Shown here one piece after another: positions 1 through 64,000 of a DNA stretch of 64,000 nt. Origin of the DNA: an uncultured virus (IMG/VR IMGVR_UViG_3300017749_000003) (Duplodnaviria > Heunggongvirae > Uroviricota > Caudoviricetes); the IMG/VR virus record IMGVR_UViG_3300017749_000003; one strand, written 5' to 3'. How positions within the stretch are numbered: the first letter of the stretch is position 1; the number at the start of each line of letters is the position of its first letter. A program made the position numbers and the translations under genes. The notes under the pieces are model-generated. The model ran no database searches, was not told the origin of the DNA, and saw only the letters and a list, made by a program, of their open reading frames with translations.

Positions 1-176
1 ATGAAAATGGTGAGTTTGATTATGATAATGTCGTAGAAGATCCTGCAATGATTGCACGTATCTTTGATGATGTTGGGCAGATTGATTACATCTATCAGGT
101 GATTCAAGACTGTGTGGATGAGGTTACAGAGGAGCAAGTTATGTTACAACAACAAGAACTTACAGAGGTAAAATGA
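1..176 (+). CDS. hypothetical early protein, 5'-truncated by window edge
   Basis: Open frame from base 3 (ENGEFDYDNVVEDPAMIARIFDDVG...) to TGA 174-176, overlapping the next ATG as ATGA. Confidence 0.7.
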   Translation, partial: ENGEFDYDNVVEDPAMIARIFDDVGQIDYIYQVIQDCVDEVTEEQVMLQQQELTEVK

Positions 177-442
177 CACACGAAGAAATGTTAGACGTAG
201 CAAGACTGCGAGAGATGGGTATTCCTGATGATGCAGTATTGATTGATGATGTATTCTATGTCTGGGAAACACGTTTTGGATTGTTTTCAACAAAGACAAA
301 AGAAGGACGTGGAATGCTCACTGGAGCAGAGAGAGACAATGTTATTCTCATGACAAGATGGCATCTAAAATGTGAACAAGATGGCACATTAGATGATTAC
401 AGTTATGTCGTAGGTGATGCCTATGTAAGTGGTAAACTATGA
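173..442 (+). CDS. hypothetical early protein
   Basis: 89 aa ORF, ATGA-coupled on both sides. Confidence 0.8.
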   Translation: MTHEEMLDVARLREMGIPDDAVLIDDVFYVWETRFGLFSTKTKEGRGMLTGAERDNVILMTRWHLKCEQDGTLDDYSYVVGDAYVSGKL

Positions 443-639
443 CTTACACTAAAGAACAACTCATCGATGCACTTGTTCATGAATGGGAGTACCTTTGCCA
501 TGACGATTATGATCCCGATGATGATACTCCCGAAGAGTATCGTTTGAAATTAGAATATTATTCATTGGATGAATTGATTGAAGAAACATCAACTGGAGAA
601 GGTTACACACTAAAGGATTTTATGGAAAATCACGGATGA
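439..639 (+). CDS. small acidic hypothetical early protein
   Basis: 66 aa ORF, ATGA overlap with upstream gene. Confidence 0.8.
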   Translation: MTYTKEQLIDALVHEWEYLCHDDYDPDDDTPEEYRLKLEYYSLDELIEETSTGEGYTLKDFMENHG

Positions 640-640
640 C

Positions 641-706
641 TGTGCCAGTTGGTCAAACTGTCCACTATCGGTTGCCAAATGCCTCAAAACCTGCCATACT
701 AACAGT
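641..706 (+). promoter_or_regulatory. early promoter cassette copy 1: palindromic element + sigma70-type promoter
   Basis: TGTGCCAGTT-ggtc-AAACTGTCCAC (641-665), TTGCCA (672-677), 17 bp, TGc-CATACT (695-700); near-identical to 1232-1296. Confidence 0.8.
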
Positions 707-994
707 ATGGAAATCAAGGAAACCACCATGACCGCAAACGAAACTTACAACGGTTGGGCAAACTATGAGACCTGGAACGCATCACTTTGGATCGGTAATG
801 AAGAGTTTCTCTACAATACTGCCAAGGCATGTGTAACATATTGCGACTCAAATGAGACACCTTATGATAAGTTTGTCCGTTGCATGATGGATGGCACAAT
901 TGGTAAGTTTCTCCAGAAAACTGGTGACGGTGTTGCATGGAATAACCCTGCAATCAACTATGATGAAATGAATGAAATGATGGCAGAACTCTGA
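707..994 (+). CDS. conserved phage hypothetical protein (YNGWxNYETW motif); alternative start 728
   Basis: ORF track; directly behind promoter cassette; AAGGA precedes ATG 728. Confidence 0.8.
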   Translation: MEIKETTMTANETYNGWANYETWNASLWIGNEEFLYNTAKACVTYCDSNETPYDKFVRCMMDGTIGKFLQKTGDGVAWNNPAINYDEMNEMMAEL

Positions 995-1035
995 TCACTA
1001 ATTAACACTTACTCATTCACTCACTAATTCACACA

Positions 1036-1230
1036 ATGACAGTCTCACAAGAAACATTCAACGCATACATTCAGATTCTGGATGAGCACACAGAAACGCA
1101 GGTAGATATTCTTAATGTCCTAAATGACATTGCTCGTGGTGATTGGGACAATGCTGTTAATTATTCATTAGAGAACCCATCTGACCCAATGGATGACTTT
1201 AACTATGCTGGGAGTAAGCATCATTATTGA
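1036..1230 (+). CDS. hypothetical early protein
   Basis: 64 aa ORF in co-directional cluster. Confidence 0.75.
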   Translation: MTVSQETFNAYIQILDEHTETQVDILNVLNDIARGDWDNAVNYSLENPSDPMDDFNYAGSKHHY

Positions 1231-1231
1231 T

Positions 1232-1296
1232 TGTGCCAGTGAGCAAGGTGTCCATTCTGCCTTGCAATTGCCCTCAAAATCTGCCATACTAACAGC
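1232..1296 (+). promoter_or_regulatory. early promoter cassette copy 2
   Basis: TGTGCCAGTgagcaaggTGTCCA, TTGCAA (1262-1267), 17 bp, TGc-CATACT (1285-1290); shares CCTCAAAAyCTGCCATACTAACAGyATG with copy 1. Confidence 0.8.
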
Positions 1297-1503
1297 ATGA
1301 ACAAAACAAACCCAATGCTTCTCAACAACTCAAAATTCGTCGATGCTATCCGTGGTTTACAATCCTTTGTGATTGAAACAGGTGCCGACCTTGATATGGC
1401 ATTTGATTGGGTATGTGATCAGGCAGAGATTAACTCTTTTGCGGGTGATGGTCTTGCATTTGATTTATTCTACGATGTTTACATGGAGGCAGCATCAAAC
1501 TGA
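1297..1503 (+). CDS. hypothetical early protein (alternative start 1315)
   Basis: 68 aa ORF directly behind promoter cassette. Confidence 0.75.
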   Translation: MNKTNPMLLNNSKFVDAIRGLQSFVIETGADLDMAFDWVCDQAEINSFAGDGLAFDLFYDVYMEAASN

Positions 1504-1544
1504 ACATTAAGCAACAACTTTCAAACCTTTCTATTCGCAAACCA

Positions 1545-1697
1545 ATGCTTTACACTAATCCAGCAGGTCGTCACTATTACTTTCCCGAGTCAATCTCACG
1601 TGAAGAAGCACTCGAACGTATGAAGCAATATGCAAAGAAAGCAGAACAAAATGAACGTTCTGGACAACAGTTGTTTGATGATATGTTCGGAGGATGA
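1545..1697 (+). CDS. small hypothetical protein (50 aa, MLYTNPAGRHYYFPES...)
   Basis: Read by eye; ATG 1545 to TGA 1697, ATGA-coupled to next ORF. Confidence 0.65.
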   Translation: MLYTNPAGRHYYFPESISREEALERMKQYAKKAEQNERSGQQLFDDMFGG

Positions 1698-1804
1698 AGT
1701 ATACATTAGCAAAGTTTAAAGGTCGGTGGGTGAAAGTTTCAAACAAATTATCACCACCAACCGAATGGGTTACTATCATCAACAAAGCATCTTCTTCTAA
1801 ATGA
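1694..1804 (+). CDS. small basic hypothetical protein (36 aa, MKYTLAKFKGRWVKV...)
   Basis: Read by eye; ATGA overlaps at both ends; GGAGG upstream. Confidence 0.55.
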   Translation: MKYTLAKFKGRWVKVSNKLSPPTEWVTIINKASSSK

Positions 1805-1956
1805 ACTACACTGATCCCTGCACATTTGCAATTGATACTGATGCAAAGATTCGTGAAATCATGGATCTTCCTGCTGAAATCTATGACATTCCAGAAATTG
1901 CAGATGAGAAAGAGTTTAACATGAATGAATATTTGTCTGCTGATTATGATTACTAA
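1801..1956 (+). CDS. small acidic hypothetical protein (51 aa)
   Basis: Read by eye; ATG 1801 to TAA 1956. Confidence 0.6.
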   Translation: MNYTDPCTFAIDTDAKIREIMDLPAEIYDIPEIADEKEFNMNEYLSADYDY

Positions 1957-1994
1957 AAGTTTTATAATTAGTGTGAACATCAAAACATTGTTAC

Positions 1995-2183
1995 ATGGAT
2001 CTTGACGCACTCAAACATCACGAATTAGAAGCACTTTCAGAAGATTGTGAGGATTATCTGATTCACAGATATATTCCCTTGACATCACATTCGTATTCGA
2101 GTATTATCAACCAAGCACTCAAAGAGGGTTATCAAATTGAAAAGTTCGACCGTTTCATTCACAAAAGTCAAACTCACATCTGA
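1995..2183 (+). CDS. hypothetical protein
   Basis: 62 aa ORF. Confidence 0.65.
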   Translation: MDLDALKHHELEALSEDCEDYLIHRYIPLTSHSYSSIINQALKEGYQIEKFDRFIHKSQTHI

Positions 2184-2316
2184 TGAGTTAAATGTTTTGA
2201 TGACTGCACTTCAGTTAATGACTATTGAGGAGCAAAAAGATTGTGAGGATCAATTCTCTGTGAGAACACCTGCATTGTTTAACAAATTGCTATCAAATTA
2301 TGAGGTGCGAGGTTAA
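2137..2316 (+). CDS. hypothetical protein (possible TTG start)
   Basis: Open frame ...VKLTSDELNVLMTALQLMTIEEQKDCE... fills gap to next ORF; start uncertain. Confidence 0.45.
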   Translation: MKSSTVSFTKVKLTSDELNVLMTALQLMTIEEQKDCEDQFSVRTPALFNKLLSNYEVRG

Positions 2317-2440
2317 GTTATTTGTTGCGGGTAGTGTATTCAAAGAAGAAGTCATTGCCCGTAACTATTCAGAAGCAAGACAAGTTGCTCTTGCTCGTAA
2401 TCCCAATGCCACTGTAATTTCCGTCACTGCTGTACTATGA
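2300..2440 (+). CDS. small conserved cyanophage-type protein (46 aa, MRCEVKLFVAGSVF...ALARNPNA)
   Basis: Read by eye; ATGA-coupled to next ORF. Confidence 0.7.
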   Translation: MRCEVKLFVAGSVFKEEVIARNYSEARQVALARNPNATVISVTAVL

Positions 2441-2559
2441 AGACTGAAAAGTTGTATGAACTCGAAGTTATTGAACTTGAGAAGTTGATTGAGTATGCTG
2501 AACAAGAAGCAGAACGATTAGAGTGTACTGTTGATTACTACATTGCGGAGTTTCTGTAA
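2437..2559 (+). CDS. small hypothetical protein (40 aa, ...CTVDYYIAEFL)
   Basis: Read by eye; ATGA overlap upstream, TAA abuts next ATG. Confidence 0.65.
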   Translation: MKTEKLYELEVIELEKLIEYAEQEAERLECTVDYYIAEFL

Positions 2560-2787
2560 ATGACACCAAACGAATCACTTCGCATTCAACTTCGACATTG
2601 GTTCAAAGATTGTTTAGATCATAAGATCGAACCAGTACAAATCTTTGAAATGTTATTAGCAGAATCAAAAGTTTTAAAAGATGATGCACTTGATCAATAT
2701 GAGAAGACAAGTGAAATTCATGATTTTATGATCGGTAATTTATCACCAACTGACAGTGACTTTGATGACCTTAGAACTCCCATCTGA
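2560..2787 (+). CDS. hypothetical protein
   Basis: 75 aa ORF. Confidence 0.7.
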   Translation: MTPNESLRIQLRHWFKDCLDHKIEPVQIFEMLLAESKVLKDDALDQYEKTSEIHDFMIGNLSPTDSDFDDLRTPI

Positions 2788-3088
2788 CTTTCCACATTCA
2801 CCACCAGACGGTTATTCTTACTCAGTTGAACAACACAATGCTAGCACTCTTTCGATTTGGTTATTACATCATCGTCGGTATCTTTTTCGTGATGATGATA
2901 AACTTGTTCGCACCATCTGGGGATTTGTCAAAACAAAATCAACAAAAAAGAGAGGCACTCAGAACACTTACCATGCCCCCATCAACTCAAATAAGATAGG
3001 TAAAGAGGTCGATGTTGATCATACTAGTCCTTATACATCGATGCAACTAAATCTTAATCCACTCGAACAATTGCTATATTCCAAATGA
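2756..3088 (+). CDS. conserved cyanophage hypothetical protein
   Basis: 110 aa ORF with IWGF and YTSMQLNLNPLE motifs; coupled to next gene. Confidence 0.8.
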   Translation: MTLMTLELPSDFPHSPPDGYSYSVEQHNASTLSIWLLHHRRYLFRDDDKLVRTIWGFVKTKSTKKRGTQNTYHAPINSNKIGKEVDVDHTSPYTSMQLNLNPLEQLLYSK

Positions 3089-3381
3089 CATATATCCCAC
3101 AAATTGATGACTATGTTGTTTGGATTAAAAATGGTATAGAGCACAAGGGTTGGGTTTATTTTGTCGATGATTTATACATTACAATTGAAACAGGTATTAA
3201 ACCAAAACCTAATTGTGAGTATACTAAGAATGAGAAGCACAAGTATATTCATACATTGTTATTATGTCACCCACAATATTGGAAAGATCTAGAGTATGTT
3301 CATACAAGAAAGAATAAGTATGGTAATACAATAGAAGAAATGGATGTATATCAGAGGGAGATAAATGATACAAGTCGTTGA
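3085..3381 (+). CDS. conserved cyanophage hypothetical protein
   Basis: 98 aa ORF with DYVVW...GWVYF...YITIE motif. Confidence 0.8.
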   Translation: MTYIPQIDDYVVWIKNGIEHKGWVYFVDDLYITIETGIKPKPNCEYTKNEKHKYIHTLLLCHPQYWKDLEYVHTRKNKYGNTIEEMDVYQREINDTSR

Positions 3382-3889
3382 TAACTTTCTACCAAAAGAA
3401 CACTTATCAGAAATGATGAGTTATATCCCAAAGCAAATTCCATGGGAGTATGAAGATTTTAGTGTATATGAAGATGATGATATTCCTCAATTAGTCCATG
3501 TCTTTTATAATGAATACCAACCACAATCTGAATTCTTTGATGATATCTTGCCCGTTATTCATAATATCAATGATCTATATTCAATTGTAAGAGTGAAGGT
3601 CAATGGTACATTAAAGGGATGCACATTGAAAGAAAAACCATATCATATAGATGTAATTGATAATGATACAAAAGAAGGAGAATCATTCCCTGCCCCATCA
3701 TTAAAGATCTGCATTCTAATGTTAAATGATAACAATGGATATACACAGGTAAGAGACAATCATGGTAGAATTAAGAGAGTTCAAAGTAAAGCAAACCGAG
3801 CACTATTCTTTCCTAATACTTATGAACACATGGGGACTAATTCAACAGATGAAAACTTAAGAATGACACTCAACATTGTCTATGCTTAA
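3365..3889 (+). CDS. 2OG-Fe(II) oxygenase superfamily protein
   Basis: N-terminal VVDNFL, HxD (YHID), distal His (LFFPNTYEH) and Arg (RMTLNI) of the facial triad/2OG site. Confidence 0.8.
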   Translation: MIQVVDNFLPKEHLSEMMSYIPKQIPWEYEDFSVYEDDDIPQLVHVFYNEYQPQSEFFDDILPVIHNINDLYSIVRVKVNGTLKGCTLKEKPYHIDVIDNDTKEGESFPAPSLKICILMLNDNNGYTQVRDNHGRIKRVQSKANRALFFPNTYEHMGTNSTDENLRMTLNIVYA

Positions 3890-4112
3890 TATACACAAAC
3901 TATGGACAATATGGAAGTATTCATTAGGATCATTCTCTGATGATAAAACAAATGAATATGATAATTATATTGCATTACTTAGAACAGTTATCTTTATCTC
4001 TTACTTGATTACCAATTGCTTTATTATTGCAGGAGTTATTCGACATTATGGCATCAATCAATCGTTTCAGTGTAGTATACAAGAGAGAGAAGAAGTCAGG
4101 GTATTGGAGTAA
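3876..4112 (+). CDS. small putative membrane protein
   Basis: Hydrophobic segment IALLRTVIFISYLITNCFIIAGVI after WKYSLGSFSD motif. Confidence 0.7.
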   Translation: MSMLNIHKLWTIWKYSLGSFSDDKTNEYDNYIALLRTVIFISYLITNCFIIAGVIRHYGINQSFQCSIQEREEVRVLE

Positions 4113-4215
4113 GCAAGAAGCAACATTCTTTGATATTAGAGATGCAATGCTCTGGGAACGTCATGTAAAGGAATTAGGGTGTAAAAACACTGAAATTGTA
4201 CCATTATTTGATTAA
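4048..4215 (+). CDS. hypothetical protein (start probably ATG 4048)
   Basis: ORF track 4027..4215 begins at TTG; in-frame ATG at 4048. Confidence 0.6.
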   Translation: MASINRFSVVYKREKKSGYWSKQEATFFDIRDAMLWERHVKELGCKNTEIVPLFD

Positions 4216-4345
4216 ATTCAATTATAAATGTTATTTTAAATGTATATGAGTTGTTTATAGGTTTTCAACAACCCTGTGGAAAAGTATATCTAAACTGTGT
4301 ATAATCCCTGTTATTGTGTTATTATCTGTGGAAAAGTATCTCTTA
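4216..4345. other. AT-rich block plus four DnaA-box matches; candidate replication origin or DnaA-binding site
   Basis: TTTTCAACA 4262-4270, TGTGGAAAA 4275-4283, TGTGTATAA 4296-4304, TGTGGAAAA 4327-4335; AT-rich 4216-4260. Confidence 0.55.
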
Positions 4346-4387
4346 TAATCCTTCTAAACGTATGATCTTATAGTCATCTTAACTTGC

Positions 4388-4416
4388 AGTCTATCAGGAT
4401 TTGCAGAAAATGTCAA
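4388..4416 (-). promoter_or_regulatory. leftward sigma70-type promoter
   Basis: Minus strand TTGACA (4416-4411), 17 bp, TAGACT (4393-4388). Confidence 0.55.
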
Positions 4417-4446
4417 CACCCAGATAAAAAAATATGAAAACCCTGA

Positions 4447-4454
4447 TATAAATA
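4447..4454 (+). promoter_or_regulatory. T4-type late promoter motif
   Basis: Perfect TATAAATA in non-coding DNA, but the region is AT-rich. Confidence 0.4.
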
Positions 4455-4488
4455 CTCTTTAACATTCTGAGTTTTTATTATTATATTC

Positions 4489-4517
4489 TTGACAACAGTC
4501 TCGGAATGAACTATAAT
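4489..4517 (+). promoter_or_regulatory. consensus sigma70 promoter
   Basis: TTGACA (4489-4494), 17 bp, TATAAT (4512-4517). Confidence 0.85.
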
Positions 4518-4545
4518 ACTAGAGTCCTCAATTCAAAGAAGAACA

Positions 4546-4713
4546 ATGCCTTACGCACAATCGACAAAGTATCGCATCACTCTTGAGATTGAAGCAATGG
4601 ATGACTTTAATCCTCATCAGATTGACTGGGAAAAGTTATTTGAATTGCAGGGAGGAGAGAAGGTAGAATGTTATATTGAGGACCTCTCCAATAAATATGA
4701 TTCACTTTGGTAA
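4546..4713 (+). CDS. small conserved cyanophage-type protein (55 aa, YRITLEIE..DDFNPHQIDW)
   Basis: Read by eye; ATG 4546 to TAA 4713 behind consensus promoter. Confidence 0.75.
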   Translation: MPYAQSTKYRITLEIEAMDDFNPHQIDWEKLFELQGGEKVECYIEDLSNKYDSLW

Positions 4714-4738
4714 TCTGTGAGGAAAATATAAACAAATA

Positions 4739-4800
4739 AACCAGTTGCCGAAGTGTCACAGGGTCGGTTGTGTGGGGGTCGTTTCCGTGTATTATAAGAG
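4739..4800 (+). promoter_or_regulatory. early promoter cassette copy 3 (diverged)
   Basis: aaCCAGTT-gccg-AAGTGTCAC, then TTGTGT (4768-4773), 16 bp, TATTAT (4790-4795). Confidence 0.6.
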
Positions 4801-4830
4801 AGTCAAAGGAACACAACTCAAACGACTCTC

Positions 4831-5178
4831 ATGCGTAAGATCGAAACCCAGATGATCGCAGCAGTTCAGAACAACAAAGATTGGCAGTCTGCGAACACTT
4901 CGGTATATTTTGACGCAGAATCTGGTGTCTCTATTGTACGTCTGCACGGTAACAAGATTGCAGAAATCAACGATGATTCAATGACTATCTTTGACGGTGG
5001 TTGGCAGACAACAACAACTAAGAGCAGACTCAATGCCTTATGTGATGCCTTCTGCATTGCTGGTGAGGGTGTCTTCCAAAAGAATTATAAGTGGTTTGTA
5101 AGAAAGTTTGCAGGACAGATGGGTGCTGAGAAAGTATTCATCACCGAAGATTTCGACAACGGTTACATCTTCGCATAA
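4831..5178 (+). CDS. conserved cyanophage early hypothetical protein (MRKIETQM...LHGNKIA...TTKSRLNAL)
   Basis: 115 aa ORF behind cassette promoter. Confidence 0.85.
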   Translation: MRKIETQMIAAVQNNKDWQSANTSVYFDAESGVSIVRLHGNKIAEINDDSMTIFDGGWQTTTTKSRLNALCDAFCIAGEGVFQKNYKWFVRKFAGQMGAEKVFITEDFDNGYIFA

Positions 5179-5187
5179 GATTACAAC

Positions 5188-5215
5188 AGTCCTGGTGATG
5201 ACTTTAAACCCACCA
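5188..5215 (+). other. predicted compact H-type RNA pseudoknot in intergenic mRNA
   Basis: S1 AGTC 5188-91/GACT 5200-03; S2 TGGTG 5193-97/CACCA 5211-15. Confidence 0.5.
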
Positions 5216-5241
5216 ATCGAACACCTTATCTAACACTTTCC

Positions 5242-5334
5242 ATGTCTAAGTCTGATCTCTTCGTTGCACTCGAAACCGCACAGAATGGTAATGATATTCT
5301 TCTTATTCTTGAGGCAATTGAAGCACTGTATTGA
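5242..5334 (+). CDS. 30 aa micro-ORF (MSKSDLFVALETAQNGNDILLILEAIEALY)
   Basis: Read by eye; amphipathic helical pattern. Confidence 0.55.
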   Translation: MSKSDLFVALETAQNGNDILLILEAIEALY

Positions 5335-5362
5335 TACTTAAGACTTACACTAAGTAACACTG

Positions 5363-5382
5363 AGGGCAGTTCATTCTGCCCT
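5363..5382 (+). terminator. GC-rich hairpin closing the early cluster (terminator or processing site)
   Basis: AGGGCAG-ttcatt-CTGCCCT; only a weak U tail. Confidence 0.4.
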
Positions 5383-5614
5383 TCTAAGTATAGCACAGTC
5401 TTATTCGTTCGTCAACAGCAGTTGTTGTTATTATGGGGGTTGTATATAAAAAAGCATAGAGACCCTAACCTACAGAGGTGACAATGAGAGTTCGATATAA
5501 CGATTAGAAAAAAAATTCCGAGGGTATAAACCAATCCTCAGAAGTCGCATATATAATTCGTCGATGGGTTTCAGAATCCGTCAAAAATTTTCCCAAGAAA
5601 AAAATTGGTCCTAT

Positions 5615-5806
5615 ATGGAAACATTATATCATATCTACGCAGGGCACCGATGTCTTTTTCCTAATATTAGGGAAGAAGAATTTCCAACCACGTGGAACAC
5701 TGTAAAGGGCATGGTCGGCCTCTTAGAAACTGACTATACTGTAGACGACCTCTCTTACGAGGCAGTCACTATTAATCGTCAATCAATGTTAGAAGCATCA
5801 TATTGA
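5615..5806 (+). CDS. conserved hypothetical protein (start probably ATG 5615)
   Basis: METLYHIYAG...MVGLLETDY...LSYE; ORF-track upstream extension looks non-coding. Confidence 0.7.
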   Translation: METLYHIYAGHRCLFPNIREEEFPTTWNTVKGMVGLLETDYTVDDLSYEAVTINRQSMLEASY

Positions 5807-5831
5807 CAAACAACACATAAACTGATAGAAT
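5803..5831 (+). promoter_or_regulatory. sigma70-type promoter
   Basis: TTGACA (5803-5808), 17 bp, TGa-TAGAAT (5826-5831). Confidence 0.8.
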
Positions 5832-5854
5832 TGATCTGAAGGTTAACTAAAACT

Positions 5855-6628
5855 ATGGCAAAAGGATTTACTGTTAAAGCAAATGCACCAAAGAAAAAGA
5901 GTGTAGTTGCTGAGTTTGACATTGATGCAATCAAAGAAAGGATGAAAGGTAAGAAGATTGTCTTCTGTTTACCTGGACGTGGTTGCTCATTTACGTTTCT
6001 CAAGAACTTTGTACAACTGTGCTTTGATCTAGTACAGAATGGCATGAGTATCCAGATCAGTCAGGATTACTCTTCCATGGTTAACTTTGCACGTTGTAAG
6101 GTACTTGGTGCAAATGTACTCCGAGGTCCTTCTCAGAAACCCTGGGACGGCAAACTAGAGTATGATTATCAACTATGGATCGATAGTGACATTGTATTCA
6201 ATACTGAGAAGTTCTGGCAACTTTGTGACAGTGCTCTTGGTGCTGATGGTACTGAGAAGGAAGTTGTTGCTGGTTGGTATCTCACTGAAGATGGAAAGAC
6301 TTCTTCTGTTGCACACTGGTTAGAAGAAGATGACTTCCGTTCTAATGGTGGAGTTATGAATCATGAAACCATTGAGACACTACCAAATCGTAAGAAGCCA
6401 TTCACAGTAGACTATACTGGATTTGGATGGGTACTGATTAAGAATGGTGTATTCGAGAGTCTTGAGTATCCCTGGTTTGCTCCTAAGATGCAAATCTTTG
6501 AGTCTGGTGCTGTACAAGACATGTGTGGAGAAGATGTATCATTCTGTTTAGATGCAAAGGAAGAAGGATTTGAGATCTGGTGTGATCCTCGTATCCGTGT
6601 AGGACACGAAAAGACCCGAGTAATCTAA
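5855..6628 (+). CDS. conserved cyanomyovirus glycosyltransferase-like (GT-A/GT2-like) protein
   Basis: DxD motif in LWIDSDIVF, TGFGWVLIK, GEDVSFC and VGHEK motifs typical of GT-A folds. Confidence 0.75.
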   Translation: MAKGFTVKANAPKKKSVVAEFDIDAIKERMKGKKIVFCLPGRGCSFTFLKNFVQLCFDLVQNGMSIQISQDYSSMVNFARCKVLGANVLRGPSQKPWDGKLEYDYQLWIDSDIVFNTEKFWQLCDSALGADGTEKEVVAGWYLTEDGKTSSVAHWLEEDDFRSNGGVMNHETIETLPNRKKPFTVDYTGFGWVLIKNGVFESLEYPWFAPKMQIFESGAVQDMCGEDVSFCLDAKEEGFEIWCDPRIRVGHEKTRVI

Positions 6629-6783
6629 TGAGTATCGACATCTTTTATCAAGGTAACAAGATGTATTCTAATGTGACTCATGAAGAAGCAGCAGATATTC
6701 TTCATGAGTTAGCAATAGAAAGGTATGAAGAAAAGAATGATATTGACTTAGATCAATTAGAAATTATACAACGTGTAGAATGA
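6628..6783 (+). CDS. small acidic hypothetical protein (51 aa)
   Basis: Read by eye; TAATG coupling upstream, ATGA overlap downstream. Confidence 0.7.
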   Translation: MSIDIFYQGNKMYSNVTHEEAADILHELAIERYEEKNDIDLDQLEIIQRVE

Positions 6784-7970
6784 AAATTGCAATTATAGGC
6801 AAAGGTACTTCTGCGATTATTACTGCTCTACGTCTGATACAAGATGATCATGACGTAGAGTTTTTTTATGATCCAGACATTAAACCTTTAAGTGTTGGAG
6901 AATCAACAACACCACATATCCAGGCACTCATCTTAGAGACACTGGACATTAGTATCGGAGATCTTGCCGATGCAGGTATTGTGTCATATAAGAATGGTAT
7001 TAAGTATATTGATTGGGGTGCTGGCAATTCATTCAGACATCACTTCCATGGTGGTGAGGTTGCTTTCCATTTTGAGAGTGGGATATTAAATCCATTCATT
7101 CACAATCACTTAGAGAAAGAACTTGGAATTGTTTATCATCCAGAGAGAGTTGATGGATATGACTTTGAGGATGAACAAGTTATTATTAATGATAAAGAGT
7201 ATGACTTCGTAGTCAACTGTGCGGGGTGGGATGATGAGTCCGAATATTATAAACCGATCTTTGAGACGGTCAATGCGGCAATCTTGTATACCTCTGATAC
7301 TATTGATGACGTAACTTATACTCTTCACCGCGCTTCTCGTGATGGATGGGAATTTGGACTTCCGTTTCCCGATCGAGGTATTACGAAGCACGGATACCTC
7401 TACAACCGTAACCTCTCGGATCCTGAGATAGAAGGGAAGAAGATTTCATGGACTCCTAGATTCTCTAAGAAACTCTTACAAAATCGATTTGAAGCATATA
7501 ATGGTAATCGTTTATTCTTTCTTGAACCATTAGAAGCATTGTCTCTGATGTATTATCATGACTTTGCATCATCGATTGCAGAATTCCTAAAAGGTAATCG
7601 TGATCTTCAATCTTATCAGGATACAAATAATTATTATCTCAGAAATTTAACATCATATAGTACATCATTATCATGGTATTACTCTTATGGATCAACTTAT
7701 GATTCACCATTCTGGAAATTAACTCAAGCACGTGCTTCTGTTTATTTTAATTCACAATGTTTCTCAAATCGTATTGATTCTTTACTTGAGAAGTATTATG
7801 CAGCAAAAAATTTACAAGATGAAGAAGAAGTTCTTAAGATAGGTTGTTTTGGTTATCATGACTTCAAGGATGTTCATTGTGGAATGACCCAGAGACCCAT
7901 CCAGAAGGTCCTAGAAGATGTCTTTGATTACCCATTAGACCCTTTACATATCCAAGATGATACTGTATAA
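6780..7970 (+). CDS. tryptophan halogenase-like flavin-dependent enzyme (PrnA family, divergent)
   Basis: Rossmann start KIAIIGKGTSA, VGESTTP, KNGIKYIDW, GWEFGLP, GYLY, FLEPLEA. Confidence 0.75.
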   Translation: MKIAIIGKGTSAIITALRLIQDDHDVEFFYDPDIKPLSVGESTTPHIQALILETLDISIGDLADAGIVSYKNGIKYIDWGAGNSFRHHFHGGEVAFHFESGILNPFIHNHLEKELGIVYHPERVDGYDFEDEQVIINDKEYDFVVNCAGWDDESEYYKPIFETVNAAILYTSDTIDDVTYTLHRASRDGWEFGLPFPDRGITKHGYLYNRNLSDPEIEGKKISWTPRFSKKLLQNRFEAYNGNRLFFLEPLEALSLMYYHDFASSIAEFLKGNRDLQSYQDTNNYYLRNLTSYSTSLSWYYSYGSTYDSPFWKLTQARASVYFNSQCFSNRIDSLLEKYYAAKNLQDEEEVLKIGCFGYHDFKDVHCGMTQRPIQKVLEDVFDYPLDPLHIQDDTV

Positions 7971-7971
7971 T
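7943..7971 (+). promoter_or_regulatory. sigma70-type promoter
   Basis: TTTACA (7943-7948), 17 bp, TATAAT (7966-7971). Confidence 0.7.
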
Positions 7972-7996
7972 ATAAGGGTCTAATCAACGGAGTTCA

Positions 7997-8149
7997 ATGG
8001 CAGTACGTTCAAAGGTCGGTCTATCAGGTGTCAACTTTATTCCTGGAAACCCCAAGAAAACTCGTCAAGGTGCGAGTCAGCACACTAAACTTTCGGCAAG
8101 TTCACGTAATGGTCGTAAGAAGCGTTATCGTGGTCAAGGTCGAGGTTAA
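7997..8149 (+). CDS. small very basic protein (50 aa, ...PKKTRQG...RKKRYRGQGRG)
   Basis: Read by eye; GGAG Shine-Dalgarno; behind promoter. Confidence 0.8.
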   Translation: MAVRSKVGLSGVNFIPGNPKKTRQGASQHTKLSASSRNGRKKRYRGQGRG

Positions 8150-8173
8150 ATAGAGCAGTCTTAACTGTTCTTA

Positions 8174-8848
8174 ATGGCAGCACTTATATGTAATCTTCCA
8201 TCAACGGAAGTATGGGTTAGAAAAGAATATCTCACAGACCATCAATTTGGTCATGGTGAGTTTGTTAAGGGCGTTTGGGTATCGGCAAAGTCGATTCCTG
8301 GACGTGCTTTTTATTTTGAGACATATTTACCAGAATATGCGGCAATGTATGATAAATTACCGATCAGTGCCTTTCTATCGGAACCAAAAACTCCAGATCC
8401 TGACATGAATCTTCCAAATCTTCAATTTTGGAACTGTATGGACTATGGAGTAGTAGCAGTTCAGAAGCAATTTATCGGTTCTATGGACTATGAACTGTAT
8501 ACAAGAGACTTTGGTATCCAAAAAGGGACTTATGTTTGCACTTTAGACAACTATCATCAAGATCCCGACATAGTTGACTATGCAACGAGTGAAAATCCTG
8601 CTGAACATAAGTCCCATAACCTGATTGAACTTGATAATGGGCAGTATGCACTGTATCCAAACAACAGAATTCGTATTTTTGACAATAGTTTGACTCCTGA
8701 AGAACCAAAAATGCCTGATTTTAAGGTGTCAACGGAATATTATAGTGTTGAAAATGGTTTTGAACGTCTAGGCATGGGTCGTGAGGATGAATATTTTTGG
8801 AAGACAGCAAAGGAAAGGGAAAATTTACCTGATATAGATGCTAAATAG
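8174..8848 (+). CDS. conserved cyanomyovirus hypothetical protein
   Basis: 224 aa ORF (VWVRKEYL, YDKLPISAF, LYPNNR); TAAATA at 8147-8152. Confidence 0.85.
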   Translation: MAALICNLPSTEVWVRKEYLTDHQFGHGEFVKGVWVSAKSIPGRAFYFETYLPEYAAMYDKLPISAFLSEPKTPDPDMNLPNLQFWNCMDYGVVAVQKQFIGSMDYELYTRDFGIQKGTYVCTLDNYHQDPDIVDYATSENPAEHKSHNLIELDNGQYALYPNNRIRIFDNSLTPEEPKMPDFKVSTEYYSVENGFERLGMGREDEYFWKTAKERENLPDIDAK

Positions 8849-8876
8849 GTTGATAATACCTAGTTTACGTGTACTG

Positions 8877-9278
8877 ATGCCGTTAGAAAGGGTAAGTAGA
8901 GGATTTAGAGATCTAAGTTTATCATTTAGTAGAAATCCTCTGACCGACGACCTAATTTCACTAAAAAATGAAGTTGCTATTGCACGATCTGTTCGCAATT
9001 TAGTAATGACATTTACTGGTGAAAGATTTTTTCAACCAAAAGTTGGATCTAGAGTCTCTAGGTTACTTTTTGATAACATGTCACCAATTCTTGCTGATCA
9101 AATTAAAGACGAAATTTCAACTACAATCAAGTTGAATGAACCAAGAGTTGAACTTAATAGTATTAATTGCGTAGCAAATTATGATGGTAATGAATATGAA
9201 GTAACTATTAGGTATACAATTATTGGTCTTGATATTTCTCCACAAGAACTTAATTTCGTACTACAACCAACAAGATAA
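8877..9278 (+). CDS. g25: baseplate wedge subunit gp25 (start probably ATG 8877)
   Basis: FRDLSLSF, GERFFQP, EPRV motifs; CTAAATA late promoter at 8841-8847 favours the 8877 start; precedes g6. Confidence 0.9.
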   Translation: MPLERVSRGFRDLSLSFSRNPLTDDLISLKNEVAIARSVRNLVMTFTGERFFQPKVGSRVSRLLFDNMSPILADQIKDEISTTIKLNEPRVELNSINCVANYDGNEYEVTIRYTIIGLDISPQELNFVLQPTR

Positions 9279-11222
9279 ATGGCAATTACAAACTTTACAA
9301 GTCTAGACTTTGAGCAGGTTAAAGATACTCTCAAATCATATCTACGTTCTAAAAGTACGTTTACTGATTATGATTTTGAAGGATCAACACTATCTGTTAT
9401 TATTGATTTACTTGCCTATAACACATACATTGCAGCATATAATGCAAATATGCTCAGCAATGAGGTTTTCATTGATAGTGCCACTCTCAGAGAAAATGTA
9501 GTCTCTTTGGCACGAAATGTTGGATATTTGCCGAGACCGAGAACTGCTGCACAGGCAAGAATCAGTTTTTTCATTGATTCTAGTGATTTCCCGTCAAAAC
9601 CTCGTTCAATTACACTAGAAAAAGGAAACATTGCGATTAATTCCAATAATCGTACTACTGAAGGACGTACCTTTTGCACACCAGAAGATATTACAGCAGC
9701 AATTTTTCAGGATAGAGCAACTTTTGATGATATTAAAATATATGAAGGTGTTCTTCTGAGTGAAGAATTTGAAGTAAAGTCTTCAATAGCAAATCAAAGG
9801 TTTATCCTATCAAATATTGGTATTGATTACAGTACAATTAGAGTTAATGTAAAAGATAACTTTACTTCAAATGAAAATATTACCTATAATATGGCAACAT
9901 CAATAACTGAAATTGATGGAACATCAAAAGTATTTTTTATACAAGAAATTGAAGATGAAAAATATGAATTGATCTTTGGTGATGGTGTATTTGGTAATGA
10001 ATTGATTAATGGTAACTATATTACCGTCTCATATATTGTATCAAATGGTGAAGCAGGAAATGGGGCATCTACATTCAAGATAAATGGAAACTTTTATGAT
10101 AATAATGGTAACTTAATTTCCAGAAATATTTCTGATGCAGTTCTAATACAATCTGCTAAGGGTGGATCTAGTATTGAATCTGCACAATCTATTAAAAATT
10201 ATGCAACTAGGTACTATTCATCTCAAGGAAGAGCAGTAACCGCAAGAGATTATGAAACTATTGTAAGGAGTGTCTATCCTGAGACTGATTCTATTAATGC
10301 TTTTGGTGGAGAAGAACTCAATCCACCAAGATTTGGAAAAGTTTATATTACAATTAAACCAAAAACTGGACTATTCCTATCAAACAGTTTGAAGGATAGT
10401 ATTAAGAAGGAACTTAGACAATACTCTGTTGCAGGAATTGTTCCTGAAATTTTAGATACAAAATTCTTATATGTTGAAGCAGATGTTTCTGCATATTACA
10501 ATCCATCTCTATCAAGGGATTCTAAGTCAGTATCTGAAAATATAATCAATTCATTAACATCATTTGCTGATGGTGAAGAAATGAATATGTATGGTTCTAG
10601 ATTTAGATATACTAAATTTACTACCCTAATTGATAGTTCCGACAAAGCCATTACTTCAAATATTACAGAAGTAAGGATTCGTAGAGATATGAGATCAATT
10701 GTAAATAGATTGGCAGAGTATGAAGTTTGTTTTGGAAATTCATTTAAAATTCTGAGATCAGAGGGATATAATATTAAGTCAAGTGGTTTTAAGGTAAGTG
10801 GTATTAGTAAAACCGTTTATCTTTCAGATATCCCAGGAAATGGTGGAATGGGTGAGTTGGTTCTAATTACTGTTCCCGAGTTAATTACTACAGAATATGG
10901 ATCTCAAGAACAAGAAAGAACTTCTGCAGAGATTGTAAGAAGAAGAATTGGAACTGTAGATTATGCCAAAGGTGAAATTAATATTAGTGCGATAAATATA
11001 ACATCGACTGAAATTGAAAAAAATCAAGCAGTACAGATATCTGCAGTTCCAAGATCAAATGATATCATTGGACTTCAAGATCTCTTCCTACAATTTGATA
11101 CTGGCGAATCTAACATAAATGTTATCGAAGATAATATTTTATCTGGTGCTGATCCCACTGGAAGTAGATTTATTACTACACCATCAAATTACGATAACAA
11201 CGTCATCCGACCAAGATTCTAA
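9279..11222 (+). CDS. g6: baseplate wedge subunit gp6
   Basis: LDFEQVK, FTDYDFEGS, LAYNTY, FGDGVFG, RAVTARDY motifs. Confidence 0.95.
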   Translation: MAITNFTSLDFEQVKDTLKSYLRSKSTFTDYDFEGSTLSVIIDLLAYNTYIAAYNANMLSNEVFIDSATLRENVVSLARNVGYLPRPRTAAQARISFFIDSSDFPSKPRSITLEKGNIAINSNNRTTEGRTFCTPEDITAAIFQDRATFDDIKIYEGVLLSEEFEVKSSIANQRFILSNIGIDYSTIRVNVKDNFTSNENITYNMATSITEIDGTSKVFFIQEIEDEKYELIFGDGVFGNELINGNYITVSYIVSNGEAGNGASTFKINGNFYDNNGNLISRNISDAVLIQSAKGGSSIESAQSIKNYATRYYSSQGRAVTARDYETIVRSVYPETDSINAFGGEELNPPRFGKVYITIKPKTGLFLSNSLKDSIKKELRQYSVAGIVPEILDTKFLYVEADVSAYYNPSLSRDSKSVSENIINSLTSFADGEEMNMYGSRFRYTKFTTLIDSSDKAITSNITEVRIRRDMRSIVNRLAEYEVCFGNSFKILRSEGYNIKSSGFKVSGISKTVYLSDIPGNGGMGELVLITVPELITTEYGSQEQERTSAEIVRRRIGTVDYAKGEINISAINITSTEIEKNQAVQISAVPRSNDIIGLQDLFLQFDTGESNINVIEDNILSGADPTGSRFITTPSNYDNNVIRPRF

Positions 11223-11233
11223 TTAAACATAAA

Positions 11234-14200
11234 ATGAATATAAGAAGAATTCGTCTATCTCAGGTCCTGGAAAGTCAGATTCCAGATTTTATAAATGATG
11301 AATTTCCGATATTTAAGGATTTTCTAAGACAATATCTAGAGTCTAATGAAATTCCAGGAGCGGCATATGACTTAATGTCTAATATCGACCAATATGTCGA
11401 TTTAGATAACATCTTACTGTCGCCAAAAAGCACACGATTAACAATAGAAGACCCAGATAATTTGGGAGTTGATAAATTAGATTATGAAGACAATACAATT
11501 ACTGTACGAAGTACAGAAGGATTCCCATATGCATATGGATTGTTAAGAATTGGTGCGGAATTTGATGGTTTAGAATATACTGGTGGTGAAATCGTAACAT
11601 ATGAATCAAAAACAGATACCCAATTTAAAGGTGTTGTCCGTGGATTTAGTGGTGTAACCAAACTTGGTGATGAAATTGTATTCAAGTCTACAAGTAAACA
11701 GGAACACTTTGATGGTGCATTAGTTGAGAATTTAAGTTCATTACTATTCAATGAGTTCTTTAGTAAATTAAAAACTCTTATTGCCCCAGGATTTGAAGAT
11801 AGAATCTTAAACTATGATGTAAATGAAAGACTATTCTATAAGCAAGTTGGTGATTTCTATAGATCTAAAGGAACTAGTAAAGCATTTAAGATTCTATTCA
11901 GAGCATTATATAATAGACCAGTTGATGTCATCTCACCATCAGAATATGTTTTTGAACCTAGTGCTTCCTCCAATAGAAAAACTAGAGATTTAGTCCTATA
12001 CTCTTCAGATCAAACGATAGATTATAGTGAGGATCTTTTACATAGAACTCTGAAGCAACCAGAATTTGATGCTATTGACGATCCAGATATTATTACCGCA
12101 TATGGAACTATTACTAATGTTGAGAGAATTGAAAGAAATGGAGTTAGATATTATCTCGTAAGTCTTGATAGTGATTATGATAAGGATATTAGTGTTGATG
12201 GTACTGTTTTTGGAAAATTTGTAACTACATCAACAACTACGGTTACAGAAGACTATCTTGAAAATAACGGTGAATGGCCAGAATTTGTAAATGTAGACTC
12301 TACAATATCATTTAACCAGTCTGGGACTATTGATGTATATAATATTGCTAATAACGAATTCATAGTAAAACCATTATTTTATGATGATACTACTGTAAAT
12401 GAATTTTATGGTGTATATGATACTGAGTTTGATATTAAAAGAGGAACTTTATTATCTTCTAGAAGATATGCATATGTAGAATTATCAGAAGATAATACGA
12501 TTTATTTTAGAGTTACTCAAGTATTGAGTGGCATTACACCAGATGGAAGTTCATATTTTAATGAAGGAGATCCTATTAAGTTTAATACTTTGGGATTGAG
12601 AGAAGATTCTTCAAAATATAATGATTGGATTTATAATTCAACACCTTCTTATAATATTTCATCTATAGAACTGCTAAGTAATGTCAATAAAACATATCGT
12701 ATTAAGTTGGAATCTAATTTCGATTTAGTTATTTTTGATAAGTTTTTCTTAGACGACAATAGTAACAATTCATATAATATTTCTATATCCTCTAGAAATA
12801 ATACTGATGAATATATCGTTACATCAGATTCTCTTATTGACTTAGCACCTCCAAAAATCTTTACACTAGAAAGAAAATTAAATAAATCAAAATTTAGATT
12901 CTTTCCTAGAGCAAATGATTATGTAACTGATATTCAAAATGTTTATAGACCAGATTCATTTAAAGATGATATGTTCATTGCGGCATCTTCATTGCCAAAT
13001 TATGGTAATGTTGAATTATCTACAAATGACAAGAGAATTACATTTAGTGTAAACATTGCAACTGATTTAACTAACAATAAACAGATTAAAGTTGGTCAGG
13101 ATGCAACAGCAACAATATCTGAGAGGAATCATTCATTCTATACTGGTGATTCAATCATTTATAGTGAAAATAATAGCAGTAATAGGTTAAAAACATTTGA
13201 TGGTGATGGTACTATCATAGACCTACCTAATGGTAGATACTATGTCACAGTCGTTAGTAGTAAGGTTATTAAACTATCAACTAGTTTGAACCGAGTTTAT
13301 ACAAAGGAGTATTTGACAATAGTTGGAAATGTTACCGACACTACTTTCTACTATTCAGATTTCTTCGATATTGAAAAAGTTCTCAATATCAAAAATCCAT
13401 TTATTTTAAAATCAAAGAGGTTGGTAAAAAGAATTTTACCACCAGTCAACGAATCTCAGTCTGTAGAGACTGTCCCTGGTAAAATTGGTATTTTCAAGAA
13501 TGGAGTTGAACTATTAAACTATAAATCTAAAAATAACATTTTTTATGGTGGTATAGAAAAAGTTGAGATTCTCTCTGGTGGTGAAGATTATGATATTATC
13601 AATCCCCCAAGTTTAGAAATTTTCGACGGTGAAAATGCAGATGGAGTTAATAATGGAGGTATTGGTGCTACAGGTAATTTTGTAATACAAGGTTCTGTAA
13701 GGGAACTAAAGATTCTTGATGGTGGGTATAATTATGTCAATGATCCAACAGTAAAAGTATCTGGTGGAAACGGAACTGGATGTGATGTATCTCCAGTGAT
13801 GGAATCATATACTCATGGTATTACCATCGATTCTTCAAGTGGATTTAATGTAGGTATTTCAACTAATACGATTATTTCACTTGAAGATCATTTATTTGTA
13901 CCTGGTGAAAAAGTAATTTATAATTGTGAACTTAACAATCAAGAAATTGGTGGTCTAAAGAATAAAGCAATCTATTATCTTGGTATAGTTGATAATACTT
14001 CTTTCACTCTCCATAATTCTGAAGTTGATGCTAAAAACAATGTTAGAGCTATTGACCTGACTGGTTTTGGTGAAGGTTTTCATAAATTTGATTCTGTCAG
14101 GAAGAAGAAAAGAATCGGATCTTTAAATGTAACCTACTCATCGGATGATTTTACATATAGAAAAGTATCCTATGATGCATCTTTAGTTTCTACACCTATT

Positions 14201-17200
14201 GATTTTTATACAAATAAAATCAATATACCAAATCATGGGTTTAATAGTGGTGAATTAGTTACATACGAATCAACTACTACACCCATTTCTGGTTTGTCTA
14301 GTGGTACAAATTATTATGTTTCCAAAGTAGACAATGATAACTTTAAACTATCATCTATTGGTATCGGAACTCTATCAAAAGATTATTATTATAATCAAGG
14401 AACTTATGCTGAGTTATCCGCATCAGGTGTTGGTAGACAATATTTTAGATATCCAAATATTGAAATAGATATCACACCATCAGGTAATGACCTTGCATCT
14501 ATTCAACCACAAGTTCTTCCTATTGTTAGGGGAGAAATTAAAGACGTATTCCTAGAAGGACATGGTGTTGGATATGGGTGTACAAATATCTTTAACTATG
14601 AGAGACAACCAAATATAACTGCGGAACCAGGAAAATTGGGATCTGTAAGGCCATTTATTATTGATGGTGAAATCAAATCAATTATTATTCAAAATTCTGG
14701 TCAGAAATATGTTTCTACACCAACTATTCAAATTTTCACTGACGGTGATGGATTTGGTGCGGATCTAATCCCAGTTATTAGTGAAGATGGAAGACTTGAA
14801 GATGTCATCGTAAAGAATGGTGGAGCAGACTATAACGATAGTGTGGAAATTGAAGTTGTTGCTGCAGGTAGAGAAGCAAGTTTTAAGGCAAAAGTTATTT
14901 CATGGAATGTTAATGAAGTAGAAAGAGCTCTGAATAGTAATCAAATATATGATGATGATGGATTCCTGTATCAGGACTCTGCAATTTCTACCAGAGCTGC
15001 GAATAGTTATGGATTCTTACAATATGGACACTATTATTCTCCAAGAAAACTAAGACAGAATGTTTATAATAAACGAGTTATAAACGGTAGAACAACTTTC
15101 AATCCCGATCTAATTCTGGATACATTGAACAGAGAAAAAGATTCTACATTACATTCACCCATTTTAGGATGGGCATACGATGGAAATCCATTTTATGGTC
15201 CATATGGATTCGCAAACCCAGATGGGACTGGTGGTGTTAAAAGAATGCAAAGTGGGTACAAAAAGAGAACCCTTGCAAATAGACCATCAGTAACAATATA
15301 TCCTTTAGGATTTTTCTGTAATGATTATGAATGGTTTAGTGATGGAGATCTAGACACTTTCAATGGAAGATTCTGTGTAACACCAGAGTATCCTAATGGT
15401 GTTTATGCATACTTTACTACAATTGGAGTTAATGATTCATCATTCAAAAACTTTAAACTCCCTGTGTATCCATATGTGATTGGTGGAAGATTTAAATCCA
15501 AACCAATTGAGTTTAATTTTGATGCTTCAATAACACAATCCAAGTTCTTTAGTGATGAAACTGAAGAATATAATGATACTTACTCCAAGTATGGTCTTCT
15601 AAGGAATATTACACCACATAACATATCTTCAGAATATGGTCAATACAAATATCTTTTCAACCCAACAAATGTTATTGATATTAAATCGAGAGTAAAATCA
15701 GCATCTTCTGGAATCATAGACGAGTTACTACTATTTTCAGGTGGTAAAGATTATAAGGTTGATGATAGAATCATCTTTAGTGAAAGTGGACCAAACACCA
15801 AGAGACCGATTGCAAAAGTTGTAAGTGTTGGTGGTACTGATGTAAGTCAAGTTTCTGTAGCAACCTCTGAAATTTCAAATGTTGAAGTTATTTTAAGTCC
15901 AAAAACTAATGGTCTTGTTGCAATTTGTAGTGGTCCACACGGAAATTATACTGGTCCAGGAAGAATTTCAAACTTAAGTAATGGAACTGATGCAGGAGCA
16001 GAATTAATAGTAGTAAATAGAGACTTGAAATTATCTGGTTTCGGTACTGGTATCATTATAGACTTGCCATCTGTAACTGGACTGGTTACTTATTTTGGTG
16101 TATTTGGAATTGAATCTACACAAAATGTTATCCCAATTAGACCAAATGATGTATATACTGTAAAATATCAAGATTTTGAAGAAAAAGTCAAGATATTGAA
16201 TATTGATGCTAATAACTCTAGACTTAGAGTTCAGAGACAAGTAAGTGGAACTATCGGAACAAGTTATCCAGTAGGAACTGCATTATCAGAAGATTCAAGA
16301 AACTTTATTGTCAATGATACTGATATTATTCCTGGATCTGTGTCTAATACTCAATATTATTTTGATCCTAGAGAAACAGTCGGTTTAGGTGTTGGTTCTA
16401 CTCTATCAGTACCCAATCCTGGTGCTGGAAGTACTCAGATATTTGTTAAAGGTGATAGAATTTATTTACGTGACAATACTTTATCTGTCAACGACAAAAT
16501 TTACTATGATTATGATGCTGGTCCAATAACAGTAGAATCTTTCGGTGATAACTTTAATCTAGTTAAAGACAGACCATATTATGCATATCCATTTAGTAAT
16601 GGATACATTGGTGTTTCTTCCAGACCAATAGGTATTGGTTCAGATGGACCAGTTGGTCTTGGAAGTGATACTGAACTGTTTACGTTTACTGGACATGGTG
16701 CTGGTGATAACCACAGTTTCTTTACAAGATATGATGATGTACAAAGAGTTGATGTAACAACTTACGAAGCAACTGTAACTACCACCGAAAAGCATAATTT
16801 AGTTTTCGATGATCAAATTAATGTAAATTGTCTTCCAAATATTGAAAAATCATTACCAGTTTTTTATAACCAAGAAAATAAAAAGTTTGCTGTAGGTAAA
16901 TTTGATATTGTACATAATGATATTAATGCGAAGTTTGATACCATTACAATTAACAATCATGGTTTACAAAATAACCAAACAGTTATTTTTGAATCTCCAA
17001 TTCCTCCTGGTGGATTAGAAAATAACGGTGTTTATAAAGTTAGTATTGTAAGTAAAAATATAATCAAACTACTAAAACCAAATAATGGTGGAATTGTAAA
17101 CATTACCAATCAATCCACTGGAAGATTGCTAGTGGTTAATCCACCAATTGAGTTGGTTAAAAATAAAACTCTAACATTTGATGTATCTGATTTCAGTCTT

Positions 17201-20200
17201 TCATATGTAAGAAATAATATTAGATACTCTGCTTTCAAACTCAAATTCTTTACGGATAGAGAACTTAAGCATGAATTCTTATCTTCAGAAAAAACTGGCA
17301 GTTTAAGTGTTGTAGAAACTAATCGATTGGGTATTGATCCTACTGCTACTGTCAAACTAAAGTATGACAGTGAATTCCCCAATAAACTTTTCTATATTCT
17401 AGAACCAATTAAAACTCCCCAAGTTCCAGTTTCATTCTCACTGAATTCTTTAGATTTAGATAATACAAATAGTATTAACTTTGTAAATAGTCCTATTTCT
17501 GGAGATTTTAATGTAAGGAAACCGACAAGTAAGACATTCTCATATCGTCTATTTGATGAACCAGATTCAAATAATTATGTCACTGGACTTGCTACCATAT
17601 CATATGCAACAATTTCATCTACTGCTTCTGGTCCAATTAATGAGGTATCATTTATTTCCAAAGGTTCTAATTTGGTAAAACTGCCTTTGATTGAAAAAGT
17701 AGAGTCTAAGTCTGGTGTTGATTCAATTATATTCCCAAGATCAAATACTATTGGTATTTCCAAAAATATTGAAATTGATGATATTGGATTTGAATTCCCT
17801 TCAGATACTACATTAAGACCTAGAGCATATACACCTACAGTCTATAAGATTGACCCATTAACATCAATCGGAAATATTGATGTTATTGAAAAGGGAACCA
17901 GGTATACAATTTTACCAGATCTAGTTCTTATTGATGGTTATACAAATAAAATTGTTACTGATGTAGACCTACGTTATGTAAATGAAGATGGTTTCAAAGT
18001 TGAGGTTATCAAAAATACTAAGAACTTATATGATGTAGAACCAAGACTACTTCCAATTAATAATAGTAATGGATATAAGATACTAACAATGTCTTATGAT
18101 AGTGGAACTAAAGATGTTGAGGTTGTATTAGATGTTGTTGGATTTAGTACAATTACATCATGGCCATTCACTGTTGGGTCTCAATTTATGGTTGAGGGTG
18201 TAGTAACTAAAGTTCCAGATGTTGACGAAGGATATAATTCTTCAGACTATAACTATAAAAAACTTTTTACCGTAAAAACTTCTGATCCAAATATTGGTGG
18301 TCAAGTACCGTCATTCACCTACAATATGGGTGATTTTGTTCAGACAACTCCTGGACCAGGAATATTTAATGATTTAATCACATCTGGTAGGATTATTCCA
18401 GAAAGTTTGTTCCCAACATTTAAAGTGAACAGGATTGCCAACAAATACTTTGAAAATGAAATTGTTACTAACGGATCTAGTGAAGATATCGTAGTTTCTT
18501 GGGATGTTAAAAATGAACTTCTAAAAGTCTTTACAAGTTTCCCAGAAAGATATAATGTTGGTGATATTATGAGAGGAAAAACCTCTGCATCTAGTGGAAC
18601 TTTAACCGAAGTTGTTGGTATTACTTCACTTACATATCAACTCGATTCTTCAAATGCTGACAGATACAAACCCTACGATAGAAAAGGTTTCTTGAATGAA
18701 GATACACAAAGACTTCATGATAGTGACTATTATCAGTATTTCTCCTATTCACTAAAATCAGAAGTGGGAATTAGTAGTTGGAGAGAACCAGTAGAATCTC
18801 TAGCACATCCTGCTGGATTTAAGAAGTTTGCCGAACTACAAGTAATTTCTGATAGTGACGATCAACTTGGCATCAATAGCATTGGAGTACCTAAAGATCA
18901 GAATAACAGTGGTTTCTTAGGAATTTCAGATTTCGATTCTTATTATGATCTAAATTGTGTCCATGATATTGATCTAGTAACAGAAAATAACGTTCTCAAC
19001 AAATTGTCAGACGAAATTAGATTTAATTCACTAATCCTGACTGATTATTTTGAGTCTATTGGAAATAGAGTTCTTATTGTCGATGATGTAAGTGATGAGT
19101 TTAACAGCAATCCAAGACCAACTGCTTTCGTAACAGTAGATACTTTTAGTTTGAGAAAGTTCAGATCTAAGAAGTATGTAATGTTTACTTCTAACAAGAA
19201 GTTCCCAGGTGAAAGGCAAATGATTATTGTGAACGTTATTCACAATAATACTTATGGATTCTTATCACAATATGGTAGGGTTGAAACTAATATTATTCAC
19301 GGATACTTTGATATCGGTGTATTTGAAGAGAATGGATTACTTCTATTCTATCCAATTGAGTCTAGATTTACTGATTATAATATTAGTGGATTCCAATATG
19401 CAATTGCAGATAGTATTAGTGGAGTTTCAACTCATTATATTGGTGATAGTGATTCTATTGGACTTGCAGGAATTCACACTGCAGCACTACCTGAAGGAAC
19501 GTCAACTTCTACAAAGATTGTAGGTATTGATTCCTCATATACATCTTCCAAGCTCCTAGTAACCTTAGAAAGTTCTGATTTACAATATTATCAGTATGAT
19601 GAATTTAATATTGTTCATGATGGTACAGACATCCACAATATCGAATTCTCAACATTAGCAACAGATAATATTGGTAATCAAGATGTTTCTCTTGGCATTG
19701 GAACATATCAGTTTGAATATAATGGAAATGAAATCGAAGTTAAATTGACACCTAATAGTGGATTGTCAACTGATTATGCCGTTTCTACTAATGTCGTATC
19801 AATTTCAAATACATCCAGAACTGCAATTGGTTCCAGTATATTCAATACAGTATTGACAACTGTCGGATTTGGATCAACTACATCCATTTCACCATTTGCT
19901 GGAATTAATACTTCCATTCAGTTACTTGAGTTCGACACAGCATATAAAGGATTTAATGCTTATGTGAGTATTGAGGATATGACTAATAATATTGTTCAGA
20001 TGTCTGAACTTGTCTTTACTCATAATGAAACTGATGCTTATATTACAGAATTTGGTAGAGTGAGTAATCGTGGATTATTTGAAGATGTTGGTCTAGGTAC
20101 ATTTACTACTTATGTAACATCTGGAAAAGCAAGATTGGAATTTGTACCATATCCAGCAGATCCTGGATTTACTAGGGAAATTGAAGTTCGTGTATTTACA

Positions 20201-23200
20201 CATCAACTCCAATTAGTTGATCTTGGTATTCCAAATCAATTCTACAATTATGATAATGGTAGATTCTCTACAGTATATGGAGATTATACTGGATCAGAAA
20301 ATGACATTAAGAGAAGTTTTGAACTAAGACATCAAGGTGATCTAATTTTTGAAAGACTATTTGACTCCACTGCATTGGGAACATCAGTTTCTACTGACGA
20401 GAATGTCATAATTCTGCCAAATCACTTCTTCGTTACTGGTGAACTTGTTCAATACACTGTTCCAAATGAGGATGACGTTAGAGTTGGTATTGCAACAACC
20501 ACTCTTGCTGGAGTTGGAAGTACAGATAAACTACCAACTGATTTGTATGTTGTAAAAGTCAATGATAGTAAAATTAAATTTGCAGACACTTCAGAAAATG
20601 CTCTCAAGTTCAACCCAGTAACACTTACTCTGAATAGTATTGGTGTTGGAACACAGCATAAGATTACAGGAACTAATAAAGATGCTAAGGGTATCTTTAC
20701 GATTGATAATATGATGCAGTCTCCAGTAGTTTCATTGGCAATTACCACAACTGTAGCTGATGATATTTCATTAGCAGATACCCTCATCAATACTGCAGGA
20801 ATAACATCATTCTTCTCTGCTGATATTATTCAGATTGATGATGAAGTGATGTTGATAGAAACAGTAGGTGTTGGTACTCAAGATAAAGTTAGAGTTAGAA
20901 GAAATTGGTTGGGAACTCAACTTGGCATTCACTCTGCAGGATCAACAGTAACTAAACTGAGAGGTGATTATAAGATAACTGGATCTTCAATCAATTTCAC
21001 ATCTGCACCATATGGTAAAGTACCAGTAACAACAGATCTCAACCAGTTTGGTGTTCCATTTGTAGATCCTTCTGAGAGGGACTACACTGGCATTACAACC
21101 AACTCATACTTCCATGGAAGAACATTTATGAGGTCTGGTGTTACTGATGAAGTTGAGGAGACCTACACTAAGAACTATATCTTTGATGATATCTCTACCA
21201 AGTTTACTGGAATTAGAACTGCGTTTGATATGACCTTTAATGGTCAAGATGTGGTTGGTCTTTCCACCGATAATGCTGTTGTTCTTGTTAAAGATATTTT
21301 CCAGCAACCTACAAGACCTGGAGTATCATCAATTCCAGGAAACTATGAGTTTATCGAAGTTGGTGGAAAAACTAAGATTCTATTTGATGGGTCTATTTCC
21401 TCAGATGACTTCACTGCTGCAAACGGTCAAGATATTAACGTACCAAATTTGCCTACTGGTGGCATAATTGTAAATATCGGATCTACTACTGGTATGGGTT
21501 ATCAACCACTGGTTGCTGCTGGTGGTACTGCAACTATCTCCGCACTAGGTGCTATTACATCTATCAGTATTGGTAATAGTGGTTCTGGTTACAGACCTGG
21601 AATTCAAACACATATTAATATACTTGCACAAACCCCATCTGATGTTTCTGTTATTGGTTATGCAACTGCTCTTAATGGTAATATCACTGGAGTTGCTATT
21701 ACAAATCCAGGAACTGCATATACAAGCACAAATCCACCATTAATTAGATTTGATAGTCCACTTAACTATACTAATATTCCTCTAATTTACTCTAGTGCTT
21801 CTCCAAACCTAGGTATTGGAAGAACTGCATCTCTTGATATATTCGTTAGTAGAAATAGTAGTATAGGTGAATTTAAGTTCAACAATAATGGATATGCTTA
21901 TGGTCAAGGTGAAGTTCTAACAGTTGCAATTGGTGGATCTACTGGTATTCCTACAGATACATCTAAGACATTTGAAGAATTCCAAGTCACTGTAAATGAA
22001 ACACATAGTGATGAATTTAATTCTTGGTCACTTGGACAACTCCAACAGTTAGACAGTCTAGATGATCAATTTGATGGAATCAGAAGAGTATTCCCAATCT
22101 CTTTCCAAGGTGATAGATTATCAATTAGGGCAAGAACTGGAAGTAATATTGACGTTACTGCAACACTATTGATCTTTATTAACGACGTTCTTCAAATTCC
22201 AAATCAAGCATATAGATTTAAAGGTGGAAGTTTGATTATCTTTGCCGAACCAATTCCCAAAGAATATACTTCTAGAATTATTTTCTACAGAGGAACTAGG
22301 GACATTGATGTTGAAGAGGTTGATATTGTAGAACCTATTGAGGTTGGTGATAAAGTTAAAATTATGTCCGACGCTCCTTTCCAAACTGAGAATAAGAGAA
22401 CTGTAGAAGATATTCTATCTTCTGATATTCTTCTCACGAACCCATATAGTGGTATTGGAAGATTGAATGATGAAACAATTGAACGTCCAATAATGGCATG
22501 TAAGCAGACTGAAGATCTCTTTATTAATGGTGAGTATGTAGGAAAAAATAGAAGATTGTATGAACCATACATTTTCCCGACAACAAATCTAATCCAACCA
22601 GTTGGTATCGATACCAATGTTGCTTGGGTTGAAGGAACCTCAACATTCTTTGACAATAAAAAAGAAAATCTAGCAGAAAAGAAACTCAATCAAATTCAAA
22701 TTATTTCTCAAGATGAAACACAGACTGGATTTGGAACAGTAGTTATTTCTGGTCTAGGATCTATCACAAGTGTAACAGTCTCCAATCCTGGTGTTGGATA
22801 TACATTCATACCACTCGTTGCAATTGGACCACCATCACCTGGTGGAACTCAAGCAACTGCAAATTGTGCGATTACTAATGGACTTATCAGTTCCATCACC
22901 GTAACAAATAACGGTTTTGGATATACTGGAACCAATGCACCATATGTGAACATTGAACCACCAAGAGTATATGATGAACCTATTAGGTTAGTTCAATATG
23001 ATGGTGATTATGGAAATATTGTTTCTGTTGCAAATACAGTTACTGGAGTTGGTTCAACTGCAATAGAACTAAGTCTTCATATCCCAAGAGATTCATTTAT
23101 CAGGGACATTGGTATCAATCCTGGAGGAATTACAACCGAAGGCATTACTGGTCTAGTAACAAGTTTCTACTTTACTGCTTCTAGAACCAATGTTGGTAAT

Positions 23201-23626
23201 GGTGTTACTGCATTCTATAATGATGGAAGCATACTTAGTGTTTCTGCCGATAAATTTGATAATATCTTCCAAGTTTATGATATTGATAGAACTACCGAGT
23301 CTATTCCAGGAATTGGAGTAACTGATATTGTTAAAGTTATTACTCTAGTTAACGGACCCATTGATCTTGCAAAAGGTCTTGGTACTTTTGATAACGACCA
23401 ACAAACAATGGATTCATCAACTACAATGACATTTGGTAACACAGGTCAAGATAATGGTTACTTTGGAAGTTTCTCTTGGGGAAGGATTAATTGGCATCCA
23501 ACTAAGAGTAGAAACGAACCTCTAGAGTTTACTTCTTATCATGAAAATGGTTTTGCTGGAGTTTCTACTTCACCAATCGTTCGTAGAAAATTCCCTCTAA
23601 GAACTAAACTATATACTCAATATTGA
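11234..23626 (+). CDS. g7: giant baseplate wedge initiator gp7-like protein (4130 aa) with YHYH domain
   Basis: Between g6 and g8; FYRSKGT..FKILFRALY near N-terminus, DSDYYQYFSY...HPAGFK gp7 motif, HSPILGWAYDG YHYH-type domain. Confidence 0.85.
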   Translation: MNIRRIRLSQVLESQIPDFINDEFPIFKDFLRQYLESNEIPGAAYDLMSNIDQYVDLDNILLSPKSTRLTIEDPDNLGVDKLDYEDNTITVRSTEGFPYAYGLLRIGAEFDGLEYTGGEIVTYESKTDTQFKGVVRGFSGVTKLGDEIVFKSTSKQEHFDGALVENLSSLLFNEFFSKLKTLIAPGFEDRILNYDVNERLFYKQVGDFYRSKGTSKAFKILFRALYNRPVDVISPSEYVFEPSASSNRKTRDLVLYSSDQTIDYSEDLLHRTLKQPEFDAIDDPDIITAYGTITNVERIERNGVRYYLVSLDSDYDKDISVDGTVFGKFVTTSTTTVTEDYLENNGEWPEFVNVDSTISFNQSGTIDVYNIANNEFIVKPLFYDDTTVNEFYGVYDTEFDIKRGTLLSSRRYAYVELSEDNTIYFRVTQVLSGITPDGSSYFNEGDPIKFNTLGLREDSSKYNDWIYNSTPSYNISSIELLSNVNKTYRIKLESNFDLVIFDKFFLDDNSNNSYNISISSRNNTDEYIVTSDSLIDLAPPKIFTLERKLNKSKFRFFPRANDYVTDIQNVYRPDSFKDDMFIAASSLPNYGNVELSTNDKRITFSVNIATDLTNNKQIKVGQDATATISERNHSFYTGDSIIYSENNSSNRLKTFDGDGTIIDLPNGRYYVTVVSSKVIKLSTSLNRVYTKEYLTIVGNVTDTTFYYSDFFDIEKVLNIKNPFILKSKRLVKRILPPVNESQSVETVPGKIGIFKNGVELLNYKSKNNIFYGGIEKVEILSGGEDYDIINPPSLEIFDGENADGVNNGGIGATGNFVIQGSVRELKILDGGYNYVNDPTVKVSGGNGTGCDVSPVMESYTHGITIDSSSGFNVGISTNTIISLEDHLFVPGEKVIYNCELNNQEIGGLKNKAIYYLGIVDNTSFTLHNSEVDAKNNVRAIDLTGFGEGFHKFDSVRKKKRIGSLNVTYSSDDFTYRKVSYDASLVSTPIDFYTNKINIPNHGFNSGELVTYESTTTPISGLSSGTNYYVSKVDNDNFKLSSIGIGTLSKDYYYNQGTYAELSASGVGRQYFRYPNIEIDITPSGNDLASIQPQVLPIVRGEIKDVFLEGHGVGYGCTNIFNYERQPNITAEPGKLGSVRPFIIDGEIKSIIIQNSGQKYVSTPTIQIFTDGDGFGADLIPVISEDGRLEDVIVKNGGADYNDSVEIEVVAAGREASFKAKVISWNVNEVERALNSNQIYDDDGFLYQDSAISTRAANSYGFLQYGHYYSPRKLRQNVYNKRVINGRTTFNPDLILDTLNREKDSTLHSPILGWAYDGNPFYGPYGFANPDGTGGVKRMQSGYKKRTLANRPSVTIYPLGFFCNDYEWFSDGDLDTFNGRFCVTPEYPNGVYAYFTTIGVNDSSFKNFKLPVYPYVIGGRFKSKPIEFNFDASITQSKFFSDETEEYNDTYSKYGLLRNITPHNISSEYGQYKYLFNPTNVIDIKSRVKSASSGIIDELLLFSGGKDYKVDDRIIFSESGPNTKRPIAKVVSVGGTDVSQVSVATSEISNVEVILSPKTNGLVAICSGPHGNYTGPGRISNLSNGTDAGAELIVVNRDLKLSGFGTGIIIDLPSVTGLVTYFGVFGIESTQNVIPIRPNDVYTVKYQDFEEKVKILNIDANNSRLRVQRQVSGTIGTSYPVGTALSEDSRNFIVNDTDIIPGSVSNTQYYFDPRETVGLGVGSTLSVPNPGAGSTQIFVKGDRIYLRDNTLSVNDKIYYDYDAGPITVESFGDNFNLVKDRPYYAYPFSNGYIGVSSRPIGIGSDGPVGLGSDTELFTFTGHGAGDNHSFFTRYDDVQRVDVTTYEATVTTTEKHNLVFDDQINVNCLPNIEKSLPVFYNQENKKFAVGKFDIVHNDINAKFDTITINNHGLQNNQTVIFESPIPPGGLENNGVYKVSIVSKNIIKLLKPNNGGIVNITNQSTGRLLVVNPPIELVKNKTLTFDVSDFSLSYVRNNIRYSAFKLKFFTDRELKHEFLSSEKTGSLSVVETNRLGIDPTATVKLKYDSEFPNKLFYILEPIKTPQVPVSFSLNSLDLDNTNSINFVNSPISGDFNVRKPTSKTFSYRLFDEPDSNNYVTGLATISYATISSTASGPINEVSFISKGSNLVKLPLIEKVESKSGVDSIIFPRSNTIGISKNIEIDDIGFEFPSDTTLRPRAYTPTVYKIDPLTSIGNIDVIEKGTRYTILPDLVLIDGYTNKIVTDVDLRYVNEDGFKVEVIKNTKNLYDVEPRLLPINNSNGYKILTMSYDSGTKDVEVVLDVVGFSTITSWPFTVGSQFMVEGVVTKVPDVDEGYNSSDYNYKKLFTVKTSDPNIGGQVPSFTYNMGDFVQTTPGPGIFNDLITSGRIIPESLFPTFKVNRIANKYFENEIVTNGSSEDIVVSWDVKNELLKVFTSFPERYNVGDIMRGKTSASSGTLTEVVGITSLTYQLDSSNADRYKPYDRKGFLNEDTQRLHDSDYYQYFSYSLKSEVGISSWREPVESLAHPAGFKKFAELQVISDSDDQLGINSIGVPKDQNNSGFLGISDFDSYYDLNCVHDIDLVTENNVLNKLSDEIRFNSLILTDYFESIGNRVLIVDDVSDEFNSNPRPTAFVTVDTFSLRKFRSKKYVMFTSNKKFPGERQMIIVNVIHNNTYGFLSQYGRVETNIIHGYFDIGVFEENGLLLFYPIESRFTDYNISGFQYAIADSISGVSTHYIGDSDSIGLAGIHTAALPEGTSTSTKIVGIDSSYTSSKLLVTLESSDLQYYQYDEFNIVHDGTDIHNIEFSTLATDNIGNQDVSLGIGTYQFEYNGNEIEVKLTPNSGLSTDYAVSTNVVSISNTSRTAIGSSIFNTVLTTVGFGSTTSISPFAGINTSIQLLEFDTAYKGFNAYVSIEDMTNNIVQMSELVFTHNETDAYITEFGRVSNRGLFEDVGLGTFTTYVTSGKARLEFVPYPADPGFTREIEVRVFTHQLQLVDLGIPNQFYNYDNGRFSTVYGDYTGSENDIKRSFELRHQGDLIFERLFDSTALGTSVSTDENVIILPNHFFVTGELVQYTVPNEDDVRVGIATTTLAGVGSTDKLPTDLYVVKVNDSKIKFADTSENALKFNPVTLTLNSIGVGTQHKITGTNKDAKGIFTIDNMMQSPVVSLAITTTVADDISLADTLINTAGITSFFSADIIQIDDEVMLIETVGVGTQDKVRVRRNWLGTQLGIHSAGSTVTKLRGDYKITGSSINFTSAPYGKVPVTTDLNQFGVPFVDPSERDYTGITTNSYFHGRTFMRSGVTDEVEETYTKNYIFDDISTKFTGIRTAFDMTFNGQDVVGLSTDNAVVLVKDIFQQPTRPGVSSIPGNYEFIEVGGKTKILFDGSISSDDFTAANGQDINVPNLPTGGIIVNIGSTTGMGYQPLVAAGGTATISALGAITSISIGNSGSGYRPGIQTHINILAQTPSDVSVIGYATALNGNITGVAITNPGTAYTSTNPPLIRFDSPLNYTNIPLIYSSASPNLGIGRTASLDIFVSRNSSIGEFKFNNNGYAYGQGEVLTVAIGGSTGIPTDTSKTFEEFQVTVNETHSDEFNSWSLGQLQQLDSLDDQFDGIRRVFPISFQGDRLSIRARTGSNIDVTATLLIFINDVLQIPNQAYRFKGGSLIIFAEPIPKEYTSRIIFYRGTRDIDVEEVDIVEPIEVGDKVKIMSDAPFQTENKRTVEDILSSDILLTNPYSGIGRLNDETIERPIMACKQTEDLFINGEYVGKNRRLYEPYIFPTTNLIQPVGIDTNVAWVEGTSTFFDNKKENLAEKKLNQIQIISQDETQTGFGTVVISGLGSITSVTVSNPGVGYTFIPLVAIGPPSPGGTQATANCAITNGLISSITVTNNGFGYTGTNAPYVNIEPPRVYDEPIRLVQYDGDYGNIVSVANTVTGVGSTAIELSLHIPRDSFIRDIGINPGGITTEGITGLVTSFYFTASRTNVGNGVTAFYNDGSILSVSADKFDNIFQVYDIDRTTESIPGIGVTDIVKVITLVNGPIDLAKGLGTFDNDQQTMDSSTTMTFGNTGQDNGYFGSFSWGRINWHPTKSRNEPLEFTSYHENGFAGVSTSPIVRRKFPLRTKLYTQY

Positions 23627-23636
23627 TGTTGATAAT

Positions 23637-24188
23637 ATGGTATTGCCATTTATTATATTACACGATTTTGCAAAAATCGGTGAGAGTGATAAAAAACTTA
23701 TGATTGATGATGTTCTTTCAAGTAGAAGACAACATCTAATTAGAGATTCAACTGCATATAAATCAAATAACCCAATTGAGATAGATCAAACTGGGTTATT
23801 TTCTATTTTGTATGCAAAGTTTACTGAGAAATCGGAAGAGTTGTTTGGTAAATTGGATTATAAACTAGAGAATAGTGATAAGTGTTGGGCATTTTGTACA
23901 AATAATGAATATTGGGCATTTAACCCACATGTTCATGATTGCACTATCAATTCTGTTTATTATTTAAATGTTCCAAAACACAATGGTAATGAATGTGGAC
24001 CAATCATGTTCACTGACAACCCAGATTCTGGAAAATGGGAATATTATCAACCAAAAAATGACGATTTGATTATTTTCCCAGGAGATCTACATCACGATCC
24101 AAATTTTGTCCCAACGAAGGAGTGGAGGATTTCTGTAAATATGGAAATTCGTTGTAAGAACAAGATTAAATGGTCTGCTTATAAATAA
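23637..24188 (+). CDS. putative 2OG-Fe(II) oxygenase
   Basis: HxH (PHVH), SVYYL, LIIFPGDLHH, RISVN motifs. Confidence 0.75.
   Translation: MVLPFIILHDFAKIGESDKKLMIDDVLSSRRQHLIRDSTAYKSNNPIEIDQTGLFSILYAKFTEKSEELFGKLDYKLENSDKCWAFCTNNEYWAFNPHVHDCTINSVYYLNVPKHNGNECGPIMFTDNPDSGKWEYYQPKNDDLIIFPGDLHHDPNFVPTKEWRISVNMEIRCKNKIKWSAYK
24180..24187 (+). promoter_or_regulatory. T4-type late promoter
   Basis: TATAAATA 23 bp upstream of ATG 24211. Confidence 0.8.
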
Positions 24189-24210
24189 GTCATAAAGTTA
24201 GTCTATTATA

Positions 24211-24603
24211 ATGTCACTACAAGGTATATCAACTGGAACTACACCAAATGACGGTACTGGAGACTCTCTCCTTGTAGGTGCCGTTAAGGTTAACGATAAT
24301 TTTCAAGAAATCTATGATGCACTTGGAAATGGGACGAATCTTTTAACTGGAAATCCAAATTTAACCGTAGGAATTGTTACTTCTACTGAATTTGTTGGAC
24401 CTCTGACAGGGAATCTGACAGGAGATGTTAATGCCTCCCAATTTGATACAAATTCTTCTGGAGTAGTCGTTACAGGAGTTTGTACAGCAACTTCGGGATT
24501 TAGTTCTGAAACTGCAGCAAGTCCAGTAACTTTGAATGTAGTTGGAACAAATCTTGTTATCGAAGTTCCTGGGGTAGGATCAACGACCTTACCATTAATC
24601 TAA
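24211..24603 (+). CDS. virion structural protein with T4 gp9/gp10-like N-terminus
   Basis: GTTPNDGTGDSL...KVNDNFQEIY motif; in baseplate cluster. Confidence 0.75.
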   Translation: MSLQGISTGTTPNDGTGDSLLVGAVKVNDNFQEIYDALGNGTNLLTGNPNLTVGIVTSTEFVGPLTGNLTGDVNASQFDTNSSGVVVTGVCTATSGFSSETAASPVTLNVVGTNLVIEVPGVGSTTLPLI

Positions 24604-24626
24604 TAAATAACTAAAAATAATCGATC

Positions 24627-26195
24627 ATGTCTGCAATCGTAACAGATCAACTTAGAATATTGAACGCAAAGAATTTCATCGAAGAAATTACTTCTGCCGA
24701 CAATTCATATTATACATTTGTTGGATTGACAAATCCAAACGAATATCTATCTTCCTGGGATGAAGATCCTCCTGCTCCTAAGGACAACTTTAATCAGGAA
24801 AATCATAACTGGGATACTGTTATTGGTTTGAAGAAAATTGATTCTTCTAATGTTAGATTTGCTCTAAGGAAAAATACTTGGACATCTGGTATTACCTATG
24901 ATATGTATAGGCATGATATTAATAGAGATAAAGTTTCTCAACCATCACTAGCAACTAGTCTATATTCTTCAAACTTTTTCATAATTAATAAGGATTTTAA
25001 AGTTTATTCTTGCTTACAAAATGGTACTGATCCAGAAAATCCAAATGGCAGACCTTCTTTGGATGAACCAACCTTTATTGACTTAGAACCAAGAAGTGCT
25101 GGAACTAGTGGTGATGGATATATTTGGAAATATCTTTTTACTATTAATCCGAATGATATTATTAAATTTGACACTCTAAATTATATTACGGTCCCAACTA
25201 ATTGGGCTACTGCAGACGAGTACCAATCAGTAAGACTAAATGCACAAAATAGTGGTCAGTTAAAAGTTGCAACTATACAATCTAGAGGAGTTGATGTTGG
25301 ATCACCAAATCAAGTATATATTTGCGATATTGTTGGAGATGGAACTGGTGGAGAGGCAACAATAGTAGTAGATAACCAATCAAAGGTTGACTCTATTACT
25401 ATTTCTAATGGTGGAACAGGATACACATATGCACGTGTAGATTTAACTACTGGAAACTTTCCTTCCAATTCTACAACCACACCAACTTTTGATGTTGTAA
25501 TTCCACCAAAATCTGGGCATGGTGCTGATATCTATAGAGAACTTGGTTGCACAAAAGTTTTAATTTATTCTCAAATTAAGAATGATCCAACAAATCCAGA
25601 TTTTATCGTTGGAAATAGAATTGCAAGAATTGGAATTGTGGCAAATCCAGAAGAATTTAATTCAACTGAACCACTTCAAAAAAATCAGGCAAGTGCTTTA
25701 AGTGCATTAAAACTTACTGGAGTAAATGCACAAACTGATTACGTTAATGCGGTATTTGATGCTAATGCAACTATTACTCAAACAGTTTCTGCAGGTAGTA
25801 CCGCAGTTGGTAGGGTAGTTTCTTATAACAAGAATACTGGTGTTCTAAAGTATTGGCAAGATCGTATTGCTCATGGATTTAACTATGATCTAGATAATAT
25901 CAATACTACTGGAGTATATGGAAATAATTTGGTTGAATTTACTTCAACACCAGGAACTGGTGGAACTTTAAACATCACAGGATCTAATCAAGACCTCAAG
26001 ATTGATAACACATTTAGTGATGATAAATTCGTCATAAATAACCTAAGTTACTATCTTGGACAGTCATTCACAAAGGGACTTTCTGCCCCAGAAGTGAAGA
26101 AATACTCTGGAGATTTGGTTTATATCGATAATAGACCATCTATTACAAGATCTGAAAACCAAAGAGAAGATATCAAAATCGTATTGCAGTTCTAA
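24627..26195 (+). CDS. g8: baseplate wedge subunit gp8
   Basis: MSAIVTDQLR, YDMYRHD, DGYIWKYLF, QREDIKIVLQF; ATAAATA at 24603-24609. Confidence 0.92.
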   Translation: MSAIVTDQLRILNAKNFIEEITSADNSYYTFVGLTNPNEYLSSWDEDPPAPKDNFNQENHNWDTVIGLKKIDSSNVRFALRKNTWTSGITYDMYRHDINRDKVSQPSLATSLYSSNFFIINKDFKVYSCLQNGTDPENPNGRPSLDEPTFIDLEPRSAGTSGDGYIWKYLFTINPNDIIKFDTLNYITVPTNWATADEYQSVRLNAQNSGQLKVATIQSRGVDVGSPNQVYICDIVGDGTGGEATIVVDNQSKVDSITISNGGTGYTYARVDLTTGNFPSNSTTTPTFDVVIPPKSGHGADIYRELGCTKVLIYSQIKNDPTNPDFIVGNRIARIGIVANPEEFNSTEPLQKNQASALSALKLTGVNAQTDYVNAVFDANATITQTVSAGSTAVGRVVSYNKNTGVLKYWQDRIAHGFNYDLDNINTTGVYGNNLVEFTSTPGTGGTLNITGSNQDLKIDNTFSDDKFVINNLSYYLGQSFTKGLSAPEVKKYSGDLVYIDNRPSITRSENQREDIKIVLQF

Positions 26196-26201
26196 AGAAT
26201 T

Positions 26202-29200
26202 ATGCCACAACTAACTAATCTCAACACATTTCCTTACTTCGACGATTTTGATGAGTCAAATAATTTTTACAAGGTATTGTTCAAACCTGGACAACCTGTT
26301 CAGGCTCGAGAGCTTACAACTCTACAAAGTATTGTTCAAAATCAAGTAGAGCAATTTGGTAATCATGTATTTAAAGAAGGATCTGTAGTAATCCCTGGAT
26401 CTTTAGTTGTATCTCCAAATCATATCTCCCTAGAACTAGAAAGAACTTTTAATGGTTTAGATGTAACTCAGTATCTAAGTTCATTAGTTGGAAAGATTAT
26501 TACTGGAGCGGATAGTGGTATAAGGGCACAGGTTGAAGCATTCCAAGATACTCATATATTCGTCAGTTTGATTGAGGGTGGCACAGATAATGAACAGCAA
26601 GAATTTGAAGTAGATGAAGATATTTTTGTACAGGAATCTATTCCTCTAACCGATTCTGCAATCACTAGTTTTTCTGCAGGTGCTTCAGTAGCAACAATAA
26701 GACAATATGATGCGGGATGTGTTGCTAAACTTACGGAAGGTATCTTCTTCTTAAGAGGAAACTTTATCAAAGTAGAAGAGCAGTTATTAATTGTCTCTGC
26801 AGTAGAACCAGGACCAACTTTCACTTTAGGATTTGAAATTGAAGAAGATTTCGTCACTTCTTATGATGATGAATCACTATATGATAATTCACAAGGATTC
26901 GTTAACTTTGCTGCTCCTGGTGCGGATCGTTTAAAAATCACAGCAAAGATGGTTGCGGTGATCGATGGTGATGATTTTCCACAAAATTTTATTGAGTTAG
27001 CTAAAGTAATAAACGGAGTAATTGCATCATCAAAACTTGTAGATCCTCAGTATAATATTCTTGGAGATGAACTGGCAAAAAGAACTTTTGAGGAGAGTGG
27101 TAATTACTACATAAAACCATTTTCATTAGAAGTTAAAAACTCATTACAAGATTTTAAAGGAAGTAACGGCATATATTCGGAAAATGAAACTACACAATCT
27201 GGTAAAATACCTAGAGATGATCTAGCAATCTATCAACTTTCTGCTGGTAAGGCATATGTTCAAGGATATGAAGTAAATATTCCTTCTGGTGCTTCAATAG
27301 ATGTTTTAAAACCAAGAACTACAAAAGAGTTTACTTCTCAGGCAGTAGAATATGCAACTGGTTCTACACTAAGAGTTAATAATGTATATGGTGCTCCAAA
27401 GATCGGACTGTCTACAACATATACAGTTTCTCTTAGAAGTGAAAGAGTTGGATCGACCGCAACTAATGCAGCAGGTAAGGAAATTGGTCTAGCAAGAGTT
27501 TATGATTATGCTCTTGAAACTGGATCTTATGATGCTGCAAATCCACTTACAAATTCATTTGATTTAACACTATTTGATGTTGTTCCATTTACTGATCTAA
27601 CTCTTAATGAAGATCTAACATCACAGCAAATACCTACGTTCATCAAAGGTAAGTCAAGTGGTGCTATTGGTTATCTTAGATATGAAGCAACAAGTACTGG
27701 TATCGTTACCGCATATAATGTAACTGGCAACTTCGTCAAAGGTGAGGAACTAATCTTTAATGGTCAAGATAGTGACAGAATTGTTTTATCTTCAACAAAC
27801 TATGGCATTTCTAATATTAAGTCAGTTTTTGGTGAAATAGGAAGTAACACGTTCTCAGGTGACGTAAGACAGACTTCTGTTGTAGAATTGGGTGAGTGTA
27901 CTTTTAGTGGTGGTGGAGCAACTGTAGCACAAGCAGACAGAGACTTTACAAAAGATTTTGTTGTTGGTGATCTTATTTCATTCAAAAAGTCTGGTGATAC
28001 TCTATCTACACTCAACAGAGTAACAGTAGTAACTGCTGATAATTTAACTGTCGAAGCAACTCAAGCAGTCTCAGGTGTTCATAATGGAGCACTATTTGGT
28101 AATGGAAGTATTAATACTACCAAAGTAACTACTCAGTTGGGTGATAATGGATCAGATACACTATACACTTCACTACCCAAGCAAAATGTAGCATCTGTCG
28201 ATCTATCAAATTCTGCTATTACTATTAGAAAAAGTTTTAACGAACCTATTGTTTCTGATGCCACTGGTGGAAGATTGACAGTTCTTCCTGCTGATCTTGA
28301 AACTGGTGAGACATTCTTGCCATTTGATGAAGAAAGATATATTGTCGTAAATGCTAATGGTGAAACCGAGGCATTGACTGACGATAAGATTACTATCACT
28401 AGTGGAGGTAGAGAATTAATAATTAAGGGTTTGAGTGTTGTTGGTGCTGCAACTCTAGTTGCTACACTGAAGAAGACCGAAGTAAAGTCACAAAATAAAG
28501 TTAGGAATAGAGTCAAAACTATACTTGTAGACAAGTCTTCCTTACCAGGATCTGGTGTCGGAGCAACAACACTAAATGATGGTCTAACATATGGTAACTA
28601 TCCATATGGAACTAGAGTTCAGGACGATATAATTTGTCTATTGGAACCAGATGTCACTAAAATCCATGCGATTTATGAGTCATCTACAACTGGAACACCA
28701 CAATTACCAAGACTCACTTTGAGTGATATTAGTAGTTTTAATGGAAGTGTTGAAGATGCTCTAAATGGTGAAGAAATTATTGGTAGTGAAAGTAATTGTG
28801 TTGCAGTTTTAGTTAATAAAGTAACTTCATCGACTGCTGAAGTAGTCTATATTAACGGTAAGAAGTTTAATATTGGTGAAGAAATAACATTCAAAGAATC
28901 TTCGATTACTGCATCGGTAGATTTAATTATTGATGGTGATAATGATATCACTGGAAAGTATACTTTCAATAACTCCACAAAATCAACAATATATGATTAT
29001 TCTAGGATTACTAGAAAACCAAATACAAAACCCGCAACAAGAAAAGTAACTATTGCATACGAATATGCGAGTGTTTCTAGTACTGATACTGGAACTTTAG
29101 TAACTACAAATTCTTACGAAAATTTTGATTATTCAAATATTCCAACTATTGATGGTCAAAGACAAAGTGATATTATTGATATCAGACCAAAAGTTAAGAC

Positions 29201-32200
29201 ATATTCAGTATCCGAAGGTGTTAGATCTCCATTTGAATTTTTGGGTAGGAGTTTTGATTCAGTTCAGAACAATAATCTGAATGTCTTAGCATCAGATGAG
29301 ACTATTCAACTCGACTATTCAATTTACTTGGGAAGAATTGATAGAATTTATCTAGATAAAACAAAGTCATTCCAAGTAGTTCAAGGAATGCCTGAAGAAA
29401 ATCCAGAGGCACCAGTTCCTTTAGATAATGCAATGGAGGTTGCAGTAGTAACATATCCTCCATATTTGGATGATGTTAAAGATGCAAAAATATCTCTCCT
29501 AAACCATAAGAGATATAGAATGCAAGATATTGCATTGCTAGAAAAACGAATTGAAAATCTTGAGTACTATACTCAACTATCTCTCCTAGAAACAAACACA
29601 GCAAACTTAGAAATTAAAGACTCTTCAGGTTCTAGTAGATTTAAATCTGGTTTCTATGTTGATAATTTCACTACAACAGTCAATCAAATAAAACTTGGTG
29701 CTAAGAATGCTATTGATCCAAGTAATAATGAATTAAGACCTTCTTCATATACAACTTCACTCGATTTTATTTTAGGTTCAACAGAGTCTACAGGAGTTAA
29801 TGGTGTAGTTAATAATGCATCGGATTTGAGATTTGCTCAAGATCTTATCGGTGAAAATATCAGAAGATCTACGATCGATCCAAACGGAAGTGCTGGAACA
29901 ATAGGAATGGGTGTCATAACCCTAGACTATGAAGAAGTTGAAGAAGAATCTCAACTAACAGCAACAAGAGTTGTAAATGCTGCACCATACTTTATTAATT
30001 TTTACACTGGTCAAGTAACACTCAATCCATCTTCAGATATTTGGATTGAACAAGCAAGGATTGAAACTCAAACTATCGAAGGATTGCTTGGTGGAATTAC
30101 ACAGACTAACATCACAGCAACTGCTGCAGACTTAGATCCTCAAGCAGGTTGGTCTCCAACACTGTGGGGTGGTTGGAATGAAAATTGGACTGGTAGAACT
30201 ACCTCAAGAAGTACAATAAGTGCTAGTGATTCTGAAACTATTCGTGGTGGATCTGGAACAAGACCTGGAAGTATTACTAGTTCTGCTTCTGTCACAACAG
30301 AAACAGTTACTCAAACAGGAACTGCAACTCAGCAAGGTTTCTCTCAAAGAATAAGAACAGTACCTGGAAATAATATTAGTCTTGGTGATAAAGTTGTGTC
30401 ATCCGACGTTTCTTCCTTCATGAGGCAAAGAAATATTGAGATTGTTGCAAAAGGTATGAAACCTCATACTAGATTGTACGCATTCTTTGGTTCATCACGA
30501 GTAACTAATTATTGTGTTCCAAAATTACTTGAAATCGAAATGATTTCTGGAACATTTACTGTTGGTGAAACGGTTGTTTCTGCTGGAGCAAATTCAAGAA
30601 GACCTGGTTTAACTCAAGATCTACCATATACCTCTTTCCGAGTTGCTGATGCTCATCATAGAACAGGACCATTTAATGATCCTCAAGATGTTTATACAGT
30701 AAATCCTTACACCCGTGAGGAAATGCCTGATCTATATTCTACAACATCGACAATTCTAAATGTTGATCTATCAACAATGGCTCTAGCACCAACTGGAGAT
30801 TATTTTGGATACGTTTCTGAAGGAATGATTCTTCAGGGTAGGAGTAGTGGTGCAAGAGCCAGAATTACGACTCTAAGACTTAGTAGTGATAACGTTGGAA
30901 TGATGCAAGCATCATTCTATATCCCAAATCCAAATGCTGCTGGAGCACCCAAGTTTAGAGTTGGAAATGTAACATTCAAAGTCAGTGATGCAGATACATT
31001 AGATGCTGTTGATGGTACAGCATACACTGGTGGTCAAAAAGATTTCTTCTCACAGGGAACTATTGATAGTATTCAAGGTCAAGTAATTTCTACAAGAAAT
31101 GCTGAAGTTACTAATGCATATACCACACAACAGAGACCTATTAGTAAGACAAATGAGACTGTTGTTGGTCTAAATGTTGATGTTGGAATTACACTTCCAC
31201 AACCCGTACCAATTCCTCGTCCGCAACCACAACCAAGACCTCAGCCACGTCCTAGACCACAACCAAGACCAACACCAAATCCATCACCTAGACCCACTCC
31301 TAGACCTGTACCAAACCCAACGCCTAATCCACGTCCAACACCTAGGCCAAGACCAAATCCACGTCCTAGACCTCAGCCACGTCCTAGACCTAGACCTAGA
31401 CCTCAGCCACGTCCACAACCTAGACCAAGGCCACGTCCTAGACCAAGACCTAGACCTAGACCAAGGCCACGTCCTAGACCAAGACCTAGACCAAGACCTA
31501 CACCCCCACCAGATCCTTGGGGAGATGATGATGATGATCCAATCGCACAGAGCTTCTCGATCGGTAGAGCATCAGATAATACTGGAATTTTTGCTACCTC
31601 GGTCGATTTGTTCTTCAGAACATCATCAACAACTGGACAAACCTGCTTCGTTGAACTTAGACCTATGGTGAACGGACTTCCTTCATCAGAAGTTATCTAC
31701 CCAATGTCCAAGGTTGTTCTAACTGGTCAAGAAGTTCAAGTTTCTGATGACGCAAGTGTACCAACAACTGTAACATTCCCAGCACCAGTATATTTGGAAG
31801 GTGGTATGGAACATTGTATCGTCGTTGGATCTAACTCTACTGACTTTACTTTATGGGTTTCTAGACTAGGTGAAGTTGATGTTGCATCACTAGCACTCCC
31901 AGAATCTCAGCAAGTTCCAATTACCAAGCAATCATCTCTTGGTTCTTTGTTCAAATCTCAGAATGGTTCTACTTGGACTCCAAGTCAGTATGAAGACCTT
32001 AAGTTTAGACTCAATAGAGCAAGTTTCGTGGAAGAAGGAAGTATTAGTTTCTTCAATCCAGATCTATCTGCTGGAAACAGACAAGTAGCAACACTGAAGA
32101 AAGATTCTCTGGAAATGAATTCTAGAAGACTTATCGTTGGACTTGGAACTGTTACCAAGAATTGGGGAACCTTAATTGTTCCTGGTAACACAGTTATTCA

Positions 32201-34004
32201 AGATGGTTCAAATGCATCTGGTAATTATGTAATGGGTCTTGGTATTGCTACTGGCACAATGTCAGTCACCAATGCTGGTCTTGGACTCACACCTTCTAGT
32301 GGAAGTTTCGTATATAACAATGTCCCACTAACCAAACTAACTGGTAAAGGTGAAAATGCAACTGCAAATATCACTGTTAACAATGGAGTTGTAAGTGGTG
32401 CCACAATCTCTGATGGTGGTAATGGATTCAAAGTTGGTGATGTTCTAACTGCTACTATTGGTGGTGGAGTTGGTAGAAATCTACAACTCTCCGTAGCTAA
32501 TATCTTTGGTATTAATGAACTTATTCTTGATCAGGTTCAAGGTAATTTCACTGTTGGTGGTGGAAACACTCTAAGATATATTAATTCAAGTGGTGTAACT
32601 ACCGAGTTTACTGATCAAGGATCTACAGATGTTCTAGTCGCACCAAGAATAGTAACTGATGGATTACATATTAAGGTTAACCATCTAAATCATGGTATGC
32701 ACTCAGATACAAATAATGTCGTTATTGATAGTGCTTCTTCTGATGTTCCTGTCGTAAGACTGGAAGGTGATTATCTACTTAATGCAACTGATGACTTGAT
32801 TATTTCAGATGCTTCCAACTTTGAAAACTTTGAAGGTGTTGGAGTTGGAACCACGAATCCAGGTTACGTTAAAATTGAAGATGAAATTATCTCATACACA
32901 TCAATAGTAGGAAATACTCTTGGTGGAATTACACGACGTATTGATTCCACATTCGGTGGTGCATATGAAAATCAATCTATTGTTGAAAAATACGAGGTTG
33001 GTGGAGTTTCTCTAAGAAGAATCAACAAATCTCACTCACTACAAGATGCAACTATTGGTGAAGATATTGGGTTAGATCATTACACCATTAAAATTGATAT
33101 GTCAACAAATGGTATTGATAGATCTTCTTCTACTTCATTCCCAGCACTATATGCAAATGAGACTAAATCTACTGGTGGTGAGGGTACAAATGCTACTCAA
33201 AATATTCATTATGAAGTTATGAAACCAATTGTACAATCAATGGTTCTCCAAAAAACTAATTTGACTTCAAGAGCAAGAACTGTTACTGCAACTAGTATTG
33301 ATGGTAATGAGATTTCATTCTTGGATGCTGGATATCAAGCAATTAATCTTGAGGATGATAACTACTTCGATTCACCAAGAATGATTGCATCTAAAGAAAA
33401 TGCTGATTCCCTACTAACAACATTACCAGGGAACAGATCATTTGAACTTGAACTCAACATGACATCATTCGATTCTAGACTATCTCCTGTGATTGATCTA
33501 GACAGGATTGGTGGTGTTTTCGTCACCAACAGAGTTAATAATGTAGTTACTGACTTTGTAACCGATTCACGTGTTGCAACTGTTCAAGACGATCCTAGTG
33601 CGTTTGTGTATGCTACCAAACCAATTGGTCTCGAAATTCCAGCAACAAATATTAAGTTGCTGTGTTCCGCATATATCAACAACTTCTCTGATATTAGAGC
33701 ATTTTATGCACTAACTAGTGATCCAACAGAATCACTAATTTATTATCCATTCCCTGGTTATGATAACTTACTTGAAAGTGGTCAGGTAGTTGATTCTGCC
33801 AAGAACAGTGGTAGACCAGATAAGTTGGTTCCACCAACAGACAATAAAGGATTCCAATCTGCGTCACTAACGTTCAAAGATTACACCTTTACTATTGAAA
33901 ATCTACCATCATTCAAATTCTTCAGTGTAAAACTAGTTGGAACTTCAACCAACCAGTGTTACCCACCAAGAATTCGTGACCTAAGAGCAATCGCATTCGC
34001 ATAA
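26202..34004 (+). CDS. large virion structural protein, VrlC/DUF4815-like (2600 aa)
   Basis: PYFDDF, PVQARELT, APGADR, RTFEESGNY, YRMQDI..LEKRIENLEYY, DPIAQSF, SLFKSQN, C-terminal DLRAIA. Confidence 0.85.
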   Translation: MPQLTNLNTFPYFDDFDESNNFYKVLFKPGQPVQARELTTLQSIVQNQVEQFGNHVFKEGSVVIPGSLVVSPNHISLELERTFNGLDVTQYLSSLVGKIITGADSGIRAQVEAFQDTHIFVSLIEGGTDNEQQEFEVDEDIFVQESIPLTDSAITSFSAGASVATIRQYDAGCVAKLTEGIFFLRGNFIKVEEQLLIVSAVEPGPTFTLGFEIEEDFVTSYDDESLYDNSQGFVNFAAPGADRLKITAKMVAVIDGDDFPQNFIELAKVINGVIASSKLVDPQYNILGDELAKRTFEESGNYYIKPFSLEVKNSLQDFKGSNGIYSENETTQSGKIPRDDLAIYQLSAGKAYVQGYEVNIPSGASIDVLKPRTTKEFTSQAVEYATGSTLRVNNVYGAPKIGLSTTYTVSLRSERVGSTATNAAGKEIGLARVYDYALETGSYDAANPLTNSFDLTLFDVVPFTDLTLNEDLTSQQIPTFIKGKSSGAIGYLRYEATSTGIVTAYNVTGNFVKGEELIFNGQDSDRIVLSSTNYGISNIKSVFGEIGSNTFSGDVRQTSVVELGECTFSGGGATVAQADRDFTKDFVVGDLISFKKSGDTLSTLNRVTVVTADNLTVEATQAVSGVHNGALFGNGSINTTKVTTQLGDNGSDTLYTSLPKQNVASVDLSNSAITIRKSFNEPIVSDATGGRLTVLPADLETGETFLPFDEERYIVVNANGETEALTDDKITITSGGRELIIKGLSVVGAATLVATLKKTEVKSQNKVRNRVKTILVDKSSLPGSGVGATTLNDGLTYGNYPYGTRVQDDIICLLEPDVTKIHAIYESSTTGTPQLPRLTLSDISSFNGSVEDALNGEEIIGSESNCVAVLVNKVTSSTAEVVYINGKKFNIGEEITFKESSITASVDLIIDGDNDITGKYTFNNSTKSTIYDYSRITRKPNTKPATRKVTIAYEYASVSSTDTGTLVTTNSYENFDYSNIPTIDGQRQSDIIDIRPKVKTYSVSEGVRSPFEFLGRSFDSVQNNNLNVLASDETIQLDYSIYLGRIDRIYLDKTKSFQVVQGMPEENPEAPVPLDNAMEVAVVTYPPYLDDVKDAKISLLNHKRYRMQDIALLEKRIENLEYYTQLSLLETNTANLEIKDSSGSSRFKSGFYVDNFTTTVNQIKLGAKNAIDPSNNELRPSSYTTSLDFILGSTESTGVNGVVNNASDLRFAQDLIGENIRRSTIDPNGSAGTIGMGVITLDYEEVEEESQLTATRVVNAAPYFINFYTGQVTLNPSSDIWIEQARIETQTIEGLLGGITQTNITATAADLDPQAGWSPTLWGGWNENWTGRTTSRSTISASDSETIRGGSGTRPGSITSSASVTTETVTQTGTATQQGFSQRIRTVPGNNISLGDKVVSSDVSSFMRQRNIEIVAKGMKPHTRLYAFFGSSRVTNYCVPKLLEIEMISGTFTVGETVVSAGANSRRPGLTQDLPYTSFRVADAHHRTGPFNDPQDVYTVNPYTREEMPDLYSTTSTILNVDLSTMALAPTGDYFGYVSEGMILQGRSSGARARITTLRLSSDNVGMMQASFYIPNPNAAGAPKFRVGNVTFKVSDADTLDAVDGTAYTGGQKDFFSQGTIDSIQGQVISTRNAEVTNAYTTQQRPISKTNETVVGLNVDVGITLPQPVPIPRPQPQPRPQPRPRPQPRPTPNPSPRPTPRPVPNPTPNPRPTPRPRPNPRPRPQPRPRPRPRPQPRPQPRPRPRPRPRPRPRPRPRPRPRPRPRPTPPPDPWGDDDDDPIAQSFSIGRASDNTGIFATSVDLFFRTSSTTGQTCFVELRPMVNGLPSSEVIYPMSKVVLTGQEVQVSDDASVPTTVTFPAPVYLEGGMEHCIVVGSNSTDFTLWVSRLGEVDVASLALPESQQVPITKQSSLGSLFKSQNGSTWTPSQYEDLKFRLNRASFVEEGSISFFNPDLSAGNRQVATLKKDSLEMNSRRLIVGLGTVTKNWGTLIVPGNTVIQDGSNASGNYVMGLGIATGTMSVTNAGLGLTPSSGSFVYNNVPLTKLTGKGENATANITVNNGVVSGATISDGGNGFKVGDVLTATIGGGVGRNLQLSVANIFGINELILDQVQGNFTVGGGNTLRYINSSGVTTEFTDQGSTDVLVAPRIVTDGLHIKVNHLNHGMHSDTNNVVIDSASSDVPVVRLEGDYLLNATDDLIISDASNFENFEGVGVGTTNPGYVKIEDEIISYTSIVGNTLGGITRRIDSTFGGAYENQSIVEKYEVGGVSLRRINKSHSLQDATIGEDIGLDHYTIKIDMSTNGIDRSSSTSFPALYANETKSTGGEGTNATQNIHYEVMKPIVQSMVLQKTNLTSRARTVTATSIDGNEISFLDAGYQAINLEDDNYFDSPRMIASKENADSLLTTLPGNRSFELELNMTSFDSRLSPVIDLDRIGGVFVTNRVNNVVTDFVTDSRVATVQDDPSAFVYATKPIGLEIPATNIKLLCSAYINNFSDIRAFYALTSDPTESLIYYPFPGYDNLLESGQVVDSAKNSGRPDKLVPPTDNKGFQSASLTFKDYTFTIENLPSFKFFSVKLVGTSTNQCYPPRIRDLRAIAFA
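31197..31511 (+). repeat. hexamer-based coding tandem repeat giving ~105 aa of (Pro-X)n, mostly Pro-Arg
   Basis: CCTAGA/CCAAGA/CCACGT units; perfect 36-nt tandem duplication 31419-31454 = 31455-31490. Confidence 0.95.
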
Positions 34005-34005
34005 T

Positions 34006-34224
34006 ATGTACTTGAAAGTAGAAAATCATTCGGATTTATATCGTGATTCGTCAACAAATGCAATTGTTAGCACCAATATGACAGAATATAAAAACTATAT
34101 GAACTCCCTCGAACATAAAAAGAGGGAGTTGAAACGAATGGAAACTCTTGAAGATGATGTAAAATCCGTCAAGGATGATCTCAAGGAAATTAAGGATCTT
34201 CTCAAATGTCTAATCAAAGAATAA
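34006..34224 (+). CDS. small conserved coiled-coil protein
   Basis: KVENH.DLYRD..TNAIV followed by heptad pattern. Confidence 0.85.
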   Translation: MYLKVENHSDLYRDSSTNAIVSTNMTEYKNYMNSLEHKKRELKRMETLEDDVKSVKDDLKEIKDLLKCLIKE

Positions 34225-34592
34225 CATTCAACCCAGATGTTAATGCACCATATGGTGTAAATTTTTCAATTTACCCAGGTTCCGATTTAAAAGTAAATTT
34301 TACTACTTATGATATGAGTAGTGGAAGATATAACTTTGATGGTTGGACGGGTTCCGCTCAAATGACCAAAAGTGTAGCAATCGGTTCAACGATGTATGCT
34401 CATGGAACATTTGATTTTAGTTTTACAAGTGCTTCCAATGGACAATTTAAAATTTCAATGGGTGCATCGGACACTAGATCATTAACTTCTGGAAGATATT
34501 ATTACGATATATTAGTAAGTTCTGGAACAACAACGTATAGAATTGCAGATGGAAATATTCTGGTACAACCAGGTATCTCCTCTTCTCCCTAA
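34206..34592 (+). CDS. putative virion structural protein (BppU-like Ig fold)
   Basis: LTSGRYYYDILV...RIADGNILV motif; late cluster. Confidence 0.7.
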   Translation: MSNQRITFNPDVNAPYGVNFSIYPGSDLKVNFTTYDMSSGRYNFDGWTGSAQMTKSVAIGSTMYAHGTFDFSFTSASNGQFKISMGASDTRSLTSGRYYYDILVSSGTTTYRIADGNILVQPGISSSP

Positions 34593-34613
34593 ATAATTTT
34601 AAACCGTAATAAA

Positions 34614-35456
34614 ATGGCACAACCATCATCTAGACAAGATCTAATTAACTATGTCAAGAGACAATTAGGTGCTCCTGTTCTAGAAATCAATGTTGCTGAT
34701 GAGCAAGTTGATGATCTAGTTGATGATGCTTTGCAATATTTTCATGAGAGACACTTTGATGGTGTAGTTAGGACATATTTAAAGTATAAAATAACAGAAG
34801 ATGATATAGTTCGAGGAAGATCTAGAGGTAGTACTTCAACATCAGGTATTACAACCGAAACAGTAACAGAAACGGTTGGGTCATCATCATCATTTTCCTA
34901 TGAAGAGAATGGTAATTATCTACCAGTTCCAAGTGCCATTACTGGAGTAAATAAAATATTCAGACTTCAATCATCATCTGCAACTAGTGGATCAATGTTT
35001 AGTGTGAAATATCAGTTGTTCTTGAATGACTTTTATAATTGGGATTCTATTGATCTTTTACAATATTCAATGGTCCAATCAAAACTCTCTGATATTGACT
35101 ATCTACTAAATCCACTTAAGCACTTTAGATTTAATCAGAGACAAGATCGACTATACATTGACATGGATTGGGGTCAAGTTGCTAAAGATGATTATTTGAT
35201 TATTGATTGTTGGAGATTACTTGATCCAAGTACGTTCAGTCAAGTTTGGAATGATTCTTTCCTAAAACTTTATTTAACTGCCCTTGTAAAAAGACAATGG
35301 GGTCAAAATCTTATGAAATTTCAAGGTGTAAAACTTCCTGGTGGTGTTGAACTCAATGGTCGTCAAATGTATGATGATGCAGAAAGAGAACTTGAAAGAA
35401 TTAGAGAGAAAATGTCGTCAACATATGAACTTCCACCTCTAGATATGATCGGTTGA
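34614..35456 (+). CDS. g13: neck protein gp13
   Basis: RQLGAPVLEINV, HFDG, KRQWGQNL.KF.GV.LPGG; CTAAATA at 34589-34595. Confidence 0.95.
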   Translation: MAQPSSRQDLINYVKRQLGAPVLEINVADEQVDDLVDDALQYFHERHFDGVVRTYLKYKITEDDIVRGRSRGSTSTSGITTETVTETVGSSSSFSYEENGNYLPVPSAITGVNKIFRLQSSSATSGSMFSVKYQLFLNDFYNWDSIDLLQYSMVQSKLSDIDYLLNPLKHFRFNQRQDRLYIDMDWGQVAKDDYLIIDCWRLLDPSTFSQVWNDSFLKLYLTALVKRQWGQNLMKFQGVKLPGGVELNGRQMYDDAERELERIREKMSSTYELPPLDMIG

Positions 35457-35460
35457 TACT

Positions 35461-36915
35461 ATGCTAAATCCCTACTTTCAACAAGGTTCACGTGGTGAAC
35501 AGAATCTGGTTCAAGACCTAATCAATGAACAATTGAAGATGTATGGTGTAGAAGTATACTACATCCCAAGGCAATATCTAACTAAAAATACTGTAATTGA
35601 AGAAGTTATTCAATCAGAGTTTACTAGTGCATATCCAATTGAGGCATATGTCAATAATTATGATGGATATGATGGACAAGGAACACTACTGTCCAAATTT
35701 GGTATTACAGACCTAGATGATTTAACTCTAATCATCTCTAAGGAAAGGTATGAGCAATATATCACACCTCTGATTAGAGATCTCCCAAACATTGAGTTAG
35801 CAACTAGACCAAAGGAAGGTGATTTAATCTATTTCCCATTTGGTGATAGATTATTTGAAATTAAATTTGTTGAGCATGAGCAACCTTTTTACCAACTCCA
35901 AAAAACTTATGTTTATGAGTTGAAATGCGAACTGTTCAGATATTCTACAGAAGTTGTCGATACTGGTGTAGATGCTATTGACGATAACTTTACAGATCAA
36001 GGATATATTCAAACATTCACTACTGCTGGTGTTGGAGAAACTGCTGCTGCATATACTGGAGTAGTCAATGGTGCTCTGAATGGATTCTACCTAGCAGATG
36101 CAGGATATGGGTACGATGCACCAACAATACTGGGAGTATCTACCTCTACTGCCTCTACAGGTGCCGTAGATGCCTCTGGAATCGTTACTGGAAGAACTAC
36201 CTATGGTTCTGGTGGTACTAGGTTCTTAACCATTCAAGGGATAGAATTATCAAATCCTGGTGCTGGATACACCCAACCACCAATGCTTACAATAACTGGA
36301 AATAATACTGGAGTTGGTGCTGCTGCAACTGTTGGAATTGTCACCTTTGGTGCAGTTGGAGTTGTTACAGTTACATCTGTTGGATCTAACTTTGTGGATG
36401 AACCAACTGTTACTTTCTCATCACCACCAACAGGATTTACAACGGCAACTGGTAGAGCAATAACTGATTCTAATAACACTATTACTGCGGTTAGACTCAC
36501 TAATGTGGGATCTGGATATACAGTTGCACCAACAATTACATTTGGAGATCCAAACCAAATTGGAACTGGAAACTTTGAATACAATGAAATTGTAACTGGA
36601 ACTTCTGGAGTAACAGGGAGAGTTAAATCTTGGAATGTTGGAACCAAAAAGTTACGTCTATCAAACTTAAGTGGTGATTTTATTAATGGTGAAGTTATCA
36701 CTGGTGAAGATTCTGGAGCACAACATAAAATTGTTATACTAAATACTATTAGTGATAATCCACTAGTCGAAGATAACACGTATGATATTCCTGAGGAATC
36801 ATCTACCGTTGAAGAAACAACCCCATCAAGTAGTTATGACGAAAACGTCGAAATTCAATCTGAGGGTGATGATCTTCTCGACTTCACGGAAAGAAACCCA
36901 TTCGGAAGAGTTTAG
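35461..36915 (+). CDS. g14: neck protein gp14 (with internal Gly/Thr-rich insertion)
   Basis: NPYF, RPKEGDLIYFP, FEIKFVEHE, C-terminal DFTERNPFG. Confidence 0.92.
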   Translation: MLNPYFQQGSRGEQNLVQDLINEQLKMYGVEVYYIPRQYLTKNTVIEEVIQSEFTSAYPIEAYVNNYDGYDGQGTLLSKFGITDLDDLTLIISKERYEQYITPLIRDLPNIELATRPKEGDLIYFPFGDRLFEIKFVEHEQPFYQLQKTYVYELKCELFRYSTEVVDTGVDAIDDNFTDQGYIQTFTTAGVGETAAAYTGVVNGALNGFYLADAGYGYDAPTILGVSTSTASTGAVDASGIVTGRTTYGSGGTRFLTIQGIELSNPGAGYTQPPMLTITGNNTGVGAAATVGIVTFGAVGVVTVTSVGSNFVDEPTVTFSSPPTGFTTATGRAITDSNNTITAVRLTNVGSGYTVAPTITFGDPNQIGTGNFEYNEIVTGTSGVTGRVKSWNVGTKKLRLSNLSGDFINGEVITGEDSGAQHKIVILNTISDNPLVEDNTYDIPEESSTVEETTPSSSYDENVEIQSEGDDLLDFTERNPFGRV

Positions 36916-36924
36916 TAGAGTCTT

Positions 36925-37938
36925 ATGTTTGAATATTTTTACCACGAAATTCTGAGGAAAGTTGTTATAGGATTTGGTACGCTCTTTAACGATGTTACTG
37001 TTAAGACAACCGATGCAAGCAATAATGTTACTAATAGTGTAAAAGTTCCTCTTGCATATGCACCTCAACAGAAGTTTTTGGCAAGATTGGATCAATCAGA
37101 AGATCTAAGCAAAACAACTCAAATCACATTGCCAAGAATGTCTTTTGAGTTTACTGGACTTACATATGATTCTTCAAGAAAAGTAACTACAACTCAAAAG
37201 ATTCTTGTCCCATCTCCTTCTGGAGACGGAACAGTTAGAAAGGCATTTATGCCTGTTCCATATAATATGTCATTTGAACTTAATATCTACACTAAGTTGA
37301 ATGATGATATGCTTCAAATTGTGGAACAAATTTTACCATATTTTCAACCACAATATAATCTAACGGTAGAATTGGTTGAAGAGATGAAAGAGAAAAGAGA
37401 TATTCCAATTATTTTGGAGGGAGTCTCTATGGATGATCAATATGAAGGAAACTTTGAGAGTAGAAGAGCACTTATATACACACTAAGATTTACTGCTAAG
37501 ACATATCTATTTGGTCCTGTTGCAAAAGATATCTCTCCCAAGATTATCAAGAAGGCACAAGTTGCTTACTATGCATCTACTACGGATGGTGATAAGAGTA
37601 ATAGAGATGTCACATATTCAGTTGTCCCAGAAGCAGTCAAAGATCTTGATGCTGGTGTAATAACAACTACAACTGTAGATATTGATAAAACTGATGAAAC
37701 CATTTCACTTCTTTCAATTAGTACTATTGAAGAAGGTGATTTAATTCAGATCAATAAAGAGGTTATATACGTCAAACAAAAATCTGATAGTGAGAACAAA
37801 CTTCTTGTTAGAAGAGCACAAAACAATACAACTGCAACATCTCACGTATCTGGAACTAATGTAAATACTGTTGATGCTGCTGATAATGCTTTAGTAGAAG
37901 TTGGTGATAACTTTGGATTTGATGGAGAGTTTATCTAA
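36925..37938 (+). CDS. g15: tail sheath stabilizer/terminator gp15
   Basis: YFYHE..RK....FGTLFN, LPRMSFE, QIVEQILPYFQP. Confidence 0.95.
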   Translation: MFEYFYHEILRKVVIGFGTLFNDVTVKTTDASNNVTNSVKVPLAYAPQQKFLARLDQSEDLSKTTQITLPRMSFEFTGLTYDSSRKVTTTQKILVPSPSGDGTVRKAFMPVPYNMSFELNIYTKLNDDMLQIVEQILPYFQPQYNLTVELVEEMKEKRDIPIILEGVSMDDQYEGNFESRRALIYTLRFTAKTYLFGPVAKDISPKIIKKAQVAYYASTTDGDKSNRDVTYSVVPEAVKDLDAGVITTTTVDIDKTDETISLLSISTIEEGDLIQINKEVIYVKQKSDSENKLLVRRAQNNTTATSHVSGTNVNTVDAADNALVEVGDNFGFDGEFI

Positions 37939-38393
37939 TGGCAAAATATGAGGATCTAAACGAAACATTTAATGTCGAAGAAGAATCACCTATTGTAGAA
38001 GTAGAAGCATCTTCAGAAATTGTTGAGGAACCCAAAAAAGAAAAACCAATAAAGAAAGATGATGTGACAAATGATTATGAGTATACAAGAGGTAATCTAT
38101 ATTCAATTATCGAAAAAGGTCAAGAAGCAATAAACGGAATACTTGAATTAGCACAAGAAACAGAAACACCAAGAGCATATGAAGTTGTTGGTCATTTAAT
38201 TAAAAATGTTTCTGATGCTACTGACAAACTATTGGATCTTCAGAAAAAAATGCACGAATTAGAGCAAGATACTAAAAAACAGGGACCAACAACTGTCAAT
38301 AACGCATTATTTGTTGGATCAACTGCAGAATTATCAAAACTTTTGAGTAAAAACGCATTTGATAATATACAAAATGAAACCATGAATAAATAG
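37938..38393 (+). CDS. g16: terminase small subunit gp16
   Basis: DYEYTRGNLY, PRAYEV, NNALFVGSTAEL. Confidence 0.93.
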   Translation: MAKYEDLNETFNVEEESPIVEVEASSEIVEEPKKEKPIKKDDVTNDYEYTRGNLYSIIEKGQEAINGILELAQETETPRAYEVVGHLIKNVSDATDKLLDLQKKMHELEQDTKKQGPTTVNNALFVGSTAELSKLLSKNAFDNIQNETMNK

Positions 38394-38434
38394 ACAGAAG
38401 AAGGTTTTATTGAGTAACTTTACACGGAGTTGAG

Positions 38435-41400
38435 ATGAATACAAGTCCAAAAATTAGGTTAAAGAGATCCTTAACTCAAGGGTCTATTCCTACTTTAGAC
38501 CAATTAACTTATGGTGAGTTAGCCATCAACCACTATGATGGCACGGTATTTGTTCGTCAAGATACTGAAGGTGTAGGTATTTCGACTAGAGTCGTTACAG
38601 TTGGTGCTGGAAAAAGTATTGGCAATACCTGGTTTGTTACTGGTAAAGGTGATGATTTAAATAGTGGTTTATCCCAACAAGATGCTTTAGCAAGTGTTAA
38701 ACAAGCATCCATATATGCTCAACCTGGTGATACTATCAAAGTAGCTGCGGGTTATTATGAAGAGAATAACCCAATTGTTCTTAAAGATAACGTATCTGTT
38801 GAGGGATTTGAATTAAGAAACTGCTTTATTGCACCAAATAATCCAAATAGAGATTTATTCCAAATTAATAATGCTTGCCACCTAACAGACTTGGCATTTG
38901 TTGGTAAAGGTGCTGATATTGGTGGTGGTTCAAAAGGTGTTCCTGAAGGAGGTTCTGCCCCAGGATTTCTTGGAGAACCGATGGATAAGGATAAGGCAGT
39001 TATTGCTTTCGTTCCTTTAGAAGGTGTTGCAGTAGATAGATATTTTGATGGTGCGAGATTGATCCGTCAAAATGCAGATTATATTGCTGGTGAAGCAGTT
39101 GGTTTCCTTACCAGTGGTTTTAGTGGTGTTGCTGGATCTCACAGAGCACAGGATGCTGCAAGACTTATTGATTTAAACGCAGAATATATTGCAGCAGAAG
39201 CAGTAGGATTTATCACTAGCATCAATTATGCTGGTGGTGCATTTACGATGTCATTCAGCACTGCCAGAAACTGTCAGGATGATATCCACGATCTTTTAGA
39301 AGTAGTAGCACATGATTTAAGATCAGGTTATAGAAATGGTACTCAAGCAAATAGTAAAACAGTAGGTGCCGCACAATCTTATTTTGTTGGTGGAGCACTA
39401 TCTCATATCCTAGGCATTGGTATTTCTGAGGCAACAATCGCAGCAATGACTCGTGCTGCTGGTATTGCAACATTCGTTATTAACAACAAACCATATAGTT
39501 TTGAAACAAAAGGAAGTGGTTCAACCGTTACTGGACTTGAGTATACACCAAATACTGGTGTTACGACAGTTACAACTCTAGTTGGTCATGGACTAAGCAA
39601 CACAGATCACGTTAGTCTGAACAATTTAGAATTTACATGTCCTGGTGGTTCTGGTATTACAACTACTACTTTCCCAGATGGAAGTAGTCCTTCTGGATTT
39701 ATCTACAAGATTGATTCATCTGCACTATTCAATAGTAACCAATTCGTTATCAACACAGGTATTTCTTCAATTCAACACACTTATGTTCCAAGTTCTGGTA
39801 CTGCTGTTACAACATTCCAGTACAGCACTTTTGAACAGCAATTCGATACTGGTGCTCTTGCAGGAACAACTCTTCGTGGTGAAAACGTTGTAGGTAATGG
39901 TATCTGTCTCAACGTCAACAATGACATCACTGAACTAGTTGGAATTGTAACTAGTGCAATTGGTGCAGGTAATACTGACAGTCTTCCTGGCATTACCACT
40001 GGCATCAGACTAGATCAGAATAAGTGTCGTCGTGATGTTGCAAAGATTTTGAAAGCTGTTTGCTATGACATCACCCGTGGTGGTAATACAAAAGTTGTTG
40101 GTGCTGGTAAATCATATTTTGATGAAAATGGTAATAGACTTTCTGCTCTTCTCGTCGATCCAGATGAATACGAGCAATCTGTTATTGCACTAGAATATTC
40201 AAAAGATGTAGCACGAAGAATTGTTAATAATGTGAGAGACGGATCTTATACAATTGGAACTGCATTTAACATCACTTCGGGAGAATATTCTAACACTTCG
40301 GGTATTATTACAGTAACAACTAATGTTGGTCATGGTTTAACTGATAAGGATACTGTTAAACTTGCTGGTCTTGGATTCAGTTGTGCTGCTCATAATAATG
40401 TAATTTCTATCACAGATTTCCAGTATGATAGACAATCAGGTTTCAGTACTATCTTTGTGGGTTCAGATCACGGATTAAGTTCTGGTGATGAATTTGAACT
40501 TCGTGGTATCAAGATGGACTGCGGTGATTCTGGTACTGGTCCTCTTGTTAATGTAAGTGCCGCAACATATGATGAAAATAATGGTTTTATTGAAATAACA
40601 ACTAGTGCAGCACATGGAGCATTTGCAGGAAAAACAGTACAAGTTAAAGATTTAGAATTTACCTGTCCTAGTTCTGGGATCGGACCAGTTGTTAATGTAG
40701 ATACAGCAGTATATGATGAATCTAGTGGCAATCTAACAGTCACTACTACTGGTGTCTCTGGTATTCACACTCTCAGGACTGTTCAAATCAAGAATCTAGA
40801 ATTTAGTTGTCCTGGTGGTTCTGGTATTACTACGACAATCTTCCCAGATGGAACAAGTAACTTCATTTCAGGGTATGGTCCAGATGTATTTAAAGTTACT
40901 GCAGTAAATTCAACGACCGAGTTTGTCGTTAATGTTGGACCTTCCACAATTGCACATACCTATGTTAGTGGTGGTACTGCACAAGCAGGTATTACAACTA
41001 CAATCTTCCCAGATGGAACAAGTAACTTTATTCGAGGTTATGGTCCAGATGTATTTACAGTTGTTCAAGTAGACTCACCAACTGTACTCAAACTTAGTGT
41101 TGGAGTATCTACAATTCCAACAACTTATGTTTCTGGTGGTACTTTACAAGCAGGTATAACCACATCAATTTATCCAGATGGTGTACAAGGTGGTGGTGAT
41201 GCTATCTTTGATGCTTATGTTGGTACTGGTGGAACAGTTGTCTATACGAATGTAGGTATTTCCACGATTGAACATACTTATAATTCTGGTGGTGAACTAC
41301 GAATTGGTGTTACTACATCTATCTTCCCAGACGGAACATTTGGTGATTGTTTTGAAGTTGAGTCATTCGTTACAGATAGGCAAGTAGCAATAAACGTTGG

Positions 41401-43180
41401 CATGTCAACTTTTGCTCATAGTATGGTAGAAGGTGGAACAATACAGAAGACAAGAAGATTTAGACCAGATATTGGTCAAATTAGAGATGTAAGTATTCAG
41501 ATTGATTCTGATACTGGCACTAATAATACTGTTGGTAACTGTAAGAATGTTATTTCTGCTGTAAATACTGCAGTTGGAATTTGCACTGCAATCATTGAAA
41601 ATGGATTCCAAGCACTTCAGGATCCAGCATACTTAGAAGTATCAACAGCAGCATATGTTGCAAGTAATGGAACACTTACATTAAATACAACAACAAATCA
41701 CAATCTTTCCAATGGTGATAAAATTAAGTTAAAAAATAATTCTATCGTATTTACTTGTGATTCTGATGGTGGAAATACTCAAATTGGATACCCAGATAAA
41801 ACCAGTCCAATTTTTGATAAGTTTATTCCAGTCACGGTTACTGGTGCTACCTCACTGACTGTTAATACAGGAGACGCTGGTACTGCATCAACACTAACTC
41901 ACAGTTTCGTTTCTGCTGGATCATCTGTAATCAACTACGGTGGTGTTGGAATTTCTACAAGATTCCCAGGTAATGGTGGTGCTGGATCCGACTTTATAAA
42001 TGATCCTTCATTCTCTCCTGGTACTGACGGTCCTGTCCTAAAAGGTCCATATGTCAGAAACTGCACCAACTTCATTGAAAATAGCATCGGTATGAGAATC
42101 GATGGTTTTGATGCTGATCCTGGTGATAAAGACGAACTGGGTGTACAGGGATCAATGAGTGTTGACTCATTCACCCAATACAATCAGGGTGGTATCGGAG
42201 TATCCATTACAAACGGTGCATATGCTCAGTTGGTGTCTATCTTTACCATTTGCTGTAACGAGGCAATTGTAACCCTTACAGGTGGTCAGTGTGACCTTAC
42301 AAACTCCAACTCATCCTTTGGTGAGTTTGGTCTAGTTTCTAAGGGTGTTGGTGATGAAAAATCCAGTTCTAACTATAGACAGACTGCTGAAGTCGTTAAG
42401 GCAGGTGATCCTGGAAGAACAGATGCTCAAGGTAGATATGATATTGGTGATAGAAGAGTTGTTCTGAGTGGTGTTGGTACACAAAGACCTTATGATGGTC
42501 AAACATTATTCTTTGATGAACTCTACTTCTCTGTAGAGAAAGTCAAGATTACTAATCCTGGTTCTGGATATCAGGGTGCTGTTCCAGGTGTTACATTCTC
42601 TGATCCAACGGGTCCAGATGGTATTACCGCACAAGGTATTCCCATTATCGAAGATGGACAAGTTGTTGATTTCTTAGTTGCCAACTCTGGTACTCAGTAT
42701 CAAAAAGATTCGTTCCCAGTAATCACAATTACACCACCAAATGATGGTGTAACGGCAACTGTCGAGGTTCAACGAATGCAACCACTCTACTTCAAGGTTG
42801 CATCTTCAACACTTCCCAGTGGCGGGATTGCAACTGTCACCATGAACCAAGGACTAAATAACAATTTAACGGGTGGTGAAATTGCCTACATAACTCGTCA
42901 GAGTTTGCAGATTACATCTTCACACTCATTTGAATATGTTGGTGCAGGAAACACAATCCTTACCGCAAGACCTTCAGTCGGAGGTATCATCATTCAAGAT
43001 AATGAAGTTGTTCAAGAGGACGGTGGTCTTGTAGTTTATACAAGTACCGACCAGGCAGGTAACTTCAGAATTGGTGATGGTATCCAAATTGACCAGGCAA
43101 CTGGAACGATCTCTGGTCGTGTTTATATTAAATCATTGTTCAACAGCGTCACACCCTTTATTCTAGCACTCGGAGGTTAA
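38435..43180 (+). CDS. large fibre/spike-like virion protein with split beta-helix and nested repeat domains
   Basis: IRLKRS...GELAIN N-terminus, GDD.NSG...GDTIKV..G.Y.E pectin-lyase-like start, C-terminal YTSTDQAGNFRIG; ATAAATA at 38386-38392. Confidence 0.8.
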   Translation: MNTSPKIRLKRSLTQGSIPTLDQLTYGELAINHYDGTVFVRQDTEGVGISTRVVTVGAGKSIGNTWFVTGKGDDLNSGLSQQDALASVKQASIYAQPGDTIKVAAGYYEENNPIVLKDNVSVEGFELRNCFIAPNNPNRDLFQINNACHLTDLAFVGKGADIGGGSKGVPEGGSAPGFLGEPMDKDKAVIAFVPLEGVAVDRYFDGARLIRQNADYIAGEAVGFLTSGFSGVAGSHRAQDAARLIDLNAEYIAAEAVGFITSINYAGGAFTMSFSTARNCQDDIHDLLEVVAHDLRSGYRNGTQANSKTVGAAQSYFVGGALSHILGIGISEATIAAMTRAAGIATFVINNKPYSFETKGSGSTVTGLEYTPNTGVTTVTTLVGHGLSNTDHVSLNNLEFTCPGGSGITTTTFPDGSSPSGFIYKIDSSALFNSNQFVINTGISSIQHTYVPSSGTAVTTFQYSTFEQQFDTGALAGTTLRGENVVGNGICLNVNNDITELVGIVTSAIGAGNTDSLPGITTGIRLDQNKCRRDVAKILKAVCYDITRGGNTKVVGAGKSYFDENGNRLSALLVDPDEYEQSVIALEYSKDVARRIVNNVRDGSYTIGTAFNITSGEYSNTSGIITVTTNVGHGLTDKDTVKLAGLGFSCAAHNNVISITDFQYDRQSGFSTIFVGSDHGLSSGDEFELRGIKMDCGDSGTGPLVNVSAATYDENNGFIEITTSAAHGAFAGKTVQVKDLEFTCPSSGIGPVVNVDTAVYDESSGNLTVTTTGVSGIHTLRTVQIKNLEFSCPGGSGITTTIFPDGTSNFISGYGPDVFKVTAVNSTTEFVVNVGPSTIAHTYVSGGTAQAGITTTIFPDGTSNFIRGYGPDVFTVVQVDSPTVLKLSVGVSTIPTTYVSGGTLQAGITTSIYPDGVQGGGDAIFDAYVGTGGTVVYTNVGISTIEHTYNSGGELRIGVTTSIFPDGTFGDCFEVESFVTDRQVAINVGMSTFAHSMVEGGTIQKTRRFRPDIGQIRDVSIQIDSDTGTNNTVGNCKNVISAVNTAVGICTAIIENGFQALQDPAYLEVSTAAYVASNGTLTLNTTTNHNLSNGDKIKLKNNSIVFTCDSDGGNTQIGYPDKTSPIFDKFIPVTVTGATSLTVNTGDAGTASTLTHSFVSAGSSVINYGGVGISTRFPGNGGAGSDFINDPSFSPGTDGPVLKGPYVRNCTNFIENSIGMRIDGFDADPGDKDELGVQGSMSVDSFTQYNQGGIGVSITNGAYAQLVSIFTICCNEAIVTLTGGQCDLTNSNSSFGEFGLVSKGVGDEKSSSNYRQTAEVVKAGDPGRTDAQGRYDIGDRRVVLSGVGTQRPYDGQTLFFDELYFSVEKVKITNPGSGYQGAVPGVTFSDPTGPDGITAQGIPIIEDGQVVDFLVANSGTQYQKDSFPVITITPPNDGVTATVEVQRMQPLYFKVASSTLPSGGIATVTMNQGLNNNLTGGEIAYITRQSLQITSSHSFEYVGAGNTILTARPSVGGIIIQDNEVVQEDGGLVVYTSTDQAGNFRIGDGIQIDQATGTISGRVYIKSLFNSVTPFILALGG
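40835..41057 (+). repeat. intragenic direct repeat
   Basis: ACAATCTTCCCAGATGGAACAAGTAACTT identical at 40835 and 41000, similarity continuing through TATGGTCCAGATGTATTTA; TGTCCTGGTGGTTCTGGTATTAC also shared by 39638 and 40808. Confidence 0.9.
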
Positions 43181-43183
43181 ATC

Positions 43184-43522
43184 ATGGCAGCAGTTGCAGT
43201 TAACAACTTTAGAACAGTTACTCATACAGTATCCACAGGTACAGCAACAGAAATTTATACTGCACCAACTGGTTATACATCAGTGTTTCTATTAATTCAG
43301 ATAACTAACACTGACATAGCAACAAAAACAATAAGTCTTTATCACAAAAGAGAGTCAACAGAAACAGCACTCTTAATAGATTACCCAGTCGCATCTAAAG
43401 ACAGTTTGAGTTTACTTAACGGTAAACTTGTACTACAAACGGGTGACAAATTGGCAATTAATGGTAGTGCATCAGGTGTATTAAAATTAGTTGCATCTGT
43501 TCTGGAGACATCCAACTTCTAA
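43184..43522 (+). CDS. small putative fibre-associated structural protein
   Basis: IYTAPTGYTS...KLVLQTGD...SVLET; GGAGG Shine-Dalgarno. Confidence 0.75.
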   Translation: MAAVAVNNFRTVTHTVSTGTATEIYTAPTGYTSVFLLIQITNTDIATKTISLYHKRESTETALLIDYPVASKDSLSLLNGKLVLQTGDKLAINGSASGVLKLVASVLETSNF

Positions 43523-43537
43523 TACGGTATCAAATCA

Positions 43538-45673
43538 ATGCAAGCACGTAAAAGGTTTTTTTCAGGTAGAGAAACATCTTTATCTCTGGGAATACAGGAT
43601 TTTTCCGCAAATGACACAGTTCTCGAAGTAACTGAGGGACGAGTTGGATTTGGTACAACTCAAGCTGCGTATCAACTCACCGTTAATGGTGATATGCAGT
43701 TACATAATTCACTATATGATTATACTAATAGTCCAGGAGAGCAAGGATTATCCTTAGTTTCTACAGGTTCTTCCGTTGTTTGGGGAACACCAGAAATTAC
43801 TTTTGGTGGTATTACCGTTCAAGAAGAAGGTGTTGTAGTTGGTAGTGCTGGCAGTGTTCAGATATTGAACTTTGTTGGTGATAGTGTTACTGCGGATTCT
43901 TTCCTAGGTATTGCAACCATTACAGTCGATCCATTTGATCCTGTTGGTGACAATACTTATGTTCAGTTTAATGATAATGGAAATTTTGGTGGTGCAGAAG
44001 GATTAGTATATAACACAACTCTGAAGAGAGTTGCAATTGGTGATACATTATTTGGATCAGAAACATTATATGTAACTGGCAATGTTGGAATTTCCAGTGA
44101 ACTTAATGTAGAAAAAGTATTTGTCTCAGATAAGTCACCCACCCAGGCAAACGAACTTGCCAGTAAAGAATACGTTGACCTCTTCGCAACTGCTGCACTT
44201 GTCATTCAGCAAGCAGTTTCTGCAGGTACAACACAAAATCTTGCTTCATCAGTATATCAAGATGGTCCAACTGCTGGTATTGGTAATAGTTTTCTAGGTA
44301 TTGGTGCATCTCTATATTCATCTGTAAATGGTATACTTACAGTTGATGGATTTACTCCAGTTGTTGACGATCGTATTCTTGTTAAAGATCAGACCAGTGG
44401 ATTACAAAATGGATTCTATGCAGTTAAAGATCCTGGAAGTGGATCTTCTCCATGGATTCTAGAAAGAACACAAGATTTCGACCAACCAGATGAAATCGTT
44501 GCTGGTGCGTTCACCTTCGTTACGAATGGTAATGAAAACCAAGCAAATGGTTTCGTGCTTATTGATATTCAACCAAAATTTGCTGCTGGTGGTTATGTTG
44601 GTCTCTCCGCACTTGAATTTACGCAGTTCTCTGCTGCTGGTCAGGTAGAAGCAGGTGATGGTCTGTATAAAGACGGATCTGTTATTAATGTTGGTACTGC
44701 AAATTCTGATCGTATCAGAGTCAATGCTGATGATATTGATCTAGCTGTAGTCTCAACTTCAAATACAGATACAGGCAGTGATAATGAAAAGTTCTTTATT
44801 ACCACTGTTCAGACTGATGGATATGGAAGAGTAACTGGTATTGCAAGTGATAAGCATCAATTTGCATCATATACAGATCATGGTGTTGTAAGACTTGATC
44901 CTCTTGCATTCCACATTAATCCAGTTTCTGGTATTATGAGTCAGGCGGTTTATACCAATATAACCAACCTGAATATGCCTCTTGGTAATAATATTGGTAT
45001 TGCAACTATCAATCTAATCAAAGGATGTGATATTGATACCAATGGTGATATCTTATCCATGAATAATGGTAATTTCCTTGGAATTGTTACTGCAAATTCA
45101 TTCTCTGGTGATGGTTCTGGATTGAGTAATATTGTCACTGGTGTTGGTCTTGCAACTGAAGGTGGTTTTGTTGGTAGTGGTGCAACAACCATCGATTTCA
45201 GAGGTCCTGGTGTTGGAGTAGTTACAATTGATCTTAATACTGGTATTGGTACTGTTAGGGTTGAAGGTGGTGCAAATGTAGATGAAGTTGGTAATGCAAA
45301 CCAAGTTCTTTATAAAGATAATAATAACGTTGCAACAACATCCGCAAACTTACAGTTCAACGGAACGAACTTAACTTGTGCTGGTCAAGTTACCGCAAAC
45401 TCTGACGAAAGACTCAAGGAAAACGTTGAGACAATCACAGATGCACTCGATAAGGTTCTTGATCTGCGTGGTGTATTCTTCAATAGAATAGGTAATCCAG
45501 AACGTCAGATTGGTGTAATTGCACAAGAAGTTGAGAAGGTTATTCCTGAAGTAGTTCTTGAGGCAGGTGATGGAGTTAAATCCGTTGCATACCAGAATAT
45601 AGTTGCTCTCCTAATTGAGGCAATCAAAGATCAGCAACTTCAAATTGATGAACTTAAAAGGAAACTCAACTAA
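43538..45673 (+). CDS. tail fibre protein with C-terminal intramolecular chaperone (peptidase S74)
   Basis: RILVKDQ...NGFY domain; SDERLKENV...IGVIAQEVEKVIPEVV...V.Y..IVALLIEAIK plus coiled coil. Confidence 0.88.
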   Translation: MQARKRFFSGRETSLSLGIQDFSANDTVLEVTEGRVGFGTTQAAYQLTVNGDMQLHNSLYDYTNSPGEQGLSLVSTGSSVVWGTPEITFGGITVQEEGVVVGSAGSVQILNFVGDSVTADSFLGIATITVDPFDPVGDNTYVQFNDNGNFGGAEGLVYNTTLKRVAIGDTLFGSETLYVTGNVGISSELNVEKVFVSDKSPTQANELASKEYVDLFATAALVIQQAVSAGTTQNLASSVYQDGPTAGIGNSFLGIGASLYSSVNGILTVDGFTPVVDDRILVKDQTSGLQNGFYAVKDPGSGSSPWILERTQDFDQPDEIVAGAFTFVTNGNENQANGFVLIDIQPKFAAGGYVGLSALEFTQFSAAGQVEAGDGLYKDGSVINVGTANSDRIRVNADDIDLAVVSTSNTDTGSDNEKFFITTVQTDGYGRVTGIASDKHQFASYTDHGVVRLDPLAFHINPVSGIMSQAVYTNITNLNMPLGNNIGIATINLIKGCDIDTNGDILSMNNGNFLGIVTANSFSGDGSGLSNIVTGVGLATEGGFVGSGATTIDFRGPGVGVVTIDLNTGIGTVRVEGGANVDEVGNANQVLYKDNNNVATTSANLQFNGTNLTCAGQVTANSDERLKENVETITDALDKVLDLRGVFFNRIGNPERQIGVIAQEVEKVIPEVVLEAGDGVKSVAYQNIVALLIEAIKDQQLQIDELKRKLN

Positions 45674-45698
45674 ATAATTTCACTAAGTCATAAACATC

Positions 45699-47342
45699 AT
45701 GGCAAAGACCTGCAAACCAGGATATTACTGGTGCTATACCAGTAAGAAATGTAAAAAAATTCCTCTTGGTTGGCATGTAGGTCGTGGTGGCGTACTTGGA
45801 AAGGATGATGAAGATAATACAAACGATAATGAAAATGGTGAATCTTCTGAAGGTGGTGGTGAAAATGGTGGCGGGGTGAGTGAAGGAAATCTTCGTAAAT
45901 GGTTCAAAGGATCTAAATCTAAAGATGGAAAAAGTGGATGGGTCAATGTAGTTACAGGTGGAACCTGTGCTAGTGATGAACCAGGTGAAGGAACTCCAAA
46001 GTGCGTTTCTTCATCAAAACGTTCTAGTATGAGTAAGAAAGAAAGACTTTCTGCTGCTAGAAGAAAGAAAGCAGCAGATCCTGGTCAACAATCAAAATCT
46101 GGTGCTGCTAAACCAACTTATGTTGCAACAGATAAAAAAGAAGAAGTAGAAATTACTGATGCATACGGTGAACCATTCGCAGTAATTAACGATCTTATTG
46201 AGAAGGAACCAATGAAATCAAACGCACCCGATATTGAGAGTTATGAAACCTATGATATCGAAGCAATGACAGAAGGAAAAGATAAAAAAGGAAAGGGTAG
46301 TGGCACAAAAGATGCTTGCTATCATAAGGTCAAGTCTCGTTATTCTGTATGGCCTTCTGCATATGCATCAGGTGCTTTAGTTAAGTGCCGTAAGAAAGGT
46401 GCTGCCAATTGGGGAAATAGTACTAAAGAAGAATTTTCTGACTGGAGATCTGAAGTTTTTAGTGAAGGTGCAATGCCTGCAGCAATTGACCCCAAAGCAC
46501 ATAGAGGTCAACAACGTGCTGCAAAGGTAAGGAATCTTGCCACGAAAGGTTCTACCGAAGGAGAAAGATCAGCAGCAAAAGGTAAAACCAAGGGACCCGA
46601 TCTATTTGGTGAAGCTTGCTGGGCTGGATATGAAAAGAAAGGTATGAAGACAATGTTTGGAAAGAAATATCCAAACTGTGTTAAGAAAAAGAAGACAAGA
46701 AAAGAAGAAGTGGAACTTGATGAAAAATGTTGGGATTCACATAAGCAAGTTGGTATGAAAAAGAAGGGTGGCAAGATGGTCCCCAATTGCGTTCCTAAGA
46801 ATGAAGAAGTTGAACCAAAAGAAGTTTGCCCATACTGCAGTTGTGATCCCTGTGAATGTGAAGGTGTAGCAATTGAAGAGGCAGTAAGAGTTCCTGCAAA
46901 AACTGGTAACATTCTGTCCGTCATGGTTACATGGAGAGGTAAAGGATATTCTATCAAGATATTCTTCCCACAAGCAAAGAGACCTACCAGGCAGGAAGTT
47001 GAACTCGAAGTTCAAAAGATCTATCCTGGTGGTAGAGTAAGATATATGGAAATTGCGGATGTCAAACCTGGTGAGCAATTCCTGCAGGTTTCTGAGGGTG
47101 CTGCATGGACTAAGAAGTCTGGTAAGAACAAAGAAGGTGGTCTCAATGAAAAAGGACGCAAGTCTTATGAAAGAGAGAACCCTGGTTCTGATCTAAAAGC
47201 ACCTTCTAAGAAGAAAGGTAATAAGAGAAGAGCATCATTCTGTGCAAGAATGAAAGGTATGAAGGCAAAACTAACTTCTGCCAAGACTGCTAGAGATCCT
47301 GATAGCAGAATTAATAAAAGTTTGAGAGCTTGGAATTGCTGA
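45699..47342 (+). CDS. modular Lys/Cys-rich late protein, possible head-internal polyprotein
   Basis: Short basic modules (WPSAYASG, two CW...GMK...PNCV copies, RRASFCARM) separated by acidic linkers; CTAAATA at 45670-45676. Confidence 0.75.
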   Translation: MAKTCKPGYYWCYTSKKCKKIPLGWHVGRGGVLGKDDEDNTNDNENGESSEGGGENGGGVSEGNLRKWFKGSKSKDGKSGWVNVVTGGTCASDEPGEGTPKCVSSSKRSSMSKKERLSAARRKKAADPGQQSKSGAAKPTYVATDKKEEVEITDAYGEPFAVINDLIEKEPMKSNAPDIESYETYDIEAMTEGKDKKGKGSGTKDACYHKVKSRYSVWPSAYASGALVKCRKKGAANWGNSTKEEFSDWRSEVFSEGAMPAAIDPKAHRGQQRAAKVRNLATKGSTEGERSAAKGKTKGPDLFGEACWAGYEKKGMKTMFGKKYPNCVKKKKTRKEEVELDEKCWDSHKQVGMKKKGGKMVPNCVPKNEEVEPKEVCPYCSCDPCECEGVAIEEAVRVPAKTGNILSVMVTWRGKGYSIKIFFPQAKRPTRQEVELEVQKIYPGGRVRYMEIADVKPGEQFLQVSEGAAWTKKSGKNKEGGLNEKGRKSYERENPGSDLKAPSKKKGNKRRASFCARMKGMKAKLTSAKTARDPDSRINKSLRAWNC

Positions 47343-47349
47343 TTGATTT

Positions 47350-49002
47350 ATGAATGATGTATACCTTGGTAATCCTAATTTAAAAAAAGCAAACACTCCC
47401 CAAGAGTTCACAAAAGAACAGATTGAGGAATTTATTAAATGTAAAGAAGATCCCGTATATTTTGCAAAAAATTATGTAAAGATCGTAACACTTGATCATG
47501 GTCTTCAACCATTCAAGTTGTATGACTTTCAGGAAAAGTTAGTCAATAGATTTCATAAAAATAGATTTAACATCTGTAAGATGCCTCGTCAGACTGGTAA
47601 GTCTACAACGTGTGTGTCTTATCTACTTCACTATGCAGTCTTTAACGATAGTGTAAATATTGGTATCCTGGCAAACAAAGCAGCAACTGCCCGAGAACTT
47701 CTCGATAGGTTACAAACTGCTTATGAGAACTTGCCACGATGGATGCAGCAGGGTATTATATCCTGGAACAAAGGTAGTTTGGAGTTAGAGAATGGGAGTA
47801 AAATACTGGCAGCATCTACGTCTGCAAGTGCTGTCCGAGGTATGTCTTTTAACATCCTCTTTCTCGACGAGTTCGCATTCGTCCCGAACCACGTTGCTGA
47901 CTCGTTCTTTGCCTCTGTTTATCCTACTATTACTTCTGGTAAAAGTACCAAGGTAATTATTGTATCTACTCCACATGGTATGAATCATTTCTACCGTCTG
48001 TGGCATGATGCGGAAAGAGGGAAGAATGAGTATATTCATACAGATGTTCACTGGTCAGAAGTTCCAGGAAGAGATTCTAAGTGGAAAGAACAGACTATTG
48101 CAAATACTTCAGAAGCACAATTCAAAGTTGAGTTTGAATGTGAATTTCTAGGATCAGTTGACACACTGATTGCCCCCAGTAAATTGAGAACATTGGTGTA
48201 TGATTCACCAATGCATAAGAATGCAGGTTTAGATGTATATGAACCTGTAAAAAGTAATCATGATTATATAATGACAGTAGACGTTGCTCGTGGTGTTGGC
48301 AATGATTACTCGGCATTTGTGGTTGTAGATATCACAGAGTTTCCTCATAGAGTTGTAGCAAAGTATAGGAACAATGAGATCAAACCAATGTTGTTCCCAA
48401 GTGTCATCTATGAAGTTGCAAAAAATTATAATAGTGCATATATTTTATGCGAAGTTAATGATGTTGGAGATCAAGTAGCATCAATTCTTCAATACGACCT
48501 TGAATATCAGAATGTTCTTATGTGTTCAATGAGAGGACGTGCTGGCCAGATTGTTGGGCAAGGATTCTCAGGTAAGAAGACACAACTAGGTGTCAAAATG
48601 TCCAAGACGGTTAAGAAAGTGGGATCACTTAACCTCAAAGCTATGATTGAAGAGGATAAGTTAATCTTTAATGATTATGAGATAATTGCCGAACTTACCA
48701 CATTTATATCAAAGCACAATTCATTTGAAGCAGAAGAAGGATGTAACGATGACCTTGCAATGTGTCTTGTAATCTATGCATGGTTGGTAGCACAAGACTA
48801 CTTCAAGGAACTTACCGATCAGGATGTTCGTAAAAGAATATATGAAGAACAGAAGAATCAAATTGAGCAAGACATGGCACCATTCGGATTTATGGATGAT
48901 GGACTAGAAGACACTAGTTTTGTTGATGCTCAGGGAGATCGTTGGTCTAATGCATCAGTTGGTGAATATGGTGATATGTCATATATGTGGGATTATAATT
49001 AA
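47350..49002 (+). CDS. g17: terminase large subunit gp17
   Basis: YLGNPNLK, Walker A PRQTGKST, Walker B LFLDEFAF, VSTPHG, nuclease DVARG and DDLAM. Confidence 0.97.
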   Translation: MNDVYLGNPNLKKANTPQEFTKEQIEEFIKCKEDPVYFAKNYVKIVTLDHGLQPFKLYDFQEKLVNRFHKNRFNICKMPRQTGKSTTCVSYLLHYAVFNDSVNIGILANKAATARELLDRLQTAYENLPRWMQQGIISWNKGSLELENGSKILAASTSASAVRGMSFNILFLDEFAFVPNHVADSFFASVYPTITSGKSTKVIIVSTPHGMNHFYRLWHDAERGKNEYIHTDVHWSEVPGRDSKWKEQTIANTSEAQFKVEFECEFLGSVDTLIAPSKLRTLVYDSPMHKNAGLDVYEPVKSNHDYIMTVDVARGVGNDYSAFVVVDITEFPHRVVAKYRNNEIKPMLFPSVIYEVAKNYNSAYILCEVNDVGDQVASILQYDLEYQNVLMCSMRGRAGQIVGQGFSGKKTQLGVKMSKTVKKVGSLNLKAMIEEDKLIFNDYEIIAELTTFISKHNSFEAEEGCNDDLAMCLVIYAWLVAQDYFKELTDQDVRKRIYEEQKNQIEQDMAPFGFMDDGLEDTSFVDAQGDRWSNASVGEYGDMSYMWDYN

Positions 49003-49017
49003 TGGATACTAAGCATA

Positions 49018-49239
49018 ATGAATATTGATGAGCAAATCAAACTGGGACATCTATTATTATATGATAGAGAATGTAGAGTTTGTGGTCAGTCTAAGAATCT
49101 TGTAAGTGAATTTTATAGAACCCGTAAAGATAGAGGACCTGTAGCATCTTCATATTCTTATGAATGTAAGGAGTGTACTATAAGAAGGATAATGAAAAAT
49201 AAGAATTGCGATAATCGATGGGAATATCCAGATTGGTAG
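49018..49239 (+). CDS. small zinc-finger protein
   Basis: CRVC...CKEC. Confidence 0.75.
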   Translation: MNIDEQIKLGHLLLYDRECRVCGQSKNLVSEFYRTRKDRGPVASSYSYECKECTIRRIMKNKNCDNRWEYPDW

Positions 49240-49317
49240 TTCACGTCAAGTTTCCCACATGAAAAGTGACATTTTAATAAATATTTTTTAGATAAACTGA
49301 ATCACACGGAGAAAAAC

Positions 49318-51480
49318 ATGGCGACTCCTCAATTATCTCCAGGAGTATTAATCCGAGAGGTTGACTTAACTGTTGGAAGAGCTGATAATGTATTAGATAA
49401 TATTGGTGCCATTGCCGCGCCATTTGCAATCGGTCCTATCGATTATCCTATTGACGTTTCTACCGAACAAGGACTAATTAATAGTTTCGGTAAACCAATT
49501 TCAACAGATAGTCAGTACGAGTACTGGATGTCAGCATCTTCTTTCTTATCTTATGGAGGAGTCCTTAAGGTAGTAAGAACGGATGGAACTAATCTAGTCA
49601 ACGCAAACGCAGCAATTGGTGCTGATCAGAAGACTTCAACTGTCGGAGATGCATCACTAAAAATTAAAAATATTGATGATTACAACCTAAATCATGCGGA
49701 CGAAGTAGCAAGTTATGCGTTTGCTGCTAAAACTCCTGGTGAGTGGGCAAATGAACTCAAGGTTGCCTTTATTGATGATAGAGGAGATCAAATCCTAACT
49801 GTATCTGATGCAACTGGTGTAGTTGTTGGTTCTGCAGTTACATATGCTTACGATAACGAAGTTCTAGTTTCTGGTGGTTCAACTTCAGCACTATCTGGTC
49901 AAACACTAGAAGGTGTTGTTACCGAAATTGACGGACTTGATATTACAGTCAAGGTTGTTCAGAGAGTATCTGTAGGTGGCACGGAATATCCACTTGATTA
50001 TTCAGAAGGTTCTGAAGTAGCATCTTTCCCCGAAACTGCAGTCATTGGTACTGCTGCTGGTGAGATTTCAATCGGTGCTGGACTTGCTGCAACCGTCACC
50101 TCACAAAAAGATTGGTATGATCAGCAAACAATTTCACTAGACAACGGACTCATTTACTGGAGTCAGATTGCACCAAAACCTGGAACTAGCAACTATGCTA
50201 ATGACAGAAGTGGTAGATCAGATGAACTACACGTAGCAGTCATTGATGATTATGGTAGTGTAACTGGAATCAAGGCAAATGTTGTTGAGAAGCACATTGG
50301 TCTTTCTAAGGCAAAAGACGCAGTATCTGCAGTAAATTCACCACAGAAAATCTTCTATACTCAGTATCTTGCAGATTTCTCAGAGTATATCTATGTCGGA
50401 GACAACGTTTCTGATGGAAGTGGTAACGAAGAAGTTGCAGTATCTAAAGCAGGTGCCTCTGTTGCTTCTGGACTTTGGGGTCAAGATGCACAAGATATTG
50501 ATTTTGCATCTGTTGGTAATATCACCTACAAACTAAAAGGTGGTAAGGATTATGCAAGTGGCAATCAGAGAATGAAAGCAACTCTTGGAGATCTTGTTAC
50601 GTCATACAGACTCTTCAGAAATGAAGAAGAATTCCCACTTGATTATCTAATCATGGGTCCTGGTTGTTCAACCAAGTATGAGTCACAAGCAAAGGCACAA
50701 GAACTGATTGCAATTGCAGAACTTAGAAAGGATTGTGTTGCTGTAGTTTCACCTCATCGTGCTGATGTTGTTGATATTGCTAATTCAGAAACTCAGACAA
50801 ATAATATTCTGGAGTTCTACTCACCACTTGCATCCTCATCTTATGCAATATTTGATACTGGATACAAGTACACTTACGATAGATTTAACAATAGATTCCG
50901 TTACATTCCAACGAATGCAGACATTGCTGGTCTATGTGTAAGAACTTCTATTGAAGCATATCCTTGGTTCTCACCTGCAGGACAGCAAAGAGGAGTTATT
51001 AACAATGCAGTTAAACTTGCATATAACCCCAATAAAGCACAGAGAGATCGTCTCTATCCTAAGAGAATCAACTCAGTCATCAATTCACCAGGAACAGGTA
51101 TTATCCTCTTCGGTGATAAGACTGCACTAGGTTACAACTCAGCATTCGACAGAATTAACGTTCGTCGTCTATTCCTTACAGTGGAGCAAGCACTCAAGAG
51201 TGCTGGTGACGCACAACTCTTTGAACTCAACGATGAGATTACAAGAGCAAACTTTGTTAATATCGTAGAACCTTACCTCCGCGATGTTCAAGCAAAGAGA
51301 GGTCTCTATGGATTCCTAGTTGTTTGTGATGAATCTAATAATACTCCCGACATCATTGACAACAATGAATTCAGGGCTGACATTTTCCTCAAGCCTACAA
51401 AATCAATCAACTACGTCACTCTAACATTTGTTGCAACACGCACAGGTATTAGTTTTGAAGAAGTTGCTGGCAGAGTTTGA
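49318..51480 (+). CDS. g18: tail sheath protein gp18
   Basis: LSPGVLIREVDLT, PWFSPAG, FDRINVRRLF, KSINYVTLTFVATRTG; ATAAATA at 49277-49283. Confidence 0.97.
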   Translation: MATPQLSPGVLIREVDLTVGRADNVLDNIGAIAAPFAIGPIDYPIDVSTEQGLINSFGKPISTDSQYEYWMSASSFLSYGGVLKVVRTDGTNLVNANAAIGADQKTSTVGDASLKIKNIDDYNLNHADEVASYAFAAKTPGEWANELKVAFIDDRGDQILTVSDATGVVVGSAVTYAYDNEVLVSGGSTSALSGQTLEGVVTEIDGLDITVKVVQRVSVGGTEYPLDYSEGSEVASFPETAVIGTAAGEISIGAGLAATVTSQKDWYDQQTISLDNGLIYWSQIAPKPGTSNYANDRSGRSDELHVAVIDDYGSVTGIKANVVEKHIGLSKAKDAVSAVNSPQKIFYTQYLADFSEYIYVGDNVSDGSGNEEVAVSKAGASVASGLWGQDAQDIDFASVGNITYKLKGGKDYASGNQRMKATLGDLVTSYRLFRNEEEFPLDYLIMGPGCSTKYESQAKAQELIAIAELRKDCVAVVSPHRADVVDIANSETQTNNILEFYSPLASSSYAIFDTGYKYTYDRFNNRFRYIPTNADIAGLCVRTSIEAYPWFSPAGQQRGVINNAVKLAYNPNKAQRDRLYPKRINSVINSPGTGIILFGDKTALGYNSAFDRINVRRLFLTVEQALKSAGDAQLFELNDEITRANFVNIVEPYLRDVQAKRGLYGFLVVCDESNNTPDIIDNNEFRADIFLKPTKSINYVTLTFVATRTGISFEEVAGRV

Positions 51481-51521
51481 TATTCATTTTTTATAAATCT
51501 AATCAGGGAGACTAAACTAAA

Positions 51522-52172
51522 ATGGCAAACAACAAGCCCTCACTTAAGAACTTATCATCATTCAAGACAAGACTTGCTGGTGGTGGTGCAAGACCGAATA
51601 TTTTTGAAGTACAATTGGATCAGTTTCCTGCAGAGGTTCAATCTCTGTGGGGATCTGAAGAGCAAGTTGACTTCAGATTTTTCTGCAAGACAGCTCAACT
51701 TCCAGCATCTAATATTGCTGCAATCGAAATTCCTTTTAGAGGTAGGACATTGAAGGTTGCGGGAGACCGCACCTTTGATACCTGGACCGTTACGGTTATC
51801 AACGATGAAGACTTTAAGATCAGACATGCTTTCGAGGCATGGATGAATCTACTCTCCAAACTTGATAATGCAACTGGTGCAGTTAACCCAACCTCATATA
51901 TGAGGAATGCAACTGTTCACCAACTTGGTAGATCAGACAGACTCGAAGGAACAAAAGTTCGTAACAATGTTACTACTGCTGGTCCTGGTGGTGGATCCAC
52001 AGGAAGTGGTGACACTACTGTCCTAAGATCATATAATTTCATTGACATTTTCCCAACAAATGTTTCTGCAATTGATCTTTCTTATGACACCACGGATAGT
52101 ATTGAAGAATTCTCAGTTGAATTCCAAGTTCAATACTTTGAAATGGCAAATGGTCCTGGAACCCTCAAGTAA
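51522..52172 (+). CDS. g19: tail tube protein gp19
   Basis: GGARPNIFEV, PFRGRTLKVAGDRTF, IEEFSVEFQVQY. Confidence 0.96.
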   Translation: MANNKPSLKNLSSFKTRLAGGGARPNIFEVQLDQFPAEVQSLWGSEEQVDFRFFCKTAQLPASNIAAIEIPFRGRTLKVAGDRTFDTWTVTVINDEDFKIRHAFEAWMNLLSKLDNATGAVNPTSYMRNATVHQLGRSDRLEGTKVRNNVTTAGPGGGSTGSGDTTVLRSYNFIDIFPTNVSAIDLSYDTTDSIEEFSVEFQVQYFEMANGPGTLK

Positions 52173-52208
52173 TACCTAACTAAATAGGTAAAACTTAGCA
52201 ATTAAATT

Positions 52209-53885
52209 ATGGCTAGACTTTTTGGATTTTCAATTGAAGATTCAGACCCTAAGTCACCGTCAATCGTCTCCCCCGTGCCTCCGAATAATGAGGACGGGGT
52301 TGATCATTATCTAAGTACGGGATTTTTTGGATCTTATGTTGATATAGAAGGTGTATATCGAACGGAGTTCGATTTACTTAGAAGATATAGAGAAATGTCT
52401 CTACATCCTGAAGTAGATAGCGCTATTGAAGATATTGTAAATGAAGCAATTGTTTCAGATTCTGATGACTCACCAGTAAAAATTGAGTTATCAAATCTTA
52501 ATGCTAGTGATGGTATTAAGAGTAAGATTAGAGAAGAATTTAAGACTATTCTAGATTTATTGGATTTTGATAAAAAGTCTCACGAAATTTATAGGAATTG
52601 GTACATTGACGGAAGACTTTATTACCATAAGGTAATTGATTTAAAAAAACCTCAAGAAGGTATTCAAGAGTTACGTTATATTGACGCAATGAAAATGCGT
52701 TATGTTCGTAAGACCAAAAAGGACAACTCTAATCCAAATGTTCTGGTTAGAAAGAACACTGAAGATCCAATGGATTATGTGTTTCCTGAGGTAGAAGAAT
52801 ACTTCATGTACACCCCAAAACTTCAATATCCAAACCAGGCAGCTGGTGGAATGAATGATTCTAAGGGTGTAAAAATTTCAAAAGATTCAATTTCATATTG
52901 CACTTCTGGTCTGGTAGATAGAAATAAGGGATCAACACTTTCATATCTACACAAAGCAATTAAATCACTCAATCAACTAAGAATGATTGAGGATAGTCTT
53001 GTAATCTATAGACTATCAAGAGCACCAGAACGTAGAATATTCTACATTGATGTTGGTAATCTACCCAAGCAGAAAGCAGAACAATATCTGCGGGACGTTA
53101 TGAGTAGATATCGTAACAAACTAGTGTATGATTCTAGCACTGGTGAGATTCGTGACGACAAAAAGCATATGAGTATGCTTGAAGATTTCTGGTTGCCTCG
53201 TCGTGAAGGTGGTCGTGGTACTGAAATTACTACACTACCTGGTGGACAGAACCTTGGTGAAATTACTGATATTGATTACTTTAAAAAGAAACTATATCAG
53301 TCACTCAATGTTCCACCATCAAGAATGGATAGTGATAGTGGTTTTAATCTTGGTCGTTCTTCTGAAATTCTCAGGGATGAACTCAAGTTCACAAAGTTTG
53401 TTGGACGTTTGAGAAAAAGATTCTCAAATATGTTCAGTGATATGCTCAAGACTCAACTTATTCTTAAGAATATCGTCACTCCTGAAGATTGGGAGATGAT
53501 GAGTGAGCATATTCAATATGACTTCCTCTATGACAATCACTTCTCAGAACTTAAAGAAACTGAGTTGATGACTGAAAGACTTAATATGGTTGCAACTGCA
53601 GAACCATATGTTGGTAAGTATTTCTCACAAGATTATCTAAGAAGAAAAATTCTTCGTCAAACTGATGAGGAAATCGTCGAGCAAGATAAACTTATCGATA
53701 AAGAAATTAAGACAGGAGTTATTCCTGATCCAGCATCAATTGATCCACAAACAGGAATGCCATTTGCACCTGAAGGTGGTGGTGATTTGGGTAAACCAGT
53801 CATGGAACCCGATATGAACACAGATGCTCAGGCAACTGCAGCACCAGAAATTGATGGTAAAGATCTCAAAGACGGTGAGATCTAA
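52209..53885 (+). CDS. g20: portal protein gp20
   Basis: IYRLSRAPERRIFYIDVGNLP, EDFWLPRREGGRGTEITTLPGG; CTAAATA at 52180-52186. Confidence 0.98.
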   Translation: MARLFGFSIEDSDPKSPSIVSPVPPNNEDGVDHYLSTGFFGSYVDIEGVYRTEFDLLRRYREMSLHPEVDSAIEDIVNEAIVSDSDDSPVKIELSNLNASDGIKSKIREEFKTILDLLDFDKKSHEIYRNWYIDGRLYYHKVIDLKKPQEGIQELRYIDAMKMRYVRKTKKDNSNPNVLVRKNTEDPMDYVFPEVEEYFMYTPKLQYPNQAAGGMNDSKGVKISKDSISYCTSGLVDRNKGSTLSYLHKAIKSLNQLRMIEDSLVIYRLSRAPERRIFYIDVGNLPKQKAEQYLRDVMSRYRNKLVYDSSTGEIRDDKKHMSMLEDFWLPRREGGRGTEITTLPGGQNLGEITDIDYFKKKLYQSLNVPPSRMDSDSGFNLGRSSEILRDELKFTKFVGRLRKRFSNMFSDMLKTQLILKNIVTPEDWEMMSEHIQYDFLYDNHFSELKETELMTERLNMVATAEPYVGKYFSQDYLRRKILRQTDEEIVEQDKLIDKEIKTGVIPDPASIDPQTGMPFAPEGGGDLGKPVMEPDMNTDAQATAAPEIDGKDLKDGEI

Positions 53886-53914
53886 TAAATAAAAATGTTA
53901 CCCCTTTAAAAATC

Positions 53915-54082
53915 ATGGACGATTTAATGGATATGATCCTACAAGATGAGTCACCTAATAATATTAGTGACAAAATCAAAAATGTGCTCTTTGCAAAAAG
54001 TGCTGAAAAAATTGATGCTTTGAAACCATCTATTGGAAACGCAGTCTTTGATGAGACGGAAGTTGAATCTGAGGAGGAATAA
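53915..54082 (+). CDS. small acidic prohead core-like protein (55 aa; T4 gp67/gp68 position)
   Basis: Read by eye; ATAAATA at 53885-53891; lies between g20 and g21. Confidence 0.7.
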   Translation: MDDLMDMILQDESPNNISDKIKNVLFAKSAEKIDALKPSIGNAVFDETEVESEEE

Positions 54083-54084
54083 AT

Positions 54085-54183
54085 ATGGAAGAAGAATATC
54101 CGATTACAGACTCTGATGATATGCCACTAGATAATAGTGAGACTGGTTATTCATCAGACGAATCATCACCAATGGAGGAATAA
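54085..54183 (+). CDS. 32 aa highly acidic micro-ORF
   Basis: MEEEYPITDSDDMPLDNSETGYSSDESSPMEE; GGAGG upstream. Confidence 0.45.
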   Translation: MEEEYPITDSDDMPLDNSETGYSSDESSPMEE

Positions 54184-54188
54184 GTATC

Positions 54189-54470
54189 ATGTCAATGGGA
54201 CCATTCAGAACTTTAAGTATTGACTATTTCCAGTTAGGTTCTAGCAATGATAGTACTTGCGAGAGTGCTACATATGTCAGAATTACAAATATCAATTCAG
54301 GAACTGCTTACGATTTTAAAGTAAGAACTACTGCAAACGATGATGCTACTACAATAGCAAAAACCATTATTGGACCTGGTGAATCTTTTATTCTTAAAAA
54401 AGATCCAGCAGAGTTCATTCATGGTGCTTCTTCAAATATCTATGCATCACCAATATCACCTAGAGAATAA
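54189..54470 (+). CDS. small beta-rich head-region protein, paralog A
   Basis: 93 aa; ATYVRI...ESFILKKDP. Confidence 0.75.
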   Translation: MSMGPFRTLSIDYFQLGSSNDSTCESATYVRITNINSGTAYDFKVRTTANDDATTIAKTIIGPGESFILKKDPAEFIHGASSNIYASPISPRE

Positions 54471-54745
54471 TGTCTTCAGATAATAGAGCAATTAAATTAA
54501 AAGGGTTAACCCTTCACACTCCAACGTCATATAGCACTATTGATGATGCAGTTTACGTTAGGGTAGTTAGTTTTTCCACTGGTGGTCAGAACTTCAGAGT
54601 TGCTAATGATGCATCTGGAAACGATATTGTTGCAAGATATGCAGTGAGTCCCAGGGAAACAATCTATATCAAAAAAGAACCAGGTCAATATCTTGGTGGT
54701 GGATCTAGCTCCTTAAGATGCAGTTCTGTATCAGTAGAAGGTTAA
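54470..54745 (+). CDS. small beta-rich head-region protein, paralog B
   Basis: 91 aa; AVYVRV...ETIYIKKEP; TAATG coupling. Confidence 0.75.
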   Translation: MSSDNRAIKLKGLTLHTPTSYSTIDDAVYVRVVSFSTGGQNFRVANDASGNDIVARYAVSPRETIYIKKEPGQYLGGGSSSLRCSSVSVEG

Positions 54746-54780
54746 GGAAACTAAATAATAAATAAAGTCACGTTTTTACG

Positions 54781-55431
54781 ATGAAACTAATTAGAGAAGA
54801 GATAGAAAAGGTAGAAGTTATTACCGAAACAAGAAACGGTAAGAAAACTCTTTATATTCAAGGACCTTTTCTCCAAACCGAACAGCAAAATCGTAACGGC
54901 AGAGTATATCGTCGTAACGTAATGGAACGTGAGGTGAAGAGATATACTGATGAGCATATTACTAAAGGTCGTGCTCTAGGTGAACTGGGTCATCCAGATG
55001 GTCCAACTATTAATCTTGATCGTGTTTCTCATAAGATCGTTTCTCTTGAGCAAAAGGGAAATGACTTTATTGGTAAAGCACAAATTTTATCTACACCAAT
55101 GGGTAAAATTGCCGAGTCTCTTCTTAAAGAAGGTGTGATGCTCGGAGTTTCTTCTCGTGGTATTGGTTCACTTCGTCCAACTAAAGAAGGTTATTCTGAA
55201 GTTGGTGAAGACTTCATGTTGGCAACTGCTGCTGATATTGTTGCCGATCCTTCTGCACCTGATGCTTTTGTTTCAGGAATTATGGAAGGAAAAGAATGGG
55301 TTTGGGAAGGAGGAATTCTTCGTGAGCAACTTGCAGTAAAAACTGCACGTAGAATCAACACTCTAGTTGATCAAAAAGCACTTGACGAACATAAGTTAAG
55401 TCTATTCAATGACTTTTTAAATTCACTATAA
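54781..55431 (+). CDS. g21: prohead protease gp21
   Basis: MKLIREE, NRNGRVY, ALGELGHP, GVSSRG, DIVADPSAPDA; tandem TAAATA at 54751-54764. Confidence 0.97.
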   Translation: MKLIREEIEKVEVITETRNGKKTLYIQGPFLQTEQQNRNGRVYRRNVMEREVKRYTDEHITKGRALGELGHPDGPTINLDRVSHKIVSLEQKGNDFIGKAQILSTPMGKIAESLLKEGVMLGVSSRGIGSLRPTKEGYSEVGEDFMLATAADIVADPSAPDAFVSGIMEGKEWVWEGGILREQLAVKTARRINTLVDQKALDEHKLSLFNDFLNSL

Positions 55432-55461
55432 GTAGTGGTACTTACATAAAAATAATTAATT

Positions 55462-55473
55462 TATAAATAAATA
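55462..55473 (+). promoter_or_regulatory. T4-type late promoter for g22-g23
   Basis: TATAAATA (55462-55469) overlapping a second ATAAATA. Confidence 0.85.
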
Positions 55474-55514
55474 TAGTTAATCTAATCTACTAAAAGATAA
55501 ACGGAGAGTCTCAA

Positions 55515-56654
55515 ATGTCTAGTGACAACAATTTACAGGAAATGGAAGTAGGCACAAAGCAATCCAGTACTGCTGTTAACTCTGGAGCTGCTAAAGCAGA
55601 TCCAATGCCCACAATGGCAGATCCTGGAACTCAACTTGCTTCTGTAGAAGATCTCGGTGGTCCTACTCCCGAGAATTATAAGTCTGATGATGATTCAGCA
55701 AAACTCAAAGAACCAGGCGCAACACTCAAGCAAGTTAGAGATGTTGTTACTAAGTCTGCTGGTAAAGCAGATGCAATGCCTGCTGGTATGAAGGAAGAAG
55801 AGGAAATCACTGACGAAGTGGTTGCCGAAGAAGAAACCACGGAAGAAGAAGTAGTATCTGAAGAAGAAACTACTGAAGAAGAAGTTGTTTCCGAAGAAGA
55901 ATCAACCGAAGAAGTTGAGGTTGTTGCTGAATATAATATGGAGGAAGATGTTAACGCACTTCTTCAAGGTGAGGAACTCTCCGAAGAATTCCAAGAAAAA
56001 GCAAAAACCATCTTTGAAACTGCAATCAATGCAAAGGTTGCACAGATCAAAGAAGGTCTAGAAGTACAATACGAAGAAAAACTACTTGAAGAAGTAGCAG
56101 TAATCCAAGAGGGTCTAACTTCAAGAGCAGACTCTTATCTAGAATATGTTGCTGATGAGTGGATGTCCGAGAACGAACTCGCAATCGAACATGCACTTAA
56201 GGCAGAAATGACTGAATCCTTCCTCTCTGGAATGAAGGATCTTTTTGAAACTCATTATGTAACAATCCCTGAAGAAAAGTATAATGTAATTGATAGCATG
56301 GTAGAAAAACTTGATGAAATGGAGACTAAACTCAACGAGCAAATTGAGAAGAATGTTTCCCTAAACTCCCGTCTCGCAGAGACTGTTGCTGAGGGTATTC
56401 TTGATCAAGTTTCTGGTGGTCTTGCCGAGACACAGAAAGAAAAGCTCGCTTCACTTGCTGAAAGTGTTGAGTTTGAAAGTGAAGAAAAATATCGTGAAAA
56501 ATTGGAAATGCTCAGAGAATCTTATTTCTCTACTAAAGCAACTCCAAAGGCAAAAACCGAGACGTTATCTGAAGGTGCAGACGCAGCTCCAGAAGTAGTT
56601 TCTGGGTCTATGGCAGCATACCTGAAGACACTCTCTTCATTTGCTAAAAACTGA
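55515..56654 (+). CDS. g22: prohead core scaffold gp22
   Basis: Acidic coiled coil; LSEEFQEKAKTIFE, YLEYVADEW; lies between g21 and g23. Confidence 0.95.
   Translation: MSSDNNLQEMEVGTKQSSTAVNSGAAKADPMPTMADPGTQLASVEDLGGPTPENYKSDDDSAKLKEPGATLKQVRDVVTKSAGKADAMPAGMKEEEEITDEVVAEEETTEEEVVSEEETTEEEVVSEEESTEEVEVVAEYNMEEDVNALLQGEELSEEFQEKAKTIFETAINAKVAQIKEGLEVQYEEKLLEEVAVIQEGLTSRADSYLEYVADEWMSENELAIEHALKAEMTESFLSGMKDLFETHYVTIPEEKYNVIDSMVEKLDEMETKLNEQIEKNVSLNSRLAETVAEGILDQVSGGLAETQKEKLASLAESVEFESEEKYREKLEMLRESYFSTKATPKAKTETLSEGADAAPEVVSGSMAAYLKTLSSFAKN
55827..55925 (+). repeat. 33-nt coding tandem repeat (EEETTEEEVVS x~3) in gp22
   Basis: Direct reading of protein and DNA. Confidence 0.8.
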
Positions 56655-56701
56655 ATTTAATATTAATCAAACAAAAACAAACACTTAATAGGTAAACCTC
56701 A

Positions 56702-58093
56702 ATGTTCAATTCCGAGCAATTGCAGGAGAAGTGGGCACCAGTTCTCGATCATCAGGGTCTTGATAATATTCAAGATTCCCATAAGAGAGCAGTGACCGCA
56801 GTCCTGCTAGAAAACCAAGAAAAATTCCTAAGAGAGCAAAACTCTTTTAACAACTCAGGTTCATTCCTCGCAGAAGCACCTACCAACGCAGTTGGTTCTG
56901 ATGGATTCCAAGGTGGATCCGCAGCTGGTGGTCCTACCGCAGGTTTCGACCCCGTTCTAATTTCACTAATTAGACGTTCAATGCCTAACTTGGTCGCATA
57001 TGACCTCGCAGGTGTTCAACCAATGAGTGGTCCTACTGGACTCATCTTCGCAATGCGTTCCAGATACAACAATCAGTCTGGAACTGAGTCAATGTTCAAC
57101 GAAGCAGATACTGCTTTCTCTGGACAGGATTCTGGATTCGACAACACCAACGGAATGTCTGGTGTTGCATCAGGTATGGGTACTACCGCACAGTCTGGTA
57201 GCAATCCTTCCGTCCTTAACCCAACTGGTTCTGCCGATCAACTAGCATACAATGCTGGTCAGGGCATGAGAACTGACGATGCTGAGAATCTCGGCGTCTC
57301 TGATCAGTTCAACGAGATGGCATTCAGCATTGAGAAAGTTACTGTGACTGCAAAGTCCAGAGCACTCAAGGCAGAATACTCCCTAGAACTAGCACAAGAC
57401 ATTAAGGCAATTCATGGTCTTAATGCTGAAGCAGAACTTGCTAATATCCTCTCTACTGAAATCCTTGCGGAAATCAACAGAGAAGTTATTAGAACTATCT
57501 ACAAGACTGCTGAGCAAGGTGCTACCGTCAACACCGCAACTGCTGGTGAGTTCGATCTAGATATCGACTCCAATGGTCGTTGGTCTGTTGAGAAGTTCAA
57601 GGGTCTACTCTTCCAAATCGAGCGTGATGCTAACGCAATCGCACAAAGAACTCGTAGAGGAAAGGGCAACATCATCATGTGTTCCGCAGACGTTGCTTCT
57701 GCTCTAGCCATGGCTGGTGTACTCGATTACACTCCTGCACTTAATGCAAACCTTAACGTAGATGACACTGGCAACACCTTTGCTGGTACTCTACTCGGTA
57801 AGTTCCGTGTATACATTGACCCATATTCTGCAAACAGTGCTGCTAATCAGTACTATGTTGCTGGTTATAAGGGTTCTTCACCTTATGACGCAGGTCTATT
57901 CTACTGCCCATACGTTCCTCTTCAGATGGTTCGTGCAGTTGGAGAGAACACCTTCCAGCCCAAGATTGGCTTCAAGACCCGTTATGGTCTAGTTGCTAAC
58001 CCATTCGCAGAAGGCACCAATCAGGGTCTCGGTGGACTAACCACCAACTCTAACCGTTACTACAGACGTGTAACCGTTAAGAACCTCATGTGA
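56702..58093 (+). CDS. g23: major capsid protein gp23
   Basis: EKWAPVL, GVQPMSGPTGLIFAMR, KSRALKAEYSLELAQD, FYCPYVPL, FQPKIGFKTRYG. Confidence 0.99.
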   Translation: MFNSEQLQEKWAPVLDHQGLDNIQDSHKRAVTAVLLENQEKFLREQNSFNNSGSFLAEAPTNAVGSDGFQGGSAAGGPTAGFDPVLISLIRRSMPNLVAYDLAGVQPMSGPTGLIFAMRSRYNNQSGTESMFNEADTAFSGQDSGFDNTNGMSGVASGMGTTAQSGSNPSVLNPTGSADQLAYNAGQGMRTDDAENLGVSDQFNEMAFSIEKVTVTAKSRALKAEYSLELAQDIKAIHGLNAEAELANILSTEILAEINREVIRTIYKTAEQGATVNTATAGEFDLDIDSNGRWSVEKFKGLLFQIERDANAIAQRTRRGKGNIIMCSADVASALAMAGVLDYTPALNANLNVDDTGNTFAGTLLGKFRVYIDPYSANSAANQYYVAGYKGSSPYDAGLFYCPYVPLQMVRAVGENTFQPKIGFKTRYGLVANPFAEGTNQGLGGLTTNSNRYYRRVTVKNLM

Positions 58094-58115
58094 TCTCTAT
58101 TCACAGAGTTTTCAC

Positions 58116-58141
58116 AGGACCTCTTCGGAGGTCCTTTTTTT
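58116..58141 (+). terminator. rho-independent terminator after g23
   Basis: AGGACCTC-TTCG-GAGGTCCT followed by T run; cUUCGg tetraloop as in T4 terminators. Confidence 0.95.
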
Positions 58142-58172
58142 ATGCCTACATACTAGAGCAGAAAATCAATCC

Positions 58173-58343
58173 ATGCTAAAGACACCAAGAGACATCGTAA
58201 ATGATAGACTTTCGTGGTCTAGTGATGTGGCAATAAAAAATCATTGTGTATATGTTTTAGAGAAATATCTGAAGGAAGAACCACAACTAACACCTGAGCA
58301 ATTGAAGGAAGCACTCGGAGAATACTTGATGGGATTAGAGTGA
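58173..58343 (+). CDS. small hypothetical protein (56 aa)
   Basis: Read by eye; ATG 58173 to TGA 58343. Confidence 0.6.
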   Translation: MLKTPRDIVNDRLSWSSDVAIKNHCVYVLEKYLKEEPQLTPEQLKEALGEYLMGLE

Positions 58344-58373
58344 TAAATAGAGTATCCAAGGATTTCTATCGTT

Positions 58374-58943
58374 GTGCCTGTATCATCATCAGCGTTTAAA
58401 ACACAGATTGCAAATAGGAATTTTCTTGCTCCAACTGGTTTTAAATTTACAATATCAAGAGCACCTAAACTTGCATACTTTGCTAACTCAGCAAATGTTC
58501 CTGGTATAAGTTTGGGAGTTGCAGAACAAGGATCATACTTAAAAATGATTCCAGTTCCTGGTGATATGATGGATTTTGAAGATCTTTCTATTAGATTTTT
58601 AGTAGATGAAGATCTGGGGAATTACTTAGAAATTCAAAATTGGATGCGAGGTTTAGGATTTCCAGAATCCTTAAGTGAAATATATGACTTACAAAATGAA
58701 GATAATTTGCTAGGGAAACCATTTACACAAAATCAACAGAATCATTATTCTGATGGGACTCTACAAATTTTAACAAATACTGAGAATTTACAGTACAACG
58801 TAGTATTCAAAGATATGTTTCCAACTTCACTTTCTCAAATGGAATTTGATGCTACGGATACAGACATTCAATACTTCGCAGCAACAGTAACTTTTAAGTA
58901 TAGTATATACATTATTAACGACAGGTTTAACTCTAGAGTATGA
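58374..58943 (+). CDS. g3: tail completion / tube terminator gp3-like (GTG start)
   Basis: NRNFLAPTGFKF, FLVDEDL.NY, FPTSL, F.ATVTFKY; ATAAATA at 58343-58349; precedes uvsY. Confidence 0.85.
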   Translation: MPVSSSAFKTQIANRNFLAPTGFKFTISRAPKLAYFANSANVPGISLGVAEQGSYLKMIPVPGDMMDFEDLSIRFLVDEDLGNYLEIQNWMRGLGFPESLSEIYDLQNEDNLLGKPFTQNQQNHYSDGTLQILTNTENLQYNVVFKDMFPTSLSQMEFDATDTDIQYFAATVTFKYSIYIINDRFNSRV

Positions 58944-59377
58944 CATTTGACATTGCTATGATTAAATCAATGTGGGAAAAAGATTCTCAGATTGATATTG
59001 ACAACTTACACGAAGAATCACTAAAAATTCCAGTACTACATTCAAAATACTACGATATCTTAAACAATCTAGTATTGCTAAAAACAAAAGCAGAGCAGCA
59101 AAGAAAAAACGTAAGACACGAAAGATACGAATATTATTCTGGAAAGGCAGACCCAGATGTATATGTAAAAGATCCTTTCCCCAAAAAAGTAAGAGATAAA
59201 GATGCTATGAATAAGTATCTTGATGCTGATGAGAGACTCTCAACTATCAGTATGAAGATTGAATATTATGTGGTAATGATTAATTACATCGATAGTATCT
59301 TAAAACAAATATCTAATCGAACGTACCAAATAAAAAACTCAATTGAATTTTTAAAATTCCAAGCTGGATATGGCTAA
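58940..59377 (+). CDS. uvsY: recombination mediator UvsY
   Basis: W.KDSQID, LHSKY, YYSGKA, NRTYQIKNSIE. Confidence 0.92.
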   Translation: MTFDIAMIKSMWEKDSQIDIDNLHEESLKIPVLHSKYYDILNNLVLLKTKAEQQRKNVRHERYEYYSGKADPDVYVKDPFPKKVRDKDAMNKYLDADERLSTISMKIEYYVVMINYIDSILKQISNRTYQIKNSIEFLKFQAGYG

Positions 59378-60833
59378 TTTAATTATTGAAAAGTGTAATG
59401 AAGTATATCTCAAAATTACTACTGAACCACACATAGAATACGAATTACGAGATCACTTCAAATTTGAAGTTCCTGGGGCAAAATTTATGCCTCAGTATCG
59501 TAAGAGAAATTGGAATGGTGAGATACACTTATTTGATCTGAGGACCAAAAGACTTTACATAGGTCTATTACATAGACTTGTAGAATTTTGTAGCAATTAT
59601 AATTACACATATGAGTTTGTAACAAATAAGTACTATGGAAAACCCTTTGAAGTTAATAAGGAGATTAGTTTAGAAGGAGTTAAAGATTACCTTGCTTCGA
59701 TAACTGCATTGACCCCAAGAAATTATCAGATTGAAGCAGTTCATGATGCATTAAAATATAACAGAAAGATTCTGTTAAGTCCAACTGCGTCAGGAAAAAG
59801 TCTGATGATTTACGCTGTCGTGAGATATCATGTGGATAGGAAACGAAAAATTCTCGTAGTCGTACCAACGACCAGTCTAGTAGATCAACTCGTCTCGGAT
59901 TTTCGGGATTATGGATGGAATTCAGATTCATATTGTCATAAGATATATGCAGGATGTGAGAAAGAAACAGATCTTCCTGTCACAGTTACAACATGGCAGT
60001 CTATTTATAAATTAGAACGTAGTTATTTTGAAGATTTTGATGTAGTAATTGGTGATGAGGCTCACTTATTTAAAAGCAAGTCTCTTATTACAATTATGAA
60101 TCATCTCCATCATACAAAATATAGATATGGATTTACAGGAACACTTGATGGAACACAGACACATAAGTGGGTATTGGAAGGATTGTTTGGACCATGCTAC
60201 AGAGTAACACGTACATCTGAGTTAATGGAGAAAGGTCATGTATCAGACCTGGAGATTAGATGTCTTATATTGAAACATACTCCAAAAAAATTTGATACTT
60301 ATGAAGATGAAATACAATACCTAATTGGTCATGAAAAGAGAAATAAATTTATATTAAATCTCGCAAAAGGATTGGAAGGTAATACTTTGATTCTTTATAG
60401 TCGGGTTGCCGCACATGGTGAACCTCTTTTTGAAAAGATAAATAGTTCCGTAAGTGAAGGACGAAAAGTATTTTTTGTCCATGGTGGAGTTGACTCTGAG
60501 GAAAGAGAGGAAGTTCGACGAATAACTGAGGATGAAAGTAGTGCGATCATAGTAGCATCATATGGAACTTTCTCAACGGGAATTAACATTAGAAATCTTC
60601 ATAATGTTATTTTTGCTAGTCCGTCTAAATCAAGAATCCGCAATCTACAATCGATCGGAAGAGTTTTAAGGAAAGGTAAAAATAAAACAAAAGCAACTCT
60701 ATACGATATAGCAGACGACTGTACAATTAGAAGTTTAAAAAACTATACACTCAATCACTTAATCGAAAGAATTAAAATCTATAATCAAGAAAATTTTAAT
60801 TATGATATTATAAACATCGATTTAAAAGATTAA
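59370..60833 (+). CDS. uvsW: SF2 RNA-DNA/DNA helicase UvsW
   Basis: SPTASGKS, GDEAH, GFTGTL, LQSIGRVLR. Confidence 0.96.
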   Translation: MANLIIEKCNEVYLKITTEPHIEYELRDHFKFEVPGAKFMPQYRKRNWNGEIHLFDLRTKRLYIGLLHRLVEFCSNYNYTYEFVTNKYYGKPFEVNKEISLEGVKDYLASITALTPRNYQIEAVHDALKYNRKILLSPTASGKSLMIYAVVRYHVDRKRKILVVVPTTSLVDQLVSDFRDYGWNSDSYCHKIYAGCEKETDLPVTVTTWQSIYKLERSYFEDFDVVIGDEAHLFKSKSLITIMNHLHHTKYRYGFTGTLDGTQTHKWVLEGLFGPCYRVTRTSELMEKGHVSDLEIRCLILKHTPKKFDTYEDEIQYLIGHEKRNKFILNLAKGLEGNTLILYSRVAAHGEPLFEKINSSVSEGRKVFFVHGGVDSEEREEVRRITEDESSAIIVASYGTFSTGINIRNLHNVIFASPSKSRIRNLQSIGRVLRKGKNKTKATLYDIADDCTIRSLKNYTLNHLIERIKIYNQENFNYDIINIDLKD

Positions 60834-61213
60834 TGGAAGAAGAATTTTATGCAACGATAAAACTAAAAAATACTGAGGAGATATTCTCTAAGGTATCACC
60901 TTCTAACGAAGGTGATAAAACATTCCTCATGTTATTAGATCCAGTTACGATTGATGAAATTTTAATTAGAGGTCAAGCATGTTATAAAATAGATCCTTGG
61001 TTAAAAACATCATCATCTGATATGATCATAATCAATATGGAAGATGTCCTAACAATTATAGAATGTAATGACAATCATACAATTAAAATGTATAAGTCTT
61101 TTTGTAGAAAATCAAAAGATGATCATCAAAAACATAATCTAAGTAGAAAAATGGGATATCTATCGTCAGTAGATGATACTCGAAAGTACTTAGAAAATCT
61201 ATTTAAAAGTTAG
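60833..61213 (+). CDS. conserved hypothetical protein between uvsW and g55
   Basis: 126 aa; YATIKL...EEIF, PWLK, MGYLSSV. Confidence 0.85.
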   Translation: MEEEFYATIKLKNTEEIFSKVSPSNEGDKTFLMLLDPVTIDEILIRGQACYKIDPWLKTSSSDMIIINMEDVLTIIECNDNHTIKMYKSFCRKSKDDHQKHNLSRKMGYLSSVDDTRKYLENLFKS

Positions 61214-61244
61214 CTAAAGCGTTCCTATCAACCTCAACAGAGAT

Positions 61245-61273
61245 ATTCTACACATGGTTTACACATTTGTCAA
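61245..61273 (-). promoter_or_regulatory. leftward (antisense) sigma70-type promoter
   Basis: Minus strand TTGACA (61273-61268), 17 bp, TAGAAT (61250-61245). Confidence 0.65.
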
Positions 61274-61286
61274 GCTATGGTAGAAT
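61258..61286 (+). promoter_or_regulatory. sigma70-type promoter for g55-g47-g46
   Basis: TTTACA (61258-61263), 17 bp, TGg-TAGAAT (61281-61286). Confidence 0.75.
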
Positions 61287-61317
61287 GAGTACATACTGAA
61301 TTACTGGTAATAATGAA

Positions 61318-61815
61318 ATGCCTAAAAGAAAACAATCGGAACATTATGTAAATAATAGAGATTTCCTAGATGCAATTGTAGAATACAAAAAAGCACGTGA
61401 AGCAGCCGCAGAGGCAGGTGAACCAAGACCTAGGATCACAAATTATCTTGGTGAATGCTTTCTTAAGATTGCAACTCATTTATCATATAAACCAAACTTT
61501 GTCAACTACATCTTTAAAGATGATATGATCTCTGATGGAGTAGAAAACTGTATTCAGTACATTCACAATTTCAATCCAGAGAAATCTACAAATCCTTTTG
61601 CATACTTCACACAGATTATTCACTACGCATTCTTGAGACGTATTCAAAAAGAAAAGAAGCAGTTAGATATTAAAAATAAGATCTTAGAAAAGACTGGATA
61701 TGATCAGGTGTTTGTGAATGACAACACTGTTGACAACTCCAACTATTCGGACTATAATAGCATCAAAGATGCTGTCTATTCTAAACTTAGAGGAATGGGT
61801 TCAAATAACGTATGA
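61318..61815 (+). CDS. g55: late transcription sigma factor gp55
   Basis: HYVNN, GECFLKIA.HLS.KPNF.NY, NPFAYFTQI..YAFLRRI.KEK. Confidence 0.96.
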   Translation: MPKRKQSEHYVNNRDFLDAIVEYKKAREAAAEAGEPRPRITNYLGECFLKIATHLSYKPNFVNYIFKDDMISDGVENCIQYIHNFNPEKSTNPFAYFTQIIHYAFLRRIQKEKKQLDIKNKILEKTGYDQVFVNDNTVDNSNYSDYNSIKDAVYSKLRGMGSNNV

Positions 61816-62861
61816 AGATTGCCCTCATCACAGATCAACACTTTGGAGCACGTAAGAATTCAAAACTCTTTCACGACTTTTTTCTGAAGTTCTATAATAA
61901 TGTATTCTTTCCTTATCTAAAAGAGGAAGGAATTACTACGATTGTTGATATGGGTGATACCTTTGATAACAGAACTGGTATTAATTTTAGTTCACTTAAG
62001 TGGGCAAAGGATAATTACTACGATGTTTTAGAAAGTATGGGATGTAAAATTCATACCATAGTAGGAAATCATACTGCATTCTATAAGAATACTAATAATG
62101 TGAATGCAGTAGATCTTTTACTTCGTGAATATAAAAATGTTGAAGTCTATTCAGAACCATCTGAGGTTACTATCGATGGTCTAAAGATAGCATTCATTCC
62201 ATGGATTAATAAAGAAAATGAAGAAACCACTTTTAAACTTCTTAAAAAGACTGATAGCAAGATTGCGATGGGGCACCTTGAACTCCGAGGATTTGCTGCT
62301 AATAAACAGTGCATCATGGAGCATGGTCATGAGAGCAAGTTATTTGAGAAGTTCACCAAAGTCTTCTCTGGTCACTACCACACTAGATCGAATGATAGGA
62401 ACATCCACTACACAGGAAACGCATACGAAATCTACTGGAACGATGTAAATGATGTACGTGGATTTACAATATTCGATACAGAAACTTTAGAACATACTTT
62501 TGTTAATAACCCTTATAGTATTTTTCATCATGTTTACTATGAAGATACTGACTATAAGACATTTGACTTTTCAAAGTATCGTGATATGATTGTAAAGATC
62601 ATCGTCAGAAAAAAGAGTAACAACAAAAACTTTGAAAAGTTTATTGATAAGTTCTATACTGCAAATGTTGCAGATCTAAAAATTATAGAAAGTCAAGACT
62701 TTAATGGGTGGTATTCAAAAGATCAAATCGAAGAGATTGAATCTGAGAACACTTTAAGTTTGTTAAATAAGTACATACAAGAGTCTGAGATTGACTTAGA
62801 TAAATCAGAGTTATCTAAAATTATCGCAGAGGTGTATCAGGAAGCTTGCGAAATGATCTAG
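61812..62861 (+). CDS. g47: recombination endonuclease subunit gp47 (Mre11/SbcD-like)
   Basis: TDQHFG, GDTFDNR, VGNH, SGHYH metallophosphoesterase motifs. Confidence 0.95.
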   Translation: MKIALITDQHFGARKNSKLFHDFFLKFYNNVFFPYLKEEGITTIVDMGDTFDNRTGINFSSLKWAKDNYYDVLESMGCKIHTIVGNHTAFYKNTNNVNAVDLLLREYKNVEVYSEPSEVTIDGLKIAFIPWINKENEETTFKLLKKTDSKIAMGHLELRGFAANKQCIMEHGHESKLFEKFTKVFSGHYHTRSNDRNIHYTGNAYEIYWNDVNDVRGFTIFDTETLEHTFVNNPYSIFHHVYYEDTDYKTFDFSKYRDMIVKIIVRKKSNNKNFEKFIDKFYTANVADLKIIESQDFNGWYSKDQIEEIESENTLSLLNKYIQESEIDLDKSELSKIIAEVYQEACEMI

Positions 62862-62862
62862 C

Positions 62863-63132
62863 ATGTATATCGTAGTAATTGACGGAGAAGAAGACAGAGG
62901 TGCATATTCTGTAGCAGACGATAATGGTGAAAATGTTCTATACATTTGGGAAAATGATGATGATGTTGAACGTTTTATTATGATGTTAGAAGAAAGTGGT
63001 TCTCCGAAAATGAAATCCGTGGAAGTTGAAGAAGAGTTGTTATTTGAAACATGTAGTCAACATGGATACATGTATGCTATTATTGGTAGTGATGAGTTAG
63101 TAGTTCCACCTGAAGAACATGATTTATTTTAA
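62863..63132 (+). CDS. conserved hypothetical protein
   Basis: 89 aa; GAYSV...LVVPP; lies between g47 and g46. Confidence 0.8.
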   Translation: MYIVVIDGEEDRGAYSVADDNGENVLYIWENDDDVERFIMMLEESGSPKMKSVEVEEELLFETCSQHGYMYAIIGSDELVVPPEEHDLF

Positions 63133-64000
63133 AAAAATTAGTTGGAAAAACTTTCTCTCAACTGGTAATCAATTTACCGAAGTCCAACTTGATGATTGTC
63201 AGAATAGTTTAATTATAGGAACAAACGGTGCAGGAAAGTCAACTATCCTTGATGCACTGACTTTTGTTTTGTTTGGAAAATCATTTCGTAAGATTAATAA
63301 ACCACAACTCATTAACACTACGAATGAAAAGGATTGTGTTGTAAATATTGATTTTAGGATTGGATCAGTAGAGTGGAGCATTGTTCGTGGCATTAAACCA
63401 AATGTCTTTGAGATTTATCGTGACGGAACACTTCTAGATCAAGCAGCATCTGCTAATGATCAGCAAAAATATCTTGAGCAAAGTATTCTCAAGATGAACT
63501 ATAAGTCTTTTACTCAGATCGTAATTCTAGGTAGCAGTAATTTTACACCGTTTATGCAACTGCCAGCATCAGGTAGACGGGAAGTTATTGAAGATATCCT
63601 AGACATCAAAGTTTTTTCTACGATGAATAACATCATCAAAGATCAACTTAGGGGATATAGGGAAGATGTTAAAGTATTAAATCTGAAGAAAGAATCTTTT
63701 ACTGATAAAGTCAGAATGCAAGAAAACTTTATTAGTGAACTTGATAATCTTGATAAAGATATAATCAATAAACACAACAATAAAATTTCTCAACTCAATA
63801 GTGATATTGGGAATCTTAATAGAGACACTTCTATATTTGAAGAGGATGTGTTTCGTTACACAAAAGAACTTGAAAGTGTGCAAGATGCGAAAAGTAAAAT
63901 TCGTAAACTTGGAAACTTGAAAGGTAAAATCTCACAGAAGATGGATACTATCAAACGTGAGAAGAATTTCTTTTCAGATAATCTCACATGTCCTACGTGT
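63119..64000 (+). CDS. g46: recombination ATPase gp46 (Rad50/SbcC-like), 3'-truncated by window edge
   Basis: Read by eye: MIYFKKISWKNFLSTGN, Walker A GTNGAGKST, FTQIVILGS, coiled coil, zinc-hook CPTC at window end. Confidence 0.95.
   Translation, partial: MIYFKKISWKNFLSTGNQFTEVQLDDCQNSLIIGTNGAGKSTILDALTFVLFGKSFRKINKPQLINTTNEKDCVVNIDFRIGSVEWSIVRGIKPNVFEIYRDGTLLDQAASANDQQKYLEQSILKMNYKSFTQIVILGSSNFTPFMQLPASGRREVIEDILDIKVFSTMNNIIKDQLRGYREDVKVLNLKKESFTDKVRMQENFISELDNLDKDIINKHNNKISQLNSDIGNLNRDTSIFEEDVFRYTKELESVQDAKSKIRKLGNLKGKISQKMDTIKREKNFFSDNLTCPTC

Follow-up and report, generated by a model that had tools for sequence, protein, structure and literature searches.

Nested split barrel domains, predicted to form a two-stranded arm, in a virion protein of a T4-like cyanophage

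Introduction

How is a protein to be understood in which the first half of a small domain occurs four times in a row and the second half then occurs four times in a row? The question is raised by a gene in the window, a 64,000-nucleotide stretch of DNA from an uncultured virus (IMG/VR record IMGVR_UViG_3300017749_000003) representing the structural region of a T4-like cyanophage. An earlier note, made from the nucleotide sequence, explained the pattern by repeated insertion of the domain into its own loop, with the innermost N-half paired to the innermost C-half and so on outwards.

Results

Order of the half-domains

The gene encodes a protein of 1581 amino acids (Table 1). Self-BLAST of this protein returned the self match only and Pfam gave no match for its whole length; in PHROGs its matches were tail-fibre and virion families of cyanophages. 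Among cultured relatives S-SCSM1_26 is the closest, with 75% identity over the full length, and the assignment of our protein to the virion rests on the GenBank note of that relative ('virion protein'). By name, 273 of the 334 matching phage records are Synechococcus, 35 Cyanophage and 12 Prochlorococcus.

Half-domains were located in the translation and with our own N-half and C-half HMMs. They follow each other in the order NC, then NNNNCCCC, then NC, within one open frame throughout; each of the four nested N-halves ends in F/M-x-C and each of the four nested C-halves starts with G-I/V-TT-x-I-F/Y-PDG. This corroborates the four N-halves and four C-halves reported earlier from position 40259, with C-half starts at exactly 40823, 40988, 41153 and 41306. 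The intact module reported at about 39515-39815 was recovered as a barrel at 39524-39802. The half-domain HMMs detected no other barrel copies elsewhere in the 64-kb window. The innermost unit, N4-PGGS-C4, is an intact copy of the barrel, and its four-residue turn is identical to that of N0-PGGS-C0.

Table 1. Features of the spike gene and its neighbours (positions in the window)
Feature	Position	Strand	Basis or remark
Small terminase gene, upstream neighbour	37938-38393		
Host gene, 1581-aa virion spike/fibre protein	38435-43180	+	Single ORF; layout <()><(((())))>()
Predicted beta-helix part 1 (right-handed parallel; tailspike/pectate-lyase fold), aa ~60-195	38612-39019	+	Aligns to S-PRM1 fibre P0056 5-151
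Helix like first helix of phycobiliprotein-like domain	39026-39130	+	phmmer against same helix in neighbouring copies, E about 2e-4
Phycobiliprotein-like domain 1, main part (C-x-x-D)	39137-39487	+	Profile against PDB
Intact FCCH-like barrel (N0-PGGS-C0), an insert of helical domain 1	39524-39802	+	Half-domain HMMs
Domain 1 last helix, second conserved Cys	39878-39970	+	HMM
Phycobiliprotein-like domain 2, C-R-R-D part; base of nested arm	40022-40231	+	Profile searches
N1, outermost N-half, partner C1	40268-40384	+	HMM; model range 1-408, 3 rows
N2, partner C2	40406-40522	+	HMM; model range 47-365, 32 rows
N3, partner C3	40550-40666	+	HMM; model range 99-306, 3 rows
N4, innermost N-half, partner C4	40694-40810	+	HMM; model range 142-252, 11 rows
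PGGS turn, predicted arm tip, main insertion site of the family	40811-40822	+	Translation, relatives
C4	40823-40978	+	HMM
C3	40988-41143	+	HMM
C2	41153-41296	+	HMM
C1, outermost C-half	41306-41440	+	HMM
Domain 2 last helix (second conserved Cys), closes host domain around arm	41477-41605	+	HMM, profiles
Sixth barrel, intact, more divergent; absent from the earlier note	41639-41923	+	HMM
Predicted beta-helix part 2	42008-42376	+	P0001 1192-1314 corresponds to P0056 160-274
Large terminase gene, downstream neighbour	47350-49002		

The innermost halves had been described as the most alike. For the C-halves this is so: C4 and C3 are the most similar pair (73% in protein, 77% in DNA), and the 29-nt exact repeat between them is present at 40835/41000. 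N3 and N4 are the most similar adjacent N-halves in protein (46% versus 23% and 33%), but their DNA identity of 62% is tied with that of N4/N5 and the longest exact match is 11 nt; the N side is therefore not a recent self-copy. The N2-N3 linker and the N3-N4 linker are mutual copies, and likewise the linkers on the C side.

In three sequencing runs, possibly the source of the window, the complete stretch was found in a single contig with zero differing letters. Cultured S-SCSM1 has the identical layout with three layers. Since single contigs span the block and a cultured phage has a three-layer version, the nested order is not an assembly artefact. Depth variants were not found in the contigs of four runs, contigs being prone to drop rare variants; one weak joint (21 letters on its short side) was disregarded.

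Predicted structure of the block

Residues 603-1013 were modelled with AlphaFold2 from 44 sequences (pLDDT 75, pTM 0.45), and pairing was read from the first and last aligned residues of small solved domains on the model (50 best rows, 70-89 residues each). In 49 of these rows the match spans exactly one of the nested pairs N4/C4, N3/C3, N2/C2 and N1/C1, as the earlier note had predicted; the remaining row (149-300) mixes N4 with C3. The best match was the E1 FCCH domain of Uba1 on N4/C4 (Z 8.2, rmsd 2.5, 80 aligned), a six-stranded antiparallel barrel, followed by the barrel of phi92 endosialidase (Z 7.8) and then by flavin-reductase barrels. Foldseek agreed, with probability 1.00 for E1 FCCH; its alphavirus glycoprotein rows (probability ≤0.11, rmsd about 30) were dismissed as chance matches. 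The Pfam profile of this domain, PF16190, had no match in the 1581-aa protein itself, and in relatives it scored 31.9 bits (P0079) and 29.1 bits (P0129) at a cut-off of 29.5. In the atlas the nearest named cluster was PF16190 at 0.86, which we take as a lead only.

Given as separate chains, the N-arm and C-arm scored 0.48 against 0.00 for the best of three controls. This is weak support and does not give the register. Halves split from a known fold can also score through mere resemblance; the mark for the complex score was reached by 116 of 157 solved and two of 215 mismatched pairs, and at ≤0.60 by 18 solved pairs and both mismatches. Contact agreement between the two-arm runs was at least 86%, with partner pLDDT of at least 62. 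Combined with an unrelated chain, the N arm was modelled at pLDDT 33-36 and the C arm at 28.

Overall, the model and comparative genomics make it very probable that the block forms a two-stranded arm in which four E1-FCCH-like barrels are stacked, each made of one outgoing N-half and one returning C-half. The out-and-back course proposed earlier is retained in the model, but nothing points to sliding, and we find no indication of the telescoping that was proposed with it.

Depth among orthologues

The protein was compared with others of similar length (121 in all, being the protein of the window and the best 120 of 323 matches), 50 of which share the layout. Depth varies as had been expected, with equal numbers of N- and C-halves: 28 proteins are 2/2, 11 are 3/3 and nine are 4/4, so that 48 of the 50 are balanced. 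One exception is truncated (3/2) and one is really unbalanced (2/4). The latter, L005/P0009, has two N-halves and four C-halves: 282 nt, with two N-halves, were deleted in frame where N1 and N3 share a short match. It may be a real allele or a chimera. Lengths cluster near 1373, 1480 and 1581, in steps of about 105 amino acids. The outer shells N1, N2, C2 and C1 are conserved and the extra layers are central. Trees of 91 halves each group N1, N2 and N3+N4, and C1, C2 and C3+C4, with rough support from short alignments. Depth changes occur between phages that are 80-94% identical.

Bracket order in the wider family

Written with an opening bracket for each N-half and a closing bracket for each C-half, the wider family could be tested for order. 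With 120 longer proteins added (the best 120 of 211), 228 proteins of this first set gave 92 distinct untruncated strings of at least four halves. Fifty-eight strings were balanced, and 57 of these were well-formed, that is, never closed before opening, against 8.4 expected in random order; here the HMMs had been refined on these very proteins, and related proteins do not count as independent. Of the 92 strings, 83 came within one half of balance and 34 were unbalanced. The second set comprised 135 new representatives of 50% clusters, scanned with the earlier HMMs; 67 truncated proteins and one too short were set aside, leaving 67. Of these, 39 were balanced, with 37 well-formed against 7.1 expected (27 nested, ten plain tandem), 60 were within one half of balance and 28 were unbalanced. 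Most unbalanced strings are off by one, and in the subset that was read, missed divergent halves could be seen in the gaps.

Two cultured phages carry giants of 33-35 domains: S-CAM7 gp208 (P0122) and ACG-2014f gp265 both start with a branched tree of 15 domains, eight deep. The first blocks of the giants were well-formed in 30 of 30 cases. In its accessible part, a coevolution preprint on S-CAM7 (10.64898/2026.10.08.757702) does not name gp208. Nests are also present in YHYH-bearing giant proteins, in Mtd_N/S74 fibres and in CBM5/12 proteins. The C-PGGS-G loop, in which the earlier note placed the insertions, is one of three that take up copies: besides this site behind F-x-C, insertions follow the first hairpin of the N-half and, in the C-half, the FP-x-G motif. 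The family adds and removes whole layers while the two halves of each domain stay matched like brackets.

Gain and loss of layers

In all 24 hand-picked pairs of relatives, the difference consists of matched halves or entire subtrees whose junctions lie in F-x-C and G-TTT-FPD; for 22 pairs it can be read as a single contiguous unit, located at the tip or next to it, that was gained or lost. Branched subtrees of eight domains are gained or lost in balance. The third layer is common to two subfamilies, N3/C3 of their closest depth-3 members being 64-80% identical versus 37-49% for the flanking N2/C2, and at the step from two to three layers N3 is not a copy of N2 (23-36%). In the window, N3 is closest to N3 of a depth-3 relative (72%, versus 46% to its own N4) and N4 to a half of another relative (62%). 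The motif DNA is common, at ≥85%, to many other contigs of the same samples. These identities bear on the self-insertion proposed earlier: the nesting stands, but the inner layers are more likely cassettes from related phages than a domain copied into itself.

T4-like phages recombine intensely, in clustered exchanges. Depth would shift when a contiguous N+C cassette, or an entire subtree, is gained or lost. Two homologous crossovers, the first where an N-half ends in the conserved F-x-C and the second where a C-half starts with the conserved GITTTIFPDG, would replace a short loop by the longer insert of a donor, most simply during patch recombination between co-infecting phages. An exchange in register would spread an existing depth among phages; one that is a layer out of register would create a new depth in one step with the halves still matched; single crossovers would leave orphan halves and would seldom survive. 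On balance we lean towards this double-crossover route, in and out of register, as the explanation of depth change. Since ordinary double crossovers suffice, the special paired or self-insertion duplication machinery once thought necessary can be dispensed with.

The same nesting could also have been reached by two separate tandem duplications, one of the N arm and one of the C arm, through single unequal crossovers and with selection against unbalanced intermediates. L005/P0009 shows that single-arm events happen, the N3/N4 and C3/C4 pairs differ in age as judged by identity (46% versus 73%), the linkers on each side are mutual copies, and two pairs of relatives (P0051/P0061 and P0128/P0147) differ by non-contiguous pieces, which do not form one unit without further exchange. 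We regard such a course as the less likely one, though a serious rival: true imbalance occurs in just one of the 50 orthologues, N3 was not copied from N2, an N3+C3 cassette is common to subfamilies, and eight-domain subtrees come and go balanced.

Host domains and a possible pigment

In the S-PRM1 fibre P0056 the beta-helix is continuous where the 1581-aa protein carries residues 196-1191. Part 2 of the helix directly follows part 1 there, so residues ~196-1191 are one large insert. A model of P0056 matched both tailspikes and lyases (Z 14.3 at best, with rmsd 3.5 over 196 aligned residues), and through this relative the body of the spike is predicted to be a right-handed parallel beta-helix.

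Between body and arm lie helical domains, which constitute a second type of bracket: the whole protein reads <()><(((())))>(), and in some relatives barrels enclose helical domains. When their profile was searched against the PDB (rows from window and locus), all 60 matches listed were phycobiliproteins, with a best E of 0.0055; with eight uninterrupted homologous domains included, again 60 of 60 listed were phycobiliproteins (best E 4.3e-5). The alignment covers most of the chain, beginning at about residue 30 of the phycobiliprotein subunits, and places the invariant Cys of the helical domains on the bilin-bearing (helix-E) Cys. This Cys is conserved in 447 of 448 domains and an Asp in 450 of 452, counts biased by the seeding of the profile on that motif. 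A second Cys, before the last helix, is invariant (226/226); some profile matches reach the chain end, the printed alignments stopping earlier, and this residue may correspond to the second bilin cysteine of phycobiliprotein beta subunits. Homologous domains pass Pfam PF00502 (P0222 at 28.6 and P0071 at 22.7, cut-off 22.2). The window's own helical segments alone had no PF00502 match, a phmmer search of the PDB with P0222 found nothing, and the atlas gave no named match for the helical domain. The helix at 39026-39130 may belong to domain 2, which would then enclose domain 1 too. By sequence, the arm appears to leave and re-enter one loop of a phycobiliprotein-like domain, itself lying in a loop of a tailspike-type beta-helix.

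A bolder reading of the same matches is that arm and base form a pigment-carrying element, whose conserved cysteines would bind bilins while the arm moves or is displayed. Light-dependent adsorption is reported for several marine cyanomyoviruses in the accessible part of PMC2984593, and the near-invariance of Cys and Asp would suit a bilin site. We hold this reading to be improbable, since besides the motif-seeded counts and the lack of a PF00502 match in the window's segments, domain 1 lacks the Arg of C-x-R-D, and the S-PRM1 relative and others like it are without the domain. Its widest form is a long shot: a recursive grammar for spikes and baseplate proteins of cyanophages with two interchangeable brackets, tunable and branching adhesion arms of FCCH-like barrels and putative bilin-carrying hubs derived from phycobiliproteins, in which one-step cassette recombination would set arm length and display could respond to light. 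If true, it would give light-dependent adsorption a physical basis.

Possible role of the arm

A chain inserted in a loop has to come back to where it left; nesting should therefore give a linear projecting arm, while tandem copies would cluster at the base. Since the arm tip carries no further domain, the likely payload is the barrels themselves. A shared fold by itself reveals no function. On the tail tubes of siphophages FCCH domains point outward, according to the part of PMC13576161 that is accessible, and in the corresponding part of PMC12632334 the barrel of K1F endosialidase is a polysialic-acid binding, host-discriminating site. By analogy with these, it is an evenly balanced proposition that the arm displays accessory surface-binding barrels, or spaces them, on the host-recognition spike.

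Register of the pairing

In five related giants, the similarities among N-halves parallel those among their bracket partners, in favour of nesting (rho 0.29-0.40 nested versus 0.12-0.22 in order; 0-1 of 3000 permutations reach the nested value). No mirror similarity was seen in the 1581-aa protein (10 of 24 permutations as good) or in six depth-4 relatives, where the comparison has no power. Covariation learned on 869 intact domains did not distinguish nested from in-order pairing (mean z 1.35 versus 1.39).

The halves might instead be matched in sequence order, or across the chains of an oligomeric spike through domain swapping, the brackets then reflecting counts and not physical register. 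All halves are homologous, tailspikes are usually trimers, and covariation did not separate the registers. Even so, the turn of N4-PGGS-C4 matches the four residues of the intact copy, well-formed order is far above chance, and both the giants' mirror similarity and the AlphaFold2 model favour nested pairs, which leaves pairing of this kind very improbable. That the halves are independent small tandem repeats, or their order an artefact, is scarcely credible: each run does resemble a tandem array and C3 and C4 have the 29-nt repeat in common, but either arm alone models poorly (pLDDT 28-36), N and C counts match at all depths, and the block is spanned by single contigs and present in cultured phages.

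Discussion

Taken as a whole, a nested arm whose depth changes by cassettes and which serves in surface binding or as a spacer is probably the best explanation of the locus. It is rare for a domain to be inserted recursively into others of its kind. In the accessible part of PMC10895346, Si3 of the cyanobacterial RNA polymerase beta' subunit (RpoC2) consists of recursively inserted SBHM/HABAS domains; that of PMC13114784, a 2026 survey of 2.7 million domains, gives it six levels with branching nodes and presents it as the showcase of recursive insertion.

The predicted arm would be a case of Si3-type same-fold insertion, its outer domains being formed by two distant segments around continuous inner copies. 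As in Si3, copies of one small beta domain are inserted in one another and an elongated out-and-back appendage emerges from a loop of a host domain. Unlike Si3, which is built of SBHM domains in the trigger loop of RNA polymerase, the phage family uses an FCCH-like barrel in a virion protein, varies among close relatives (2, 3 or 4 layers), reaches eight levels and 33-35 domains, has at least three insertion sites and occurs in several unrelated virion proteins, with cassettes moving between phages. Membership in the Si3/SBHM family itself was rejected (Si3 crystal structure 8emb, probability 0.05, TM 0.08): the two work alike.

The six-stranded barrel resembles E1 FCCH (PF16190) and phage tail-tube barrels (Z 8.2 for Uba1 FCCH, 6.9 for phage FCWL1 chain E), but those are single and continuous, whereas here an F-x-C / GITTTIFPDG loop is added and the domain is split by its own copies. 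The endosialidase barrel (phi92, 4hiz; K1F) is likewise inserted in a phage receptor-binding spike (Z 7.8, rmsd 2.3, 81 aligned); its one copy lies in a propeller and has a demonstrated sugar site, and the arm barrel is 12% identical to it. Via the S-PRM1 relative, the body has the fold of parallel beta-helix tailspikes such as that of cyanophage Pam1 (7eea; Z 14.3), except that here a 1000-residue domain tree is inserted in one helix turn. The helical domains align with most of the chain of phycobiliprotein subunits (PF00502) and keep the bilin Cys; they differ in lying in a virion protein, in being split by inserts and in having no match to the first 30 residues.

In the open-access literature we found no paper on such nesting in cyanophages, in phage virion proteins or in the FCCH-like fold; the accessible part of PMC13612043 reports a local FCCH likeness only. 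Recursive same-fold nesting itself is known from Si3. The phage family is deeper (eight levels), larger (33-35 domains) and branched, and it is caught changing depth among close phages. Because natural alleles of two, three and four layers, a natural unbalanced allele and cultured hosts exist, the origin and folding of nested domains become directly testable. The arrangement also offers a design rule, a linear or branched arm grown out of an internal loop, and ties such arms to phycobiliprotein-like hubs in which pigment binding can be tested. The splitting of domains also explains why profile searches leave these giant cyanophage proteins 'hypothetical'.

Organization of the insert

Comparison with the S-PRM1 relative, a fibre protein with a beta-helix of the tailspike type, revealed that its beta-helix is uninterrupted where the window protein carries a single insert (Table). 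The barrels of the window protein are housed in its two split helical domains, which appear to be nested, one in another. Judging from their sequences, both domains retain the cysteine at the bilin position together with a second invariant cysteine.

Among all barrel copies, the N-half ends in a near-invariant cysteine (1693 of 1799 distinct rows, the remaining rows being gapped at this position), and a histidine of the C-half is conserved in 1638 of 1720 rows. These two residues could possibly form a contact or metal site linking the halves. Over 69 nt, the DNA of the loop in the first intact barrel (39620-39688) is 84% identical to that of the loop at the tip of the nested arm (40790-40858), a closer likeness than the domains as a whole show. 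This suggests that the insertion site underwent gene conversion.

Coordinates of features of the spike/fibre gene and its neighbours
Feature	Window	ACG-2014f (L010)
Insert of ~1000 residues within one beta-helix turn	39020-42007	
Two split phycobiliprotein-like helical domains	39026-39487, 39878-39970, 40022-40231, 41477-41605	
N-half terminal Cys (example)	40808-40810	
112-116-aa gene, then fibre gene, downstream of spike/fibre gene or counterpart	43184-45673	24889-29425

Relatives and neighbouring genes

In the relative P0009 two N-halves have been lost in frame (locus L005, 4799-4889), leaving two N- and four C-halves; N1 is joined to N3 at a short stretch of matching DNA. The sequence may represent either an unbalanced allele that occurs in nature or a chimera. 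Two cultured phages carry giant barrel proteins of about 4000 aa, S-CAM7 gp208 (P0122) and ACG-2014f gp265 (L010, 12981-24884), with 31-35 barrels arranged in branched trees up to eight levels deep.

The order of spike/fibre gene, 112-116-aa gene and fibre gene is common to the window phage, S-SCSM1 and ACG-2014f; in the window, the second gene belongs to phrog_1276 and the third carries an S74 chaperone. This is a conserved three-gene cassette whose genome position differs.

A lysine-rich mosaic ORF of 547 aa (45699-47342), with DUF6321 at its end, separates the fibre gene from the large terminase. Elsewhere in the window, the ORF at 26202-34004, a VrlC-like virion protein of 2600 aa, contains a long proline-rich run of PRPRPRP/PNP/PQP repeats (31100-31700).
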